Shown here piece after piece: positions 1 through 64,000 of a DNA stretch of 64,000 bases. Within the stretch, counting starts at the first letter, position 1, and each line of letters begins with the position of its first letter. Source of the DNA: an uncultured Eubacteriales bacterium. Its GTDB lineage: Bacteria > Bacillota > Clostridia > HGM11514. The DNA lies in the NCBI GenBank assembly GCA_902492655.1, contig CABUMF010000004.1, positions 17,813 through 81,812 on the forward strand, written 5' to 3'. A program made the translations under genes and the position numbers. The notes beneath the pieces are model-generated. The model saw nothing but the letters and a program-made list of their open reading frames with translations, ran no database searches and was not told where the DNA came from.

Positions 1-1200
1 AATGCAAAAAGAAGGATTGCTATTGATACAAACTTCTCGCCCCATCCGCCAAATACAGTATGGAACGCTTTTGCAACGAGCGTAGCATCACCCGATATTC
101 CCGATGCGATAACACCGGTATTGAGGTCTATTACGCCTGAAGTGAGGATAACAAGAGCGGTCATTGTACATACAACCATGGTATCCGAAAAAACTTCAAA
201 TATACCCCACATACCCTGGCGAACCGGTTCTTTTACATTTGAGGACGAATGAACCATTACGGATGAACCAAGACCTGCCTCGTTTGAGAATACGCCTCGT
301 TTGCAGCCCTGAGTGATGACCATGCTAATAGTAACACCTGTTGCACCGCCCCATGCGGCGTTCGGTGAAAATGCCATTACAAATATCTGTTTCAAAGCCG
401 GAAGAATCATATTTGCATTTTTTAAGATTATTACAATGCTTCCGATAATAAATGTAACAACCATAAAGGGCACAACTTTTTCGGCAAAATTTGCAATACG
501 CTTCAGTCCGCCGAGGATTATGAGTGCAGCCAGAGCAAGCAGTACAAAACCTATTACAAGATGATACATCGTAATATCATCATAGAGCACTTTAGAGCTA
601 AGAGCCGGTATATTAAACGCAGAAGTAAAGTTCACAACTATTTTATTGATCTGTCCCATGTTTCCGATACCGAAAGAAGCAAGTATACAGAAAATCGAGA
701 AAATAACCGCAAGGAACTTACCTATTCCCTTGCATCCCCGTTTTGAACCGAGACCGTCCTGAAGATAATACATTGCACCGCCGGACCATTCACCTTCGGG
801 ATTTTTGCGGCGATAATATATACCCAACACATTTTCGGAATAGTTTGTCATCATACCCAAAAATGCCGCAATCCACATCCAGAATACCGCACCCGGTCCG
901 CCTGCTGCGATAGCTGCCGCCACACCTGCAATATTACCTACGCCTATTGTTGCGGCAAGTGCCGTACAAAGTGCCTGGAACTGCGAAATGGATTTACCTT
1001 TGGTGTGACCGGAAACATTTTTTTTAAACAGACTTCCGATAGTTTCCTTCACCCAGTGCCTCAGGTGAGTTACCTGAAATACTTTGCTGAGAATTGTCAT
1101 AAGCAGTCCCGTTGCGAGCAGAAGGTAAAGACCCTTACTCCATACCTGGCTGTTTATCACATCATTGATGCCTGCCAGACTTTCAAAAAACTTGTCCATA
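1..1200 (-). CDS. Sodium:alanine/glycine symporter (AGCS family); 3' end cut by window start
   Basis: Absent from the ORF track because it runs off the window. Minus-strand translation from ATG at 1200-1198 (GGAGG 6 nt upstream) gives MDKFFESLAGINDVINSQ... with the AGCS hallmark GGPGAVFWMW and many TM segments. No stop before position 1. Confidence 0.85.
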
Positions 1201-1213
1201 AAAATTCCTCCGT

Positions 1214-1250
1214 AAAATAAAAAATAGAGCTAAACGCAATGTTAGCTCTC
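1214..1250 (-). terminator. Intrinsic terminator of riboswitch expression platform
   Basis: Minus-strand hairpin AGAGCUAAC-AUUGCG-UUUAGCUCU followed by a U-run (AUUUUUUAUUUU), immediately upstream of the RBS/ATG at 1200. Consistent with a glycine ON-switch. Confidence 0.6.
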
Positions 1251-1261
1251 CGAAAAATTGC

Positions 1262-1445
1262 ATAAAAATTCTGCAACAAACTCCGTCCTTTTGCCTGAGA
1301 GATTAAGCGTAAAAAAACACGCCTTGCACCTTCGGCACCCGATGAGAGCTTCTCCGGAGCGCTATCAATTTGCAGTCCTTTTGCCTGAAAGTGTTATTCC
1401 GTCGGCAGAGCGTGTTTTTATCCGCTCATTCTCCTGCAAATGTCG
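1262..1445 (-). ncRNA. Glycine riboswitch, tandem aptamers, in 5' leader of AGCS transporter
   Basis: Minus-strand RNA shows two aptamers. Aptamer 1: GCAGGAGAA...CUCUGCCGACGGAAUAAC...ACUUUCAGGCAAAAGGACUGC. Aptamer 2: CUCCGGAGAAG...GGUGCCGAAGGUGCAAG...AUCUCUCAGGCAAAAGGACGGAG. These match the glycine-aptamer cores (GGAGA, GCCGAAGG-GCAA, CUCUCAGGCAAAAGGAC). Glycine riboswitches commonly control AGCS symporters in Firmicutes. Confidence 0.75.
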
Positions 1446-1508
1446 TCTATTCTCATATAGTATCACAATTTGCAGAAAAATGCAATAGTTATTAAAAAAT
1501 TTTTTAAT

Positions 1509-3284
1509 TTATTTTTTCTGTGCCATAACAAGGTTGTAATACATACCCTGTTTTTTCATGAGCTCCTCATGATTTCCTTCTTCTTCAATACCGCCGTTTG
1601 CGATGCACATAATCTTATCCGCCTTCTGAATTGTGGAAAGCCTGTGCGCTATAACAAACGATGTTCTTCCGGCAAGAAGCTTATCGAGAGCCTTTTTGAT
1701 AAGTACTTCCGTCTTTGTGTCAATGGAGCTTGTTGCCTCATCCAAGATAAGAATTCTCGGGTCGGACACAACAACCCTCGCAAAGGAAAGTAGCTGTCTT
1801 TCACCTGCGGAAAGCTCACTTCCCCGCTCCGAAATAATCGTGTGGTATCCATACGGCAGGCGGCTTATGAAGTCGTCTGCATAAATAGCTTTTGCAGCCT
1901 CCATGCACTCCTCATCCGTTGCGTCAAGCCTTCCGTAACGAATATTTTCAAGCACCGTTCCTTCAAAAATAAAGGAATCCTGCATCATAATACCCATCTG
2001 CGTACGAAGCGATTTTAATGTGACCGAATGAATGTCCGTTCCGTCAATAAAAATCTGACCCGAAGTAAGGTCATAGAACCTCGAAAGAAGATTAACCGTA
2101 GTGGTTTTTCCGGCTCCCGTAGGCCCAACAAACGCTATTGTTTCTCCGGGAGATGCTTTGAAGCTTACATTTTCCAGGACATTTACGCCTTCTTCATAAC
2201 CAAACGAAACATTTCTGTATTCTACCTCTCCCTTAATGGGCGGAAGCTCGACAGCACCGGGAATATCCTTTATTTCCACGGGTTCGTCCATCATATCAAA
2301 AACGCTTTCGACATTGGCAAGAGCGCTTACAACCTGATTATAAATGGTTGTCATATTGTTAATCGGCGTCCAGAACTTTGAAATATACTGCGAGAATGCA
2401 AAAATTACACCGAGAGATATTGCGCCTTTTCCGAGGAGAATCCATCCGACAAAATAGGTCGCAACAGTGCCCAAAACGCTTGTAATATCAATACAAGGTC
2501 CGAAGCCCTGGGTGAATTTGTAAACATCGAGATACGAGTCCGTTACCTCCTGATTTATTCTCGCATAATTTTTGTTTGTGGATTTTTCTCTCGTAAACGC
2601 CTGAATAATCTTGACACCCATAATATTTTCGTGAATCATGGCACCTCGGTTTGAAGTCTTTTTGGTCATTTTCTGCATACGAACATGAATGAGCTTTTTG
2701 AACACAATCGCCAGAATGAAAATCGGTATGCAGGTTGCCATGCTCACCCAAGTCAAGGAAGCATCAATCGAGAACATAAAAAACACAATTCCGACCAATG
2801 TTACAATATCGCTGAACATACAAACGATACCCTCACTCATTATGTTACCGAGGGCGTTTATGTACGATGTAAGCCTTGTAAGAATTTTACCAGTCGGTCT
2901 GTCATCGAAGAACTTGAACGAAAGCTCCTGCATATGGTCAAAGAGGTCTTTTCTCAAATCGTAAATAACGCTCTGCCCGACATCGTTTATAAGATAAGCC
3001 TTAATTACCGTAAACCCTACCTGAACGGCAATCGTTAAAAGGTATAAGACGGAGAAAATAAGAATCATCTTAATTTCTTTATTCGGTATTAATTCATCCA
3101 ATATATTTTTAGAGATAAGAGGTCCTATAAGCGAGCTTATGGATGCGGCAAACATAACGATAAGCCCCATTGTAAGCTTCCATTTGTACCTTCCGGCATA
3201 GGAAAACAGCTTTTTGAGCTGACCTGCATCAAGGCGGTGTTTTATGACTTCATCTTCAAAATAAGTGTTTCTCTTAGCCATATA
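1509..3284 (-). CDS. ABC transporter ATP-binding/permease protein (exporter half, type B)
   Basis: N-terminal 6-TM domain, then Walker A (GPTGAGKTT), signature LSAGERQ and Walker B (ILILDEATSSID). Start moved to MAKRNTYF at 3284, which has AAGGAGG 7 nt upstream; the track start at 3329 lies inside the upstream gene. Confidence 0.9.
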   Translation of the reverse strand, partial: YMAKRNTYFEDEVIKHRLDAGQLKKLFSYAGRYKWKLTMGLIVMFAASISSLIGPLISKNILDELIPNKEIKMILIFSVLYLLTIAVQVGFTVIKAYLINDVGQSVIYDLRKDLFDHMQELSFKFFDDRPTGKILTRLTSYINALGNIMSEGIVCMFSDIVTLVGIVFFMFSIDASLTWVSMATCIPIFILAIVFKKLIHVRMQKMTKKTSNRGAMIHENIMGVKIIQAFTREKSTNKNYARINQEVTDSYLDVYKFTQGFGPCIDITSVLGTVATYFVGWILLGKGAISLGVIFAFSQYISKFWTPINNMTTIYNQVVSALANVESVFDMMDEPVEIKDIPGAVELPPIKGEVEYRNVSFGYEEGVNVLENVSFKASPGETIAFVGPTGAGKTTTVNLLSRFYDLTSGQIFIDGTDIHSVTLKSLRTQMGIMMQDSFIFEGTVLENIRYGRLDATDEECMEAAKAIYADDFISRLPYGYHTIISERGSELSAGERQLLSFARVVVSDPRILILDEATSSIDTKTEVLIKKALDKLLAGRTSFVIAHRLSTIQKADKIMCIANGGIEEEGNHEELMKKQGMYYNLVMAQKK

Positions 3285-3294
3285 AAACCCCTCC

Positions 3295-5022
3295 TTACTC
3301 GCTGTACTGACGGCGATAAACATCGGCATACTTACCGTTGAGCGCCATCAGTTCATCGTGAGTGCCCTGCTCTGCTATACGGCCTTTATCCATAAACAGA
3401 ATAATGTCCGAGGACTTAACCGAAGAAATTCGGCTTGCAATTACTATAACCGTCTTTTTGCCGCCCATGCTATCAATATTATTAAGAATTTCCCGTTCGG
3501 TTTCGTTGTCAAGAGCACTGGTGGAATCGTCAAGAATAAGGATTTTGCAGGGCTTCATAAATGCCCTCGCCATTGAAATTCTCTGTTTCTGACCGCCGGA
3601 AAGTCCGACGCCCCGTTCGCCCACAATAGTATCGTAAGAATCGGGCATCTCGGAAATGAAATCATCCGCACAGGCAAGCTTTGCGGCAGCCTCCACCTCT
3701 TCATCGGTTGCGTTCCCGTCAACACAGTAAGCGATGTTTGACTTTATCGTATTTGAAAACAGGAAAACATCCTGCATAACAAGGGAAATACCGTCACGGA
3801 GCTTTTGAAGGTCAATCTCACGAAGATCAATTCCTCCCAATGTGACGCTTCCCGAAACAGGGTCGTAGAACCTCGGAATAAGGTTTATAAAGCTTGATTT
3901 ACCGCTTCCGGTCGCACCGACGATACCGACCTTCATTCCGTGCTTTATGTGAAGATTAATATTTTCAAGTGCCACATTCCCGTCATACGAAAGCGAAACA
4001 TTATTAAAGTCAAGATCCCACTTTTCGGGTTCCTTTTTATCCTCGCAATTTTCGATAGAGGGCTTTTTATTAAGCAAATCAAGGATTTTTTGTCCCGAAA
4101 TAAGTGCGGTAAGGAAGTTTGTCACATATGTCGGAACAAGGTTCAAAGGATTCATAAGATATGTAATATATCCCGTAAACGCAACCATTTCACCCAAAGT
4201 CAGCTTTTCGTAGCAAACCAGTATGCCGCCGAATCCCACCGTAATTATGTATGTAAGATTGGTAAGCATGAACATTTTCCAGTAGTTTTTTGACCATACG
4301 GGAACATAGTCAAGACGGGACTGCCTGAAATCCTCATTAACCCTGTCCATTTTCTTTATTTCGTATTCTTCTCTCGCAAAGGCTCTAACCTGCCTTACAC
4401 CGTTAATATTCTCCTGTGCAACGGTTGAAAGCCTTGCAGTCTGCTCACGCATATTAATAAATACCGGACGCGACTGAATGGAATACTTTCTCACAGCCAT
4501 ATAAATAAAGGGAAGCACAATATAACAAGCAAGAGCCAAAACCCAGTTCATATAGAACAGAATTACACTCGCCGCAACAAAGGAAAAAACAGATTCAAAA
4601 ATTACGGGGATAATTGAAGAAAAGATGTTCTTGACATTTTCGGCATCATCCGCAAGCGTTGTCATAACATTACCCGTTTTAGCCTTGTTGAAGGTTTCAA
4701 ACGACATTCTGAAGAACTTATCCATGCAGTCACCGCGCAGAGCGTTGATGACAGCCATTGACTTACGCTCCAAAATACGGGCTTTGGAATAATTTATTAT
4801 GTGCTTTACAACCGTAACGCCGAGCATGACGCCAAACAGCAATAAAATATATTGAAGAGAAGCTCCTGTTGAGCTTTCCGAAAAAACATTGTCAAAAATA
4901 TATCCGGTGATTTTAGGATTTATCATGTTAAGCACTACAACGATAATGCTCATGAAATAACACATAAAAACCGTTTTCTTATAGGGCCTGAAATACTCCC
5001 ACGACTTTTTTATTACGTCCAT
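3295..5022 (-). CDS. ABC transporter ATP-binding/permease protein (partner half of heterodimeric exporter)
   Basis: TM domain plus Walker A (GATGSGKSS), signature LSGGQKQR and Walker B (ILILDDSTSALD). Start MDVIKK at 5022 with GGAGG 8 nt upstream. Only a 10-nt gap to the downstream ABC half. Confidence 0.9.
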   Translation of the reverse strand: MDVIKKSWEYFRPYKKTVFMCYFMSIIVVVLNMINPKITGYIFDNVFSESSTGASLQYILLLFGVMLGVTVVKHIINYSKARILERKSMAVINALRGDCMDKFFRMSFETFNKAKTGNVMTTLADDAENVKNIFSSIIPVIFESVFSFVAASVILFYMNWVLALACYIVLPFIYMAVRKYSIQSRPVFINMREQTARLSTVAQENINGVRQVRAFAREEYEIKKMDRVNEDFRQSRLDYVPVWSKNYWKMFMLTNLTYIITVGFGGILVCYEKLTLGEMVAFTGYITYLMNPLNLVPTYVTNFLTALISGQKILDLLNKKPSIENCEDKKEPEKWDLDFNNVSLSYDGNVALENINLHIKHGMKVGIVGATGSGKSSFINLIPRFYDPVSGSVTLGGIDLREIDLQKLRDGISLVMQDVFLFSNTIKSNIAYCVDGNATDEEVEAAAKLACADDFISEMPDSYDTIVGERGVGLSGGQKQRISMARAFMKPCKILILDDSTSALDNETEREILNNIDSMGGKKTVIVIASRISSVKSSDIILFMDKGRIAEQGTHDELMALNGKYADVYRRQYSE

Positions 5023-5124
5023 ATCCAGCGTCCTCCGAATACTAAATTCAATAACATAATACACTAAAATTACAAAAAAGTAAACCCCTAAATTCGGGAA
5101 ATAAAGCTTTTTTTGATGATTCTA

Positions 5125-5152
5125 TTGATTTTTCTCTCAAACATGGTATAAT
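5125..5152 (+). promoter_or_regulatory. Sigma-A type promoter (TTGATT-16-TGgTATAAT) for HD-domain gene
   Basis: TTGATT at 5125-5130, 16-nt spacer, extended -10 TGGTATAAT ending at 5152. About 30 nt upstream of the RBS AAGGGG. Confidence 0.5.
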
Positions 5153-5187
5153 ATACTTAAAATAACTCGTTTTAAGGGGTGATTCCT

Positions 5188-6384
5188 TTGCTTAACAAGC
5201 AATTCTTTTTATTGCTTCATCAGGGTGCGAGCATTCAGAGGTGGAACGAACATTTCAGACCTCACAAAGGCTTTACGGAGCTTGACAAGCAGGCGCACAA
5301 AGCATTTTTCATGTATGTTCTTCATAAGCTCGACGATACGGCAGACCCTCAAAAGCTTATAGAAGGCTGCATTTTTGAATATCTTCACAGAGTAATTCTT
5401 ACGGACATCAAGCCTCCCGTATTCCATAAGATGATGGATGAAAAGGGCAAGCAAATCAACAGGTGGGTTCTCGATCAGTTAAAATGTGCTTTCGAGGATG
5501 TTGAAAACGGATTTTTTGTAAGATTTGAAAAATACCTTTTGGACGAAAATTATGCATCCCACGAAAAACGGCTTATAAACGCGGCTCATTATCTTGCTAC
5601 ATCATGGGAATTTGATATTGTTTATAGAATGTCGTCCTCGCTTTACGGCATTGAAGAAACAAAATCCCAGATTGAATCCGAAATAGCGGCATTTTTTGAT
5701 CTTTCCGCAATACAAAAGTATTACGGGAACTATAAGCTGAAAAACTTCACTAATCTTGTTGGGCAATTAAGGCTTCAACAGCGCTGGGCAAGGTGCACAA
5801 GGGCAATGGAAACCTCGGTTATGGGGCATATGCTGATAGTTGCAATTCTTTCATATATGTTTTCCCTCAGCATAAACGCCTGCAAAGAAAGGCTTTGCAA
5901 CAACTTTTTCGGCGGTCTGTTTCACGATTTGCCCGAGGTGCTGACACGGGACATCGTATCCCCCGTCAAAAACTCCGTTGCGGGGCTTGATGACATCATA
6001 AAGGAAATGGAGGATAACGCAATTTCAAAAAGTATTCTCCCCCTTCTTCCCGAAGAATGGCACAAGGAAATTCTCTACTTTATGCGTGACGAGTTTAAAA
6101 GCAAGTACATAGACGAAGGAAAAATCGTGTTCTCCGACAGCGTTTCCATAAACGAAAGATTTAACCGTGACGAATATAAGCCGATAGACGGTGAAATTAT
6201 TCGCGGCTCCGACCACCTTTCGGCATACATTGAGGCAGCTCTTTCGATTCATTACGGAATTTCCTCAGAACCCCTTATAGAAGGCAGAAATTCAATACGC
6301 AGTTCGTACAAGGATAAATACATCGCCGGAATTAATTTCGGGGATTACTTTGAAACCTTTGACGATTATCCAAATAAAGTTTGA
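5188..6384 (+). CDS. HD-domain phosphohydrolase, YfbR (5'-deoxynucleotidase)-like, tandem HD modules
   Basis: The C-terminal module has RW...H (SVMGHML) ...HD (GLFHDLPEVLTRDIVSPV) ...D, typical of YfbR-like HD hydrolases. The N-terminal module repeats the pattern (RWNEH...AHKA...EYLHRVILTDIKPPV) but HD is degenerated to HR. Start assigned to TTG at 5188 (AAGGGGTG 6 nt upstream); the track start was GTG at 5179. Confidence 0.6.
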   Translation: MLNKQFFLLLHQGASIQRWNEHFRPHKGFTELDKQAHKAFFMYVLHKLDDTADPQKLIEGCIFEYLHRVILTDIKPPVFHKMMDEKGKQINRWVLDQLKCAFEDVENGFFVRFEKYLLDENYASHEKRLINAAHYLATSWEFDIVYRMSSSLYGIEETKSQIESEIAAFFDLSAIQKYYGNYKLKNFTNLVGQLRLQQRWARCTRAMETSVMGHMLIVAILSYMFSLSINACKERLCNNFFGGLFHDLPEVLTRDIVSPVKNSVAGLDDIIKEMEDNAISKSILPLLPEEWHKEILYFMRDEFKSKYIDEGKIVFSDSVSINERFNRDEYKPIDGEIIRGSDHLSAYIEAALSIHYGISSEPLIEGRNSIRSSYKDKYIAGINFGDYFETFDDYPNKV

Positions 6385-6409
6385 CTTTTTCTGTACTTTA
6401 TGATATACT
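6381..6409 (+). promoter_or_regulatory. Sigma-A type promoter (TTGACT-17-TGaTATACT)
   Basis: TTGACT overlaps the stop of the HD gene, 17-nt spacer, TATACT at 6404-6409 with upstream TG. Precedes the acyl-CoA synthetase gene. Confidence 0.45.
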
Positions 6410-6480
6410 TACGCTTGTTGCGTAGGTATGTACACAGGCGGAAGCCCGTTCATATATTTTCAATTTTGAGGTGTTAAAAA

Positions 6481-8151
6481 ATGAAATCAGTAAAGGATAT
6501 TAAGCTTTACGATATTCCAAAGGTTAAATCCATGAGGGAAATGCTCGCTCTTGCCTCGGCGGAGTCGGGTGACAAAACCGCAATAATGTACAAAAGCGGA
6601 AATGATATTGTTTCCCACACCTATTCCGAATTCACAGATACAACATATTACCTGGGAACTGCTCTTATTGATTTGGGTTTTGGGGAAAGCCACATTGCGG
6701 TAATAGGCGAGAACAGCTATCCCTGGATTTGCGTGTACCTCACCGTTTTGCAATCATCGGGGGTTATCGTGCCTGTTGATAAAGAGCTCCCCGAAAACGA
6801 TATTTTCAATGTTTTGCAGCACAGTGACAGCGAAATTGTATTCTGCTCCGCAAAATATGAGAAAATTTTCAGGGAAAACCGTGAGAAAATTCCGTTTATT
6901 AAGAAATTCGTGTGCTTTGACGAAGACGAGGATGACGGAGATTTTATATCATACTCAAAGCTTGTCAAACGGGGCGAGGAATTAAGAAATTCCGGCGATA
7001 AATCCTTTGACGGAGCAGGAAGCGATGAATACGCCCTTAAAATGCTCGTTTACACATCGGGTACAACGGGAATGTCAAAGGGTGTAATGCTTTCCGAGCA
7101 TAACCTTGCGTCAATTGTTTCATATGGACCGACCGTATCGGATGTTCATACAAAATGCCTTTCGGTACTTCCCTATCACCACACATATGAGGCGGTTGCG
7201 GGGATATTGGTAGGTCTGCACAGGCGTGCTACCATATGCATTAACAGTCAGCTTACCCAGGTTCTCAAAAACCTTCAGGTTTTTAAACCCGATTACATTT
7301 ACCTTGTTCCTGCCTTTGTTGAGCTTTTTCACAAAAAGATTTGGCAAACGGCAAAAAAACAGGGCAAGGAAAAAGGGCTTAAGCTTTTAATCGCACTAAG
7401 CAACGCTCTGCGCAAAATCGGTATAGATAAAAGAAGAAAGCTCTTTTCGTCCATTCACGAAAGCTTCGGCGGAAATCTTATTAAAATCGTTTGCGGCGGC
7501 GCTCCCGTAAGAGCGGAGCTCGGAGATTTTTTTGACAGCATCGGAATAAACCTGATAAACGGGTACGGCATAACCGAGTGTTCTCCGCTTGTATCGGCAA
7601 ACAGAGAAGAAATTAACGATTGTTCAACGGTGGGCGTGGTTCTGCCTTGCTGTGAAATAAAGTTTATAAACAAAACGAGCGAAGGCGACGGCGAAATCTG
7701 CGTTAAGGGCGATACGGTTATGATGGGATATTACAAAATGCCCGAAGTAACCGCAGAGGTTTTGGAGGACGGATGGTTCAAAACCGGAGATTACGGAAAA
7801 ATGAACGAAAACGGCTTGCTCATGATTACGGGAAGAAAGAAAAACCTTATCGTGCTCGATAACGGTAAAAATGTATTCCCCGAGGAGCTTGAAAACTACA
7901 TTCAGGCAATACCCTATGTTAAGGAAGTAATCGTCAGCGGAGAAAAGGACGAAAACGGAATTGAAACCGCTCTTTGTGCCGAAATTTACATTGACCCCGA
8001 AATGATTCCCGAAAATCCTCTTGACACTTTAAGAAGTGATATTGACGAAGCAACAAAAGAACTGCCTGTTTACAAGCGGATAAATACTATTAAGCTTCGC
8101 GATACGGAATTTGAAAAAACAACTTCCAATAAGATTAAAAGAAAATACTAA
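6481..8151 (+). CDS. AMP-dependent synthetase/ligase, long-chain-fatty-acid--CoA ligase-like
   Basis: AMP-binding motif YTSGTTGMSKGV, adenylate-forming core (GYGITE), C-terminal lid. RBS GAGGTG upstream of ATG at 6481. Confidence 0.85.
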   Translation: MKSVKDIKLYDIPKVKSMREMLALASAESGDKTAIMYKSGNDIVSHTYSEFTDTTYYLGTALIDLGFGESHIAVIGENSYPWICVYLTVLQSSGVIVPVDKELPENDIFNVLQHSDSEIVFCSAKYEKIFRENREKIPFIKKFVCFDEDEDDGDFISYSKLVKRGEELRNSGDKSFDGAGSDEYALKMLVYTSGTTGMSKGVMLSEHNLASIVSYGPTVSDVHTKCLSVLPYHHTYEAVAGILVGLHRRATICINSQLTQVLKNLQVFKPDYIYLVPAFVELFHKKIWQTAKKQGKEKGLKLLIALSNALRKIGIDKRRKLFSSIHESFGGNLIKIVCGGAPVRAELGDFFDSIGINLINGYGITECSPLVSANREEINDCSTVGVVLPCCEIKFINKTSEGDGEICVKGDTVMMGYYKMPEVTAEVLEDGWFKTGDYGKMNENGLLMITGRKKNLIVLDNGKNVFPEELENYIQAIPYVKEVIVSGEKDENGIETALCAEIYIDPEMIPENPLDTLRSDIDEATKELPVYKRINTIKLRDTEFEKTTSNKIKRKY

Positions 8152-8154
8152 AAA

Positions 8155-8195
8155 AGCGGTGCGGCAAAATTTTTGTTTTGCCGCACCGCTTTTTG
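8155..8195. terminator. Bidirectional rho-independent terminator
   Basis: Perfect 15-bp inverted repeat AGCGGTGCGGCAAAA/TTTTGCCGCACCGCT with a 6-nt loop and T-runs on both sides. Lies between the convergent acyl-CoA synthetase and trxA genes. Confidence 0.7.
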
Positions 8196-8207
8196 TGTGG
8201 TAGTCAA

Positions 8208-8522
8208 TTAAAGCCCCAACGCTTCTTTGAGTTCTTCCTTGCTCTTGTACCCTGTCGAAGCCTTTACCGCTTCCCCGTTTTCAAAAAGAATAACCGTAGG
8301 AATGCTCGCAACACCGTACTTCATTACAAGCCCCTGAGCATCATCAACATTGATTTTGCTCACCTTAACGGTTCCGGAAAGCTCGTCTGAAAGCTCGGCT
8401 ATAATCGGCGCAAGCATTCTGCACGGACCGCACCATTCAGCCCAGAAATCCACCAAAACGGGAATGTCCGATTTAAGCACCTCTTGCTCAAAGTTTTCCT
8501 CATTAATTACAACTTCGTTCAT
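8208..8522 (-). CDS. trxA: Thioredoxin
   Basis: WAEWCGPCRM active site; ~104-aa thioredoxin fold. AAGGAGG 7 nt upstream of ATG at 8522. Confidence 0.95.
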   Translation of the reverse strand: MNEVVINEENFEQEVLKSDIPVLVDFWAEWCGPCRMLAPIIAELSDELSGTVKVSKINVDDAQGLVMKYGVASIPTVILFENGEAVKASTGYKSKEELKEALGL

Positions 8523-8525
8523 ATT

Positions 8526-8729
8526 TTATTCCTCCTTAGATTTATAATAGAGCATACAATGGCAATATCCTTCAAAATCAGGATCGGCAATCTGCTCTTT
8601 GAATTCCTTACACATACACTTAAAATCCTCTGTTCTCTGTATGCGGCAAGGGCAATAACCGCCCGTTCTTTTAAGACCTTCCCTTACGGTTTTAACAACA
8701 TTTTTGTCCTCATTTAGTCTTACTGCCAT
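8526..8729 (-). CDS. Ferredoxin-thioredoxin reductase catalytic-subunit-like small protein
   Basis: The 67-aa protein carries CPC...CMC...CHCMLY, matching the three CxC motifs (including the CHC-ML signature) of FTR catalytic chains. Its stop lies 3 nt from the trxA start and its last codons contain the trxA RBS, so the two are in one operon. Confidence 0.6.
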   Translation of the reverse strand: MAVRLNEDKNVVKTVREGLKRTGGYCPCRIQRTEDFKCMCKEFKEQIADPDFEGYCHCMLYYKSKEE

Positions 8730-8795
8730 AAAACCTCCGTTCCGCCGACTTAAGCCGGCATAGCATTATCAGTTAATTATGATTATCTGCCGATA

Positions 8796-9644
8796 TTATA
8801 AATTATATTCGGGAAGACCGGCATCAAATTTTTCAATTAAGGATTGCTCGTAATCCCCCGAAAAGCTTCCGTTTTTGAATTTTTCAAGACCTTCCGAAAT
8901 AAGCCTGTCCCAGCATTCGTTTTCACACTTGGGGATAATCGGATAGAAGTGAGCACCCACCGCCTTTGCGGCATCCATATCGCCAAGCGCATCGCCGAGC
9001 ATCAAAATTTTGTCGGAATCGTAGTTACCCAGAGCCGAAGCTTTAAGCTGTTCCTTTTTGCTTCCTGCCTCCTGACCGCAAAGACAAGTAACATATTTCA
9101 GTATTCCGCCCCGTTCCCAGTCAGTCTTAAGCCCTTCTGCCGAAGCGGAGGAAACTATAACAATGTCCGCATATTCCGATGCCTTTTCAAGAGCCTTTGC
9201 AACGGAAGGGAAAGGTCTTAAGCTTTCGGTTCCCTTTGAAAAAAGCTCGTCCGAGCCGCGGCTCCAGTCAAGAACCTCTTTTAATAGCTTATCATCGTGA
9301 GTCTTTATAAACTCGGTCAACGAGGCGTTTGACATCTTAACCCCGGAATCGCAAAATTCTTCAAATGCAGAAAGATCCCGATTGAAAATTCCTCTTTTCT
9401 TAAGCTCCTTGAAAAGAAGCAAAAGTCCGGGAAATCTGTTAATACCGCGAAGCTTGGAATACAGGTTAATAAACTCCTCCAGCTCGCAGATTTCCTCTTT
9501 TTTGTCCTCCATACCCCAGATTTTGAAAATCATAGGTATAAAGGAATCCGTATGCTTAATTGTCATACTGTCAAAAGCAGTACCGTCAGAATCTATCCCG
9601 ATAAAAAACTGCTTTTCGGGCTTGAAATTACTGAGTTCGACCAT
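8796..9644 (-). CDS. HAD-family hydrolase
   Basis: DxDGT motif (GIDSDGTAF) and C-terminal GDxxxD (GDALGDMD). Start moved to MVELSNF at 9644 (GGAG upstream), because a terminator hairpin sits right at the track start. Confidence 0.8.
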   Translation of the reverse strand: MVELSNFKPEKQFFIGIDSDGTAFDSMTIKHTDSFIPMIFKIWGMEDKKEEICELEEFINLYSKLRGINRFPGLLLLFKELKKRGIFNRDLSAFEEFCDSGVKMSNASLTEFIKTHDDKLLKEVLDWSRGSDELFSKGTESLRPFPSVAKALEKASEYADIVIVSSASAEGLKTDWERGGILKYVTCLCGQEAGSKKEQLKASALGNYDSDKILMLGDALGDMDAAKAVGAHFYPIIPKCENECWDRLISEGLEKFKNGSFSGDYEQSLIEKFDAGLPEYNL

Positions 9645-9667
9645 ATTTAATTCTCCATTCATATTCT

Positions 9668-9693
9668 CAAAAGAGCGCCCGAAGGCGCTCCTT
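9668..9693 (-). terminator. Putative terminator after GH3 gene
   Basis: GAGCGCC-CGAA-GGCGCTC hairpin followed by a short U-run on the minus strand. Confidence 0.4.
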
Positions 9694-9695
9694 GA

Positions 9696-11393
9696 TTATT
9701 CTCCGAAAACTGTGTTTGCAACCTCTCTGCTGCTCTCCAAAGAAGAACTGTAATCGCAGATAACCGTATTGTATTCATCCTGAACGGTGAAGGGATACGG
9801 AGAATTTGTGATAACGATAATGGGCTTATCTGTCTTTTCATGAAGCTCCTTAACAAACGAGTTGCCGCTTTCGGGACTTCTTCTGTCAAAGTAGTTTGTG
9901 ATAGCAATGACATCTGCCTCTTCAAGTCTTTCATAAACACGCTGACGGTCGTTATCGCTATACTTCATTGTTGTTTCAACACAGTAAACATTATCGGACT
10001 TCTTAAGCATTTCAAGCCAAGGAGTAGCCGGGTTCATTTCCTGAGTGTTAACTCTTTCATGAAGCGGATTTACCTGGTAAACAAGCAACAGCTTTTTATC
10101 CTTTGAAACAGGAAGAACATTGTTTCTGTCACGGATAACATTGATTGCGCGTTTTGCGGAAAGCTTTGCGATTTGCGCAACCTTCGGGTCATCAATACCC
10201 TCGGAAGCCTTGCTTGTATCGAGAATCTGAGGCTTATCGAAGAAACCGTAATCATACTTAACGGAAAGGGTTCTTGTAACAGCGTCATCAATTCTCTCCA
10301 TGGGAATAACTCCGCTCTTAACCGCTTCAACAACACCCGGAATAACATCGTCGATAAGACCGCCCTCGTCACGGAGAAGAACAAGGTCGCATCCTGCGTT
10401 GATAGCCATGGTGCAGGCATCCTTAACCTCAAACTTGGAGATAATGCCGCCCATCGTGATTTCATCTGTTGTAACAACGCCCTTGAAGCCGAGCTCGCCT
10501 TTGAGAATATCCGTAATGATAGGCTTTGAAAGTGTAGCCGGAAGTCCGGAATCGTCAAATTCCGGATAAGCTGTATGCGCTGTCATTATAGCAGGAAGAC
10601 CTGCATCAATCATAGCCTTAAATGGCTTTAAGTGTTCTCTTAATACGCTCTCGGGCTCGTCTATTACCGGAAGACCGTGATGTGCGTCGGTAGCGGAAGG
10701 ACCTCTTCCCGGGAAGTGCTTACCTGTTGCGATAATTCCTGCCTCTTTGAAGCCCTTAAGTGCTTCAACGGCATATTCTATAACCTCTTCGGGTGTTTCG
10801 GCGTAGCTTCTTGCACCTATTTCGGGGTTGAGAGGATTTGTGTTTACATCAAGCACGGGAGAATGAATCCACGAAATGCCCAAAGGAGCAAGCTGACGGC
10901 CGACAGCCCATGCAACATCGTGAGCCATTTTCGGATCTCCGCTGTGAGCAATACCCATGCAGCTCGGGAAAAACTTAATTCCGCCTCTGTAGTAATCCGC
11001 AGAAACATCGCCTTCAAAGTCAAAAGTAAAGTGAAGCGGAATTCCGAGCTCTCTGTCAAGAGCTGCCTGCTTCAATGTATTAATGTATTCGCAGAATTCC
11101 TCGTTGGTGAAATGAGGAACGGGGATATCCGGAAGGAAATCCTTTATTGTCCCCTTAAACGGTCTTAACATTCTGCTCGCATAATCCGTGTTTGTACCGT
11201 TGGGGTCATGCTTAACGGTTCTTATTCTCCACATAAGACCTGCTCTGATACCTGCCGGATTGTACTTTTTAATTCTTCTGATAATCTCGGGCGTAACGAT
11301 AGAGCCAACATAACCTATAACAAAGCACTGACCTACCTTTTGCTCAACGGTCATTTTTGACACGAGATCTTTAACAAATTTCTGCTTATCCAT
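9696..11393 (-). CDS. Glycoside hydrolase family 3 (beta-N-acetylhexosaminidase/beta-glucosidase-like)
   Basis: GH3 N-terminal domain motifs KHFPGRGPSATDAHHGLPVID and GFKGVVTTDEITMGGI, plus a GH3 C-terminal domain. 565 aa. Confidence 0.85.
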   Translation of the reverse strand: MDKQKFVKDLVSKMTVEQKVGQCFVIGYVGSIVTPEIIRRIKKYNPAGIRAGLMWRIRTVKHDPNGTNTDYASRMLRPFKGTIKDFLPDIPVPHFTNEEFCEYINTLKQAALDRELGIPLHFTFDFEGDVSADYYRGGIKFFPSCMGIAHSGDPKMAHDVAWAVGRQLAPLGISWIHSPVLDVNTNPLNPEIGARSYAETPEEVIEYAVEALKGFKEAGIIATGKHFPGRGPSATDAHHGLPVIDEPESVLREHLKPFKAMIDAGLPAIMTAHTAYPEFDDSGLPATLSKPIITDILKGELGFKGVVTTDEITMGGIISKFEVKDACTMAINAGCDLVLLRDEGGLIDDVIPGVVEAVKSGVIPMERIDDAVTRTLSVKYDYGFFDKPQILDTSKASEGIDDPKVAQIAKLSAKRAINVIRDRNNVLPVSKDKKLLLVYQVNPLHERVNTQEMNPATPWLEMLKKSDNVYCVETTMKYSDNDRQRVYERLEEADVIAITNYFDRRSPESGNSFVKELHEKTDKPIIVITNSPYPFTVQDEYNTVICDYSSSLESSREVANTVFGE

Positions 11394-11489
11394 ACTTTTG
11401 TAACTCCTTTAATACATAATACGCAATATAATCTAATTTACATTATATCATAAATTTTCCGATAATGCAAGTATGATATAACAAAAAAC

Positions 11490-11518
11490 TTGAAAAAAGT
11501 ATAATTATATGATATAAT
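11490..11518 (+). promoter_or_regulatory. Sigma-A type promoter (TTGAAA-17-TATAAT) for recJ
   Basis: TTGAAA at 11490-11495, 17-nt spacer, TATAAT at 11513-11518, in an AT-rich divergent intergenic region. Confidence 0.45.
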
Positions 11519-11552
11519 TATATATTATATCAAATCGGAAGGTTCATACCAT

Positions 11553-13238
11553 ATGAAAAAATGGATATATAAAGATACAAGCGAGAGCCGTGCGGTTAGG
11601 TTCGCAGAAGAAAACAAGATAGGCAGAATTTTTGCATATCTTCTTCTCAACCGTGGAATAGACAGCTATGAAAAAATAAGACAATTTGTATATACAGGAA
11701 TTGATTCGCTTTGTGACCCGTTTGAAATTCCGGGCATGGTCGCGGCTGTTAACAGAATTAAAAGGGCGGCTGAAAGAAAAGAAAAGGTTACCGTGTACGG
11801 CGACTACGATGTAGACGGAATTACCGCATCAACGCTGATTTGTAACGCTTTGTCCGAAATAGGAATAAATGCGGATATTTATATTCCCGACAGGTTAAAA
11901 GAAGGCTACGGATTAAACAGAGATGCAACGGAAAAGATATATGACAGCGGAACTACGCTTATTATTACCGTAGATACGGGAATAACGGCAGTTTCGGAGG
12001 TTGAATACGGAAATGAAAAAGGCATTGATTTTGTAATAACCGACCACCATGAGCCTCTTGAAATCATTCCTGACGCACAAGCTGTTGTCAACCCGAAGTT
12101 GGATGACGCTTCGCCATGCAAAAACCTTGCCGGCGTAGGAGTGGCGTTTAAGCTTGCGTGCGCTCTTTTGTCACAAAAGTACGAGCTTAAGGAAATCGTT
12201 TCCAGATACATTGACCTTGTGTGTCTCGGAACGGTTTCGGACATTGTTCCCCTTTACGGAGAAAACCGTTTTTATGTTAAATACGGACTTAAATATTTCA
12301 AAAAAACCAAAAATCCCGGACTTGCGGCACTGATTGGATATGCGGGGTATTCGGAGCGGGAAATTGACGAAACGGCAATAGGTTTCGGAATAAGCCCGAG
12401 GATAAATGCGGCGGGACGAATGGGAAAAGCATCCTACGCCCTGAAGCTACTGAACACAAAATCCGAAGCTGAGGCTGACGAGCTTGCAAAACACCTTTGC
12501 GATATAAACAATGAAAGAAAAACGGTGGAAAACAAAATATTTGAAAGTGCTGTCTCGATTATCGAGGCTTCGGAAAATTTTTCAGACGACAAGGTATTGG
12601 TTGTTGCCGAAAAGGGCTGGCATACAGGGGTACTCGGAATAGTTGCATCAAGGCTTCTGGAAAGGTTCGGAAAGCCTGTGATACTTATGAGTATTGACGA
12701 AAACGGAATTGCCCACGGCTCAGCAAGGAGTGTTCCGGCACTTAATATTTTCACGGTTTTGGAAAACTGCGCACAGCTTACCGAGCGTTTCGGCGGTCAC
12801 AGCATGGCGGCAGGGCTTACGATAAAGGAAGAAAATATTATTCCGCTCCGTCAAGCCGTAAACGAGGTTGCAAATGTTATGGTTTCGGACGATGAGCTTA
12901 TACCGACGCTTGAAATAGACTACGAAGCCGAGCCCTCGGAAATAACCTTAGAGCTTGCAAAAAAGCTTTCGTTTTTTGAGCCCTTCGGTGAAGGAAATCC
13001 CTGCCCCGTTTTTTCGATGAGAAATTTAACGGTCGATAAGGCTGACATAACCCGTGACGGAAAGCATTTAAGACTTAAATGCGAATGCATGGGGATATAC
13101 TTTTTTTGCATAGCATTTAACATGGGAAATATGAGCATAAAGCCCGGCGACTGTATTGATATTGCGTTCAATTTGAAAATTAACGATTACAACGGAGACT
13201 ACAATTTTATCATAAAAGACATAATAATTAACAACTAA
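11553..13238 (+). CDS. recJ: Single-stranded-DNA-specific exonuclease RecJ
   Basis: DHH family motifs (DYDVDGITAS, ITDHHEP), DHHA1 domain, OB-fold C-terminus. Confidence 0.9.
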   Translation: MKKWIYKDTSESRAVRFAEENKIGRIFAYLLLNRGIDSYEKIRQFVYTGIDSLCDPFEIPGMVAAVNRIKRAAERKEKVTVYGDYDVDGITASTLICNALSEIGINADIYIPDRLKEGYGLNRDATEKIYDSGTTLIITVDTGITAVSEVEYGNEKGIDFVITDHHEPLEIIPDAQAVVNPKLDDASPCKNLAGVGVAFKLACALLSQKYELKEIVSRYIDLVCLGTVSDIVPLYGENRFYVKYGLKYFKKTKNPGLAALIGYAGYSEREIDETAIGFGISPRINAAGRMGKASYALKLLNTKSEAEADELAKHLCDINNERKTVENKIFESAVSIIEASENFSDDKVLVVAEKGWHTGVLGIVASRLLERFGKPVILMSIDENGIAHGSARSVPALNIFTVLENCAQLTERFGGHSMAAGLTIKEENIIPLRQAVNEVANVMVSDDELIPTLEIDYEAEPSEITLELAKKLSFFEPFGEGNPCPVFSMRNLTVDKADITRDGKHLRLKCECMGIYFFCIAFNMGNMSIKPGDCIDIAFNLKINDYNGDYNFIIKDIIINN

Positions 13239-13256
13239 AAGTCAGAGGCGGTATTA

Positions 13257-15461
13257 ATGGAAAACTCAGATGTACTCACAATCGAAAAAATTAAAGAACA
13301 AATTAAGAGCTATAATTCGCAAGCGGATCTCGGAGCTATTGACAAAGCTTTTGAATTTGCAAGCAAAGCACACGATCAGCAAAAAAGGCTCTCCGGAGAA
13401 CCGTATATAATTCATCCCCTTTCGGTTGCGCAAATCTTAGCCGAAATGGAAATGGACAACGATACGATTATTGCGGCGCTTCTTCACGATGTTGTGGAGG
13501 ACACAAGCGTTACCACGGAGGAGCTGACCGAACAGTTCGGAAATTCCGTTGCAGAGCTCGTGGACGGCGTAACAAAGCTCGGTAAAATACCCTATTCGTC
13601 AAAGGAAGAACAGCAGGTTGAAAACCTCAGGAAAATGTTCATGGCGATGGCAAAGGACATCCGTGTTATCCTCATAAAGCTTGCGGACCGTCTGCACAAT
13701 ATGAGAACATTGAAATATCAGCCTGCCGAAAAGCAGCGTCAGAAGTCGCTGGAAACAATGGAAATATATGCTCCTTTGGCGCACCGTCTCGGTATCTCAA
13801 AAATCAAGTGGGAACTTGAGGATTTATCCCTTCGTTATCTTGACCCGGTTGCTTATAATGACCTTGTTTCAAAAATAAGCCAAAAGCGTGCTGAACGTGA
13901 GGAATATGTTGAGGAAATCAAAAAAACCCTCAGTGACAAAATAAAAGAATCGAATTTGAATTTCTATATAGAGGGCAGAGTTAAGCATTTTTACAGCATT
14001 TATAAAAAGATGTATTCGCAGAACAAAACCCTTGACGAAATATATGACCTGTTTGCCGTAAGGGTTATAGTGGATACAGTCGCAGACTGCTACAATGTTC
14101 TCGGAATAGTGCATGATTTATATAAGCCCATGCCCGGCAGATTCAAAGACTACATTGCAATGCCGAAGCCGAATATGTATCAGTCGCTTCATTCGACGGT
14201 TATCGGAAATAACGGTCAGCCCTTTGAAATTCAGATAAGAACATGGGAAATGCACAGAACCTCCGAATACGGTGTTGCCGCACACTGGAAATACAAGGAA
14301 GGCAAGTCGGCAATATCGGATTTTGACGAAAAAATGGGTTGGATTCGTCAGCTTATGGAAATCCAGAAGGATATGGTTGATGCCGAAGATTTTATGCAGT
14401 CACTAAAAATCGACCTGTTTTCGGATGAAGTGTTTGTATTCACGCCGAAAGGCGATGTAATCAATCTCCCGTCGGGGTCAACGCCCATTGACTTTGCTTT
14501 TGCAATTCACTCGGCAATCGGTTCAAAAATGCTGGGCGCAAAAATCAACGGCAAAATAGTTCCCTTGGAATATAAGCTTCAAAACGGTGATATTGTCGAT
14601 ATTATAACCTCATCGGCAAGCACAGGGCCGAGCCGTGACTGGCTTAAAATCGCAAAAACCTCTCAGGCTCGAAACAAGATAAATCAATGGTTTAAAAAGC
14701 AAAATCGAGAGGAAAACGTTCAGAGAGGAAAGGAAGCTCTCGACAAAGAGCTGAGAAAGGCTGAGCTTGATTACGAAAAAGCACTTTCTCACGAGATTAT
14801 CGACGGTATTTTGAAAAAATACAGCTATAAATCACTTGAGGATTTGTATGCAAGCATAGGCTACGGCGGCATTACGCTTTCAAGAGTTATAGCAAAAATC
14901 AAAGACCAGTATCATAAAATGTTCCCCGAAACGGTTGAGAAAGTTGACATAGACTCTGTTTTGACGCACTCTACCAAAAGCTCACCGTCAAACGGAGTAA
15001 TTGTTAAGGATATTGATAATTGCCTTGTGAGATTTGCAAGGTGCTGTAACCCTATCCCGGGTGACGATATAATCGGGTATATAACGCGCGGCAGAGGGGT
15101 TTCGGTGCACAGAACCGATTGCCCGAATATCATTGCGGCAAAGTCGAACACAAAAGAATTTGCAAGGCTTATCGAGGCAGTCTGGGCAAACGAAAACCCG
15201 AATAAAAAGGAACGCTATGTTGCGGGAATTATCTATACCGCATACGATAACTCCTCCATTTTAAGCTCAATCGCAGGAATCTTATCCGAATACAACCTTT
15301 CCACAAGAAGCTTTAATGCCAGGGTAACTCCTGACGGCTTGGCTATTGTTGAACTTGAAATCGAGATTGCAAACAAACAGCAGCTTGACAATATTATTAC
15401 GAAGTTTAGAACAATCAAGGATACAATAGAGGTCAAGCGTTCATCCACAAAGAAAATCTGA
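13257..15461 (+). CDS. relA: Bifunctional (p)ppGpp synthetase/hydrolase Rel
   Basis: HD hydrolase domain (HPLSVA...LLHDVVEDT), RelA/SpoT synthetase domain, TGS and ACT C-terminal domains. 734 aa. Confidence 0.95.
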   Translation: MENSDVLTIEKIKEQIKSYNSQADLGAIDKAFEFASKAHDQQKRLSGEPYIIHPLSVAQILAEMEMDNDTIIAALLHDVVEDTSVTTEELTEQFGNSVAELVDGVTKLGKIPYSSKEEQQVENLRKMFMAMAKDIRVILIKLADRLHNMRTLKYQPAEKQRQKSLETMEIYAPLAHRLGISKIKWELEDLSLRYLDPVAYNDLVSKISQKRAEREEYVEEIKKTLSDKIKESNLNFYIEGRVKHFYSIYKKMYSQNKTLDEIYDLFAVRVIVDTVADCYNVLGIVHDLYKPMPGRFKDYIAMPKPNMYQSLHSTVIGNNGQPFEIQIRTWEMHRTSEYGVAAHWKYKEGKSAISDFDEKMGWIRQLMEIQKDMVDAEDFMQSLKIDLFSDEVFVFTPKGDVINLPSGSTPIDFAFAIHSAIGSKMLGAKINGKIVPLEYKLQNGDIVDIITSSASTGPSRDWLKIAKTSQARNKINQWFKKQNREENVQRGKEALDKELRKAELDYEKALSHEIIDGILKKYSYKSLEDLYASIGYGGITLSRVIAKIKDQYHKMFPETVEKVDIDSVLTHSTKSSPSNGVIVKDIDNCLVRFARCCNPIPGDDIIGYITRGRGVSVHRTDCPNIIAAKSNTKEFARLIEAVWANENPNKKERYVAGIIYTAYDNSSILSSIAGILSEYNLSTRSFNARVTPDGLAIVELEIEIANKQQLDNIITKFRTIKDTIEVKRSSTKKI

Positions 15462-15471
15462 GGTGTGAATA

Positions 15472-16074
15472 ATGGAAATTAAAAAAATAACGGTAGGCCC
15501 TTTAGGAACGAATTGCTACATTGTTTCATCGGAAAAAGAAGGCGTAATTATAGACCCGGGCGATGTTCCGAAAAAGATTTTGGAAAATGTCGGGGATATA
15601 AAGATAAAGTATGTGGTTTTGACTCACAATCATTTTGACCATGTCGGCGGAGTTGACATGGTATGCGAAAAGCTCGGCGCAAAGCTCATGCTTCATAAGG
15701 ACGATACGGAGCTTTACTGCAATGTGCCGGAAATGTTCCACTTTTCATCAAAGCCCGTCAAAAAAATTGATATTGAGCTGTCCGACGGCGATGAGATAAA
15801 ATTCGGCAGCGAAAGTCTTAAGGTTATGCACACGCCGGGGCACACAACAGGCTCTGTCACGCTTATCGGAGGAAAGCACGCATTTTGCGGTGATACCGTT
15901 TTTTACGAAAGCATCGGAAGGTCGGATTTCCCCGGAGGAGATTTCACAGCCATTCTTGATTCTCTCAAAAAAATACTCGAGCTGCCGGGAGATACGGTTT
16001 TATATCCCGGTCACGGCGAAAACACAACGGTAGAGCATGAAAAGCAACACAATCCTTTTGCAGGAATGATATAA
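15472..16074 (+). CDS. MBL-fold metallo-hydrolase (hydroxyacylglutathione hydrolase-like)
   Basis: THNHFDHVGG (HxHxDH) zinc motif. 200 aa. Confidence 0.85.
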   Translation: MEIKKITVGPLGTNCYIVSSEKEGVIIDPGDVPKKILENVGDIKIKYVVLTHNHFDHVGGVDMVCEKLGAKLMLHKDDTELYCNVPEMFHFSSKPVKKIDIELSDGDEIKFGSESLKVMHTPGHTTGSVTLIGGKHAFCGDTVFYESIGRSDFPGGDFTAILDSLKKILELPGDTVLYPGHGENTTVEHEKQHNPFAGMI

Positions 16075-16075
16075 T

Positions 16076-17257
16076 ATGGAAAACACGAAATTACCATGGG
16101 GAAGGCTTACTGGAATCCGTCCCGCAAAAATTGCAAGAAAGCTGTTTGAAAAGGGGCTTGACGAAGCTTCGGTAAAAGAAAAATTTCTAAGCTTCTACGG
16201 TGCCGACGATTACAGAAGTACCCTCGCCGCGCGCATTGCAAAGCACGAACTTGAGCTTATGGAAGGAATGTTTGAGGACGGAATAAGCCTTTATGTAGGC
16301 ATACCCTTTTGTCCGTCAAGATGCGCATACTGTTCGTTTATTTCATTTTCAGTCGAGAAAACAGCGGAGCTTATGGAGCCGTATCTTCACGCACTTCAAA
16401 AGGAAATAGAATACTGTTCCGATTTTGTAAAAAAATACGGAAAGAGAATTGAAACCGTTTACATCGGCGGAGGAACGCCCACAACGCTTTCTGAAAATCA
16501 GCTTGATTTTTTATTGAAGTCGCTTCGCAAAAGCTTTGATTTATCAGAAATCAAGGAGTTTTCCGTTGAAGCGGGAAGACCGGATACTATCACTCCCGAA
16601 AAGCTTTTTGTCATGAAGGAAAACGGCGTTACAAGGATAAGTCTCAACCCTCAAAGCACTAACCCCGCCGTTTTGAAAACAATAGGCAGAAGGCACACAA
16701 CGGAGCAGTTTTATGAAGCATTCCGCATGGCTCGAAGTGCCGGGTTTAATAACATAAACACCGACATTATCGCAGGACTTCCCGGGGAAAGCGTCCAATC
16801 CTTCAAAAACACTGTCGATACGGTCATAGCTCTCAATCCGGAAGAAATAACCGTACATACGATGTCTCTTAAACGGGCGTCGGTTATAAATCAGAATATT
16901 GACGGTTACAAGCTTACAAGCGGAGGAGAGGTCGGTCAGATGCTTTCATATGCCGCCGAAAGGCTTGACAAATTCGGATTTTTGCCGTATTATATGTATA
17001 GACAGAGAAATATTCTCGGAGGCTATGAGAACACGGGGTTTGCAAAACCGGGGTTTGAATGTCTTTATAATGTCTATATTATGGAGGAGGTTCAGTCGAT
17101 ACTTGCACTGGGCGCCGGAGCTTCAACAAAGATTATTCTACCGGACGATATTGAGAGAATATTCAATGTCAAAGAGCCTACCGAATACATCGGCAGGATT
17201 GATGAAATGATAGAAAGAAAATTTAAGGAGGAAAATTTATGGATTACGAAACCTTAA
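16076..17257 (+). CDS. Radical SAM protein, HemN/HemW (coproporphyrinogen-III oxidase-like) family
   Basis: CxxxCxxC motif in GIPFCPSRCAYCSF, glycine-rich SAM-binding segment (YIGGGTPT), HemN C-terminal region. ~70-aa N-terminal extension. Confidence 0.8.
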   Translation: MENTKLPWGRLTGIRPAKIARKLFEKGLDEASVKEKFLSFYGADDYRSTLAARIAKHELELMEGMFEDGISLYVGIPFCPSRCAYCSFISFSVEKTAELMEPYLHALQKEIEYCSDFVKKYGKRIETVYIGGGTPTTLSENQLDFLLKSLRKSFDLSEIKEFSVEAGRPDTITPEKLFVMKENGVTRISLNPQSTNPAVLKTIGRRHTTEQFYEAFRMARSAGFNNINTDIIAGLPGESVQSFKNTVDTVIALNPEEITVHTMSLKRASVINQNIDGYKLTSGGEVGQMLSYAAERLDKFGFLPYYMYRQRNILGGYENTGFAKPGFECLYNVYIMEEVQSILALGAGASTKIILPDDIERIFNVKEPTEYIGRIDEMIERKFKEENLWITKP

Positions 17258-17592
17258 AACACACAGTTCACAAAACCGCAAGAGGTGTTAAAAGGGCGTC
17301 CGAGAACCTTTACGAATCCTCAAAGCTTTCCGTAAAAATCTCAAAAAAGGAGGCTTCCGTTGAGGATAAATTCCTTTTGATAGGCGAGCTTGTCTATAAT
17401 TCCTATGCAAAGGGCGAGCCCTCGGGAGAAAAGGTCAGCGAGCTTTGCGAACAGATTTCCGAGGATTTTGCCGAAATCAACAGGATGAAAAAGAAAAGGG
17501 ATATAATAAAGTCCGGCAGAAAATGCGAAGTATGCGGCTGCCCCGTAGCTCCCGATGCCGAAGCCTGCCCGAACTGCGGCTGTGAATTATGA
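17239..17592 (+). CDS. Hypothetical zinc-ribbon protein
   Basis: C-terminal CEVCGCPV...CPNCGC four-Cys ribbon. Overlaps the upstream radical SAM stop by 19 nt, so it is in that operon. Confidence 0.5.
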   Translation: MDYETLKHTVHKTARGVKRASENLYESSKLSVKISKKEASVEDKFLLIGELVYNSYAKGEPSGEKVSELCEQISEDFAEINRMKKKRDIIKSGRKCEVCGCPVAPDAEACPNCGCEL

Positions 17593-17905
17593 TGAAAATG
17601 CAAAAGCCGCCTATGCCTCGTGCATAGGCTCTTTGGCTGTGCTTAAAAGCAAATATCCAAAATATATTGTAGTCGAAAAAGAAAAACTGCCCGTTACATA
17701 TGACGGCAAGCTTTGCCGATGCAAAGAATTTACCGCATATGCGGAAGCTTCGGATAGCGGAGTATCTGTAATTTCGGATGCTTTTGTGCGTAATATGCTT
17801 TTTGAAAACGATAAGCTTATGGCAAAGCTTTTATCTGCCGCGGCGGTTATTTCAAAGGATTTTGACGGTATCAATATATATTTACAGAAGGAAGAACTGC
17901 AATGA
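17555..17905 (+). CDS. Hypothetical protein (start uncertain)
   Basis: ORF overlaps the preceding gene by 38 nt and ends in an ATGA overlap with the PHP gene. No recognisable motif. It could be the C-terminal part of a frameshifted upstream gene. Confidence 0.35.
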   Translation: MPKPARTAAVNYDENAKAAYASCIGSLAVLKSKYPKYIVVEKEKLPVTYDGKLCRCKEFTAYAEASDSGVSVISDAFVRNMLFENDKLMAKLLSAAAVISKDFDGINIYLQKEELQ

Positions 17906-18834
17906 AACGATATTTTCTGCCCGAGGGCTGTAATCTTTACAGAGCCAATCTTCATGCTCACTCAAGTAATTCCGACGGTGCATATACTCCGTCCGAGCTG
18001 AAAGAAGCGTACAAGTCGCACGGCTACAGCATACTTTCGATAACCGACCATTTTAAGCTTCGGGATTATTCCGAGCTTTCCGATGACGGCTTTTTGATGC
18101 TGAGCGGTTGCGAAATTGCGATTTTGCAGTCCGGTGATTTTGAAACCAAATACAAAAAGGTGTGCCACTTAAACCTTTACCCGAAGCGTCCCGATGCCAA
18201 GCTTTTTGATTTTGACACCGAGTATTCCGCCGAAGGTATAAACCGTATAATAGAAAAGGCTCGGGATAACGGATTTTTTACGGTATATAATCATCCGGCG
18301 TGGTCTATGGAGGAGCACTACCTTGATTACAACGGACTTACCGGCATGGAAATTTACAATGCTTCAACCGCTTCCATGGGGCACGATGAGCACAACGGCA
18401 GGATTTTTGACGAGTTTTTAAGGAACGGAAAACAGCTTCTCTGCTTTGCAAATGACGATTGCCACAACGCTCTTCCGGAAAATCATCCATATGCCGATAT
18501 GTTTTCGGGATTTAATATGATTGCATCACCCGACCTTTCATATGAAAGCGTGATTAACGCAATCGAAAACGGGCATTTCTATGCTTCGGAAGGCCCTGAA
18601 ATATATGAGCTTTTTGAGGAAAACGGAACGGTTTATATAAAAACCTCTCCCGTAAAGGAAATTACGCTGATAACAGGCACAAGAAGGCGCGCAAGAACCG
18701 CCGTTTCCAAAAACTCAAGAGAATATTTAACCGAAACGCAGTTTTCTGTTGACCCTTCGGATAAGTATTTCAGAATAGAAATAAAGTGTAAATACGGGAA
18801 TAAAGCATACACACAGTGCTATTTTACAGATTGA
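17902..18834 (+). CDS. PHP-domain (polymerase/histidinol-phosphatase-like) metal-dependent phosphoesterase
   Basis: N-terminal LHAHSSNSDG and ITDHF motifs typical of PHP/CehA-type domains. Confidence 0.75.
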   Translation: MKRYFLPEGCNLYRANLHAHSSNSDGAYTPSELKEAYKSHGYSILSITDHFKLRDYSELSDDGFLMLSGCEIAILQSGDFETKYKKVCHLNLYPKRPDAKLFDFDTEYSAEGINRIIEKARDNGFFTVYNHPAWSMEEHYLDYNGLTGMEIYNASTASMGHDEHNGRIFDEFLRNGKQLLCFANDDCHNALPENHPYADMFSGFNMIASPDLSYESVINAIENGHFYASEGPEIYELFEENGTVYIKTSPVKEITLITGTRRRARTAVSKNSREYLTETQFSVDPSDKYFRIEIKCKYGNKAYTQCYFTD

Positions 18835-18900
18835 TATTAACACCTTCGGAATTTGTTTCATATAATAACTGAGAAAAACAAATTCGGGAGGTTTTATTTT

Positions 18901-19110
18901 TTGGCTGATAAATGTAATAACGGCAACAACAATCAGAATGAAAACTGCAACATGATTCCCTTTGTGGTGTACGGCTATCCCATGTACGGTTACTGCGGAG
19001 GACATATGATGCAGCCCGGCAATATGTGCGGAAACTTCATGAACCCCATGTACTTCACTCCGTATAACCGTCCGGGATGTATGCCATCCGACCTTGAATG
19101 TGGCAAATAG
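18901..19110 (+). CDS. Small Cys/Met/Tyr/Pro/Gly/Asn-rich protein (69 aa), function unknown
   Basis: TTG start at 18901 with strong SD GGGAGG 9 nt upstream; the track start at 18853 lacks an SD. Low-complexity sequence ADKCNNGNNNQNENCNMIPFVVYGYPMYGYCGGHMMQPGNMCGNFMNPMYFTPYNRPGCMPSDLECGK, followed by a strong terminator. Confidence 0.4.
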   Translation: MADKCNNGNNNQNENCNMIPFVVYGYPMYGYCGGHMMQPGNMCGNFMNPMYFTPYNRPGCMPSDLECGK

Positions 19111-19116
19111 CGGACA

Positions 19117-19148
19117 AAACGCCCGAAATCAGCTGATTTCGGGCGTTT
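19117..19148. terminator. Bidirectional rho-independent terminator
   Basis: AAACGCCCGAAATC-AGCT-GATTTCGGGCGTTT hairpin (14 bp) with T-runs. Lies between the convergent small-peptide gene and the Asp23 gene. Confidence 0.7.
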
Positions 19149-19154
19149 ATGATT

Positions 19155-19571
19155 TTATTCTTTAACTTCTTCATCCTCCGGAATGACCTCCGGCGGCTCG
19201 ACAATGTCTTCATCCAAAGCAGGATCTTCCTTTGCAATCTTTATCCCCTGAACATGAACATTCACCGCTTCTGCGCTTAAATTTGTCATTTCCTCTATTG
19301 CGGTTTTTACCTTTAACTGAACCTCACCGGCAACCTCGTTGATTTTAACTCCGTAATTAACGATGATAAAAATATCAACCTTAACCGTACCGTCAGCGGC
19401 TTCAATCTTAACACCCTTTGACGGAACCTTCTTGCCGATAAACTCATATATTTCTCCGGCAATACCGGTACTCATACCGGCAACGCCTTCAATTTCTCTT
19501 GCTGTAATACTTGCAATGGTAGCAACGACATCGTCAGAAATTTTAATGCAACCCTTGATTTCTTCGCTCAT
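19155..19571 (-). CDS. Asp23/Gls24-family envelope stress protein
   Basis: Asp23-family core with acidic C-terminal tail. Start MSEEIKG at 19571 with GGAGGTG upstream. It sits directly downstream of spoIIIAH, as yqhY does in B. subtilis. Confidence 0.85.
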   Translation of the reverse strand: MSEEIKGCIKISDDVVATIASITAREIEGVAGMSTGIAGEIYEFIGKKVPSKGVKIEAADGTVKVDIFIIVNYGVKINEVAGEVQLKVKTAIEEMTNLSAEAVNVHVQGIKIAKEDPALDEDIVEPPEVIPEDEEVKE

Positions 19572-19633
19572 CGGGCACACCTCCGTATATCATTTATTAC
19601 TGTAATTATATCACAAAATTTTCAACTTGTAAA

Positions 19634-20176
19634 CTATTTTATCTCTATTATTTTTATTTTTTCAGATGAAATACCGGTTTCTGCGACAACAATATCAAAA
19701 ATTTTCGCTGTATCGGCTGTTGTAAGCCCTTCCGTTTTAACGGTTACGCTTACAGAGTCATCAGTTATGTAAACCAGCACATCGGAAAATCCCTTAGCCT
19801 TGAGAAGATTTTCGATATTACCCTCTTTTTCCGTGTTTTCTGCGGATTTCCTTATGGATGTGTACGCCAAATCCTTTTCTTCGTTTGATGCGCTGTCGCT
19901 CTCCGCAACGGTTCGGAGCGTGTCAATTGCGTCGCTTCTTGCCTTGTCCCTTGTGAGCCTTGCGGATTCAAAATACGTAGTTCCCTTAGTCGAAACCTCC
20001 TCTGCTTTCTCTTCCTTCTTTCCGTCCACCAAGGTTGCCTCGCCGAAAGTTTTGGTATCGGTATCGCCCGTAACGGTAACCGATTCATCGCCGTTTTCGG
20101 TATAAGTCCAGTTAAGATAAGCCGCAATGACGACGACAAGCGACAATGCAACAATCAAAATTTGTCTTTTTTTCAT
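19634..20176 (-). CDS. spoIIIAH: Stage III sporulation protein AH
   Basis: N-terminal TM anchor, charged linker, C-terminal YscJ-like domain (ENLLKAKGFSDVLVYI...VSVTV). Position in the operon. Confidence 0.85.
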   Translation of the reverse strand: MKKRQILIVALSLVVVIAAYLNWTYTENGDESVTVTGDTDTKTFGEATLVDGKKEEKAEEVSTKGTTYFESARLTRDKARSDAIDTLRTVAESDSASNEEKDLAYTSIRKSAENTEKEGNIENLLKAKGFSDVLVYITDDSVSVTVKTEGLTTADTAKIFDIVVAETGISSEKIKIIEIK

Positions 20177-20192
20177 AATAACCATAGTCACC

Positions 20193-20624
20193 TCATTCAC
20201 ATTCAATAACCGCAATCCTGCTGCCGCCGATGTTCAGCGCCGCCTTTGCGGCATAATATATTTTTTCACAAATTTTCGGGTCGCCCGCCCCTTGAGCTGC
20301 AATCACCACCCCTTTTATGTCCGTAGACTCCCCTTTGCTTTCACTCGCAAAAAAGGTGTTTTCAAGGCTTCGGCTTGGTTCCGATGTAATCATAACCTTT
20401 ACTTTTCCCACACCTTTTATTCCGGACAGAATCTCGGTCAGATTTCTTTCAAGACTGCGGCAGTAATCATAATCCTCGCACTGCGACGCAGTATTCTTTT
20501 TATCCGACGGGGCAAACGCTCCGGCTGTAAGCATGATTATCACTCCAATAATAAATATTATCAAAACAGTTTGTTTATTCTTTATTTTTTCTAAAATCCC
20601 GGCAAGCATTTTTTTGATATTCAT
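20193..20624 (-). CDS. spoIIIAG: Stage III sporulation protein AG
   Basis: TM segment plus conserved GVGKVKVMIT...ESKGE...IKGVVIAAQGAGDP motif. ATGA overlap with the spoIIIAF stop, preceded by GGAGG. Confidence 0.85.
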   Translation of the reverse strand: MNIKKMLAGILEKIKNKQTVLIIFIIGVIIMLTAGAFAPSDKKNTASQCEDYDYCRSLERNLTEILSGIKGVGKVKVMITSEPSRSLENTFFASESKGESTDIKGVVIAAQGAGDPKICEKIYYAAKAALNIGGSRIAVIECE

Positions 20625-21076
20625 ACTCTCCTCCATTCTATCGCATCAATGGGAATCATGTAAAGCTCGCTCAATCTTGTTTTTACGGATGTGTTTTCGG
20701 AATCCGGTGATTTTATGAGCATATGCGTTACAAATCCCGTATTGTCCTCCGAAATGTCAAACTCGAAGGACAGCTCGGAATTTGAAAGCTCCGGAATACT
20801 CTTTTTCATATCGCAGTCAAGCTGACGGGAAAACTCCCGTTCAATCTGGCTTTTTCTCACCTCCGAAAAGCCTTCGGAATAATCCTCTCCGCTTTCGATT
20901 TCAAAGTCCGGAATAAAGGAAAAAGAAGTCCCGAAAACCGAAGCCGATAAAATCAGCACAACCGTAACGCACACGATAAAGGAAGCGTATTTTTTAACCG
21001 TTCCCTCGGGCAAAATAAGCTTTACCGCCTGCAAAACGAGCATAGCACCCACTATTGAAATAATTATTTGCTTCAC
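20621..21076 (-). CDS. spoIIIAF: Stage III sporulation protein AF
   Basis: Two N-terminal TM segments (ILPEGTVKKYASFIVCVTVVLIL) like SpoIIIAF. GTG start overlapping the spoIIIAE stop (GTGA); the upstream track extension was rejected. Confidence 0.8.
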   Translation of the reverse strand: MKQIIISIVGAMLVLQAVKLILPEGTVKKYASFIVCVTVVLILSASVFGTSFSFIPDFEIESGEDYSEGFSEVRKSQIEREFSRQLDCDMKKSIPELSNSELSFEFDISEDNTGFVTHMLIKSPDSENTSVKTRLSELYMIPIDAIEWRRV

Positions 21077-22188
21077 TGCATCACCCCACAAATAATGATT
21101 GTTATTATTATGAGAAACAAAAACGAACACATACAGAAGATAGCAATAATTATGCTTATGCAATCTGCCGTCCCGTCAAGCAGGTTAACCGTTTTTTCAT
21201 CGCACAAAAGCGAAGAAAACGCCGCCGCGCACCGAAAAATCACAAACGATGCCGCAAGCTCCGTCGCATATGAAATAAATATGAGCATAATCGTAAGCAT
21301 TCCGCCTGCCCCGACGGCTCGTTTAACCACACCGGTGCAAACCGTAACCATATCTATACTGTCGGCAAGCATACTCCCCACAACCGGAACAAAGCTGCCT
21401 ACCGCAAATTTGACTGTCTTTCCGGCAAGGGCATTCATTGCTCCTCCCACAACGCTGCAAATAACCGAAACACCTGAAAAAACCGTCATAATTAAGGTCA
21501 TAATCCACTTAGAAAAGCTTTTCATGAGCTTTACGCTTCTGCTAAGATCCACTCCGTCACCTATTGAGCCTACGGCATTTAACGAAAAAGCACCGTATGC
21601 AAGAGGAATTAAATATGTATTTGTAACCGTTATCGCAACAGCCGAAACAGCGTAAAGAAGGGGCGACAAAACGCTTGCGTTTCCTATTTCACCACTTGCG
21701 GCGCAAAGGGTTGTGAGCGTCGGAGCAGTGACTTTTATAAAGTCACTCATAAGCTCAATCGCATAAATACTGCGTTTTACCACATGGCAAAAAACCGTTG
21801 CACACATACCGCATATAACCGAAAAGCATACATAAAACGCCGCACCTCCGCCTCTGCCGAACACACTCAGCCTACTTGCAAACGCACAGACAATTGCAAT
21901 CATTATAATCATAATAATTACCGATACGCTCTTTTTTAAGCCTCCCGTAAAAAGCTCAACTACATAATCCAATGCCCCCGAAAATGACAGTCTGAAATCT
22001 CCGGAATATATACTTTCGGTCAATTTTTCAAAATCGAAATCAAAACCCGCCTCGCCTTTGTGCCGAGAATAAAACTCCGTAATTTTTTCTGTTCCTGCCG
22101 CCTTTTCCTGTTCATGAATATAATCCTCGGCGCATACATTCTGGCACGCAAAAAGCATCAGAGCAATCAGAAGCAAAGTCTTTTTCAC
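21073..22188 (-). CDS. spoIIIAE: Stage III sporulation protein AE
   Basis: Signal peptide (KKTLLLIALMLFACQNVCA) and polytopic membrane domain with the conserved block TVKFAVGSFVPVVGSMLADSIDMV (compare B. subtilis TAKFITGNFIPVLGRMFTDATDTV). GTG start overlaps the spoIIIAD stop. Confidence 0.9.
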   Translation of the reverse strand: MKKTLLLIALMLFACQNVCAEDYIHEQEKAAGTEKITEFYSRHKGEAGFDFDFEKLTESIYSGDFRLSFSGALDYVVELFTGGLKKSVSVIIMIIMIAIVCAFASRLSVFGRGGGAAFYVCFSVICGMCATVFCHVVKRSIYAIELMSDFIKVTAPTLTTLCAASGEIGNASVLSPLLYAVSAVAITVTNTYLIPLAYGAFSLNAVGSIGDGVDLSRSVKLMKSFSKWIMTLIMTVFSGVSVICSVVGGAMNALAGKTVKFAVGSFVPVVGSMLADSIDMVTVCTGVVKRAVGAGGMLTIMLIFISYATELAASFVIFRCAAAFSSLLCDEKTVNLLDGTADCISIIIAIFCMCSFLFLIIITIIICGVMQ

Positions 22189-22580
22189 GGCACAAGACCT
22201 GCCAATGACGAAATAAGCGAAAACAGAGATTTTATAATCGGCATGCCCAAAACCAGAATAATCACATTCGCACAAAGCTCAACATTTGCCGCCAATGCGG
22301 ATTCCCCGGCATCCCTACATAAGGAGGCACAAATCTGTCCCAAAAACGCAATCCCGGTAATTTTGATTATCGGCACAAGATACTCGCTTTTTATACCGCA
22401 TTGCTCAAAAAGCTCAAAAAGACCTCTGAATATTTCTTTAATGCCGTCTGCCGCAAAATAAAATATTACGACACATCCGATCATTCCGCAAGCCACCGCA
22501 TATTCGGGATTGTACCGTCTGAGAAGCACGCACAAAAAAAGAGTAATAAGCGCAGCTGCAGACAGCCTGAAAATATCCAA
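22185..22580 (-). CDS. spoIIIAD: Stage III sporulation protein AD
   Basis: 131-aa protein with 4 TM segments, collinear with SpoIIIAD (ITGIAFLGQICASLCRDAGESALA). Confidence 0.9.
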   Translation of the reverse strand: MDIFRLSAAALITLFLCVLLRRYNPEYAVACGMIGCVVIFYFAADGIKEIFRGLFELFEQCGIKSEYLVPIIKITGIAFLGQICASLCRDAGESALAANVELCANVIILVLGMPIIKSLFSLISSLAGLVP

Positions 22581-22591
22581 ATCACATCACC

Positions 22592-22786
22592 TCACAGTCC
22601 GAAAACCGCTTTTATTGTTGAAAACAGTGTGCTTATTTCCTTAACTATTATTGAAAGCACCACAATCAGCCCGGCAAGAGTTGTAAGCATAGCTTGTTCT
22701 TCCCTTCCGGAACGAATAAGTAGCTGATTTAACACCGCAACCAATATACCTATCGCCGCTATCCTGAAAATCAAATTTATATCCAA
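22592..22786 (-). CDS. spoIIIAC: Stage III sporulation protein AC
   Basis: ~64-aa two-TM protein ending IKAVFGL, like SpoIIIAC. TTG start with GAGGTGA 5 nt upstream; the track start overlaps spoIIIAB. Confidence 0.85.
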   Translation of the reverse strand: MDINLIFRIAAIGILVAVLNQLLIRSGREEQAMLTTLAGLIVVLSIIVKEISTLFSTIKAVFGL

Positions 22787-22796
22787 CCGTTTCACC

Positions 22797-23276
22797 TCAA
22801 TAAAGCAAAATAACAATCAGCACTCCGAGCGGTATGCCGATTACGCCGTAAAGCCTTCCGAGCCGATCAAGTTCTTTTTTAAGAGTGTTTCTCTTTTCCT
22901 CAAGCCTTGCCCTGATAAGCGAAAATGAGCATCTTCGCTCCTCCTCCTCAACGGCAGTTATTCCGCTTACATACGGCAAAACAAGACATGAAAACTCTTT
23001 TTCCGTCTGCAATGCTTGTGAAAATCTTTCAAACACTCCACCGTCAAAATCCGCCGCCTTGCTAAAAATTGCGTTTGCCCTGCCCGAAAGATATGATGCG
23101 TTATAAAGAGCCCTCCCGATTGGCAGACACAGTCCGCAAACCTGTTCCTCAAGGGCAACAAAGCCCGATATAAGCCCGTCGGCGAGCGTAATTTTCATCT
23201 TTATTTCCTCTGTTTTTATTCTGAAATACATAAAGCTTGAAAACACAATTATTATTCCGCCCAAAAGCCTAAACAA
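22797..23276 (-). CDS. spoIIIAB: Stage III sporulation protein AB
   Basis: 159 aa with N- and C-terminal TM segments and a soluble middle. Operon position between AA and AC. Confidence 0.8.
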   Translation of the reverse strand: MFRLLGGIIIVFSSFMYFRIKTEEIKMKITLADGLISGFVALEEQVCGLCLPIGRALYNASYLSGRANAIFSKAADFDGGVFERFSQALQTEKEFSCLVLPYVSGITAVEEEERRCSFSLIRARLEEKRNTLKKELDRLGRLYGVIGIPLGVLIVILLY

Positions 23277-24123
23277 CCAAAACTCTCCTTACATCGCACT
23301 GCTTTTCGATTATTATGAACCTTTCAAACGAATTTGCCAGATCCCCAAGGCGAAAAACCACTTCGTCTTTACTTCCCCCGTGTGCGGAGGCGAGAACCTT
23401 AACACCGGATTTAAGCGCGGCAGATATAGCGTCTTCATCTTCCTTTCCGCCTATTTCGTCGGTTACGATTATATCCGGCCCCATGGTGCGAAGTGCCGTC
23501 ATTATTCCTTCGGACAGCAAAAATCCGCTTAAAACATCCGTGTTTTCGCCAACATCGTGCTGCAATACCCCTCTGAAGGATGCCGCAATTTCACAGCGTT
23601 CGTCTATTATACAAACCTTTTTGCCGCAGTTTGATATTCTTCTTGCCGCATCACGCAAAAATGTTGTCTTTCCTCCGCCGGGGGGAGAAATGACCAGAGT
23701 GTTTTTTATATCCGAAAAGTCAACCTCGTCGGAAACTCCCCGAACCTCTCTCGAAATCCTTATATTAAAAGATGAAATATCCCTCATTGTCTTTCCCGTC
23801 TTAGTTCCGCAAAAGCCTATTCTGTGTCCGCCCTCAACTGTAATATACCCGTTTGCAATCTCGCTTTCAAAGGCATAGGGCGACATAGCGGTAAATTGCT
23901 CAAAGCACGATTTTATAAGCCCGGGCGATACAATAAACCCTCCGCTCTCGCAAAAAGCACCGTTCTCCTCAACCGAAAAGCTTTTCCCGTCAATCACCGC
24001 CTTCAGCGGTCTGTTTGCCCTTATTCTGATTTCTTCTCCCCGTTCTCTGAACTCTTTCGGCATACGGTATGCAATGTTTCTCAAAACCTTCGGAAGATAA
24101 TCAAAAAGAAGCAAAATATCCAA
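23269..24123 (-). CDS. spoIIIAA: Stage III sporulation protein AA (ATPase)
   Basis: Walker A in VISPPGGGKTTFLRDAARR (SpoIIIAA hallmark) and Walker B IIVTDEIG. TTG start with GGAGG-rich RBS. Confidence 0.9.
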   Translation of the reverse strand: MDILLLFDYLPKVLRNIAYRMPKEFRERGEEIRIRANRPLKAVIDGKSFSVEENGAFCESGGFIVSPGLIKSCFEQFTAMSPYAFESEIANGYITVEGGHRIGFCGTKTGKTMRDISSFNIRISREVRGVSDEVDFSDIKNTLVISPPGGGKTTFLRDAARRISNCGKKVCIIDERCEIAASFRGVLQHDVGENTDVLSGFLLSEGIMTALRTMGPDIIVTDEIGGKEDEDAISAALKSGVKVLASAHGGSKDEVVFRLGDLANSFERFIIIEKQCDVRRVLVV

Positions 24124-24181
24124 TCCTCCCCACCTCCTACATTATTATATTTCTGCCTGTCCCCAAATAGAACACAACCCC

Positions 24182-24210
24182 TTGACCTTTTGAGCAAAAT
24201 ATGGTATAAT
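24182..24210 (+). promoter_or_regulatory. Sigma-A type promoter (TTGACC-17-TGgTATAAT) for DMT transporter gene
   Basis: TTGACC at 24182-24187, 17-nt spacer, extended -10 TGGTATAAT at 24202-24210, 20 nt before ATG at 24231. Confidence 0.5.
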
Positions 24211-24230
24211 CGTGTAGAAGGATGATGTGA

Positions 24231-25118
24231 ATGAACCAAAAGATAAAGAATCACGGTCTTGCTTTTTTCACGATTTTTATATGGGGTATAACCTTTATAT
24301 CCACAAAGTACCTTGAAAAGAGCTTTACAGCACTCGAAATACTGTTTATCAGATATGTTATGGCATACATTGTATGCTGGATTATCTGTCCGAGGCCGCT
24401 TAAGTTTACGGGCCTTAAATACGAAGGAATGTTGCTGTTGGCTTCCGTTTCGGGCTCCTCGCTTTACCAGTATCTTGAAAATCTTTCGGTTGTATATACA
24501 AATCCTGCAAGCGTGTCATTCATTACGGCAATCGCACCGATTTTTACCGCAATTTTAGCCCACAAATTTCTTGACGAAAGGGTTACGGCGAAAAATATCA
24601 TAGGAATGCTCATATCTGTTGTCGGAGTGTTTTTCATCTGCTTCGGTGATTCAATGTCCCTTGAAACGGGGCTTTTGGGAGATATTATTATCTTTGCAAG
24701 CGTATGGCTGTGGGCGGTTTATTCAATCGTAATCAAAAAAATATCCGAGCTGGGCTTTGAGCAATTCCAGGTTACAAGAAGGCTTTTTATGTATTCTGTA
24801 ATCCTGATGATTCCGTTTATGTGCTTTAAATCTTCGGATATGGATTTTTCCGCACTGCTGAATCCTTATTCCGTAATTAACCTTTCCTTTTTGGGAATTT
24901 TTGCATCTGCAATCTGTTTTTCAACATGGAATATTTCGGTTGCAAATCTCGGTGCCACAACCACAAGCAAGTATCTTTTTATAATGCCGCTTATTACCCT
25001 TGCGGCACAAGCGATTTATGACAGTTCCGGCATTGGTATTGCCGCACTTTTTGGTATGCTTATAACGCTTATCGGAATAGGAATTTCAGAATTTCAAACA
25101 AAAAAACAGTTAATATAA
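24231..25118 (+). CDS. DMT superfamily (EamA-like) transporter
   Basis: Ten predicted TM helices in two EamA-like repeats. 295 aa. Confidence 0.8.
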   Translation: MNQKIKNHGLAFFTIFIWGITFISTKYLEKSFTALEILFIRYVMAYIVCWIICPRPLKFTGLKYEGMLLLASVSGSSLYQYLENLSVVYTNPASVSFITAIAPIFTAILAHKFLDERVTAKNIIGMLISVVGVFFICFGDSMSLETGLLGDIIIFASVWLWAVYSIVIKKISELGFEQFQVTRRLFMYSVILMIPFMCFKSSDMDFSALLNPYSVINLSFLGIFASAICFSTWNISVANLGATTTSKYLFIMPLITLAAQAIYDSSGIGIAALFGMLITLIGIGISEFQTKKQLI

Positions 25119-25132
25119 ATGGAGGTTTACAT

Positions 25133-26380
25133 ATGAACAGATACGAATCGGCAAAACAAATTTATGCGAAGCTTGGCGTGGATACCGACGCCGCAATAAA
25201 AAAGCTTAAGGAAATTCCCGTTTCTCTGCACTGCTGGCAGGGAGATGATGTAACCGGCTTTGACCATGACGGTCCTTTGACCGGCGGAATTCAGACTACG
25301 GGTAACTATCCGGGCAAGGCACGCACTCCCGATGAGCTTATGGAGGATATGGACAAGGTTATTTCCCTTTGTCCCGGCAAGGCAAAGCTTAATCTTCACG
25401 CTTGCTACGCAATTTTTGAGGACGGCGAGTTTGCGGATCGTGACAAGCTTGAACCCAAGCACTTCAAAAAGTGGGTTGACTTCGCCAAAAAAAGAGGTAT
25501 GGGAATTGACTTTAACCCAACCTTCTTCTCTCACCCTAAGGTTAAGGACGGTCTTACACTTTCAAGTCCCGATGAAGAAACAAGAAGATTCTGGATTGAG
25601 CACGGCAAGGCTTGTATCAGAATTTCACAGTATTTTGCGGAAGAAACAGGCATACCTTGCGTTATGAATATCTGGACGGGTGACGGCTTTAAGGATGTTC
25701 CTGCCGACAGGCTGGGACCGCGTATGCGCTATAAGAAATCAATAGAAGAAATCCTTTCCGAGCCCTTTGACAAAAGCAAGGTTAAGCCCTGCGTTGAATC
25801 AAAGGTTTTCGGAATCGGCGTTGAAGCATACACATCGGGTTCTTCCGAATTTGCACTCACATTTGCCGCAACCCATGACGGATGCTTGCCGCTTATGGAT
25901 AACGGTCACTATCATCCCACAGAGGTTGTGTCCGATAAAATTCCGGCGCTTCTTTGCTATTTCCCCGAGATTGCGCTTCATATTACACGAGGCATTCGCT
26001 GGGATTCCGACCATGTGATTGTATTTGACGATGAAACAAAGGAGATCGCAAAAGAAATCGTTCGCTGCGATGCCTTAGACAGAGTATATATGGCGCTTGA
26101 CTATTTCGATGCAAGCATAAACAGAATTGCCGCATGGATAATAGGATTCAGAAGCTGGCAGAAAGCTCTCCTCAATGCGCTTTGCACGCCGAACGAACTT
26201 TTGAAAAAGCTTCAGGACAACGCTGAATTTACAGAGCTTTTATATATGCAGGAAGAGATTAAAACTCTGCCCTTCGGTGATGTCTGGGAGGAATACCTCA
26301 AGGAATGCGGAATAGTTTCCGATGCTTCATGGTTCTCCGAAATCAAAAAATACGAAAACGAGGTTCTTTCAAAGAGATAA
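25133..26380 (+). CDS. rhaA: L-rhamnose isomerase
   Basis: N-terminus ...IPVSLHCWQGDDVTGFD matches the RhaA signature (LPVSMHCWQGDDVSGFE). ~415 aa TIM-barrel isomerase length. Confidence 0.85.
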   Translation: MNRYESAKQIYAKLGVDTDAAIKKLKEIPVSLHCWQGDDVTGFDHDGPLTGGIQTTGNYPGKARTPDELMEDMDKVISLCPGKAKLNLHACYAIFEDGEFADRDKLEPKHFKKWVDFAKKRGMGIDFNPTFFSHPKVKDGLTLSSPDEETRRFWIEHGKACIRISQYFAEETGIPCVMNIWTGDGFKDVPADRLGPRMRYKKSIEEILSEPFDKSKVKPCVESKVFGIGVEAYTSGSSEFALTFAATHDGCLPLMDNGHYHPTEVVSDKIPALLCYFPEIALHITRGIRWDSDHVIVFDDETKEIAKEIVRCDALDRVYMALDYFDASINRIAAWIIGFRSWQKALLNALCTPNELLKKLQDNAEFTELLYMQEEIKTLPFGDVWEEYLKECGIVSDASWFSEIKKYENEVLSKR

Positions 26381-26391
26381 TTATTAAACGA

Positions 26392-26430
26392 AGGTGCGGC
26401 AAAACTGTTATTTTGCCGCACTTATTTTTG
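26392..26430 (+). terminator. Rho-independent terminator after rhaA
   Basis: GTGCGGCAAAA-CTGTTA-TTTTGCCGCAC hairpin followed by TTATTTTT. Confidence 0.65.
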
Positions 26431-26487
26431 CTTTCAAGTATCAATTTTCACTCCCTTACATATCATGTAAAAAAGGGAGTGATTTTT

Positions 26488-27261
26488 TTGAGCATTAATT
26501 TCCATATAGCTTCACCGCGATTTGGCATTATGAAGGCCGTCGGGGATGAGCTTTCAAAGCTTATCGGCACAAGCATATCGAATACATCTGATAAGGAATA
26601 TACAATAAAGCTTTCGGCACAAAGAGTCAGAGGAAGCCGTCCGTACTTAACGGCATACGGCCCTGTTTCGGCATTTAAATATACCAATTCGGTTGCATTT
26701 GAGGCTTCAAAGGCAATCGGAGCGGAATACTCGGTATATTCTTCCCCGGGCACCGACCAAATTTTGCTGGATTTTAAGCTGACAAACGAAAATACCGAAG
26801 CACTTTCAAAAAATCCGGGCTTGCTTTCCGAGTCAATATTCAGAGGACTTATCAGCACAAATGCAGATACTTCCGGAGAATTTGAAAGTTATCTTTCCGA
26901 TAACCCTTCAAAAGGATATTTGCAAATCCAGGTTTACTCAGGCAGAAGCATAATTCCCATTTCGGCTGCAAAGGTAACCGTTTCAAAGACGCTTTCGGAC
27001 AAATATATTCTTTCCACGGTTTATACGGACGAAAACGGCAGAACCCCCGTTATTTCGCTTCCGGCAAAGTCTGCCGCCATGTCGCAGACGCCGAAGAATT
27101 CCACTCCGTACACATCATACGATATTATGGTGGAAAAGGAGGAATATTTGTCTGTCGAAAACAAAAATGTTCCCATATTTGAAGGAATACTGTCCATACA
27201 GCCTGTAAAAATGAATGCAGACACCGGCGGCAATGCAGAAGTTTTTGACGAAAAATTATAA
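26488..27261 (+). CDS. Hypothetical protein with carboxypeptidase-regulatory-like beta-sandwich segment
   Basis: TTG start at 26488 with AAGGGAG 8 nt upstream; the track start lies inside rhaA. Segment KVTVSKTL...YTDENGRTPVISLPA resembles a CarboxypepD_reg-like fold. Adjacent to the SpoIID-like gene. Confidence 0.4.
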   Translation: MSINFHIASPRFGIMKAVGDELSKLIGTSISNTSDKEYTIKLSAQRVRGSRPYLTAYGPVSAFKYTNSVAFEASKAIGAEYSVYSSPGTDQILLDFKLTNENTEALSKNPGLLSESIFRGLISTNADTSGEFESYLSDNPSKGYLQIQVYSGRSIIPISAAKVTVSKTLSDKYILSTVYTDENGRTPVISLPAKSAAMSQTPKNSTPYTSYDIMVEKEEYLSVENKNVPIFEGILSIQPVKMNADTGGNAEVFDEKL

Positions 27262-27275
27262 CGGAGGTAAGATAT

Positions 27276-28610
27276 ATGCCTGACGCAAACATTCCCGTTG
27301 TTCCGACAGAAATAACAGTCCACTTGGGCCGTCCCGATGCATATGCGGAAAATGTTACCGTACCGTTTACCGATTACATAAAAAACGTGGCATCGGGCGA
27401 GATTTATCCCACCTGGCCCGAAAGCTCAATAATTGCAAATATCTATGCGATTATATCATTCACCCTGAACAGAATTTATACCGAATTTTACCGCTCGAAA
27501 GGATATGACTTTGACATAACCAACTCCACGGCGTTTGACCAAACATACACAAAGGGACGGGAATATTTTGAAAACATCGGAGCCATAGTGGATGATATAT
27601 TCAACAATTATGTGGTAAAAGGCGATGCGATTGAGCCGTATTTTACTCAGTATTGTGACGGAAGCACCACCACCTGCGACGGTCTTTCCCAATGGGGTAC
27701 TGTAACCTTGGCGGAGGAAGGAAAAACCCCTTTTGAAATACTTGAGTATTATTACGGAGATGACATAAGCCTGGTGTTCAATGCCCCGGTGCAGGAAATA
27801 AGCGAATCATATACCGGAATACCCATAAGGCTCGGTTCAACGGGGAATGAAGTAAGACTTATTCAGGTTGAGCTAAACAGGATAAGGCAAAACTATCCGT
27901 CAATACCCGAAATTACAAGGCCTGACGGCATTTTCGGTGCCGAAACGGATGCCGCTGTAAGGCAATTTCAAAAGATATTCAATCTGACGCCTGACGGAAT
28001 TGTGGGCAAAGCAACATGGTATAAAATAAAAAGCATATATAACGGCGTAAAAAATCTAAACGAGCTTTCAAGCGAAGGTATAACCTACAGCGAAGCGGAA
28101 TTTGTGTATCCACCGAAACTCGAACTCGGCGATGACGGCCTGTATGTTTCATACACACAGTATTTTCTTCAGATTATAGGATACTTTAACGATAATTACC
28201 CTTACATTGACATAACCGGAATATTTGACGAGCCGACCGAAAACGCCGTAAAGCTTGTTCAAAGCTACAACGGACTTCCCGTAACGGGGATAGTCGATAA
28301 TGCAACATGGAAGGTAATTCAGGACCTTTATATAAAAACAATCGAAACCGTAAATTCTCCCGGTCTTTACCCGGGAATTATACAAAAACAAGGAATGTCC
28401 GGCGAAAGCGTAAGACAGATACAGATTTTTCTCAACAAGATAAGCGAAACCGATCCCTCGATTACTCCGCCTGAAATAACGGGATATTACGGAGCCGAAA
28501 CGGAAAACGCCGTAAGGCAATTTCAGGCATCCCAGGGCCTTCCGGAAAACGGCGTGGTCGGCGCAATCACATGGGCGAGAATGAACAGAATATATGAAAG
28601 CTTAGCTTAA
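27276..28610 (+). CDS. SpoIID/LytB-like domain protein with three C-terminal peptidoglycan-binding (PG_binding_1) repeats
   Basis: N-terminal region aligns to SpoIID cores: YIKNVASGEIYPTWPESSIIANIYAIISFTLNRIY vs VVASEMPASWPLEALKAQAVAARTY; KGYDFDITNSTAFDQTY vs FDVCDTTHCQVY; LSQWGTVTLAEEGKTPFEILEYYY vs MSQYGA..MAKEGKTY.EIL.HYY. Three PG-binding repeats follow (GxxGxxVxxxQxxLN...xPDGxFGxxTxxAVxxFQ). Confidence 0.65.
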   Translation: MPDANIPVVPTEITVHLGRPDAYAENVTVPFTDYIKNVASGEIYPTWPESSIIANIYAIISFTLNRIYTEFYRSKGYDFDITNSTAFDQTYTKGREYFENIGAIVDDIFNNYVVKGDAIEPYFTQYCDGSTTTCDGLSQWGTVTLAEEGKTPFEILEYYYGDDISLVFNAPVQEISESYTGIPIRLGSTGNEVRLIQVELNRIRQNYPSIPEITRPDGIFGAETDAAVRQFQKIFNLTPDGIVGKATWYKIKSIYNGVKNLNELSSEGITYSEAEFVYPPKLELGDDGLYVSYTQYFLQIIGYFNDNYPYIDITGIFDEPTENAVKLVQSYNGLPVTGIVDNATWKVIQDLYIKTIETVNSPGLYPGIIQKQGMSGESVRQIQIFLNKISETDPSITPPEITGYYGAETENAVRQFQASQGLPENGVVGAITWARMNRIYESLA

Positions 28611-28616
28611 ATTAAA

Positions 28617-28662
28617 GGAGACTGTCGCTTTTGTTTGTTTGCGACAGTCCCCTTTGGTTTTT
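28617..28662. terminator. Bidirectional rho-independent terminator
   Basis: GGAGACTGTCGC / GCGACAGTCCCC stem with a 12-nt loop, followed by TTTGGTTTTT. Lies between convergent genes. Confidence 0.6.
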
Positions 28663-29305
28663 ATAAACTATCAATGAATTTTACAACCTTGTCCGCAAGG
28701 TAGGAATGTCCGAAATCATTAGGATGCAATCCGTCTGCGGTATATGTATTTTTATTGATTTCAACATCGGGGCAAATTCCCGAAACGCTGTATAAATCAA
28801 ACACCGGAATTGCATATTTTTCCGCGGTTTTTTTGATTATTTCTACAAAATCGGGGAGAATATGCCCGTCAAACCTCGGATTTTCGCCGCCCTCACGCTT
28901 AAGTGGAGTCATAACCATAAGCTGTTTACCGACATATTTCTCGGTTAGCAACCGAAAAAGCACATTGCAGGAACCGCAAAATGTTTCGGCGGTATCGTCT
29001 CCGAATTCCCCAAAAGGAGCATCGCCGTGACCGTAATCGTTCGTGCCTCCGAAAACAACCACAAGATCGGCGTCATCCTCCATTTCCTTTGCGCGCATGA
29101 TAAAATCCAAATCAAATCTCGGATTTTCGCTCGCCTTTATCTGGGGAGCTATTCTTGTACCGCCGATACCGTAATTCCTTACTGCAACAGGCTTGTAACG
29201 CTCGGAAATCACCCCGACATAGCCTTTTTCGGAAGGAACGCTTGCACCGCTTCCCTCTGTTATACTGTCACCCAAAAAATTAATTTTAATCTCACCTATA
29301 TTCAA
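28661..29305 (-). CDS. SGNH/GDSL-family hydrolase (esterase/lipase-like)
   Basis: GDSIT block (INFLGDSITEG) and catalytic DxxH (DGLHPN). 214 aa. Confidence 0.85.
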   Translation of the reverse strand: MNIGEIKINFLGDSITEGSGASVPSEKGYVGVISERYKPVAVRNYGIGGTRIAPQIKASENPRFDLDFIMRAKEMEDDADLVVVFGGTNDYGHGDAPFGEFGDDTAETFCGSCNVLFRLLTEKYVGKQLMVMTPLKREGGENPRFDGHILPDFVEIIKKTAEKYAIPVFDLYSVSGICPDVEINKNTYTADGLHPNDFGHSYLADKVVKFIDSL

Positions 29306-29324
29306 AGCAAATCACCTCAAAACA

Positions 29325-29352
29325 ATTATAGCATAAATCACAGCCTTGTCAA
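29325..29352 (-). promoter_or_regulatory. Sigma-A type promoter for SGNH hydrolase gene (minus strand)
   Basis: Minus strand TTGACA (plus 29352-29347), 16-nt spacer, TATAAT (plus 29330-29325); then GAGGTG RBS and ATG at 29305. Confidence 0.45.
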
Positions 29353-29413
29353 CAAAAATATTCAAAATCGTATATTTTATCTCATATATATAGCCATTCT
29401 GCTCTTTTTCGCA

Positions 29414-29442
29414 TTGACACAGCATAAAAAATAATGTATAAT
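29414..29442 (+). promoter_or_regulatory. Sigma-A consensus promoter (TTGACA-17-TATAAT) for apbE
   Basis: Perfect TTGACA at 29414-29419, 17-nt spacer, TATAAT at 29437-29442. ~75-nt leader to ATG at 29519. Confidence 0.55.
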
Positions 29443-29518
29443 ACTGAAATACGGGGGTTTAAAACTTCCGAAAAATTTTTTATTTGACCGAAACAAATAT
29501 TTACGGTGTACTTAAGCT

Positions 29519-30460
29519 ATGAAAAAGAAAATTTTAATCCTTACTTTATTAATAATAACTGTCCTTTTCCTTGCATCCTGCGGCGAAGAGGAATACAGCG
29601 AAACATTTTTTGCAATGGATACCGTAATGACAATTACGGCATACGGTGACGGCGCAAAGGAGGCTTCCGAATACGCATACAAGGAAATTATGCGCCTTGA
29701 AAAGCTTTTGTCGGTTACGGATGAAGAAAGCGAAATATATGCACTCAATCACCGCACAACCTCGAATGTTTCATCGGAAACCGCAAATCTTATAACAAAA
29801 GCTTATAAAATAAGTGACGAAACCGACGGAGCGTTCGATATAACGCTCTACCCAGTTTCGCTTCTTTGGGGATTTACGGAAGATGAAAACCGCGTCCCGA
29901 AAGAAGATGAAATAAAAACCGCTCTTAAAAATACGGGGTATAAAAAAATCGTTGTCAACGAAAACAATGTTTTGCTTCCCGACAAAATGATGCTTGATTT
30001 GGGCGGAATAGCAAAGGGCTACGCAAGTGACAGAGTTTGTGAAATCTTAAAGGAAAACGGCATTAAATCAGCCGTTGTTTCACTCGGCGGCAATGTTCGA
30101 ACTATAGGGAAAAAGCCAAACGGCAGTCTGTGGAAAATCGGTATAGCAAGCCCCTTTGGCGGAGAGTCAGAGCAGTCTGTCGAGGTTGGAGAATCAGCGG
30201 TTGTCACATCGGGCGGCTACCAGCGTAATTTTACGGTCGACGGCAAAACATATCATCACATAATTGATCCCAAAAACGGTTATCCTGCCGAAAGCGATAT
30301 AGCATCAGTTACGGTAATCACAAAAAACGGTGCGGAAGCAGATGCGCTTTCAACGGCTTTTTTCGTTATGGGAGCAGAAAAAACAAAAGAATATTGTAAA
30401 AACCACAGTGGCGTTTCCGCTGTGATTATTATGCAGGACGGCGAGATAATAAAATGCTGA
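29519..30460 (+). CDS. apbE: FAD:protein FMN transferase (ApbE family) lipoprotein
   Basis: Lipoprotein signal LFLASCG and ApbE motifs (FFAMDTVMTI, GGIAKGYA, TSGGYQR). 313 aa. Confidence 0.85.
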   Translation: MKKKILILTLLIITVLFLASCGEEEYSETFFAMDTVMTITAYGDGAKEASEYAYKEIMRLEKLLSVTDEESEIYALNHRTTSNVSSETANLITKAYKISDETDGAFDITLYPVSLLWGFTEDENRVPKEDEIKTALKNTGYKKIVVNENNVLLPDKMMLDLGGIAKGYASDRVCEILKENGIKSAVVSLGGNVRTIGKKPNGSLWKIGIASPFGGESEQSVEVGESAVVTSGGYQRNFTVDGKTYHHIIDPKNGYPAESDIASVTVITKNGAEADALSTAFFVMGAEKTKEYCKNHSGVSAVIIMQDGEIIKC

Positions 30461-31755
30461 ACGAACAAAAATTCATAAAGAGCGGAAGGTGTGCGAGAAA
30501 AGCATGGCTTATCGAAAACACGGGCTGTTACGAAGACGCAAAGCCCCTTCCGTTCCCGGACATAAAAAACGGCAAAAAAAATAAAGTATTCCGTTCAAAT
30601 CTGGGCGAAGCAACTGTAGGCTGCGTTTCGTATAAGCCTTGCGGAATTGAGCTGTATGATTTTTTTGATACGATAAAGTATAAAAAATACACTCTCCGTA
30701 TGAACTACAAGCGTGCCATTGCCGAAAGCTGCGGCTATAACGTGCTTGGAGTTTATGCCGTAACGGTAAATCCGGACTATGAAATAAATTCAAATAAGCC
30801 CTACTACCGCATAAACAGAATAGAAAAGCCGAAATCAAAGGCTGAATTCAAAAGGTACATCGAACGGATTGCCGCCGCTTCCCGAATTTCTCGTCCCGCT
30901 CCTGCCGAAATGAAAAACGACTGTGCCGGCTGCGAGTTTTTCAAGGGCTGCTTTAAGCTTCCGAAGGACAACATTTTCCTTCTGAAGGGGCTTGATTTTT
31001 CGGACAAGGTTAAGCTTTACAATAACGGGATAATCACTTTCGGCGATTACATGAAAAGCAGTCCCTCACCCGTATGCAAAATGCAGATTAACGAGGAAAC
31101 ATTTATTGATAAAGCCTCTATCAGGGCGTTTCTGAAGCAGCTGTCGTACCCTCTCGGATTTCTCGATTTTGAAACGATTTCCCCTCTTGAGCCTATGTTT
31201 TCGGGGTATCATCCGGGGGATAGAATAATCACACAGTTTGCATATCACCAAAAAAACAGCATAAAATCACCGGCTGTTCATAAGGAATTTATAGGCGACG
31301 GTTTAACAAATCCCGAGCCGGGTGCGCTTATGGCACTGCTTGATGCAACAAAGCAGGCAAGGAATGTGCTTTCGTACTCGGTTTACGAAAAAAACTGCGT
31401 GGAAATGCTTGCAAAAAGATTTCCGGAATATAAATCCGAGCTGAATGAGCTTGCGCTAAAGCTTGTTGACCTTGAAATTCCTTTCAAAAATCATATGTAC
31501 TATACTCCCCTTATGGAAGGAAGAACATCGCTGAAATTCGTGCTTCCGGCGCTGTACCCCGAGGATAAAGAACTGGACTATAGCGCAATGAAGATTTCTG
31601 ACGGAGAGACGGCAGCAAGGGAGTATATGAGTCTTAAAGATAAGGATGAAAAAGAACGGAAAAAAATCATAAACAGCTTAAAAAAGTATTGTTCGCTTGA
31701 CTCTCTTGCACTTGTCAAAATAACAGATAAGCTGTACGAGGTTTCAAAAAAGTAA
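30454..31755 (+). CDS. Cas4/RecB-like Cys-cluster nuclease-domain protein (DUF2779-like)
   Basis: N-terminal CARKAWL resembles the Cas4/AddB CxR[KR]x[WY]L motif, and a downstream CAGCEFFKGC (C-x2-C-x5-C) gives the 1+3 Cys Fe-S pattern. The second half contains FLDFETISP (DxE). Overlaps apbE by 7 nt. Confidence 0.45.
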   Translation: MLNEQKFIKSGRCARKAWLIENTGCYEDAKPLPFPDIKNGKKNKVFRSNLGEATVGCVSYKPCGIELYDFFDTIKYKKYTLRMNYKRAIAESCGYNVLGVYAVTVNPDYEINSNKPYYRINRIEKPKSKAEFKRYIERIAAASRISRPAPAEMKNDCAGCEFFKGCFKLPKDNIFLLKGLDFSDKVKLYNNGIITFGDYMKSSPSPVCKMQINEETFIDKASIRAFLKQLSYPLGFLDFETISPLEPMFSGYHPGDRIITQFAYHQKNSIKSPAVHKEFIGDGLTNPEPGALMALLDATKQARNVLSYSVYEKNCVEMLAKRFPEYKSELNELALKLVDLEIPFKNHMYYTPLMEGRTSLKFVLPALYPEDKELDYSAMKISDGETAAREYMSLKDKDEKERKKIINSLKKYCSLDSLALVKITDKLYEVSKK

Positions 31756-31786
31756 AGAGGATGCGGTGATGCATCCTCTTTTCTTC
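31756..31786. terminator. Bidirectional rho-independent terminator
   Basis: AGAGGATGC-GGTGAT-GCATCCTCT hairpin with T-runs on both strands. Lies between convergent genes. Confidence 0.65.
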
Positions 31787-31792
31787 ATGAAA

Positions 31793-32659
31793 TCATCTAT
31801 AGAGATTAGCTTTATCAATGTCGTTAAAGAGATTCATTTTGAACTCAACAACTTCGCGCATTGCCTTTATGCAAGGCGGATAAATCGTGTTAGGCTCAAT
31901 CCATTTCGGATTTTCCGAAAGAACTTCTCTGCACTTTTTATAAAGCGCAACCTTTATATCGCTTGAAATGTTGATTTTGGAAATACCAATCTTAACAGAC
32001 TCCGCAATTTCCTTGTCGGGATTGCTTGAGCCGCCGTGAAGCACAAGGGGAATGTCAACATTCTTTCTGATTTTTTCAAGAAGGTCAAGCTTAAGCTCGG
32101 GCTTCATATCTTTGGGATAAATGCCGTGAGCCGTTCCGATTGCAACCGCAAGGGAATCAATTCCCGTCTTTTCAACAAAGTCCTTTGCCTGCTCGGGATC
32201 GGTATAAATAATATCGTTTGCTCCGCCTTCGTAGGAATCGCCGGTTGAACCGATAGTTCCGAGCTCACCCTCAACAGAAACTCCCAAAGGACGGGCAACT
32301 TCAACAACCTTTTTGCTAAGAGCAACATTTTCCTCATAGGGAAGATGTGAAGCGTCAATCATAACTGAAGTAAAACCGCAGCGAATTGCACGAAGTATTT
32401 CTTCAAATTTTCCGCCATGGTCAAGATGAATAACCATGGGAACTTTGGACTTGTGCGCCTCATCAATGCAGGTTTTTATAAAGCTGTCGCCCAAAAATTC
32501 AAGCTCGGTGGGATGAATTGCCAAAATTACGGGTGCATTTTTTTCTTCCGCACTTTCGATTACGCCTTTAAGTATTGCCTCACTGCCAATGTTAAAGGCA
32601 GGAACAGCAAAGCCGTTTTTATCGGCAGGCGCAAGCATTTCTTTCATGTTGATAAGCAT
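31793..32659 (-). CDS. Class II ketose-bisphosphate aldolase (fructose/tagatose-bisphosphate aldolase family)
   Basis: N-terminus MLINMKEMLAPADKNGFAVPAFNIGS..., HLDHGG zinc site and class II aldolase fold. 288 aa. Confidence 0.85.
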   Translation of the reverse strand: MLINMKEMLAPADKNGFAVPAFNIGSEAILKGVIESAEEKNAPVILAIHPTELEFLGDSFIKTCIDEAHKSKVPMVIHLDHGGKFEEILRAIRCGFTSVMIDASHLPYEENVALSKKVVEVARPLGVSVEGELGTIGSTGDSYEGGANDIIYTDPEQAKDFVEKTGIDSLAVAIGTAHGIYPKDMKPELKLDLLEKIRKNVDIPLVLHGGSSNPDKEIAESVKIGISKINISSDIKVALYKKCREVLSENPKWIEPNTIYPPCIKAMREVVEFKMNLFNDIDKANLYR

Positions 32660-32672
32660 AATTAAATCACTC

Positions 32673-33527
32673 CTATAGATTTTTATTTTCCGAGCCTGAA
32701 AGCTGAATATAGTATTTTACAAGCTCGCGACTTTCCTTTTCTGCGACCTTTATAAGGTCAAAATAATTAATGTCGGGGTTTTCGGCAATGGCTTTTGCCA
32801 CGGCATCACGGTTTGCATTCATAAAATCACAGCCGACATTTATTTTGTTAATTCCGTACTCCACGGACTTTTTTATATTGTATTCTCCGGACCCTGAGCC
32901 ACCGTGAAGCACCAAGGGCATATTTGTGAGGCGTTTGATTTCCTGAAGTCGCTTAAAATCAAATTCCGGAACCTGACCGTCAGGATAATTTCCATGTGAT
33001 GTTCCAATCGAAACCGCAAGAGCGTCAACACCTGTTCTCTCGGCAAAAATCTTAGCCTGCTCCGGGTCGGTGTACATGGCTTCATCTGTGAATGCTCCGC
33101 CTTCGGTTGCGCCGAGAGCACCGATTTCACCCTCCGTTGAAACACCTCTCTTGTGAGCATACTCGGTAATTTCACGGGTCATTTCAATGTTTTCCTCAAG
33201 CTCAAATCGAGAAGCGTCAATCATTACGGACGAAAACCCGTCATCTATTGCCTTTATTATATAGTCCCGTTCACTGCCGTGGTCGAGATTAAGAGCAACC
33301 GATGTTTCGGAGCGTTCAGCAAGCTTCTTTACAATGGGTACAATAAGCTCGCTGTCGCAATGGGTGAGCAGGTGATCTTTATAAATATTCACTATTATCG
33401 GGGCGTTAAGCTCCTCTGCCGCCGATATTACCGAACGCACCGTTTCAATATTAAAACAGTTTATAGCCATAACCGCATAGCCGCCGCGGTTGGCATTATC
33501 AAGCATTTTCTTCATTGAAACATACAT
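32673..33527 (-). CDS. Class II ketose-bisphosphate aldolase, second paralog
   Basis: MYVSMKKMLDNANRGGYAVMAINCFNIE..., NLDHGS, VLHGGSG. 284 aa; paralogous to the adjacent aldolase. Confidence 0.85.
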   Translation of the reverse strand: MYVSMKKMLDNANRGGYAVMAINCFNIETVRSVISAAEELNAPIIVNIYKDHLLTHCDSELIVPIVKKLAERSETSVALNLDHGSERDYIIKAIDDGFSSVMIDASRFELEENIEMTREITEYAHKRGVSTEGEIGALGATEGGAFTDEAMYTDPEQAKIFAERTGVDALAVSIGTSHGNYPDGQVPEFDFKRLQEIKRLTNMPLVLHGGSGSGEYNIKKSVEYGINKINVGCDFMNANRDAVAKAIAENPDINYFDLIKVAEKESRELVKYYIQLSGSENKNL

Positions 33528-33548
33528 AAATCAAAAGCCTCCGAAAAC

Positions 33549-34631
33549 CTAATTGAATTTAACATCCGAGAGGTCAATATCTTCCTCTTCTTCATCGAGA
33601 ACTACGGTATCCTCCTCTTTTGCATCGTGCTTAAGTGCCACGAGAAGAAGCGCCGTTACAACCGTACCTACCGAAAGAGCAAGCATGAAGCCCCAAGGAT
33701 TGATCATCGCCGGAACTATAAACATACCGCCTGACGGAACCATAGAACCTACATTCAAAAGCATGATAAGCGCTCCGCCGACTGCGGAACCGATTGAGCA
33801 GGATGCTATAACTCTTATGGGGTCAACAGCGGCAATCGGAATAACGCCTTCTGTAATCATACAGATACCCATAGGGAAAGCAACCTTAATGTTGTCGGTT
33901 TCGCTCTTTGTGTATCTTTTGCGTCTAATAAGCCAGGAAAGAGCAACGCCGAAGGGCGGAATCATGGAAGCGCAGATTTTAACCGCTTCGGGGCCGTAAA
34001 CGCCGTCCATTAAAAGCCCGTCCGCAAAGAGGGAAGCAACCTTGTTAACGGGACCGCCGAAATCAAACGCAGCCATTGCACCCATTACGGCACCGAAAAC
34101 TCCCTTTGAACCGTCGCTCATGCTGAGAAGAAGGTTTGTTAGAGCTTCGGAAACCCAAGCGATAGGCCCGCCGATTACAAAAAACATAATAAGTCCGATA
34201 ACAACTGACGAAATGAGGGGAATTATCATCATAGGCATAAGTCCCTGAGCCCACTTGGGAACCTTAAGGTGATTTTTCAAAAATTCAACGAAATAACCTG
34301 CAAGGTAACCGCCGAGCATACCTCCGAGGAAACCTGCGCCCATATGCTGGGCAATCATACCCATTAATAGACCGGGTGCGATACCGGGACGGTCGGCAAT
34401 CGAATATGCGATAGCCGCACCCATAACTCCGGGAAGAAGTCCCATACCGTAAACACCGAGTGTTACTGCCGCCTGCCAAACATTGTAGCTTTCCTTATAG
34501 TTTTCGATAGTAGACGGATTGCCTCCGAAAATATTTCCTATTGCTATAAGCAAACCGGATGCAACAACAAGCGGAAGCATAAATGAAATACCTGTAAGCG
34601 CGTGCTTTTTCAGTTGTAATTTCTTGAACAT
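33549..34631 (-). CDS. PTS fructose-family transporter subunit IIC
   Basis: LTGISFMLPLVVASGLLIAIG N-terminal motif of Fru-family IIC. Polytopic, 360 aa. Confidence 0.85.
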   Translation of the reverse strand: MFKKLQLKKHALTGISFMLPLVVASGLLIAIGNIFGGNPSTIENYKESYNVWQAAVTLGVYGMGLLPGVMGAAIAYSIADRPGIAPGLLMGMIAQHMGAGFLGGMLGGYLAGYFVEFLKNHLKVPKWAQGLMPMMIIPLISSVVIGLIMFFVIGGPIAWVSEALTNLLLSMSDGSKGVFGAVMGAMAAFDFGGPVNKVASLFADGLLMDGVYGPEAVKICASMIPPFGVALSWLIRRKRYTKSETDNIKVAFPMGICMITEGVIPIAAVDPIRVIASCSIGSAVGGALIMLLNVGSMVPSGGMFIVPAMINPWGFMLALSVGTVVTALLLVALKHDAKEEDTVVLDEEEEDIDLSDVKFN

Positions 34632-34655
34632 TTTCTTTCCTCCTAAAATTTTAAC

Positions 34656-34967
34656 TTATTTTGAAATTTCTGCTTCAATTTTGTTGATAAGAGCCTTTGG
34701 TGATTTAATTGCGATGTGTGTAGGAACTTCAACAATTCGTTTGCCTTTAAATCTGTCTTTTCCGCCGACCTTGATATCTGCGGCAATGATAACAACATCC
34801 GCCGCAGCAATTTCGGCAGCCGTAAGCTCGTCCTCGGTGCCTATTGTGCCTTGGGTTTCGATTTTGATTTCATGTCCGAGCTCCTTGCCTGCGCTGCACA
34901 GCTTTTCCTTTGCAATGTAGGTGTGTGCAATACCTGATGTACAAGCCGCAATTCCAACAATTTTCAT
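34656..34967 (-). CDS. PTS fructose-family subunit IIB
   Basis: Active-site Cys in GIAACTSGIAHTYIA (Fru-type IIB). 103 aa. Confidence 0.9.
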   Translation of the reverse strand: MKIVGIAACTSGIAHTYIAKEKLCSAGKELGHEIKIETQGTIGTEDELTAAEIAAADVVIIAADIKVGGKDRFKGKRIVEVPTHIAIKSPKALINKIEAEISK

Positions 34968-34982
34968 AAGCTTTCCTCCTTC

Positions 34983-35432
34983 TTATTTTGAAAAGATGCT
35001 TATAATTTCGTCTGCATCTTTTGCATTCAACAGCTTTTTGCAGTTTTCCTCCGAAGCAAGCTTTCTTGCCATCTCCGAAAGAAGTTTTACATGAACACCC
35101 GTCTTGTCATTGTCGTTTACCGCAAGGAGTACAACAAATTCAACCGGTGCATCGTCAACACTTTTCCATTCAACGGGGCTTGAAAGACGGCCTACCGCAA
35201 CAGTGGTTTCCGAAACATTTGTCGACTTACCGTGGGGAATTGCAATTCCGTTTCCTATGCCCGTAGTGGAAACAGCCTCACGGTCCAAAACATCCTTCAA
35301 AAATTCGTCACGGTTCTTTATATTGCCGCTTGCGCAAAGGACATCAACCAAAGCGGAAAGAGCCTCCTCCTTGGTTTTTGCATCAAGCTTTGTAACGATG
35401 TTTTCTTTTTTCAATACTTCAGATACATTCAT
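34983..35432 (-). CDS. PTS subunit IIA (fructose/mannitol-type, PTS_EIIA_2)
   Basis: GIGNGIAIPHGK with phosphorylatable His. 149 aa. Confidence 0.85.
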   Translation of the reverse strand: MNVSEVLKKENIVTKLDAKTKEEALSALVDVLCASGNIKNRDEFLKDVLDREAVSTTGIGNGIAIPHGKSTNVSETTVAVGRLSSPVEWKSVDDAPVEFVVLLAVNDNDKTGVHVKLLSEMARKLASEENCKKLLNAKDADEIISIFSK

Positions 35433-37063
35433 AATTCAACCTCTCCTTTAAGTACCGCCTTTGCGGTTTTCTCGGCATCGCAAACATTAATTGAGCCGAG
35501 CTTATGTTTTATTCTTTTTACCAGCGGAAACGGAACACTGAATTTTCTCAGTCCGAGTCCCAAAAGCAGCTCTGTAAAATCGGTATTTGCCGCCAGATCT
35601 CCGCAAACGCTGACTTCAATACCGGCGTTATTTGCGCTTTTTATAATGTGTGCAAGAAGCCGTATTACAGCACCGTGCCGAGGGTTATAAAGATGCTCAA
35701 CCTCACCGTTTCCCCTGTCAGCCGCCATTGTGTACTGCACAAGGTCATTTGTTCCGATGCTGAAAAAATCTGCGTGCTTTGCAAAAACATCCGCCATAAC
35801 TGCGCTTGCGGGGGTTTCAATCATTATACCGAGGGATACATCCTTGCAGAAATCTGTGTTTTCATTTGCAAGCTCCGATGTAAGATTTGAAATAATCTCT
35901 TTTGTTCTTGTTATTTCGTTGATGTCAGAAACCATAGGGAGCATAATTTTTATCCTTTTCCCTGCCCCTCCGATAAGCAATGCCTTAAGCTGTTCTTTGA
36001 AAATTTCCTCATTGGACAGGCAAAGTCTTATTCCTCTGTTTCCAAGGAAAGGATTCTCCTCATCCTTCGTACCCATATATGAAAGCTTTTTGTCTCCGCC
36101 CACATCAATGGTTCTGACAATCACATCCTCGCACTTATCAAAAACCTCTTTATATGCCCTTGTTTGCTCCTCTACCGTCGGTTTTCTTACAGAAGATGAA
36201 TATAAAAACTCGGTTCTGAAAAGCCCTATTCCGTCAAATTTTTCGTCTTCGGTGCCGTATAAATCAGAAGGATTCCCTATATTTATGCAAAGCTTTATTC
36301 TCACGCCGTCCGCTGTAACGGCATCCGCTCCTTTAAGCTCATCAAGCCTTGAAAGGAAGCTTTGCTCATCTATAAGCTTATCCTCATACATTTTTGCGGT
36401 TTCATCATCGGGGGAAACAATAAGCCTTCCCTCATATCCGTCTATAAAAGCGTCCTTTAGGCTGTCATCCTTAGATAAAATCTCACATCCCACAACCGCC
36501 GGAATACCCAGGGATTTTGCCAAAATAGCTGTGTGAGAGGTAACTCCGCCTGTTTCGCAAACAAGCCCTAAAAGGCGATCCTTGGGAAAATTCATGGTGT
36601 CAACCGGGGTGAGCTCATGAGATACGATTATAAATTTTTCGTCACCCTCGGGAAGTGCAAAATCTCCGCCTCCCAAAAGCTCCTCACAAAGGAGCTTGCC
36701 GATATATCTTATATCATCAGCTCTTCTTTTCATGTATTCGTTTTTGTTTGCCGCCAGCACCGCCGCCGCACTTTCCGTAACATCCCTGATCGCTTTTTCC
36801 TCGTCCTCGCCGCCTTCCACAGCCGCCATAATAGGATCTTTTAGCATGGAGTCTGACAAAAGCATTTCATACGCTTCAAATATTTTTGCTTCGTCCTCGC
36901 CGACATCGCATTTTGCCTTTTCCTTAAGACTGCTAACCTTAAGGAGTGCCTTTTCAAAAGCTTCGCCGATAGATATTTTGTCTCCGCCGGTCTTTTTTTC
37001 GTAGTATAGCACCTTTGCGCCCGCTATGCCGTCCGAAGCACCTATGCCTTTATATATTTTCAT
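35429..37063 (-). CDS. ptsI: Phosphoenolpyruvate-protein phosphotransferase (PTS Enzyme I) paralog
   Basis: N-terminal GIGASDGIAGAK, phospho-His domain, C-terminal PEP-utilising TIM barrel (GGxTSHxAI-like, CGExxxxP-like). 544 aa. Sits inside a sugar-specific operon. Confidence 0.85.
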   Translation of the reverse strand: MKIYKGIGASDGIAGAKVLYYEKKTGGDKISIGEAFEKALLKVSSLKEKAKCDVGEDEAKIFEAYEMLLSDSMLKDPIMAAVEGGEDEEKAIRDVTESAAAVLAANKNEYMKRRADDIRYIGKLLCEELLGGGDFALPEGDEKFIIVSHELTPVDTMNFPKDRLLGLVCETGGVTSHTAILAKSLGIPAVVGCEILSKDDSLKDAFIDGYEGRLIVSPDDETAKMYEDKLIDEQSFLSRLDELKGADAVTADGVRIKLCINIGNPSDLYGTEDEKFDGIGLFRTEFLYSSSVRKPTVEEQTRAYKEVFDKCEDVIVRTIDVGGDKKLSYMGTKDEENPFLGNRGIRLCLSNEEIFKEQLKALLIGGAGKRIKIMLPMVSDINEITRTKEIISNLTSELANENTDFCKDVSLGIMIETPASAVMADVFAKHADFFSIGTNDLVQYTMAADRGNGEVEHLYNPRHGAVIRLLAHIIKSANNAGIEVSVCGDLAANTDFTELLLGLGLRKFSVPFPLVKRIKHKLGSINVCDAEKTAKAVLKGEVEL

Positions 37064-37067
37064 AAAA

Positions 37068-37322
37068 TCACTCCGAATCCAATGTTTTTATGAGTGCATC
37101 AATGGCCTCTTTTTCGTCCTCGCCTTCAGCGCAAAGCTCGATCGTGTCGCCCTTGACCGCACCGACGCAAAGAACCATCAAAATGCTTTTGGCTTCAAAT
37201 TCTTCACCGTCTTTGATAATGGAAATCTTGCTTTTGAAGCTTCCGGCAGTCTTGCAAAAATCGGTTGCCGGACGGGCATGCAAGCCCTCCTCGTTTTTAA
37301 TAGTGTAGCTTACCTTAATCAT
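37068..37322 (-). CDS. HPr-family phosphocarrier protein paralog
   Basis: GLHARPA His-15 motif. Start set to MIKVSYT (GGAGGA upstream) giving 84 aa; the track GTG start would add 9 aa. Confidence 0.8.
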   Translation of the reverse strand: MIKVSYTIKNEEGLHARPATDFCKTAGSFKSKISIIKDGEEFEAKSILMVLCVGAVKGDTIELCAEGEDEKEAIDALIKTLDSE

Positions 37323-37507
37323 TTTTCCTCCAATCCTAAGCTTTACCACTGCTTTATGAATTTATATATTTCTTTTGAATTATCAAGTTTTCTTAGCTTA
37401 TCGCATTCTTCTTTATACTCTCAAAACAATAAAATACTGCCGAAAACAAAAAATCAAGCTCTTTTAGATTATTATTGTACATATAAAATTTAATATACAA
37501 AAATTTC

Positions 37508-37538
37508 ACAAAAAAAGAAGAGTTCGTTAAACTCTTCT
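37508..37538 (-). terminator. Rho-independent terminator after sigma-r4-like gene
   Basis: GAAGAGTT-TAAC-GAACTCTTC hairpin followed by an 8-nt U-run on the minus strand. Separates the regulator gene from the PTS operon. Confidence 0.65.
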
Positions 37539-37550
37539 CAAATTAAGTTA

Positions 37551-37967
37551 TTAAAGCTTCGCATAATTCTCCAAAGCACGCTTGTGGAGTTTGCAAAACC
37601 AGGTGTATTCGTAACAAATTTCCATGCTGAGTGCAATCAGAGAACGACCTCTTAAATACTTCTCATACAAAATCTTTCTGTCAAGCTCCGAAAGCATAAG
37701 GAGCTTTCTGTCAATGGTTTTTCTGACTTCCTCAATTTTTGCCGCCGTATAATACTCGGATTTTTGAAGCTCGATTTCTCTAACTTCGGCTTCTCTTATT
37801 CTTTGCAGCAATGCTTTTGACCTTCCGGTATCACCTGCCCTGAACCTCATCATGCCCAAATTCAGGTGATTGTTGACATTTCTTGCATGCAATTTTGCCA
37901 ATTTTTCTGACAACACACGATAGGTCATCAGTTCCGATTTCGCTTCTTTGACCGTCATTCGTAACAT
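37551..37967 (-). CDS. Small sigma-70 region-4-like DNA-binding protein (ArpU/DUF1492-like regulator)
   Basis: 138 aa. C-terminus LSELDRKILYEKYLRGRSLIALSMEICYEYTWFCKLHKRALENYAKL has the sigma-70 region 4 / LuxR-like HTH pattern. Confidence 0.45.
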   Translation of the reverse strand: MLRMTVKEAKSELMTYRVLSEKLAKLHARNVNNHLNLGMMRFRAGDTGRSKALLQRIREAEVREIELQKSEYYTAAKIEEVRKTIDRKLLMLSELDRKILYEKYLRGRSLIALSMEICYEYTWFCKLHKRALENYAKL

Positions 37968-38072
37968 CCCTTTCTTGTATTCATTATAAGTTTATGCATT
38001 CATTGCTTATTATGGTATCACAAATTTTTCCAGTAGTCAATAGGTTTATTTAAACAACGCAATTTTTTTCGG

Positions 38073-38101
38073 TTGACTTGAATAAGTTTTTGTATTATAA
38101 T
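38073..38101 (+). promoter_or_regulatory. Sigma-A type promoter (TTGACT-17-TATAAT) for rarA
   Basis: TTGACT at 38073-38078, 17-nt spacer, TATAAT at 38096-38101, then AGGTGA RBS and ATG at 38119. Confidence 0.5.
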
Positions 38102-38118
38102 GAAATCAGGTGATAAAT

Positions 38119-39381
38119 ATGGACAATAAAATGCGTCCCTTGGCTGACAGAATGAGGCCTACCGAGCTTTCTGAGATTGTCGGTCAAAAGCACATACTCG
38201 GCGAAGGAAAAATACTTAACAGAATCGCAAAGAGCAAAAATATACCGAATATGATTTTTTACGGCCCTGCGGGCACCGGAAAAACGACCGTAGCCAACAT
38301 CATGGCAAGGATTTCGGACAAAAAATTCTACAAGCTTAACGCAACGAATGCCTCGGTTTCGGATATAAAATCCATTGTGTCGGACATCGGGAGTTTTGAC
38401 GCTCAGGGCGGTATTCTTTTGTATCTTGACGAAATTCAGAACTTTAACAAAAAGCAACAGCAATCCCTTCTTGAATTCGTTGAAAACGGTGATATAACAC
38501 TGATTTCAAGCACCACCGAAAATCCGTACTTTTATGTTTTCGGAGCAATACTCAGCAGATGCAGTATATTTGAATTCAAAAGAGTTGAGCCGGAGGATAT
38601 TGAAGAAGCCGTTTACCGCGCCGTTGATGTCCTGAGAGGCGACTATCCCGAAAAGGATATTTCAATACAAAAGGATGCGGCTGTTCATATTTCCAACTCT
38701 TGCGGAGGCGATGTGCGCCGCGCAATTACTTCGGTTGAACTTAGCGTACTCAGTCTTCTGTCTGAGGACAAAATTGATATAAGCCTTGAAACAGCCGTTG
38801 AGGCAACAGGCAAAAAAGCACTTAATTATGACCGTGACGGCGACAACCATTACGATATATTAAGTGCTTTGCAAAAATCCGTAAGAGGAAGTGACATTAA
38901 TGCGGCGCTTCACTATGCCGCAAGGCTTATAGAAGCAGGCGATTTGCAATCCCTTTGCAGAAGAATTATGGTTATGGCGTCAGAGGATGTGGGACTTGCG
39001 TATCCTCAGGCTGTGAGCATAACAAAATCCTGCATTGATGCCGCACTCATGCTGGGGCTTCCCGAAGCTCGCCTCCCCATTGCCGAGGCTGTAATAATGC
39101 TTGCAGGCGCACCAAAGTCAAATTCCGTTATCTGTGCTATCGACAATGCCATAGCGGCTCTTCCGATGGGAGGGGCAATCCCCGACCATCTACGTGATTC
39201 TCACTACGGCGGTGCAAAAAAGCTCGGGCACGGACAGACCTATAAGTATCCCCATGACTACCCTAACAACTATGTAGAACAGCAGTATCTCCCCGACAGC
39301 ATAAAAGATGTAAAGTTTTATACTCCGGGAAACAACAAATTTGAACAAGGCATTAAAGAATATTGGGACAAAATAAAATAA
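38119..39381 (+). CDS. rarA: Replication-associated recombination protein A (AAA+ ATPase RarA/MgsA)
   Basis: Walker A GPAGTGKTT, Walker B LYLDEIQNFNK, MgsA C-terminal domains. Confidence 0.9.
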   Translation: MDNKMRPLADRMRPTELSEIVGQKHILGEGKILNRIAKSKNIPNMIFYGPAGTGKTTVANIMARISDKKFYKLNATNASVSDIKSIVSDIGSFDAQGGILLYLDEIQNFNKKQQQSLLEFVENGDITLISSTTENPYFYVFGAILSRCSIFEFKRVEPEDIEEAVYRAVDVLRGDYPEKDISIQKDAAVHISNSCGGDVRRAITSVELSVLSLLSEDKIDISLETAVEATGKKALNYDRDGDNHYDILSALQKSVRGSDINAALHYAARLIEAGDLQSLCRRIMVMASEDVGLAYPQAVSITKSCIDAALMLGLPEARLPIAEAVIMLAGAPKSNSVICAIDNAIAALPMGGAIPDHLRDSHYGGAKKLGHGQTYKYPHDYPNNYVEQQYLPDSIKDVKFYTPGNNKFEQGIKEYWDKIK

Positions 39382-39407
39382 AGGCAGCTAATTAAGCCGC
39401 CTTTATT

Positions 39408-40082
39408 CTATTTTGTAAGCTCGTCATTGGGGTTAACATATTCTCCGTCATATTTCATTTCAAAATGGATATGTCCGTCCTCTTCAATCTCAGCTTTTGC
39501 CGTGCTTCCGGCATAGCCTACAAGCTCACCTTCCGAAACCGTCTGCCCCGGTGCAACGGTTATATCTCCTTCAAGGTTTGAATATATGGTTTCACATCCT
39601 CCGGTATGCCCGATTACAACCGTATAGCCGTACAGAGAATCAAAATATACATCCTTGACAACCCCTGCCGCCGATGCCTTAACTTCCTCGCCTTCAGCCG
39701 CCGCAAGGTCAATTCCCGTGTGCGCACGCCAATCGTCAAGCGTTTTTGAATAGCTCGGTTTTTCGGAGTAATCCTTTGTAATCGTTCCCGGAACAGGATA
39801 GATGTACTTTTCCGGTTTTGACGGAACAAAAACGTCCTCAGTCGGCTCCTCCGCAGGAGCTTCTTCGGGTACTTCGGTTATATCGGGTTGCGTTTCTTCC
39901 GTTTTTTCCTCTATGCTCGAAAGCTTAGGTACTTTGATTTTAGGCTGCTCCGTAACAAGACTTTCGGAAACCTCGTCCTTTAAATCACTGCGCTGCCCCG
40001 AAAATCCGAGCCCCACAAAAAATACAATTGCAAAGCAGGCAATAACGCCTATAAAAAATTTAAGCTTGTTATTCTTATCCAT
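39408..40082 (-). CDS. M23-family peptidase with N-terminal membrane anchor
   Basis: HTGIDLAA...GHTGG...HIHFEM zinc-binding motifs of LytM/M23. Start at 40082 (GGAGGTG 6 nt upstream). Confidence 0.85.
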   Translation of the reverse strand: MDKNNKLKFFIGVIACFAIVFFVGLGFSGQRSDLKDEVSESLVTEQPKIKVPKLSSIEEKTEETQPDITEVPEEAPAEEPTEDVFVPSKPEKYIYPVPGTITKDYSEKPSYSKTLDDWRAHTGIDLAAAEGEEVKASAAGVVKDVYFDSLYGYTVVIGHTGGCETIYSNLEGDITVAPGQTVSEGELVGYAGSTAKAEIEEDGHIHFEMKYDGEYVNPNDELTK

Positions 40083-40164
40083 AAATAACACCTCCAAAGC
40101 TATTATTTACCGAAAGCAAAGATTTTTATACAGCTAAAATTTCTTGATATTTTTGAAAAAACAC

Positions 40165-40193
40165 TTGATTTTTTAATCATAATGTAGTATAAT
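40165..40193 (+). promoter_or_regulatory. Sigma-A type promoter (TTGATT-17-TATAAT) for tRNA-Leu
   Basis: TTGATT at 40165-40170, 17-nt spacer, TATAAT at 40188-40193, ~19 nt upstream of the tRNA 5' end. Confidence 0.55.
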
Positions 40194-40212
40194 ATTTGTT
40201 GCGGTTTGATAT

Positions 40213-40296
40213 GCAGGTATGGCGGAATTGGCAGACGCGCATGGTTCAGGTCCATGTGAAAGCAATTTCATGCAGGTTCAAGTCCTGTTACCTGCA
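40213..40296 (+). tRNA. tRNA-Leu (anticodon CAG)
   Basis: Cloverleaf: acceptor GCAGGTA/TACCTGC, D-arm TGGCGGAATTGGCAGACGCGC (matches bacterial tRNA-Leu), anticodon stem CATGG/CCATG with loop TTCAGGT (anticodon CAG), long variable arm, T-arm GCAGG-TTCAAGT-CCTGT, discriminator A. CCA is not encoded. Confidence 0.9.
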
Positions 40297-40302
40297 CTGC
40301 AA

Positions 40303-40337
40303 AATGGTCTTAACAATTAGTTAAGGCCATTGTTTTT
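40303..40337 (+). terminator. Rho-independent terminator after tRNA-Leu
   Basis: AATGGTCTTAAC-AATTAG-TTAAGGCCATT hairpin followed by GTTTTTT. Confidence 0.65.
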
Positions 40338-40358
40338 TACATAAGCCGGGAGGAAATT

Positions 40359-41084
40359 ATGATAGGATTGGGAACAATTATAAACAGTGTAAGCATAATA
40401 ATCGGAGGTTTGGCAGGCACATTTGCCGGAAAGCTTTTTCGGGAAAAGGAGCAGGATGCTTTAACCAAGACCTGCGGAATAAGCGTTCTTTTTATAGCAA
40501 TAGCGGGTGCAATGCAGGGAATGCTTAAAATAGAAGGAAATTCCGTTTTTTCGCAAAAGTCCATGCTTGTCGTACTGTGCCTTACATTAGGAACCGTCAT
40601 AGGTGAGCTGATTGGAATTGAAAAAGGATTTGAAGTATTTGGCGAATGGCTTAAAAAGAAAACCGGAAACAGCGGCGATGCAGAATTTGTAAATGCCTTT
40701 GTCACGGCATCGCTGACCGTATGCATAGGTGCAATGGCTATCGTAGGCGCAATACAGGACGGATTATCAGGTGATTATTCCACTCTTGCGGTAAAATCCG
40801 TTCTTGACTTTATAATTATCGTGGTGATGACATCATCAATGGGAAAGGGCTGCATATTCTCGGCAATTCCTGTATTTGTGTTTGAAGGAGCAATCACGCT
40901 CCTTGCAAAATTCGTTTCACCCGTGATGACATTCCTTGCGACTGCTTACCTTTCTCTTATCGGCTCAATACTGATTTTCTGCGTGGGCGTCAACTTGATT
41001 TGGGGCAAAAAAATCCGAGTGGCAAATATGCTTCCCGGGGTTTTGCTTGCGATATTGGCTGCATACCTGCCCTTCGGATTCTGA
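40359..41084 (+). CDS. DUF554-family membrane protein
   Basis: MIGLGTIINSVSIIIGGLAGTFAGKLF... multi-TM protein typical of DUF554. Confidence 0.6.
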   Translation: MIGLGTIINSVSIIIGGLAGTFAGKLFREKEQDALTKTCGISVLFIAIAGAMQGMLKIEGNSVFSQKSMLVVLCLTLGTVIGELIGIEKGFEVFGEWLKKKTGNSGDAEFVNAFVTASLTVCIGAMAIVGAIQDGLSGDYSTLAVKSVLDFIIIVVMTSSMGKGCIFSAIPVFVFEGAITLLAKFVSPVMTFLATAYLSLIGSILIFCVGVNLIWGKKIRVANMLPGVLLAILAAYLPFGF

Positions 41085-41097
41085 TTATATAAAATAT

Positions 41098-41137
41098 CGG
41101 CGACGGTAAATTTCGCTTTACCGCCGCCTGTTTTTTT
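41098..41137 (+). terminator. Rho-independent terminator
   Basis: CGGCGACGGTAAA-TTTCGC-TTTACCGCCGCC hairpin followed by TGTTTTTTT. Confidence 0.65.
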
Positions 41138-41142
41138 GCTTG

Positions 41143-43068
41143 TTATTTATTAAAGAACCAAACAGCCATACGGCTTTCTTCACTCCAGGTTTTGCCTGCG
41201 GAAGCATAGTCCGTAACCGTAAAATAACCTCCGTCATTTTGCGGAATTCTGAGCTCCTCTATGTGCTTATACGGTGCAATGTCCTTTTCCGGGAACACTG
41301 CGTCCACAAAGCCGTCGTCATTTATTTTCACATCGAATATTCCGTCAACCGACTTTCCGAGCCTGTTTTCAACCGCAAGCATTACAGGACCCCGTCTGAG
41401 CGAAATTCTGCGGTAAGCATCCGGATCTTCCTTATCGAATGCAGGAACCATGTAATTACGCCCCCACACAACCTTGTTCATTAAAACCTCGGAACCGTAA
41501 TGCACAGGATAAATAGCCTCAGTTCTCATATCAAACTCAAGAATAATTCTGTCATTATCGCACCAAGTTCTTTCGAGCCTTATGTATTTACCCGCTCCCA
41601 ATCCGTCAATGCTTTCTCCGTTTACAAAAACCTTTGTGCACTTGCTCCATTCGGGATTTCTCAAATAAAGCGCAAATTTCCCGCCGTTTGTATTTGAAAG
41701 GGTTATATTAACAGTTTTATCTTTCGGATATTCCGTTTCGGTTTTAAATACCATACCGTCCGTTTCTTTTGTTCCGTCAATATAAAAGTTGACAACATAG
41801 CCGTCCTGCGCTTTTACGATGTTATACATTGACAGCATCGCAATACCGGCGGCACCTATACACGCACAACAGCCGTAATAATGATTATCGTGCATAACCC
41901 TAAAACCGCCTATGCTGATACCCCTCGTTGACGGAGTGAGAGGACTGTATGAATCAAACGGAAGCGGCTCGTGAATAACATCCGGAGAAATCTCAAAATG
42001 AGTTCTCGGGATTTTCTTCTCGTTATTCACAGCACCCAAATATGCGTTGTAAAAAGAACGCTCAAATGCATCCATATATTTACTGTCGCCGGTCAGAAGA
42101 TTGAGCTTTGCAAAAAACTTCATAAGCGTAACGGTTACGCAGGTTTCCTGCATATGCATACCCACATTGGCACTCGCCTGACGAGCCGTAGAATGATCAA
42201 AGAGCTCATGTGTACAGCCGCTGCAACCTATAACCGTGAAATCGTTTTCAAGGATTTGATCGGCAAAATTAATAACAGCCGTCTTGTATTTTTCTTCCCC
42301 TGTAATTCTGTAATATTCCAAAAGTCCCTCAAAGCACGAAGTCATTTCATAAGCCTTCGTTACCGGATACTGGTACGGATGAAGCTCGTTTTCATACGCA
42401 AGTGTAAAAATATTCTCAACAGAGCTTCCGCCGCAATCGACTATGTATTTGGCAAAATCGAAGTATTTTTGGTTTTTGGTCAGATTATAAAGCCTTACAA
42501 CAGGCTCTAAAATAGAGGAGGAATTAACACCTCTCCAGTGGTTTGTGGCATCGTTTATTTCCTTTTTGCCTTCACCGATGTGCTCCATTATATCATCAAC
42601 CATGGTCGACATAAATTTTACCATTTTGTCAATAAGCTCATCGTCTTTGCAAATCTCGATAAAATACTGCATTCCCAAAAGAACATATTTTCTTGACCAC
42701 ATATCCCAGCCGGTGTATCTTCTGGTATTGTATGTGGAAACAACGCCGTCTGCATCGCCCACCGTCAGCATATCATAAACCGTGGTTTCAAGGGCGCTGT
42801 ACAAATCTTCATTTTTTGTACAACTGTACAAAAAGCTTCCGCCGCGCATCATTTTGCCCCAATACTCGCCTCTCCAACCAAAATCGGCGTCATCGGTACG
42901 AAATCTGTACTGATCGACGAATCTTTTCCAAATCACATTGTCCTTCAAATCGAAGTTTTCTATAAAGTCAATGTATTCCTGAATAAAACCCGTGTATTTA
43001 CTTTCATTTTCCGAAAAAACAAAGGTATCGGTAGAAAAATCAGGATAGTTAACCTTTCTTAAATCCAT
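41143..43068 (-). CDS. Glycoside hydrolase family 127/146-like (beta-L-arabinofuranosidase HypBA1-like, DUF1680)
   Basis: 641 aa with adjacent-Cys zinc/catalytic motif HYYGCCACIGAAG and (alpha/alpha)6-barrel-like N-terminal region. Confidence 0.6.
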   Translation of the reverse strand: MDLRKVNYPDFSTDTFVFSENESKYTGFIQEYIDFIENFDLKDNVIWKRFVDQYRFRTDDADFGWRGEYWGKMMRGGSFLYSCTKNEDLYSALETTVYDMLTVGDADGVVSTYNTRRYTGWDMWSRKYVLLGMQYFIEICKDDELIDKMVKFMSTMVDDIMEHIGEGKKEINDATNHWRGVNSSSILEPVVRLYNLTKNQKYFDFAKYIVDCGGSSVENIFTLAYENELHPYQYPVTKAYEMTSCFEGLLEYYRITGEEKYKTAVINFADQILENDFTVIGCSGCTHELFDHSTARQASANVGMHMQETCVTVTLMKFFAKLNLLTGDSKYMDAFERSFYNAYLGAVNNEKKIPRTHFEISPDVIHEPLPFDSYSPLTPSTRGISIGGFRVMHDNHYYGCCACIGAAGIAMLSMYNIVKAQDGYVVNFYIDGTKETDGMVFKTETEYPKDKTVNITLSNTNGGKFALYLRNPEWSKCTKVFVNGESIDGLGAGKYIRLERTWCDNDRIILEFDMRTEAIYPVHYGSEVLMNKVVWGRNYMVPAFDKEDPDAYRRISLRRGPVMLAVENRLGKSVDGIFDVKINDDGFVDAVFPEKDIAPYKHIEELRIPQNDGGYFTVTDYASAGKTWSEESRMAVWFFNK

Positions 43069-43078
43069 AAATAGTTCC

Positions 43079-43915
43079 TCATTTCTTTTTGTATTTGCCC
43101 GGAGAACATCCGACTGCTTTTGTAAATGTCCTTATAAAATTTGAATAGTCGTGAAATCCGCACAAAAACGCAGTTTCCGACACGCTTTTTCCGTTTTTTA
43201 AATACATTTTTGCTTGCGAAATCCTCTTGCCGACAATATACTTCATAACGGTTGTACCGAGCGATTGCTTAAAAACCCTGCATAGACCGTTAACGGACAT
43301 ATAGGTATTTTTTGCAATCGTGTCAAGCGTCAGCTCGTCCGCCAAATGCTGATTAATATAAGTTATTGCCCCGGCAAGCCTGTTTCCGACTATCGCCGAA
43401 GCGGGGTGATTGTTAAGGAAAAATCTGTTTACAAGCACCAAAATACGCATCATATAAGCGTTCATCATAACATCCTCGCCGTATCCGTCGCAGTCATTTA
43501 TGCTGCTCAGCAGTTTAACAAGGATTTCCGCTTCATCGTCGCTCAGAGAAATACGGTTTGACTCATTGTTGCCTCTCGAATAAAAGCAAGCGGAAAGGTC
43601 GGTTTCGCTCGTTGAATTGGAAAAAATATACTCGGGATGAAGCTGAACCGTATATCTTTCAACATCGCCCATAAGCGTGATCTTATGAGCCTCAAATTGA
43701 TTGATTACAAATAAGTCATTGTTTTCGACCTTATATATTTTATCGTCAATCAAGAAATTGTTTCCGCCTCTGAGGCAAAACAAAAGCTCACAACATTCAT
43801 GAGTGTGAATATTGAGATTAGGATTATTTTCAGTAGAGTGATAAATCCCGAAAGACCTGCTGTCCAATGCGAATTTAACCGCATCTGAGCATTTTTCAAA
43901 AAACACATTCATCAA
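43079..43915 (-). CDS. AraC-family transcriptional regulator
   Basis: N-terminal cupin-like sensing domain plus C-terminal double HTH (…FLCGFHDYSNFIRTFTKAVGCSPGKYKK). Confidence 0.85.
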   Translation of the reverse strand: MMNVFFEKCSDAVKFALDSRSFGIYHSTENNPNLNIHTHECCELLFCLRGGNNFLIDDKIYKVENNDLFVINQFEAHKITLMGDVERYTVQLHPEYIFSNSTSETDLSACFYSRGNNESNRISLSDDEAEILVKLLSSINDCDGYGEDVMMNAYMMRILVLVNRFFLNNHPASAIVGNRLAGAITYINQHLADELTLDTIAKNTYMSVNGLCRVFKQSLGTTVMKYIVGKRISQAKMYLKNGKSVSETAFLCGFHDYSNFIRTFTKAVGCSPGKYKKK

Positions 43916-43940
43916 TAGTGAGCTCCTGCCAATATTTATA

Positions 43941-44798
43941 TTATTTATTCAGCTTTCTTAAATACTCACTGATATGTTCGATTTTTTCATCAATTTCATC
44001 GACCTGAATACGAAGCTTGTCAAGCTCTTTGAAATTGCCGTCAGCCTTCTGAATACTTGACTGCATAGATTTTACTGCAAGACGAAGATTGAAAATATCG
44101 TCATCATCTATGTTGTTCACAGCTTTTTCGTTGGTTTTTGCGGTAGCCTGCCTGAGCGCAAAAGTACCTGCCGCAAACACGATTATGCTGACAATAAGCG
44201 AAATAAGAATTACAACGCCTGTGGAAGTTCCCGAATTTGAAGAATCGTCCGCTTCGCTGTTTTCGGCACTTTCAGAATTATTTTTTTCGGGGAGAACATC
44301 TTTTTCGCTTGTTTTATCTGTGCCTTCAGTTGTTGCGGGCTTTTTCGTGAGCTTGGATTTGGTATCGTTGATTACAAGCATAAACTCATCGGCATCATCG
44401 TCCTCATAATCATTGCCGATGCCTGACTCCGGACCGTATCCCGGAGTAACATTTTGATTAATGTCCTCCTGCGTAAGCTTTGCGGTACCGCCGTTTACAT
44501 ATATATCACCGATGACGGTAACAATCTTTGTAAGCTGATTCTTATTATCCTGAAAATCCGGATCCTGCTCATAGAGATATTCAAACTTACCCGACTCAAA
44601 AGAAATATCATCCCGAATACCGGTTGAAATGTATTTCTTAAAATCATCCTTACTTGCGGAATTAACATATTCAACCGCAATATCACAAATTGCCTGAACA
44701 TCATTAACCTGAGATTCATAAGCCGCATTGCAAACCTCAATCGAGGATAACACAAAAACGGACAGCAACACCATACTTATTATTCTTTTAATTTTCAT
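43941..44798 (-). CDS. Hypothetical secreted/membrane-anchored protein
   Basis: Signal peptide (KIKRIISMVLLSVFVLSSIEVCNA), acidic low-complexity middle, C-terminal TM helix and coiled-coil tail. Confidence 0.5.
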   Translation of the reverse strand: MKIKRIISMVLLSVFVLSSIEVCNAAYESQVNDVQAICDIAVEYVNSASKDDFKKYISTGIRDDISFESGKFEYLYEQDPDFQDNKNQLTKIVTVIGDIYVNGGTAKLTQEDINQNVTPGYGPESGIGNDYEDDDADEFMLVINDTKSKLTKKPATTEGTDKTSEKDVLPEKNNSESAENSEADDSSNSGTSTGVVILISLIVSIIVFAAGTFALRQATAKTNEKAVNNIDDDDIFNLRLAVKSMQSSIQKADGNFKELDKLRIQVDEIDEKIEHISEYLRKLNK

Positions 44799-44844
44799 GT
44801 GTACCACTCCTTAAAATTATATTTAAATTTTATCACGGTATGGG

Positions 44845-46005
44845 CTAATTGTCAAGCATAGTTTTAACAAAATCCAAAAGTTTGGATTTGTTGTTCTCCA
44901 GACATCCGTCAATTACGGCATCGAGCACAGAATTTAAAACCCTGCCGACATCCGGCCCCGAAAGCCCCAATTTTTTCATATCATCGCCGTTTATATCAAG
45001 CTGCTTTACGGTACAGCAATCATTCTTAACAGATATAAGCCGATTATTGAAATCAAAAACCCTGTCCTTATCCCAAACAGCCTTTATGACCTCCCCGAAA
45101 AGCTCGGCATTTTTTATTCCTATGTCACGGATAAGCCTTTTGACATCAGCATCGCAATTAAATTCACAAGTAAGCCTCGGGCAAACCTTTGCCGCAAAAT
45201 CGCAAGTTTTGTTATCGGCTCTGAGGCTGCGCATTACGGATTTTACATCTTTGCAATCTCTCAAAAGCACCGCATATCTGCAATCGGCACTCGTGCAAAC
45301 CGAATTAAGTCCCTCGGGATTTACTTTTTCGCCGATACAAATTTCAAACACTTCCGAATATTTTTTTATAACCGATTCCGCGCCGACACCACAAATAAGC
45401 TTAGTAAGCTCTGAAAAAATTCTTTCTTTTGAAATATTGACTAACAGCTCTTTATTGCGAAAAATGCTTTTAGAGGTGGCTTCTTCAATGCCAAACCCCA
45501 GCACCGAAGCAAATCGCAATGCGCGAAGTATCCTGAGTCCGTCCTCGTTAAATCTCAAGTCAGGCTCGCCGACACACCGAATTATCTTGTTTTCCGCATC
45601 TGCCCGACCCCCGAACAAATCCACAAGACCGCTATTTTCGCAGTATGCCATCGCATTAACCGTAAAATCCCGCCTTGCCAAATCCTCCGAAAGAAGTGGC
45701 GTAAAACGCACATTGTCGGGGTGTCTGTTATCCTTGTATTCCCCGTCAATCCTATATGTTGTTATTTCCACATTGTTTCCTTCGATAACAACCGTTACGG
45801 TGCCGTGCTTTAAGCCGGTTTCAATTATCCTGTATCCTTCAAAACAAGCGATAATTTCGGTGGGAAGCGCATTTGTTGTAAGGTCATAATCACCCGGGGT
45901 TCTCCCCATAACATAATCCCTTACGCAACCGCCTACCGCAAAGCACTCATGCCCGGCATTTTGAAGAATATTCATTGCTTCTTTAACAGAATTCGGTAAA
46001 ATCAT
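44845..46005 (-). CDS. cca: CCA-adding tRNA nucleotidyltransferase
   Basis: GGCVRDYVMGRTPGDYDLTT class II nucleotidyltransferase head motif plus RLLR and ERxxxE body motifs. Confidence 0.85.
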   Translation of the reverse strand: MILPNSVKEAMNILQNAGHECFAVGGCVRDYVMGRTPGDYDLTTNALPTEIIACFEGYRIIETGLKHGTVTVVIEGNNVEITTYRIDGEYKDNRHPDNVRFTPLLSEDLARRDFTVNAMAYCENSGLVDLFGGRADAENKIIRCVGEPDLRFNEDGLRILRALRFASVLGFGIEEATSKSIFRNKELLVNISKERIFSELTKLICGVGAESVIKKYSEVFEICIGEKVNPEGLNSVCTSADCRYAVLLRDCKDVKSVMRSLRADNKTCDFAAKVCPRLTCEFNCDADVKRLIRDIGIKNAELFGEVIKAVWDKDRVFDFNNRLISVKNDCCTVKQLDINGDDMKKLGLSGPDVGRVLNSVLDAVIDGCLENNKSKLLDFVKTMLDN

Positions 46006-46009
46006 AATA

Positions 46010-46918
46010 TCAATCCAAAAACTTTATTGTTTTGCACCTTCCGTCATATCCCATATGAGAATTTTCAAAAATAGCTCTGACTGCATCCTTATAATCATCG
46101 GGAGCCTGAAGAGAAGTAGAAAAGTGAGTTAGCCACAGCTCTCGTGAACCTGCGTCTGCGGCAATGTGCGCCGCATCCTGCATAAGCATATGAAATGTTT
46201 CATCGGCACGCTCTCTTTTATCGAGCTCTCCGAACATTCCCTCACATATGAAAAGATCCGTATCGGCGGCACACTTTATTGCACCGTCACAAACCTTTGT
46301 GTCGGTTACATATCCGACCGAAATTCCTCGCCTTTCGTCCCCCAGCACATCTGACGGATAATACTTTTTCCCTTGAAGTTCTACCGTTTCGCCCTTTTGA
46401 AGTCTGCCCCAAAGGATTTTCGGGAGCCCAAGGCTTTCCGCTCGCAAGGTATCAAATTTACCTCCTCTTTTAACATCAAGCCGATAACCGTAGCACGCAA
46501 TTCGGTGCTTTAATCGGTATGCCTTGATATTAAACAAACCGATTTCAAAGCTTTCCTGCTCGGCTTTAAGCTCTCGAAAATTTATCTCAAAGGGAAGCTC
46601 GGGAACAATCACCCGAAGGGAATTAACCACTCTGCCTATTCCGGCAGGGCCTACAATCGTAAGAGGCTCTTCCCTGCCTTCATTCCCCATGGTGAGCAAA
46701 AGCCCCGGAAGACCGCTTATATGGTCGGCATGAAAGTGCGTTATGCAAATAACATCAATAGGCTTAAACGTGAAGCCCGATTTTTTTATTGCAATCTGCG
46801 TGCCCTCGCCGCAGTCAATTAGCATACTGTGACCGTTAAGGCGAAGTATTGCCGATGTCAAATGTCGATTTTTAAGCGGCATGGTGCCGCCGCAGCCGCA
46901 AAGGCAAACATCAAGCAC
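46010..46918 (-). CDS. rnz: Ribonuclease Z (tRNA 3' endonuclease)
   Basis: MBL motif ITHFHADHISGLPGLL, N-terminal CGCGGTMP typical of RNase Z. 302 aa. Confidence 0.85.
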   Translation of the reverse strand: MLDVCLCGCGGTMPLKNRHLTSAILRLNGHSMLIDCGEGTQIAIKKSGFTFKPIDVICITHFHADHISGLPGLLLTMGNEGREEPLTIVGPAGIGRVVNSLRVIVPELPFEINFRELKAEQESFEIGLFNIKAYRLKHRIACYGYRLDVKRGGKFDTLRAESLGLPKILWGRLQKGETVELQGKKYYPSDVLGDERRGISVGYVTDTKVCDGAIKCAADTDLFICEGMFGELDKRERADETFHMLMQDAAHIAADAGSRELWLTHFSTSLQAPDDYKDAVRAIFENSHMGYDGRCKTIKFLD

Positions 46919-46936
46919 AAAGCAAGCCTCCCCCGT

Positions 46937-47674
46937 TTATTTCGTTATTCCCTTATATGTATTTTGCACTTCGTTATAGCTTTCAAGATTGCCTATATCG
47001 TATCGTTTTCCGGGCATTTCGAGCGTTGAAATACGCCTCTTTCCGCAAAGCCACGCAATGAAGCTTCCCGGCGCATCCTTGCCGCAACCGCTGTCAAGCC
47101 CAACCTTCACAAGCTTTATATCATTCTTTTTATAAATATAAAACGGAGGGCAAAGCCAGTTTGACTTCGGCTCCTGCGGTTTTTCCTCCATTGATGTAAT
47201 TATGCCGTCACCGTCAATCGACAAAACACCGCCCCTCTTAAGGCGTTCTTCGTCACTTTCATAATAACGCATAACCGATGTTGTACCGCTTTTTTTGAAA
47301 AAACCGATAAATCTCGAAAGAGAAAAATCAAGCACATTGTCCCCTGCAATAACCATTAAATCATCGGAAATACCGAGCTTATCTATTGCAAACCAAATAT
47401 CCGCCACCGCTCCGAGCCTCGTTTCGTTGGACTCCGTTCCGTCATCCAGCACCACGATGTTCTGAGGCTTTTCAGCAGCCCATTTATTGAAATTGTCCGC
47501 AAACTTGTGGTTTGACACAACTATGAACCTTGAAACCTCGCCTGAAGATGCAATATCATCCACAAGGTGGTCAAGTATCGTTTTTCCGCACACCTCCAAA
47601 AGAGGCTTGGGGGTATCCTTTGTAAGAGGATAAAGTCTTGTGGCATATCCTGCCGCCAAAATCAGACATTCCAT
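46937..47674 (-). CDS. Sugar-1-phosphate nucleotidyltransferase (NDP-sugar pyrophosphorylase, short RmlA/GlmU-N-like)
   Basis: LILAAGYATRLYPLTKDTPKPLL (G-x-G-x-R-L signature). Start MECLIL at 47674 with GAGGA 6 nt upstream, 2 nt after the kinase stop. Confidence 0.75.
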   Translation of the reverse strand: MECLILAAGYATRLYPLTKDTPKPLLEVCGKTILDHLVDDIASSGEVSRFIVVSNHKFADNFNKWAAEKPQNIVVLDDGTESNETRLGAVADIWFAIDKLGISDDLMVIAGDNVLDFSLSRFIGFFKKSGTTSVMRYYESDEERLKRGGVLSIDGDGIITSMEEKPQEPKSNWLCPPFYIYKKNDIKLVKVGLDSGCGKDAPGSFIAWLCGKRRISTLEMPGKRYDIGNLESYNEVQNTYKGITK

Positions 47675-47676
47675 AA

Positions 47677-48867
47677 TTATTCCTCGCTTTCGCTTACGCA
47701 ACCGTCTGCGCTGTGGCAGAAATGAATGGAAAAGCTTTCCCTGTATTGAGGGAAAATCGAAAGATATTCCCTCATAACCGTATCATTTATCTGTGTTTTG
47801 AAGCTCGGGTCAACAATCGCCATACAGCACCCCTTAAACCCGGCGCCCGAAAATCTTCCGCCGTAAATCCCGTCGGTTTTGAGCATAATGTCATATATTG
47901 CCTTAAGCTCGTCCGAACCGGTTTCGTAGTTATAAATACTGCTGTGACCGCTTTCGGAGGAAATTCTTCCAAACTCCGCAATATCGCCGTTTTTCCAAGC
48001 CTCGGTACCTTTTTTCACGCGTTCAAACTCCGTATAAAAATGCTCCGCACGCTTTTTCCAGTTTTCGGGAAGCATATCCTTGTATTTATCATAAACCTCA
48101 CGGGGAACATCTCTTAATCTGCTGTCGGAGAACCTTCCGTAATCCATTCCCGAAAAGGATTTAAGCGCATAAGATGCGGCTTTGAGTTCATCAACCCTCA
48201 TATTAAACGCCGTGCCTGCAAGACTTCTCTCGACTCCACTGAAAATGATTGCAAACTCAAAAGGCGCAGCGTTTTTGTTTTTGGGAATAAGCTGATAGCT
48301 GTCGTCTTTGGTATCAAGATACAAAAGATGATCCTTTTTGCAAAGCATTTCGCAGGATTGGTCAAGCTTTCCACAGCTTACTCCGACATATTTATTTTCC
48401 GCCCAGAGCGCGGTTTCAATCATTTCGGTTTTTGAAAGCTTTATATTATTCGCCTTGCACATTGCCGAAAGAAACGCCAATATAACCGCCGCAGAGGACG
48501 AAAGACCGCCAATAGGCAGACTTCCCGAAATCAAAGCGCAAATGCCGCATTCGATTTCGGCTTTTTCGGAAAGCGCAAGCGTAGCACCCCTTAAATAATC
48601 CGCCCAATCCCCCGCCTTTTCACGAATATCACGAACATGAAACTGCACCTTGCCCGGAAAATTCATGCTTCTAAGCTCGCAAATACCGTTCTCGGTAGGA
48701 TAAAAGGCTATTTCGATGCCCTTGTCTATGGCAAATCCCGTCACAAGACCGAATTGATGATCCGAATGTGCGCCGATAGGGCAAACACGGTAGGGGCAAA
48801 ATGCCTCCATGATTTCCTTTGCATCAGGGTAAAGCTTCAAAAACTCTCGTTCAAGACTTTGCGTCAT
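47677..48867 (-). CDS. GHMP-family anomeric sugar kinase (galactokinase-like)
   Basis: Galactokinase-type N-terminal signature YRVCPIGAHSDH (GRVNLIGEHTDY-like) and GHMP ATP-binding motif PIGGLSSSAAVILAFL. 396 aa. Confidence 0.75.
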   Translation of the reverse strand: MTQSLEREFLKLYPDAKEIMEAFCPYRVCPIGAHSDHQFGLVTGFAIDKGIEIAFYPTENGICELRSMNFPGKVQFHVRDIREKAGDWADYLRGATLALSEKAEIECGICALISGSLPIGGLSSSAAVILAFLSAMCKANNIKLSKTEMIETALWAENKYVGVSCGKLDQSCEMLCKKDHLLYLDTKDDSYQLIPKNKNAAPFEFAIIFSGVERSLAGTAFNMRVDELKAASYALKSFSGMDYGRFSDSRLRDVPREVYDKYKDMLPENWKKRAEHFYTEFERVKKGTEAWKNGDIAEFGRISSESGHSSIYNYETGSDELKAIYDIMLKTDGIYGGRFSGAGFKGCCMAIVDPSFKTQINDTVMREYLSIFPQYRESFSIHFCHSADGCVSESEE

Positions 48868-48884
48868 AGCTGATACCTTCCTAA

Positions 48885-50111
48885 CTACTTCATCATTCCG
48901 AGCTTTTTCACAAGCTCGGTTCTTCTTTTTACACTTTCGTTTTCATCACTCGGCAAATTGCTTACGGTTCTTTTTCTCGTTGCAACGGCAACGGATATTT
49001 TACCAAGTCTTAATGCCCAGAATATCGGTAAAAGACAAGGACATTTTTCAAGTGAAGGATATTGCCTTTCCATTGCTTTCAAATTCGGAAACATTCTTGA
49101 AAATGCCGAGCCTCTCGAATTTTTGTCGTAATATGCGTTAAACTGTTTTTCCGTCATACCCGAACGGTTTTTGAGGAAAGAATAGTAAAACTTTCCGGCA
49201 TCGGAATCCTTTCTGCCGAAATTGCCTCCGATTTCCGTATCCTCCAGAAGTGCCTCCGCACCCACCTCGTCGGCATCCGAAAACTCAAATCCGAAATATT
49301 TATTGCCTATTCCCTTTATTGCGGAAATAAAGCCCGTAAAGCCGAGGGTTTTCATAAGTCCGTTATATTTTTCCCAGTCGATCTCATTTTTATAATGCTC
49401 CATATGTACAAGCAAATCGCAAATCTGACGAAGTCCTGCGGCACCCACAAAGAAATGCTTTAGAAGATGCGCTGTTAAAAACACAAGAGCGTCATTTACC
49501 GAAAGACACGGAAATCCGCCGCACATTTCATAGGGTTCATCGTAATTTACAAGACCTTTAAGCAAAATATCGCCCGTTGACTTGTAATACATTTCCGTAT
49601 GGACCTCCAAAAGACCGCCTATGGGATGAACCGCTCCGAAATGATGAACTATATCGCTCGGCTCTTCGACGGAATAGCCGCACTTTTTCAGCCGTTTTGT
49701 CCATTCATCCACATCCTTTTGCTCAATGAGAATATCAATATCGCTTGACACTCTCATGTCGGGATACCTATAAAACCTCGAAACGGTTTTCCCTTTAAGC
49801 ACGCAGTATTTAAGCCCGCCAGACACCTCAGAGAGCACATTATAGGTGTATTCGTTTTTCATAAGGCTTCCGCGAACCGACGCCATGACCTCTAATTTAA
49901 GCCTCTCAAAGACCTTTTCGTCCACCTTTAGGGCACCCGATTTTACGGAAGCATTAACCCCCGCAAACACAGTCTGCCAAACGCTTTGCTCAATCGCAAG
50001 GCGCTTTATGTTTTCAATATTAATCTCATTTTTGCCCGAATACTCAATGCCTACCGCACCGCAGGCAAAAAGCTTCAGCATATCAATAAAATCAGGGGTC
50101 ATAGTTTTCAC
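48885..50111 (-). CDS. Uncharacterised nucleotidyltransferase-fold protein (NTP_transf_5-like)
   Basis: Minimal NTase motif G-x(n)-SSDIDILI and downstream helical region. 408 aa, no other recognisable domain. Confidence 0.4.
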   Translation of the reverse strand: MKTMTPDFIDMLKLFACGAVGIEYSGKNEINIENIKRLAIEQSVWQTVFAGVNASVKSGALKVDEKVFERLKLEVMASVRGSLMKNEYTYNVLSEVSGGLKYCVLKGKTVSRFYRYPDMRVSSDIDILIEQKDVDEWTKRLKKCGYSVEEPSDIVHHFGAVHPIGGLLEVHTEMYYKSTGDILLKGLVNYDEPYEMCGGFPCLSVNDALVFLTAHLLKHFFVGAAGLRQICDLLVHMEHYKNEIDWEKYNGLMKTLGFTGFISAIKGIGNKYFGFEFSDADEVGAEALLEDTEIGGNFGRKDSDAGKFYYSFLKNRSGMTEKQFNAYYDKNSRGSAFSRMFPNLKAMERQYPSLEKCPCLLPIFWALRLGKISVAVATRKRTVSNLPSDENESVKRRTELVKKLGMMK

Positions 50112-50164
50112 CTATTGCCGAAACATTTACTTGACATTTAAGTCATTTTTTATCTGAGTGGTAC

Positions 50165-50425
50165 TTATTTAATTATCCCTTTCTTAGCGACAGAAAAAAG
50201 GCGAGTTACATATTCAGAGTTTTCAAAATCCGGTCGAGGCATTGATACATCAATATCATCATCCCACGGAATAATATCTTTATGCCTGACAGCACCAATA
50301 AGTGTTCCATATTCAATATTGTATATTAGATTATTTTATTCACATATTCTATGGAACTCATCCAGCAAAACAAACAGAAGCTTTTGAATCGCTTTAACAT
50401 CATTTGATTCAACATAATCTTTCAC
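50165..50425 (-). pseudogene. LicD-family (phosphocholine/sugar-phosphate transferase) gene remnant: in-frame TAA nonsense at codon 30 plus 3' truncation
   Basis: GTG start overlaps the Wzx stop (GTGA), RBS GGAGAAGG. Translation [74 protein letters not shown]... matches LicD N-termini (..[37 protein letters not shown]..). The frame ends at codon 86, whereas LicD proteins are ~270 aa. Confidence 0.7.
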
Positions 50426-51945
50426 AACAAACCTTCTCCTTTTTTTAATCTCAGCAAAATTTTTAATGCTTTTTTTGTATCTTGTCTGTAAAAAATAAAA
50501 TTAATTATAATAGAGATTAATGCAGCAATAACAATAACCGCCAGTCCTAAAACAAACCATGTGAAATAATTGGGTACACTCAATTTCATCACATATATCA
50601 TTCCGGTCAATGTTATAAAAACATAAGTAATAACATTCAAAATAAACCTTTTGAAAAATAATTTGAGGCTTCTGCAGATTATGTTTTTTGTCAAGTAAAC
50701 CACATAATATATAAATCTTGTTAAAGTTCCGAGAACCGTGCCAATAGCAACACCGCATAAACCCATTGGATTTATCAATGCAACTGAAGCTGCCATGTTG
50801 ACAAACGCTTCCCCAAATGCGCCTAAACGCGTCTGCTTAAAATGACCTGCTGCCTCCACAACTGATGTATACGGAATTCGCCAACAAAAAAGCACAGATG
50901 AAAATGTCAAAACAAATGCAAAGGCAGGTTCAATATAATTTGCATCTTTCAATAACGATGTATATAATCGCACAAACGGTACTATAACAATGGTCAATGA
51001 AGAAAAAACCGTAATACTTACTATTGATACCAACACTTCATACAAATCAAATACAGAATTAAGTTGTCTTGTCTCATCTTTGGCAATCATATCACCAAAC
51101 AAAGATTCGATACCGGCAGTAAGCGAAGTTACTATATTCTTCACTTGCGTAATAATCATGTTATATACAGAGTAAACTGCAACTTGGGTTAGTTTTGAAA
51201 AAATAGTTATTAGCAACACATCGGTATTTGAATGAAACACAAATGCAATATGCTGACCCAATCCATCCCATTTTTGTTTCAAATAAGTATTAGTTTTTTC
51301 AGTCACATTTACTAACTTATAGTACCTTTTAACAATAAACCGCAACGCTATCGGTTTTATTGCGAAAACAAAACTGCTCACTAATTTTACTAATATTAAA
51401 CTAAAACCCAATTTTATAAATACAATTATGCAAATAGTATTAAGAATTGTTGTAATGATAGACAATACTTTTACAATATACATTCGCTGTGAAGCTTGCA
51501 AAAACAGCGAATACGAAATCCCGATAAAATACTCCGAAAAGGTTGCAATACTTAAAACAATTACCAACAAAAAAGTTGACAACCAATCAAAGCATTCTAT
51601 ATGGGACATCTTATTGAAAAAGCAAGCCAAAATTAACACATATGCAATAAAAATATAAGACAAAATTCTGAAGAATCGTTTGATTTCTTTAATTATAGCA
51701 CTTATAGCATATGTATCACCGTTTGCAATCGGCTTATATAATACAGCTCTGGCAACGCCTCCGACACCACCTTCGAGAAGCGTAATATATGCAAGTAATT
51801 GCGTAATTGATGCGGTTGCCCCATAAGCTTCAGAACCATATGCATCAAGAAACAGCTTTGGTACAACAAACCCACATATAACCGTAATCAATTGGCATAA
51901 TAAAGAAAATACAATATTTCTTTTTAAATTTACAGATCTATTCAT
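50422..51945 (-). CDS. Polysaccharide flippase (Wzx-like, MOP superfamily)
   Basis: 507 aa, ~14 TM helices. Position in the glycan locus. Confidence 0.7.
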   Translation of the reverse strand: MNRSVNLKRNIVFSLLCQLITVICGFVVPKLFLDAYGSEAYGATASITQLLAYITLLEGGVGGVARAVLYKPIANGDTYAISAIIKEIKRFFRILSYIFIAYVLILACFFNKMSHIECFDWLSTFLLVIVLSIATFSEYFIGISYSLFLQASQRMYIVKVLSIITTILNTICIIVFIKLGFSLILVKLVSSFVFAIKPIALRFIVKRYYKLVNVTEKTNTYLKQKWDGLGQHIAFVFHSNTDVLLITIFSKLTQVAVYSVYNMIITQVKNIVTSLTAGIESLFGDMIAKDETRQLNSVFDLYEVLVSIVSITVFSSLTIVIVPFVRLYTSLLKDANYIEPAFAFVLTFSSVLFCWRIPYTSVVEAAGHFKQTRLGAFGEAFVNMAASVALINPMGLCGVAIGTVLGTLTRFIYYVVYLTKNIICRSLKLFFKRFILNVITYVFITLTGMIYVMKLSVPNYFTWFVLGLAVIVIAALISIIINFIFYRQDTKKALKILLRLKKGEGLL

Positions 51946-52898
51946 TTGTTCTTACCATTAATCATGTTTATAAAACAAACAAACATATAAAGCACCTTAC
52001 TTTTAAAATTCAGACTTCCTGCATATTTTTTATTATATCTTATACGATAAAACTCATCTCGAGATAATTCTCCCATTTTTTTTATTTTTTGTCCAATACT
52101 CAAAGTTGATGTCAAAACATACTTATACATACGAAGCTTAGTATAATGGGCATTTCGATTGTAAAGCTCTATATCGATATTCCATTTTTCCACATAGGAC
52201 TTCAATACATACATAACAGTTTTTATTGATTTTGCCCTGTTTGGCTGATAAGTGTTTGTTACACTGTGTGGATTTGTACGGTAATAGTACAAAGCATCAT
52301 CCAAATAGTACGGATTGATGCACTTGTCAATGATGGGCAGGGATTGAAGCAAATCCTCAGCATTTCTCATAAACGCATACTTGCTGTAATCTGCGTTAAT
52401 ATCAAAGCAATCCCTTTTCACACATTTTGTACACATATTGTTCAGTAGATTTGATGTACAAATCAATTTGTAAATATCATTCTTCTCAACAATTCCGGGA
52501 ACAAGAGGAAGTGAATATCCACCGGAACAGTCTGTGCTTTTTGAAAAATTGTATATAATCATATCACTGTCGAAATTATCAATAACAGATTTGATTTTTT
52601 CAAGACAGTCATGCCTCAACATATCATCCGCATCCAAAAAAACAAAATATTCGCCGTCCGAATTTCTTATACCATAGCATCTGGTTAAAATCTGACCTTC
52701 GTTTTTTTTATGAAACACCTTAATTTTATTCGGATATTTTTCGTGATACCTGTCACAAATATTTCCGCCTGAGTCAACAGAACCGTCGTCAACCAAAATA
52801 ATTTCCCAATCGTCAAAGGTTTGGTTAATAACGGATTGTATGCATTCATCAAGATAATTCTCAGCATTATATACAGGTATTATTACAGAAAAAAGCAT
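51942..52898 (-). CDS. Glycosyltransferase family 2
   Basis: FSVIIPVYNAENYL...DDGSVD...FLDADD GT2 motifs. Start at 52898 (GGAGG 7 nt upstream). Confidence 0.85.
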   Translation of the reverse strand: MLFSVIIPVYNAENYLDECIQSVINQTFDDWEIILVDDGSVDSGGNICDRYHEKYPNKIKVFHKKNEGQILTRCYGIRNSDGEYFVFLDADDMLRHDCLEKIKSVIDNFDSDMIIYNFSKSTDCSGGYSLPLVPGIVEKNDIYKLICTSNLLNNMCTKCVKRDCFDINADYSKYAFMRNAEDLLQSLPIIDKCINPYYLDDALYYYRTNPHSVTNTYQPNRAKSIKTVMYVLKSYVEKWNIDIELYNRNAHYTKLRMYKYVLTSTLSIGQKIKKMGELSRDEFYRIRYNKKYAGSLNFKSKVLYMFVCFINMINGKNK

Positions 52899-52902
52899 AT
52901 TT

Positions 52903-54012
52903 TTACCTCCCAAAAGTTTTATTCCCGGAAATAAAAAGCTCCCTGTGTGCCTCGCACTCGGCTATGTTTTTGACAGAAAGCAAGTAATTTTCCGAAAGCC
53001 TGTATTTCAGCCTATGACCGCACAGCTTGTTTACAACTCTGAAAAAAATTGACGGCGGCTTTATACGCATTGCGTAACTTTGTTCCATTTTTCTTGCAAA
53101 TTTGCCGTATTCTTCTTCAACAAATCCGGGAATTTTAATTTGCTCGGAACGTTCAAAAAACTCCTTAACCGTATTTTCATCTCCGTAAGCAATGCCGCAT
53201 CCCGATTGTTTAACCGGAATAAAATCAAGCTTCATTCCTTCCGAAAAATCAAGCCTTACAAGCAGCGATGAATCCCAAAACTCATTACTGTGAGCGTTAA
53301 AATGAAAATTTCCCTGGCCGTAAACAACCGCCGACTTCCCTATGTATTCCATGCATCCAACGCAATGGGTATGCTGACAAACAACAAAATCCGCACCCAC
53401 ATCACACATTTTTCTGCAAATTCTCCTTAAGTACGGCGAAGGGTAACGATAATACTCCTTTCCGCCGTGATAAAGAACAACAACGAAATCACAGCTTTGC
53501 TTCAATTTGGAAATGTGATCGAAGGAATCGAGAGGCTCATAAGGATTTGCTCCCGGAGTATCTTCGCCGGCAACCGAAAACTCATGCTCACAGCAGGCGT
53601 AAAAGCCAATCTTCGCTCCGTCAAGCTCCAAAATATAAGGCTTTGCGGCATCGAAAACATTATTGCCCACGCCGACATAAGAAATACCGTTTTCACTCAG
53701 CGCCTTAACCGTTGAATACAGCCCTTGCTCACCCTGATCCATTATATGATTGTTGGCAAGCGTAAGAAGGTTTGGCATAAGCGCTTTTATGCCATTTACC
53801 GTCTTTTTCGGCGCAATAAGATTGGGTCCGCATTTCTTTATCGGTTCCTCCCTGTCGGTAAGCGGAACCTCGAGATTGAAAACCCTGAAGTCCGCAGACT
53901 TAAGCTCACAAAGAAGCTTTTTGTCAATAAGCTTATCCACATCGCCCGACTCAAAAATATTAATATTCTTTCCAACCGGAACCACATCCGCACCAATTAT
54001 TATATTATGCAT
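52903..54012 (-). CDS. CapA/PgsA-family protein (metallophosphoesterase-like, capsule/poly-gamma-glutamate-associated)
   Basis: Blocks FNLEVPL, LTLANNHIMDQGEQG, VGVG, VVLYHGGKEYY, VGADFVVCQHTHC, GQGNFHF align with B. subtilis PgsA/CapA blocks. No N-terminal TM segment. Confidence 0.65.
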   Translation of the reverse strand: MHNIIIGADVVPVGKNINIFESGDVDKLIDKKLLCELKSADFRVFNLEVPLTDREEPIKKCGPNLIAPKKTVNGIKALMPNLLTLANNHIMDQGEQGLYSTVKALSENGISYVGVGNNVFDAAKPYILELDGAKIGFYACCEHEFSVAGEDTPGANPYEPLDSFDHISKLKQSCDFVVVLYHGGKEYYRYPSPYLRRICRKMCDVGADFVVCQHTHCVGCMEYIGKSAVVYGQGNFHFNAHSNEFWDSSLLVRLDFSEGMKLDFIPVKQSGCGIAYGDENTVKEFFERSEQIKIPGFVEEEYGKFARKMEQSYAMRIKPPSIFFRVVNKLCGHRLKYRLSENYLLSVKNIAECEAHRELFISGNKTFGR

Positions 54013-54029
54013 TTTAAACCTCTATCACG

Positions 54030-54983
54030 CTATCTTCCTTGAAATTCATTTATTCTCTGATCTATTACTACACCGTCTTTAATTATCATTGCATTATTTA
54101 AAACAACACTTAACCTTTCATTTGCCAACTGATTTATATATTTTACTATATTTTTCGAATTATCTTCGGTAAATGTCTTATAAAAAATCGAAGGAGTATG
54201 GTCTACAACATAATGCATAATACCATCAACATGATAAACCGGTTTCTCAATAGTAGTAGGTACACTTGTCTCTATGCCACCATTTCTATCGCAACTGACA
54301 TCTATTATTAGTGCATTCTTCTTCATTCTTTGCAAGTCATTTTTATATATAATGTGATCCTTCCTTGATGTATCCCATAATACACAATTCACAACAACAT
54401 CGAATAATCCTATTTCATCTCTCAACAAACTTTCTGTTTTTCTGTCATATTGAACAACATTTGCACCGAGCATATTCAATACCTTTATTGCTCCTCTTGC
54501 GGTATTTCCTTTACCGATAACCGCAACATTGGACTCATAAGGCATGCAACCAAAGCACTGAAATGCATGCATTACTGCCGCCTCGCCTGCCAATTCGTTA
54601 TTTCTCCAAAATACATGCCTACCTTTTTCAAACATATCTTCCCATGCATATGCTGTTAATCTGTTATTTATCAATTTTTCCGTGATGTCTTTATTCTGAA
54701 CCGCATGAATCCAACCAAACACCGATTGATTTTGCAAAATATCCAAATAATCGGCATCTCCAACCTTAGGATCGCAAATAATGTCCTTTTTCAGAACTTC
54801 ATTTCTTTTTGCAATATTGGCACCGGCAGATATGTAATCAGCATCACTGTACCCAATAACATCCCCATAACCGTTCTCAAAATACAATAAATTCGGACAA
54901 TCAATCTTAATAATATCACCAGGAATTACCGCTCTTCTGTTTTCATTTTCTTTATGGCTTATAGGAAATCCTATCGTTTTCAT
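54030..54983 (-). CDS. AlaDH/PNT-family NAD(P)-dependent dehydrogenase, N5-(carboxyethyl)ornithine synthase (opine synthase)-like
   Basis: 317 aa. N-terminal MKTIGFPIS..ENRRAVIPGD and Rossmann VIGKGNTARGAIKVLNMLGANV, typical of the alanine dehydrogenase/PNT family. The size and N-terminus resemble CEOS rather than a full alanine dehydrogenase. Confidence 0.5.
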   Translation of the reverse strand: MKTIGFPISHKENENRRAVIPGDIIKIDCPNLLYFENGYGDVIGYSDADYISAGANIAKRNEVLKKDIICDPKVGDADYLDILQNQSVFGWIHAVQNKDITEKLINNRLTAYAWEDMFEKGRHVFWRNNELAGEAAVMHAFQCFGCMPYESNVAVIGKGNTARGAIKVLNMLGANVVQYDRKTESLLRDEIGLFDVVVNCVLWDTSRKDHIIYKNDLQRMKKNALIIDVSCDRNGGIETSVPTTIEKPVYHVDGIMHYVVDHTPSIFYKTFTEDNSKNIVKYINQLANERLSVVLNNAMIIKDGVVIDQRINEFQGR

Positions 54984-54985
54984 AG

Positions 54986-55900
54986 CTAAACACTCCTTAA
55001 ATCAATAAAGCTACCGAACAGTTCATCGGTTTCAGGCAAAAGATTATCATCAAAACCGCTATCAGGAAAAAAAGTTATCTCGCCGAAATACACATTATTG
55101 TCGGAAGAATACAAATCAATGCGAGAAAAGCATAAATTCTTTGATAATTCAGATGCAATATCAAACATTTTATCCATTGTTTCCGGTTTATCTACAGTAA
55201 ATCCCTCCGGAGCAGCAATACCCCTTTTATTAAGACGCAATAAATTCCATTCTCTATCAAAAAAATAAAATTTTGTATCTCCGCTCGAACGGTCCAAGCA
55301 AAGCATTACATTATACACTATGCCATTACAACAAAAAAACTTGTAATCCGTAAAATCATCAGAATAGCAATTGTCCGTCATATACTTTTCCGCAATAATC
55401 TTTCTCTTGACATCTTTATACGGCCACTCGCGACCTGTGAGATAATAGTTCTGTTTCAAGCCTTTTTTAAGTTCTTTCTTAACCTTTTCAATGTCAAGCT
55501 TGCTTTTATCCTTGCAAATGCACATCCCGGTTCCCGAATTATGATTGCATTTAAGCACAAATTTATCCGGAAGCTTGTCAAAATCTATATCATCGGGGTC
55601 GTCCCACACCCCAAGAAGCGGGATAAGATACTCCTCTCCGAGCTTTTCTTTTATGTAATCCCTGACGGCAAACTTATCAACCATAGTGGTGTATTCGGGC
55701 TTTCTGTCATGAATTTTAAGCCACTGAAGCTTTTCATTAAAGGTTTTGGGATTATCCAAATCAAGCTTCTTTTTCATCATAAGACGATATTTTATTTTTA
55801 AAAACAACTCATCCGGAAACAGCTTGCTAATATATGGCTTTCCAAGCAAATACAAGGCTATTTTTTCAGGATTTTTCACCGCTTTCAACAGTTTGTTCAT
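54986..55900 (-). CDS. ATP-grasp amidoligase, TupA-like (ATPgrasp_TupA family)
   Basis: Hallmark LDNPKTFNEKLQWLKIHDR and C-terminal YFGEITFFPDSGF blocks. Confidence 0.75.
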   Translation of the reverse strand: MNKLLKAVKNPEKIALYLLGKPYISKLFPDELFLKIKYRLMMKKKLDLDNPKTFNEKLQWLKIHDRKPEYTTMVDKFAVRDYIKEKLGEEYLIPLLGVWDDPDDIDFDKLPDKFVLKCNHNSGTGMCICKDKSKLDIEKVKKELKKGLKQNYYLTGREWPYKDVKRKIIAEKYMTDNCYSDDFTDYKFFCCNGIVYNVMLCLDRSSGDTKFYFFDREWNLLRLNKRGIAAPEGFTVDKPETMDKMFDIASELSKNLCFSRIDLYSSDNNVYFGEITFFPDSGFDDNLLPETDELFGSFIDLRSV

Positions 55901-57134
55901 TCAAATTGCCCCCACTTCTATTATCGTTTAGTTTAACAAACACAGCTGCTGCAAGTAATAAAACATAAGTCTCCTTGGAATAATAAGCAACCATTCCGTA
56001 ATCCATAACCAAATGTATTATCAACATGATCAGCAATATTTCCGCATACTCGACTTTTCTCTTAAACAGACTATAAAGTTTTTTAAGCAAGTAAGCAAAC
56101 ATTGCATAATATGCCGTAAAGCCGATAATACCGACGCTAAATAAAAGTTCAACAAAATTATTATGAAGATAGGTTGCCCTTCCCAAATACTTCATTGTAA
56201 CAATCTTTGAATTATTGATTCCGTGCCCGAGTAAAATATGATTCTTAAATTCCAACAAACCGTACTTTATCATATTCTCTCTTACAACAGCAGAACTCTC
56301 TGTCTTACCGGATCCCGTTAAGGAATTGATAAAACCCTCAAATCTTTTTACAACTGTTTCAAACGCAGGCAATGACAGCAAAAATTTTAATACAACAATC
56401 GCAATAAGTATCCATGCAATCATTTTAATAAAAGCGGACATACTTTTGTTTTGTTTGTATTTTAAAAATATCAACAACAGAAGCGAAAATACAACTACAA
56501 GTAAAGCCTTTCGGCTGCCGCTTCCGAAGGCTGTTATCAGCGGCACGGCAGAAACAACAAATAAATAATACTTTTTCTTGAAAATCGCAAAATACATACA
56601 AAGTGAAAAACCCGTTGCGGAAATCATACCTATAGTGTTAACATTTGTTATATCCGCACCTGCTCTTTCACCGGAAATCAGCAATTCGTAATATCCGGAA
56701 ATTCCGTAATAACCGATAACATATGCAGAGTATAAAACCGAAGATATTGTAATTGCATAAATAAGAATCTTATCGTTATCGGTGTTGACAAGATAATTAT
56801 AAAGTATAAAAAAAACAAGCCATAACAAAACAAGTGTTTGACACATGCTACTCGCCGAATCCCGGTAAGTCGCATAAGATATTGATACTATACAAACAGC
56901 GACAAATATGGTATAAAACCCAAGAGTTTTGTCAAAATAAACTCGTGCACCGTCACATTTGAAAATCAGATAGTAAACAATCGCTCCGAAAAGCACTGCC
57001 ATTATGGAGTTTGACAACAAATTCAGATTTTCCAAATATGAAAACATATATACCGATGCAACATATACATACAAAACAGCATCTATTATTATGCTTTTAT
57101 TGTAGTAATCAACTTTTCCGTCATCAATTTTCAT
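55866..57134 (-). CDS. O-antigen/polysaccharide polymerase (Wzy-like) membrane protein
   Basis: 422 aa, ~10-12 TM helices with a large periplasmic loop. Locus context with Wzx and glycosyltransferases. Confidence 0.6.
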   Translation of the reverse strand: MKIDDGKVDYYNKSIIIDAVLYVYVASVYMFSYLENLNLLSNSIMAVLFGAIVYYLIFKCDGARVYFDKTLGFYTIFVAVCIVSISYATYRDSASSMCQTLVLLWLVFFILYNYLVNTDNDKILIYAITISSVLYSAYVIGYYGISGYYELLISGERAGADITNVNTIGMISATGFSLCMYFAIFKKKYYLFVVSAVPLITAFGSGSRKALLVVVFSLLLLIFLKYKQNKSMSAFIKMIAWILIAIVVLKFLLSLPAFETVVKRFEGFINSLTGSGKTESSAVVRENMIKYGLLEFKNHILLGHGINNSKIVTMKYLGRATYLHNNFVELLFSVGIIGFTAYYAMFAYLLKKLYSLFKRKVEYAEILLIMLIIHLVMDYGMVAYYSKETYVLLLAAAVFVKLNDNRSGGNLNEQTVESGEKS

Positions 57135-57139
57135 AATCT

Positions 57140-58237
57140 TCAGTCTCCGAATACAAGCTTTACAAATTCTTCTGCAGAGCTTTCAATATCGTATTTATTA
57201 TCAATGAAGTCCTGCTTTGTATCTTTCCTTCCCGATGTATCAAGGTAGCATATGTAGTCCGCCCAGACAGAAGGATTATCTATAGGCAAATACTTAACAA
57301 GACCCGTAATGTCAGCTTCCTTTGTTATTTTGTCGGAAATGACACACGAAAGTCCCGTTGCCTGTGCTTCGATTACGGTATTGGGCATACCCTCAAAAAG
57401 AGAAGGAAACACGAAAACATCCATAGCCGACAAAACAGACGGAACATCGGAACGCACACCGGTAAATATAATACTATCCGAAATGCCAAGTGCTTCAGCC
57501 TTTGCTTTTACTTTATCTTGAAGCTCGCCGTTTCCGACAAGCAATAAAACCGAATTTGAATTTTTCTTCAAAACCCGACTAAAAACATCAATCAGAAATC
57601 CGTGATTTTTCTGTTCCATAAATCTTCCGACATGTCCGAGCAAAAGGGTATTGTCAGAAATTCCGAATTCATTTCTTATTCTGCTTCTTTCTTCGGCATC
57701 ATACTTGAAAACATTTATATCAACCGCATTATGCAAAATGTTGACCCTTCCTGCCTTGTAAGCTCGCTTTCCGAAGGTGTACTCTGCCGCCAAATCCGAA
57801 GGCGAAATCATTGTATCTATATATTTTTGATACAACCGTCTTCCGATATGATGAAGAATACACCCTGTAATCCCTTCGCTGTTACCTGCATTTGTAGCTC
57901 TCAGTGCACAGTGCCTTGCACCTGCGTTCTTTGCGATTTTAACATCCATAAATCCGTAACCGTTAGAGGACAATCTAAGAACATATTCGTATTTTTCATT
58001 TGAAATAAGCTCAAAAAGCTTTGTTTTGAATTCGGATAATGACTTACTTTTGGGCGGTACATAAAAAATTTTTCCGCCCAAAGACCTTATTTCGTCATCA
58101 TAAAAGCACTTTTCTTTGACATTGATACAAAAATCCATTTGGTATTTTGTTTTGTCAATGGTACGGTATATTTTCATCAAAAAGGTTTCCGCACCACCTG
58201 AATTCATACTGCTGAGTATGCATAAAACTCTTTTCAT
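57140..58237 (-). CDS. Glycosyltransferase family 4
   Basis: N-terminal SSMNSGGAE and C-terminal FVFPSLFEGMPNTVIEAQATGLSCVISD (E-x7-E). Confidence 0.85.
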   Translation of the reverse strand: MKRVLCILSSMNSGGAETFLMKIYRTIDKTKYQMDFCINVKEKCFYDDEIRSLGGKIFYVPPKSKSLSEFKTKLFELISNEKYEYVLRLSSNGYGFMDVKIAKNAGARHCALRATNAGNSEGITGCILHHIGRRLYQKYIDTMISPSDLAAEYTFGKRAYKAGRVNILHNAVDINVFKYDAEERSRIRNEFGISDNTLLLGHVGRFMEQKNHGFLIDVFSRVLKKNSNSVLLLVGNGELQDKVKAKAEALGISDSIIFTGVRSDVPSVLSAMDVFVFPSLFEGMPNTVIEAQATGLSCVISDKITKEADITGLVKYLPIDNPSVWADYICYLDTSGRKDTKQDFIDNKYDIESSAEEFVKLVFGD

Positions 58238-58249
58238 ATCGTCCCTCCG

Positions 58250-59284
58250 CTAACAATCAAGCTTGTCTAATATTATCTTCATAACTACATCAGGACTGTA
58301 CTTTTTGTACTCATCAATACAAGCGCATTTCATTCGGTACAAATTAACTTTATTTTCATAAATGGAGTTAATAATATTTTTTATGCAATCAGAAGAATTA
58401 CCTTCATATACAAACCCTGTTACACCTTCTGTTATCAACTCTTTTGATGTTTCACTACTCTTAGCAATTATCGGAATACCGGAAGCGAAAGCATCCAAAA
58501 AAGTGCCTGGAAATCCCTCTCCTTCCCAATATGAAGGAAACAAAAGCAAATCAAATTTAGACAGGATTTCAACACTTTTGTTAAAATCAACAATTCCGCC
58601 GTACTCTATATATTCCGGAAAAGCTTTTGAAAGCTCGGAAAATCTTTCTTTATACCCCGGATCTATCTGACCGAAAATCGACAAACTGCACTTTTTGCCG
58701 CTGGCATTAAGTATTCTTACTGCCTCGATTGCATCTTCAATCCCTTTTTCTTTCATTACCCTTGAAAATGTACATAACTTAAGAACTTCATTGTCGGATA
58801 TTTGTATTTCACTTTTATCAAGAGCGGTTATTTCCTTAAAATTTGGCAAAACCTCAACATTTTTAAGTCCTATTGCTTCAAGCTTTTTCTTTACCGAATT
58901 AAGCTCAATCCAATTCACCTTGAAACTGTTAAGATACCTAACCCAAGACTTGTTCTCCGAAATCAGCTCCGGCAAATTACCACCGATTATATCGTGGTAC
59001 ACATTCTTTCTAAATACCTTCGCAAAAAAGCATAAAAGCGGAAAATACACCTTCATACCGTTATGGGACAGTAATACTATCAAATCTTTACAAACAAGCG
59101 AATTCTTTACTGTATCGAACAAAAGCTTAAGCTTATTGGTATTATTGTAATATGTATCGACAATTCTGATGTCAAATATCCCTGTTTTTTTTAATTCTTC
59201 ATACAATGTAACCGTTTTTACCGTCTGACCGTCAAAAAAATTATTCCCGCCACCGAAATGACCTATTATTGCAAGCTTTCTCAT
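58250..59284 (-). CDS. Glycosyltransferase family 4-like
   Basis: IIGHFGGGNNFFDGQTVKT and LLLFPSYWEGEGFPGTFLDAFASGIPIIA motifs of GT-B retaining glycosyltransferases. Confidence 0.75.
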   Translation of the reverse strand: MRKLAIIGHFGGGNNFFDGQTVKTVTLYEELKKTGIFDIRIVDTYYNNTNKLKLLFDTVKNSLVCKDLIVLLSHNGMKVYFPLLCFFAKVFRKNVYHDIIGGNLPELISENKSWVRYLNSFKVNWIELNSVKKKLEAIGLKNVEVLPNFKEITALDKSEIQISDNEVLKLCTFSRVMKEKGIEDAIEAVRILNASGKKCSLSIFGQIDPGYKERFSELSKAFPEYIEYGGIVDFNKSVEILSKFDLLLFPSYWEGEGFPGTFLDAFASGIPIIAKSSETSKELITEGVTGFVYEGNSSDCIKNIINSIYENKVNLYRMKCACIDEYKKYSPDVVMKIILDKLDC

Positions 59285-59285
59285 A

Positions 59286-60176
59286 TTATATCACCGTAAT
59301 ATCCAAGTTATCACCGATAATCTTATCATATTCCTTTGGACTTATTTTCATCATTCCTCCGCAAGGCGTAAAAGTCAATTCGCTGAAATATATCTTGTTG
59401 TTGTTTTCAAAGAGGTCAACTCTGACAAATGGGAAATCGTTAGCAAATCTTTGCGACACTCTTAACATTTCTTCATATTGTTTAGGTAATTTCGCATCCG
59501 TAAATTCAGGATAGTCGGTTCTTCTGAAAGGTGCCTTATTTCCATCTTTGTCAAAAAATGATATAGATTCATTAATACCCTCGCCAAACCCTTGAGCAAT
59601 GTACATGAACTGATATTTTTTATTGAAAAAGTAAAACTTATAGTCAACCATATTGCCGCCCAAAAACTTTTCACAAATTATTCTCGGCTTAATTTCACTG
59701 TAGTGAGGTTCTATGTTAAACTTACCGAAATCCTCCTTCATCCAGGCATTTAACTTATTTTTAGTAACCTTTTCATCTAACTTGGACTTATCCGGACAAA
59801 TAATGTTATAGCCGCATCCATGAGTACATTTAAGCACAAACTGTTCGGGAAGTTCCGACCAATTTATGTCATCGGCATTATCCCACACTCCGTATAAATC
59901 GTTCAAAAGCTCCTCAAATCCGCATGATTTCACATACTCTCTTACCGCATATTTATCGGCACACTGAATTGCAAGCTTATTTTTCGGCCATTCATAAAGC
60001 TTGAGCCATTGGACTTTCTCGTTAAAAGTTTTCGGATTATCCAAATGTAATGTTTCACCCAAAACAATTTTATAATAAATCTTTGACAGGGTTTCTTTGG
60101 ATAAAATATTGGTTGCGACAACCTGCGCCTTTCTTCTGATTTTATAAAATATACTTTTACTCATTCTTTTCTCCAA
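59286..60176 (-). CDS. ATP-grasp amidoligase, TupA-like (second copy)
   Basis: LDNPKTFNEKVQWLKLYEW hallmark; divergent paralog of the first ATP-grasp gene. Confidence 0.75.
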   Translation of the reverse strand: MEKRMSKSIFYKIRRKAQVVATNILSKETLSKIYYKIVLGETLHLDNPKTFNEKVQWLKLYEWPKNKLAIQCADKYAVREYVKSCGFEELLNDLYGVWDNADDINWSELPEQFVLKCTHGCGYNIICPDKSKLDEKVTKNKLNAWMKEDFGKFNIEPHYSEIKPRIICEKFLGGNMVDYKFYFFNKKYQFMYIAQGFGEGINESISFFDKDGNKAPFRRTDYPEFTDAKLPKQYEEMLRVSQRFANDFPFVRVDLFENNNKIYFSELTFTPCGGMMKISPKEYDKIIGDNLDITVI

Positions 60177-60180
60177 TTTT

Positions 60181-60927
60181 TCACTTTATCCTAAATACTT
60201 TCAAAAAGATCCACCAGCATATATGAAACACTGAACGAAATATACTTAAGTGCTCGATATTGCGATATAAAATCCAATGATATTGTATAAGTTTGAATTT
60301 ATTACTCGATATTGAATTCGGACGGATGCGATACTGTGCAAGGACTTCCGGCATTCCGTAAATATAGCGTTCCTTTTTCAGCATCAAAAGCCATAAAGCA
60401 TCGTCATTCCTTTTTCGGATGTTTGGAACTTCAAACTTACCCATCTTATCCACATTATACATAACCGTGGAATTGCCGACAGGACAATCTAAAAGAAGAC
60501 GGTTATAATCTGTTTTCTTAACGGTTTTGATGATTTTGCCGTTACATATTCCATTCTCATCAATCTGTTCATATTCGGTACAAGAAAAAGCATAGCCATT
60601 TTTATTCATAAAATTGAGCTGCTTCTCAAGTTTTTTCGGAAACCACAAATCATCACTGTCCAAAAATGCCATATATTCTCCGTTTGCAATCTTCATCGCT
60701 TCGGTACGGGCAATCGCAGCGCCCGAATTTTTTTCCAAGCAAAAATACTTTATTCTCGAATCAGAATAGTTTTTTACAACATCCGCGGTATTGTCGGTTG
60801 AACAATCATTGACAATTATCATTTCCCAATTTGTATATGTCTGGGAAATCACGGATTCTATTGTCTTTCCTAAAAACTCGGCACAATTATATGCCGGTGT
60901 AATAACAGATACCAAATCTTTAATCAT
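60181..60927 (-). CDS. Glycosyltransferase family 2
   Basis: VSVITPAYNCAEFL..NDCSTDNT..FLDSDDLW. Start MIKDLVS at 60927, 2 nt after the upstream stop. Confidence 0.85.
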   Translation of the reverse strand: MIKDLVSVITPAYNCAEFLGKTIESVISQTYTNWEMIIVNDCSTDNTADVVKNYSDSRIKYFCLEKNSGAAIARTEAMKIANGEYMAFLDSDDLWFPKKLEKQLNFMNKNGYAFSCTEYEQIDENGICNGKIIKTVKKTDYNRLLLDCPVGNSTVMYNVDKMGKFEVPNIRKRNDDALWLLMLKKERYIYGMPEVLAQYRIRPNSISSNKFKLIQYHWILYRNIEHLSIFRSVFHICWWIFLKVFRIK

Positions 60928-61660
60928 AACTATGTTCCTTTGATTTGTACTTTTTATTGAAGTCTCCCGAATATTCCTTACCGAGTACGGCAAAAACTGT
61001 CATAAACAAAATCTTTATATTGTAGAAAAAGCCGTATTGTGTTATTTCTTTCAAGTTATAGTACATTTTTACAGGCAAAATTTCTTTTACATATATGTCA
61101 TCGGCATTTCCGCTGCTTTTAAGAAGCCGAGCCTCATCCTTGTAATATATGCTTGCAAGGCTTGTAACGCCTGCCGGCAAAAGGAGCGTTGCCATCATTT
61201 CGTCAGAATAGTGCTTAACATATTTTGGGACCTCCGGTCTTGTGCCCACAAAGGTCATATCCCCCAAAAACACATTTATAAGCTGACTAATTTCATCAAG
61301 TCTGTATTTTCTTATTATCCTGCCGGTTTTTGTAATACGCATATCTCCGCTCACTGTTACAAGAGAACCTTTATCGGCGTCTTGCACCATAGAACGGAAT
61401 TTGAAAATCCTGAATTCCCTGTTATACTGCGTAACTCTTGTTTGACGATAAAAAACAGGACCTTTTGAATCAGCTTTTATTGCAATTGCAAGAATTAAAA
61501 AAACAGGAGAAAACACGATCAGCATAAACGATGATGCAATTATATCAAAAATCCTTATCGCAATCAATGAGATTTTTTTGCTGTTCAGAATATCATAATA
61601 CTCCTTGACGCTGTCGGTTTTAAGTTCTTCCGGAAGTTCGTCCCAATTTCTAAGTATCAT
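60920..61660 (-). CDS. Initiating polyprenyl-phosphate sugar-phosphate transferase (bacterial sugar transferase, PglC/WbaP C-terminal type)
   Basis: Single N-terminal TM plus conserved KGPVFYRQTRV...FRIFKFRSM and GDMTFVGTRP motifs. Confidence 0.85.
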   Translation of the reverse strand: MILRNWDELPEELKTDSVKEYYDILNSKKISLIAIRIFDIIASSFMLIVFSPVFLILAIAIKADSKGPVFYRQTRVTQYNREFRIFKFRSMVQDADKGSLVTVSGDMRITKTGRIIRKYRLDEISQLINVFLGDMTFVGTRPEVPKYVKHYSDEMMATLLLPAGVTSLASIYYKDEARLLKSSGNADDIYVKEILPVKMYYNLKEITQYGFFYNIKILFMTVFAVLGKEYSGDFNKKYKSKEHSYD

Positions 61661-62859
61661 ATGTATTCCCTCAAAATCTCTGCGAAATTGTCTACGGTAT
61701 AGCTGACCATTTCATCTGTCAAACAGGTATGAAGCGGCAGAGTAATCTCATTTTCAAAATGCTTGCAGGCATTCGGGAAATCAATTATATCAAATCCCAT
61801 ATTTTTATATGCCGTAAGCATCGGCAAGGGTTTATAATGAACATTGCAAGCAATATCTCTCTCCGCCATTTTTATAATTATTTCATTTCTTTGAAAAGCT
61901 GTAATACCGGGAATTCTTGTAATATAAAGATGTCCCGAAGACTTATGTTCACATGAGTAATGAGGAAGAACTTCCACTCCCATAGGTTTTAACACAGAGT
62001 CGTATTGTCCTATAATCTGCTTTCTGCGATTTAACATACCGTCATAGCGTTCAAGTTGTTTCAGACCGACAGCAGCCGCCATGTCCGTCATGTTACACTT
62101 GTACCACGGCCCTATAACATCATATTCCCACGCACCGGGCTTGGTTTTTGAAAAAGCATCCTTAGATTGACCGTGAAGCGAAAACAACTGAAGCTGTTTA
62201 TATATTTCTTCATCATCAAAGCAAGAAGGCAAATTCCATGCAAGACATCCGCCTTCTGCCGTTGTAAGATTCTTTACTGCATGAAAACTAAAGCTTGAAA
62301 AATCTGCAACAGCACCCGTTTTGATTCCATGATACTCAGCGCCGAAAGCGTGAGCGGTATCGGAAAGCACCGCAATCCTCCCGAGCATTTCCTGATACTT
62401 CGTGGAAGGCTTAAACTTATGCTTGACACTGTTAACCAATTCAAAAATTCTTTTATAGTCGCACGGAACACCACCAAGATCTACCGGTATAATTGCCTTT
62501 GTTTTTTCCGTAACTGCTTTTTCCGCTGCGTCATAGTCCATCTCAAAACTGTCGGGCTGTGTGTCGACAAGTACAAGCTTAGCTCCCACATGGCAAACAA
62601 CGGAAGCTGTCGCTGTATATGTATATGCGGTGGTTATAACCTCATCTCCCGCATCTATTCCCAGAAGTCTCAAAGCCAATTCCGAGCATGCTGTCTGAGA
62701 ATTAAGACACACGCACCTATTAATATTCAAATACTCGGCAATTTTCTTTTCAAAAAGCTTGGTTTTAGGGCCGGTCGTAATCCAACCGGTTCTCATCGTA
62801 TCCGTCAACTCAACTATTTCCGCTTCTGTTATATCCGGCGGCGAAAACGGTATTTTCAT
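61657..62859 (-). CDS. DegT/DnrJ/EryC1/StrS-family PLP-dependent sugar aminotransferase
   Basis: PLP-lysine motif SFSFHAVKNL, DegT fold. Start MKIPFS at 62859 (GGGGTG upstream). Confidence 0.85.
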   Translation of the reverse strand: MKIPFSPPDITEAEIVELTDTMRTGWITTGPKTKLFEKKIAEYLNINRCVCLNSQTACSELALRLLGIDAGDEVITTAYTYTATASVVCHVGAKLVLVDTQPDSFEMDYDAAEKAVTEKTKAIIPVDLGGVPCDYKRIFELVNSVKHKFKPSTKYQEMLGRIAVLSDTAHAFGAEYHGIKTGAVADFSSFSFHAVKNLTTAEGGCLAWNLPSCFDDEEIYKQLQLFSLHGQSKDAFSKTKPGAWEYDVIGPWYKCNMTDMAAAVGLKQLERYDGMLNRRKQIIGQYDSVLKPMGVEVLPHYSCEHKSSGHLYITRIPGITAFQRNEIIIKMAERDIACNVHYKPLPMLTAYKNMGFDIIDFPNACKHFENEITLPLHTCLTDEMVSYTVDNFAEILREYI

Positions 62860-62884
62860 CAAGTGCACCCCATTTTGTTTTATG

Positions 62885-64000
62885 CTAAAACTCTAACGGT
62901 AAAAATCCTGTTGTAAGGCTCAAAAAATCTTCCCAAATAAATACTTTCCCTTTATCGGGTTCATCGGAGCAGGAAAATTCGGCTAAGAAGCTTTCGGTTT
63001 GCGGAGTACAGCTGATGACCTTAACCCCCACAAGCTTATTTCCCTTGTATGCGGCACAAATTATTTTTTTGTTCCTGCCGAATTCAACATCGCCGCAAAT
63101 TTCAATATCAGTTCCTGCCTTTTGGTAAGAAACTCCCGATATTGATTCAAATTTCAGGCTTGCGCTAAACGGCACAATTGTTACATCTGCGGAATCCGTA
63201 TCACTTCCGAGATAAAGTTCCGAAACAAAGTTGTCTAAAACAATATCGCCCTTATTCATGATAAACAGCCGTAATTTAAACAGCTCGGCTGATTCGCCGC
63301 CAATTAAAACTCCCGTACTCTCATACGCCGCCTTAGGCTTAATCACAACCTTTATTGTCCCTTCGGAAATATTGACAGATGACTTTTCGGCATCAATTTC
63401 CAGCTTATCGGAAACAAGACTGTGAACACAGTTTAATACATTTTCGGACATATACCCGTCCATATCCACAAAGCAAGCCTTGCTCTCGTCAATGTCGAGC
63501 TCAAATGTTCCTCCGAAGAAGGTTGACGCGGTCATTTCAGAAGCACAGAAGCTGATGTCGTAAATATTTCCGGCATAAAGGGTTTCGACTTCCGTCCCGT
63601 CGGAATATGCCTTAAGTGACATTTTAAGCTTTCCTGCGGACATAGCATTCCAAACAGCCTTCAAGGTTACACTTTCTGAAAAAGCAACCTTTTGTCCGGG
63701 AACATATACGGCTTCATCAAGCGTCCATCCGCCGAAAAGGAAACCTGATTTTACAGGTATCTGCTCGGGAAGCGTAAACTCCGCTCCGTTTTTAACCGTC
63801 ATCGCAGAAGGTGCTACGCTTCCGCCGTCAGCATCGAATCTGACTGTAATCGCGGTGCTTCCTAAGTACTGCACCTCTCCGGATGCGGTAGCTTTTAATG
63901 ATAATTTCTTATCGGTCACCGAATATGTATTTCCCCCATAAGAAAACATACCTAATTCGGAAGATACCTGTGAAAAATCAAAAGAAATCTCATCGTTAAG
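62885..64000 (-). CDS. Cell-surface protein with Listeria-Bacteroides (Flg_new) repeat; 5' end beyond window
   Basis: FDADGGSVAPSAMTVKNGAEFTLPEQIPVKSGFLFGGWT matches the Flg_new repeat. The reading frame stays open to the window end with no in-window stop upstream of the first Met. Confidence 0.6.
   Translation of the reverse strand, partial: LNDEISFDFSQVSSELGMFSYGGNTYSVTDKKLSLKATASGEVQYLGSTAITVRFDADGGSVAPSAMTVKNGAEFTLPEQIPVKSGFLFGGWTLDEAVYVPGQKVAFSESVTLKAVWNAMSAGKLKMSLKAYSDGTEVETLYAGNIYDISFCASEMTASTFFGGTFELDIDESKACFVDMDGYMSENVLNCVHSLVSDKLEIDAEKSSVNISEGTIKVVIKPKAAYESTGVLIGGESAELFKLRLFIMNKGDIVLDNFVSELYLGSDTDSADVTIVPFSASLKFESISGVSYQKAGTDIEICGDVEFGRNKKIICAAYKGNKLVGVKVISCTPQTESFLAEFSCSDEPDKGKVFIWEDFLSLTTGFLPLEF

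What the first reader, a model, noticed from the sequence alone, without database searches (positions are those of the whole stretch)
31793..37322. Self-contained ketose PTS operon with private Enzyme I and HPr, two class II aldolases, but no kinase or regulator
Seven co-directional genes encode HPr, EI, IIA, IIB, IIC(Fru family) and two paralogous FbaA/GatY-type aldolases. Dedicated EI/HPr paralogs inside a sugar operon are rare (E. coli fry/frw-like). A Fru-family PTS should deliver a ketose-1-phosphate that needs a 1-phosphofructokinase-type kinase before class II aldolase cleavage, and none is present. So either the kinase is elsewhere, or one aldolase cleaves a ketose-1-phosphate directly. 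There is no DeoR/PRD regulator; the only nearby regulator is the sigma-r4-like gene.
Basis: partly seen in the sequence, partly recalled or inferred. Interest (0 to 1): 0.55.

Follow-up and report, generated by a model that had tools for sequence, protein, structure and literature searches.

The report
Frz-type PTS–aldolase operon, activator deleted
This is a seven-gene sugar-uptake operon in a human-gut Clostridia bacterium that belongs to the widespread but biochemically unsolved "frz" family, carries its own general PTS proteins, has lost its activator gene, and has two aldolases that look built to split a singly phosphorylated sugar without the usual kinase step.

Summary
Seven tightly packed minus-strand genes at 31793-37322 encode HPr, Enzyme I, Fru-family IIA, IIB and IIC, and two class II (PF01116) aldolases that are 41% identical. 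A promoter-like site and two terminators bound them.

The closest known system is the ExPEC E. coli frz operon, and Listeria lmo2133-2138 by annotation. It is not fry/frw or the Klebsiella tag locus. The core has the same gene order as frz (IIB 64%, IIC 53%, Ald1 58%, Ald2 40% identity).

The missing kinase is a property of the whole family. None of 18 frz-type species loci has a FruK-type kinase. About 21 other loci pair the same aldolase clade with an ABC importer and a single kinase. Others pair it with a YqhD-like aldehyde reductase or with DhaK.

Both aldolase clades keep every zinc, catalytic and C1-phosphate residue. Both lack the two distal-phosphate ligands, Ser61 and Arg331 in E. coli FbaA numbering. 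Direct cleavage of a ketose-1-phosphate is therefore the best reading, but it is inferred, not shown.

"No regulator" is a secondary loss. A roughly 31-codon stub of the PRD activator gene lies just upstream of HPr. All 11 closest relatives have the intact activator followed by HPr and EI.

Whether EI and HPr are "private" could not be tested. The substrate is unknown.

The parts
37515..37539 (-). Intrinsic-terminator-like hairpin closing the upstream ORF (orf138). It marks the upstream boundary of the operon.
   Evidence: 11-pair stem followed by a T-run. The sequence was read.
37343..37445 (-). Decayed 3' stub (about 31 codons plus the stop) of a PRD/Mga-type activator gene, with in-frame stop codons upstream. 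It is what remains of the deleted regulator.
   Evidence: tblastn with the regulators of L005 and L018 gives 55% and 48% identity to their last 31-33 residues (E = 2e-6 and 1e-5). The stub (..EYKEECDKLRKLDNSKEIYKFIKQW*) ends 20 nt before the HPr ATG, the same position as in the relatives.
37359..37386 (-). Sigma-70-type promoter-like site (TTGATA, 16 nt, TAAATT) inside the stub. It is a candidate present-day promoter for the operon.
   Evidence: 9 of 12 positions match. Sites of this quality are as frequent in shuffled sequence, so this is weak evidence.
37068..37322 (-). ptsH-like gene: HPr, 84 aa, with His15 (GLHARP) and Ser46 (KSI).
35429..37063 (-). ptsI-like gene: Enzyme I, 544 aa, with the GGVTSH active-site His, NDLVQY and VCGD motifs.
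   Evidence: Only 51-64% identical to the EI of the closest relatives, whose IIC is 85-94% identical.
34983..35432 (-). EIIA of the Fru/Mtl/Ntr type (PTS_EIIA_2), with the AIPHG phosphorylation site. It overlaps the EI gene by 4 nt.
   Evidence: 37% identical to Frz IIA.
34656..34967 (-). EIIB of the Fru type, 103 aa, with Cys9 in AACTSGIAHT.
   Evidence: 64% identical to Frz IIB.
33549..34631 (-). EIIC of the Fru family, 360 aa.
   Evidence: TIGR01427 scores 285 against 158. 53% identical to Frz IIC.
32673..33527 (-). Class II aldolase of the 'Ald2' clade, 284 aa. The catalytic, zinc and C1-phosphate residues are kept. In E. coli FbaA numbering, position 61 is Tyr, 288 is Gly and 331 is Phe.
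   Evidence: 40% identical to the 283-aa Frz aldolase.
31793..32659 (-). Class II aldolase of the 'Ald1' clade (NCBIfam PRK08185), 288 aa. The catalytic, zinc and C1-phosphate residues are kept. In E. coli FbaA numbering, position 61 is His, 288 is Ser and 331 is Asn (EPN in place of DPR).
   Evidence: 58% identical to the 286-aa Frz aldolase.
31754..31781 (-). Intrinsic-terminator-like hairpin 12 nt after the Ald1 stop codon. It marks the end of the operon.
   Evidence: 11-pair stem with 5 G-C pairs, followed by a T-run.
37551..37967 (-). Neighbouring 138-aa ORF with weak ArpU/sigma-r4-like matches. It sits where relatives have the activator gene and is probably not part of the system.
   Evidence: TIGR01637 scores 23 bits, below cutoff; PHROG 36, E = 4e-7; no phage match; absent from every related locus.

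Best explanation
This is a frz-type PTS-aldolase catabolic operon.

- **Shown:** it is orthologous in content and order to the core of the ExPEC E. coli frz operon (IIA-IIB-IIC-Ald2-Ald1). In this lineage of uncultured gut Clostridia it is extended at the 5' end by its own HPr and Enzyme I.
- **Shown:** the ancestral first gene, a PRD/Mga-type activator, has been deleted here. About 31 codons remain as a stub.
- **Inferred mechanism:** PEP passes its phosphoryl group through EI, HPr, IIA and IIB. IIC imports a ketose-like sugar as a monophosphate, most likely a ketose-1-phosphate. One or both aldolases then cleave it directly to DHAP plus an unphosphorylated aldehyde, with no second phosphorylation. 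Enzymes encoded elsewhere dispose of the aldehyde.
- **Consequence:** both aldolases keep the DHAP/zinc half-site and lack the distal-phosphate site, so the family name 'ketose-bisphosphate aldolase' is probably wrong for them.
- **Open points:** the substrate is unknown. So is the reason for having two aldolases; different C3/C4 stereochemistry, a heteromer, or an epimerase-like role are all speculation.
For: **Orthology with frz.**
- Gene order and identities match the E. coli frz locus between yicI and yicH.
- Listeria lmo2133-2137 carry the same annotations, and that paper cites the ExPEC operon as their homologue.

**The distal-phosphate site is lost.**
- In alignments with E. coli FbaA, GatY, KbaY and YdjI, and with five crystallised FBP aldolases, all true bisphosphate aldolases have Ser/Thr61 and the DPR Arg331. 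All 55 Ald1-clade sequences have His (or Ala/Ser) at 61 and Asn/Ser/Asp/Ala/Leu at 331. All 21 Ald2 sequences have Tyr/Phe/Val/Leu at 61 and a non-basic residue at 331.
- D109, H110, E174, H226, H264, S267 and N286 are invariant in every sequence.
- PMC10665668 states that the 6-phosphate is held by Ser49, Arg259 and the partner-subunit Arg280. It also states that the monophosphate enzyme SqiA has Ala at the Arg280 position.
- YdjI, annotated as an octuluronate-1-phosphate aldolase, also lacks this Arg.

**Gene context** (48 species-level loci).
- 18 loci are frz-type, and none has a pfkB/FruK-type kinase.
- About 21 loci are SBP-permease-permease-Ald1 plus one ADP-PFK/GK-like kinase. That is an importer, one phosphorylation and the aldolase.
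- 4 loci are PTS-Ald1 followed by a YqhD-like Fe-alcohol dehydrogenase.
- 1 locus has DhaK, and 1 has an FGGY kinase.

**Positive control.** The L069 aldolase has the GatY-like signature (T61, A288, DPR) and sits directly beside a FruK-like kinase.

**Ald1 is not the housekeeping FBA.** A separate ~310-aa DPR-containing FBA, about 39% identical, is found in related gut Clostridia.

**Regulator stub:**

**The relay and ORFs are intact:**. The arrangement is identical in contigs from three gut samples.
Against: - Nothing here is biochemical, and no member of either aldolase clade has a solved structure.
- Both aldolases pass the broad NCBIfam 'ketose-bisphosphate aldolase' subfamily cutoff, TIGR00167.
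- A compensating basic residue elsewhere in the pocket cannot be excluded from sequence alone. The conserved His at position 61 of Ald1 could bind some anionic group.
- The phosphorylation position set by this EII is unknown.
- One PTS-type locus without Ald2 (L058) does carry a PfkB-family gene 2.4 kb downstream.
- E. coli FruK can serve a foreign ketose-1-phosphate (tagatose-1-P) from an unlinked locus (abstract), so an unlinked kinase is a real possibility.
- The rest of this genome could not be searched.
- With the activator deleted, expression of this copy is unproven.
Confidence: 0.55

Rival explanations
1. This is a conventional bisphosphate route. The PTS makes a ketose-1-phosphate, an unlinked pfkB-type kinase (FruK, LacC or TagK-like) makes the 1,6-bisphosphate, and the two aldolases are FBP/TBP-type enzymes of different stereospecificity.
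For: - Both proteins belong to PF01116 and pass the TIGR00167 'ketose-bisphosphate aldolase' cutoff.
- The nearest crystallised relatives are FBP and TBP aldolases.
- E. coli FruK from an unlinked operon can phosphorylate tagatose-1-P (abstract).
- The genome outside the window is unknown.
- L058 has a PfkB-family gene in the same gene string.
Against: - Ser61 and Arg331, the two mapped distal-phosphate ligands, are replaced in all 76 Ald1 and Ald2 sequences examined. They are kept in every bona fide FBP/TBP aldolase and in the outgroup.
- No FruK-type kinase lies in any of the 18 frz-type loci.
- About 21 loci supply Ald1 with an ABC importer and only one kinase.
- Aldehyde reductase and DhaK partners make sense only if the aldehyde product is unphosphorylated.
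- All FBP and TBP equivalog cutoffs are missed.
Confidence: 0.25
2. The operon is a silent relic in this organism. Losing the PRD activator and the native promoter switched it off, and the intact ORFs only reflect a recent deletion.
For: - All but about 31 codons of the activator gene are gone.
- All 11 closest relatives keep it as the first gene.
- The only promoter-like site is a 9/12 match of a quality that is equally common in shuffled sequence.
- The contigs from three samples are 100% identical, so there is no evidence of purifying selection since the deletion.
Against: - All seven ORFs are full length with intact catalytic and phosphorylation motifs.
- Ribosome-binding sites and tight spacing are kept.
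- The arrangement is present in three independent human gut samples.
- Losing an activator can also be bypassed by a new constitutive promoter or by read-through.
Confidence: 0.12
3. EI and HPr here are simply the organism's only general PTS proteins, and Ald1 is its glycolytic FBP aldolase. On this reading it is a housekeeping ptsHI-fba cluster fused to the single PTS of the cell, not a dedicated catabolic module.
For: - Ald1 is highly conserved (75-88% identity across Clostridia), as housekeeping enzymes are.
- No other PTS gene is found among the ORFs of the 64-kb window that were scanned.
Against: - The Ald1 clade always sits in sugar-specific loci with a PTS or ABC importer.
- It lacks the distal-phosphate ligands.
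- Related gut Clostridia carry a separate DPR-containing FBA.
- EI is the fastest-evolving protein of the operon (51-64% identical where IIC is 85-94%), which is unlike a housekeeping EI.
- The part about EI and HPr being the sole copies remains open.
Confidence: 0.05

Closest known systems
frz operon of extraintestinal pathogenic E. coli (Rouquet et al. 2009, J Bacteriol 191:4427; cited in PMC12928451 and PMC8777976)
   Same: - The five-gene core is the same and in the same order: Fru-family IIA, IIB, IIC, then an Ald2-type aldolase, then an Ald1-type aldolase.
- Identities are IIB 64%, IIC 53%, Ald1 58%, Ald2 40% and IIA 37%.
- The aldolase active-site signatures are the same.
- There is no FruK-type kinase.
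- The ancestor of the window operon also had a PRD/Mga-type activator as its first gene.
   Different: - The window operon adds HPr and EI.
- It has lost the activator.
- It lacks the ROK (fructokinase-like) kinase and the D-lyxose/D-mannose cupin isomerase that end the E. coli operon.
- The frz substrate and aldolase activities are, as far as I could find, not determined. The original paper is not held in the library.
Listeria monocytogenes lmo2133-lmo2138
   Same: It is annotated as two type II FBP-aldolase-like genes plus fructose-type IIC, IIB and IIA. PMC2996996 treats it as the homologue of the ExPEC operon.
   Different: No EI or HPr is listed in that cluster. It is reported as lost in some lineage III strains.
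E. coli YdjH/YdjI (pfkB kinase plus PF01116 aldolase acting on L-glycero-L-galacto-octuluronate-1-phosphate) and the class II sulfofructose-1-phosphate aldolase SqiA (PMC10665668)
   Same: - These are PF01116 enzymes that cleave a ketose-1-phosphate with no distal phosphate.
- They also lack the partner-subunit Arg.
- The logic is the same: one phosphorylation, then the aldolase.
   Different: - They are only about 33-37% identical to Ald1 and Ald2.
- Residues at positions 61 and 288 differ.
- Their distal groups are a carboxylate or a sulfonate, and they are fed by kinases, not by a PTS.
Canonical fructose and tagatose PTS routes (FruBKA + FbaA; Tag-1-P kinase + GatY/KbaY-type aldolase)
   Same: They use a Fru-family EII and a PF01116 aldolase that yields DHAP.
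   Different: - Those routes need a pfkB-family 1-phosphofructokinase or tagatose-1-P kinase, and aldolases with Ser/Thr61 and the DPR Arg. Neither is present here.
- GatY and KbaY also pair with GatZ and KbaZ, which are absent here.
E. coli fry and frw PTS paralogue clusters
   Same: EI/HPr-like functions are encoded next to Fru-family EII genes.
   Different: - The NCBIfam models I take, from my own knowledge, to be the FrwC, FrwB, FrwD/FryB and FrvA equivalogs (PRK10478, PRK10474, PRK10427, PRK09913) are all missed. The scores against cutoffs are 268 vs 426, 112 vs 135, 84 vs 153 and 103 vs 151.
- From my own knowledge, fryA and ptsA are fused multidomain proteins, and those clusters contain no PF01116 aldolases.
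Vertebrate fructolysis (ketohexokinase, aldolase B, triokinase). This is a functional analogy only.
   Same: The proposed chemistry is the same: ketose-1-P is split into DHAP plus a free aldehyde. DhaK (a triokinase homologue) or an aldehyde reductase appears in some bacterial loci.
   Different: The enzymes are unrelated (aldolase B is a class I aldolase), and phosphorylation is by a PTS or an ADP-PFK/GK-like kinase.

Membership tests
frz-type PTS-aldolase operon (ExPEC frz / Listeria lmo2133-2138) | Separate Fru-family IIA, IIB and IIC genes, in that order | tested here: met
   The order and orthology to the E. coli frz genes are shown.
frz-type PTS-aldolase operon (ExPEC frz / Listeria lmo2133-2138) | Two PF01116 aldolase paralogues directly downstream, Ald2-type first and Ald1-type second, each best-matching its Frz counterpart | tested here: met
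   Ald1 is 58% identical to Frz-286 and 34% to Frz-283; Ald2 is 40% to Frz-283 and 38% to Frz-286. The clade signatures agree.
frz-type PTS-aldolase operon (ExPEC frz / Listeria lmo2133-2138) | PRD/Mga-type activator (FrzR-like) as the first gene | tested here: not met
   There is no intact gene. Only a ~31-codon C-terminal stub remains at 37343-37445. The activator is present at 16 of the 18 frz-type species loci; the other two are a contig that ends inside EI (L015) and Longicatena (L034).
frz-type PTS-aldolase operon (ExPEC frz / Listeria lmo2133-2138) | ROK kinase and cupin isomerase at the 3' end (E. coli version) | tested here: not met
   Both are absent from the window. They are also absent from most non-E. 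coli members, so they are probably accessory rather than defining.
Class II ketose-1,6-bisphosphate aldolases (FbaA / GatY / KbaY) | PF01116 fold with zinc-binding histidines, the catalytic Asp and the C1-phosphate site | tested here: met
   D109, H110, E174, H226, H264, S267 and N286 (FbaA numbering) are invariant in both aldolases. TIGR00167 scores 282 and 255 against a cutoff of 216.
Class II ketose-1,6-bisphosphate aldolases (FbaA / GatY / KbaY) | Distal (C6) phosphate ligands: Ser/Thr at FbaA position 61 and the Arg331 of the DPR motif from the partner subunit | tested here: not met
   Ald1 has His and Asn at these positions; Ald2 has Tyr and Phe. The ligand roles are taken from PMC10665668. 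The equivalence of E. coli FbaA R331 with that Arg rests on my own knowledge plus the alignment.
Class II ketose-1,6-bisphosphate aldolases (FbaA / GatY / KbaY) | NCBIfam equivalog scores for FBP or tagatose-bisphosphate aldolases | tested here: not met
   TIGR01859 scores 292 and 271 against a cutoff of 343. TIGR01858 scores 277 and 247 against 444. PRK12857 scores 298 and 258 against 423.
NCBIfam PRK08185 subfamily (unnamed 'hypothetical protein' aldolase subfamily) | Score above the curated cutoff of 405 bits | tested here: met
   Ald1 scores 485.8 bits and is a member. Ald2 scores 244 bits and is not.
General PTS proteins EI and HPr | Family cutoffs and phosphorylation-site motifs | tested here: met
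   TIGR01417 scores 485 against 342 and TIGR01003 scores 90 against 48. EI has its active-site His and HPr has His15 and Ser46. The E. coli PtsI and PtsH equivalog cutoffs are not reached (423 vs 824; 63 vs 153).
Dedicated ('private') EI/HPr paralogues | A second, general ptsH-ptsI pair elsewhere in the same genome | not testable with these tools
Indirect evidence: EI and HPr sit in the operon in all 11 closest species and in none of the other frz-type loci. EI also evolves faster than the rest of the operon.
E. coli fry / frw / frv clusters | Equivalog-level match of the IIA, IIB and IIC proteins | tested here: not met
   PRK10478 scores 268 against 426, PRK10474 scores 112 against 135, PRK10427 scores 84 against 153, and PRK09913 scores 103 against 151.
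FruK/TagK-dependent ketose-1-P pathway | A pfkB-family 1-phosphoketose kinase encoded with the PTS and the aldolase | tested here: not met
   There is none among the 50 window ORFs scanned against Pfam. A pfkB HMM found none in the 18 frz-type loci, but it did find the kinase beside the GatY-like control aldolase in L069.

The most novel reading that the evidence does not exclude
The two frz aldolase clades are ketose-1-phosphate (monophosphate) aldolases. Together they define a kinase-free 'PTS then aldolase' route, a bacterial counterpart of fructolysis. The same Ald1 enzyme is alternatively fed by an ABC importer plus a single ADP-PFK/GK-like ketose 1-kinase in Chloroflexota and spirochaetes.

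The recurring D-lyxose/D-mannose-type isomerase, the YqhD-like aldehyde reductase and DhaK suggest a rare ketose as substrate. It could be a ketopentose giving glycolaldehyde, or a ketohexose giving glyceraldehyde.

The version with its own HPr and EI would be a portable, self-sufficient PTS cassette for hosts that lack a general PTS.
Probability: 0.45. Interest if true: 0.65.

Novelty: new variant of a known kind. Interest (0 to 1): 0.5.

Why it matters
**The open question.** The frz operon has been linked to fitness, adhesion and virulence in ExPEC. Its Listeria counterpart is described as lineage-dependent. I found no paper that names its substrate or its aldolase chemistry.

**A testable hypothesis.** The residue signature and the interchangeable front ends found here (a PTS, or an ABC importer plus one kinase) point the same way. 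These 'ketose-bisphosphate aldolases' would act on monophosphates and release a free aldehyde.

**If true.**
- It would correct the annotation of a large protein subfamily. At least 7,995 database proteins score E ≤ 1e-30 with Ald1.
- It would explain why no kinase is ever linked to these operons.
- It would add a short route for rare-ketose use by gut bacteria.

**This copy specifically.** The HPr-EI extension and the cleanly deleted activator make it a natural experiment in how PTS modules become self-contained and how they are rewired.

Tried and rejected
1. **Ald1 as the housekeeping glycolytic FBA.** Its 75-88% conservation suggested this. I rejected it because the clade always lies in sugar-specific loci, lacks the distal-phosphate ligands, and a separate DPR-type FBA exists in related gut Clostridia.
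2. **fry/frw/frv equivalence.** Rejected on the NCBIfam cutoffs.
3. **Tagatose-1-P (TagK) or FruK route.** No pfkB kinase was found in the window or in the frz-type loci.
4. **Sulfoquinovose (SqiA) cluster.** Similarity is lower than to FBAs, and no SQ isomerase or sulfoquinovosidase is nearby.
5. **cre (CcpA) site at the operon promoter.** None was found. The 14 cre-like matches in the window lie elsewhere.
6. **Mobile-element boundaries.** No flanking direct or inverted repeats of note were found.
7. **orf138 as a conserved regulator of the operon.** It is absent from all related loci, has only weak PHROG and ArpU matches, and has no match in phage records.
8. **Selection test from polymorphism.** The contigs from three samples are 100% identical, so the test gave no information.
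9. **Substrate clues from genes downstream of the operon in the 11 closest relatives.** The neighbours differ in every genome: SLH proteins, AraC regulators, RhaA, a GH36-like protein and a glycyl-radical enzyme.
10. **A link between the nearby RhaA and the operon.** RhaA recurs next to the operon in L019, but the adjacent genes are unrelated. I left this as a note.
11. **The original frz paper.** It could not be read.
12. **Literature searches.** Searches for ketose-1-phosphate aldolases linked to PTSs found nothing on this family.

Full report
**1. What is in the sequence.**

Seven ORFs on the minus strand fill 31793-37322, with spacings from a 4-nt overlap to 24 nt. Pfam and NCBIfam identify them as follows:
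- HPr (37068-37322; the ATG at 37322 follows a GGAGG site)
- Enzyme I (35429-37063)
- EIIA of the Fru/Mtl type (34983-35432)
- Fru-type EIIB (34656-34967)
- Fru-family EIIC (33549-34631)
- two class II PF01116 aldolases, which I call Ald2 (32673-33527, 284 aa) and Ald1 (31793-32659, 288 aa)

The two aldolases are 41% identical. The phosphorelay motifs are intact. A terminator-like hairpin follows Ald1 (31781-31754). Another closes the upstream 138-aa ORF (37539-37515). A modest promoter-like site lies at 37386-37359.

The 50 larger ORFs scanned across the 64-kb window include no pfkB-type kinase, no further PTS gene and no intact sugar regulator near the operon. The flanking genes are housekeeping or unrelated: RarA, an M23 peptidase, DUF2779, ApbE, spoIIIA, RelA and RecJ. 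The window matches a human gut metagenome scaffold from a spore-forming Clostridia bacterium.

**2. What it is related to.**

Ald1 reaches the cutoff of an unnamed NCBIfam subfamily, PRK08185. It has thousands of relatives, 75-88% identical across Clostridia.

Context look-ups showed that IIA-IIB-IIC-Ald2-Ald1 is a conserved module:
- Clostridium estertheticum has it behind a PRD/Mga-type regulator, without EI or HPr.
- A gut relative (L005) has regulator-HPr-EI-IIA-IIB-IIC-Ald2-Ald1.

A DNA search of E. coli genomes then hit the region between yicI and yicH in ExPEC-type strains. Its order is BglG/Mga-type regulator, IIA, IIB, IIC, a 283-aa aldolase, a 286-aa aldolase, a ROK kinase and a D-lyxose/D-mannose cupin isomerase. 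This is the frz operon of Rouquet et al. 2009 (cited).

The window proteins are orthologous gene for gene:

| Window protein | Frz counterpart | Identity |
|---|---|---|
| IIB | Frz IIB | 64% |
| IIC | Frz IIC | 53% |
| Ald1 | Frz-286 aldolase | 58% |
| Ald2 | Frz-283 aldolase | 40% |
| IIA | Frz IIA | 37% |

Listeria lmo2133-2137 carry the same annotations, and that paper names the ExPEC operon as their homologue. The E. coli fry, frw and frv equivalog models are all missed.

**3. The missing regulator is a deletion.**

All 11 closest species-level relatives (81-87% Ald1 identity, L013-L023) and L005 start the operon with a ~660-aa PRD regulator directly followed by HPr.

tblastn with those regulators finds their last 31-33 residues in the window at 37346-37445. 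The match is on the operon strand and ends 20 nt before the HPr start:
- window: ..EYKEECDKLRKLDNSKEIYKFIKQW*
- L005: ..EDEEECDRLRKLRESKEIVKIFEKW*

Identity is 48-55% (E = 2e-6 to 1e-5). In-frame stop codons lie upstream, and no further similarity follows. The activator gene was therefore lost in this lineage, and a stub remains.

The space is now occupied by orf138 and its terminator. This ORF has weak ArpU/PHROG 'transcription regulator' matches. It has no match in phage records, and it occurs at no related locus.

The activator-less arrangement is 100% identical in contigs from three human gut samples. It is therefore stable in the population, but the data give no test of selection. Whether the operon is still expressed is open.

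**4. The missing kinase is a family trait, and the aldolases lack a distal-phosphate site.**

A scan of one genome per species with Ald1 returned 48 loci at 50% identity or more. I called ORFs and labelled them with seed proteins and Pfam. The loci sort as follows:

| Locus type | Number | Taxa or notes |
|---|---|---|
| frz-type: PTS + Ald2 + Ald1 | 18 | 11 carry EI (HPr was also called in 5 of them). Taxa include Pelosinus, Niallia, Pantoea, Erwinia and Longicatena |
| PTS + Ald1, no Ald2 | 8 | 4 are followed by a YqhD-like Fe-alcohol dehydrogenase; 1 by a cupin isomerase and an FGGY kinase; 1 by a Lyx-isomerase-like gene, a TIM-barrel isomerase, an RpiB-like gene and DhaK |
| SBP-permease-permease-Ald1 plus one ADP-PFK/GK-like kinase | about 21 | Chloroflexota, Sphaerochaetaceae and Bacillota |
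| Two Ald1-like genes with no adjacent importer, next to a divergent ABC + Ald1 + kinase set | 1 | L051 (Gracilibacillus) |

An HMM built from E. coli FruK, PfkB, RbsK, PsuK and YdjH found no such kinase in any frz-type locus. It did find one directly beside the L069 aldolase. Among PTS-type loci, only L058 has a PfkB-family gene, 2.4 kb downstream.

I aligned 106 aldolases with E. coli FbaA, GatY, KbaY and YdjI, and Ald1 with five crystallised FBP aldolases. D109, H110, E174, H226, H264, S267 and N286 (FbaA numbering) are invariant everywhere. The positions that differ are:

| Group | Position 61 | Position 288 | DPR motif / position 331 |
|---|---|---|---|
| FbaA, crystallised FBAs, ~310-aa outgroup FBAs of Acutalibacteraceae-type genomes | Ser | Asp or Asn | DPR, Arg |
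| GatY, KbaY, L069 | Thr | Ala | DPR, Arg |
| Ald1 clade (55 sequences) | His (Ala or Ser in a few) | Ser | (E/D)P + N/S/D/A/L, never Arg or Lys |
| Ald2 clade (21 sequences) | Tyr, Phe, Val or Leu | Gly | non-basic |

PMC10665668 states that in class II FBP aldolases the 6-phosphate is held by Ser49, Arg259 and Arg280 from the partner subunit. It also states that SqiA, which cleaves sulfofructose-1-phosphate, has Ala at the Arg280 position. YdjI, annotated as an octuluronate-1-phosphate aldolase, also lacks the Arg. Ald1 from PTS, ABC and Fe-ADH contexts forms one clade (46-55% identity between contexts, against 33-39% to all other class II aldolases). Ald2 is a separate clade.

**5. Most likely mechanism.**

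- **Shown:** the gene content, the orthology with frz, the intact relay motifs, the deleted activator, the loss of two mapped distal-phosphate ligands, and the context statistics.
- **Inferred:** the EII delivers a ketose-like sugar as a 1-phosphate. Ald1 and/or Ald2 cleave it directly to DHAP plus a free aldehyde. That aldehyde is reduced (YqhD-like enzyme), phosphorylated (DhaK or FGGY) or isomerised (cupin) by enzymes that vary between genomes and are not in this window.

The strongest single argument is that the same aldolase clade is supplied either by a PTS or by an ABC importer plus exactly one kinase. In both cases that is one phosphorylation before the cleavage.

E. coli FbaA can already condense DHAP with unphosphorylated glyceraldehyde to make fructose-1-P, so the chemistry is within reach of the fold.

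The reason for two aldolases is unknown. The differences at position 288, which that paper's docking model places against the C4 hydroxyl, fit different C3/C4 stereochemistries. This is speculation.

The substrate is unknown. The recurring D-lyxose/D-mannose-type isomerase (five loci of both transporter types) and the YqhD-like reductase would suit a ketopentose giving glycolaldehyde or a ketohexose giving glyceraldehyde.

**6. EI and HPr.**

They are bona fide by family cutoffs and motifs. EI lies inside the operon in all 11 closest species, and an HPr ORF was also called in five of them (the ORF caller missed short genes elsewhere). Neither is present in any frz-type locus of organisms known to have a general PTS, namely E. 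coli, Pantoea, Erwinia, Clostridium and Bacillaceae.

EI is the least conserved protein of the operon: 51-64% identical where IIC is 85-94%. This fits either of two pictures:
- a dedicated paralogue
- a cassette that brings its own general components into hosts lacking them

**7. Novelty and verdict.**

The module is a known kind (frz, 2009), so the operon itself is not new. Three things are new:
- The variant: HPr and EI are added, the activator is deleted, and there is no ROK kinase or cupin isomerase.
- The family-wide signature and context evidence that the 'ketose-bisphosphate aldolases' of frz-type loci are probably monophosphate aldolases.
- The ABC-plus-kinase sister loci.

I found no paper that reports the substrate or the aldolase activities. 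Interest is moderate, at 0.5. This is a specific, testable answer to a niche but long-standing question, and it rests on sequence and context only.

Noticed in passing
window 24231-26380 (+); L019 12092-13321: An L-rhamnose isomerase (RhaA, Pfam E = 5e-177) sits behind an EamA-type transporter. No rhamnulokinase or rhamnulose-1-P aldolase was found in the window. A 67%-identical RhaA also lies 1.2 kb downstream of the frz-like operon in relative L019, but the genes next to it are unrelated.
   Followed up: partly
window 50422-62868 (-): A low-GC block (0.32-0.36, against about 0.43 elsewhere) encodes a surface-polysaccharide locus. It contains two TupA-like ATP-grasp proteins, a PGA_cap protein, an alanine-dehydrogenase-like protein, a Wzy-type polymerase, three glycosyltransferases and a DegT aminotransferase.
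   Followed up: partly
window 16450-16463 and 42237-42250: There are two perfect palindromic cre-like sites (TGAAACCGTTTACA and TGAAATCGTTTTCA). Allowing one mismatch, the window has 14 matches, against 5.5 expected by chance. None lies at the PTS operon promoter.
   Followed up: no
L036-L059 (e.g. L045 6716-12039): About 21 loci from Chloroflexota, Sphaerochaetaceae and Bacillota hold a compact SBP-permease-permease-Ald1 plus ADP-PFK/GK-like kinase operon. It is sometimes preceded by an RpiR/SIS regulator. I found no description of this system.
   Followed up: partly
L003 and L004 (Clostridium estertheticum): The frz-like operon here ends in three aldolases: Ald2 plus two tandem Ald1 copies that are 76-77% identical to the window Ald1. 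A second PRD-regulator-IIA-IIBC-Ald1-like cluster lies directly upstream.
   Followed up: no
L025 13856-14974 (Clostridioides difficile): An IS605 OrfB/TnpB-type gene (OrfB_IS605 plus the Cas12f1-like TNB domain) sits inside the Ald1-PTS locus, between the IIBC gene and the regulator gene.
   Followed up: no
L056: A contig labelled as a Bacteroides thetaiotaomicron MAG carries a Firmicutes-type PRD-regulator-PTS-Ald1-Fe-ADH locus. It is nearly the same as those of Enterocloster and Lachnospiraceae, so it is probably a binning contaminant.
   Followed up: no
L023 (complete MAG CP091729.1): The regulator, EI, IIC and Ald2 each appear as two adjacent ORF fragments. This looks like frameshift errors in the assembly rather than real pseudogenes.
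   Followed up: no
window 37551-37967 (-): This 138-aa ORF has weak matches to ArpU/sigma-r4-like and PHROG 'transcription regulator' families. It has its own promoter-like site (38040-38012) and terminator. It occupies the place of the deleted activator, has no tblastn match in phage records, and is not found at any related locus.
   Followed up: partly
window 46937-50111 (-): A GHMP (galactokinase-like) kinase, a sugar-1-phosphate nucleotidyltransferase and an uncharacterised nucleotidyltransferase lie in a row, next to an MBL-fold hydrolase and a CCA-adding enzyme. This looks like a sugar-nucleotide activation set, unrelated to the PTS operon.
   Followed up: no
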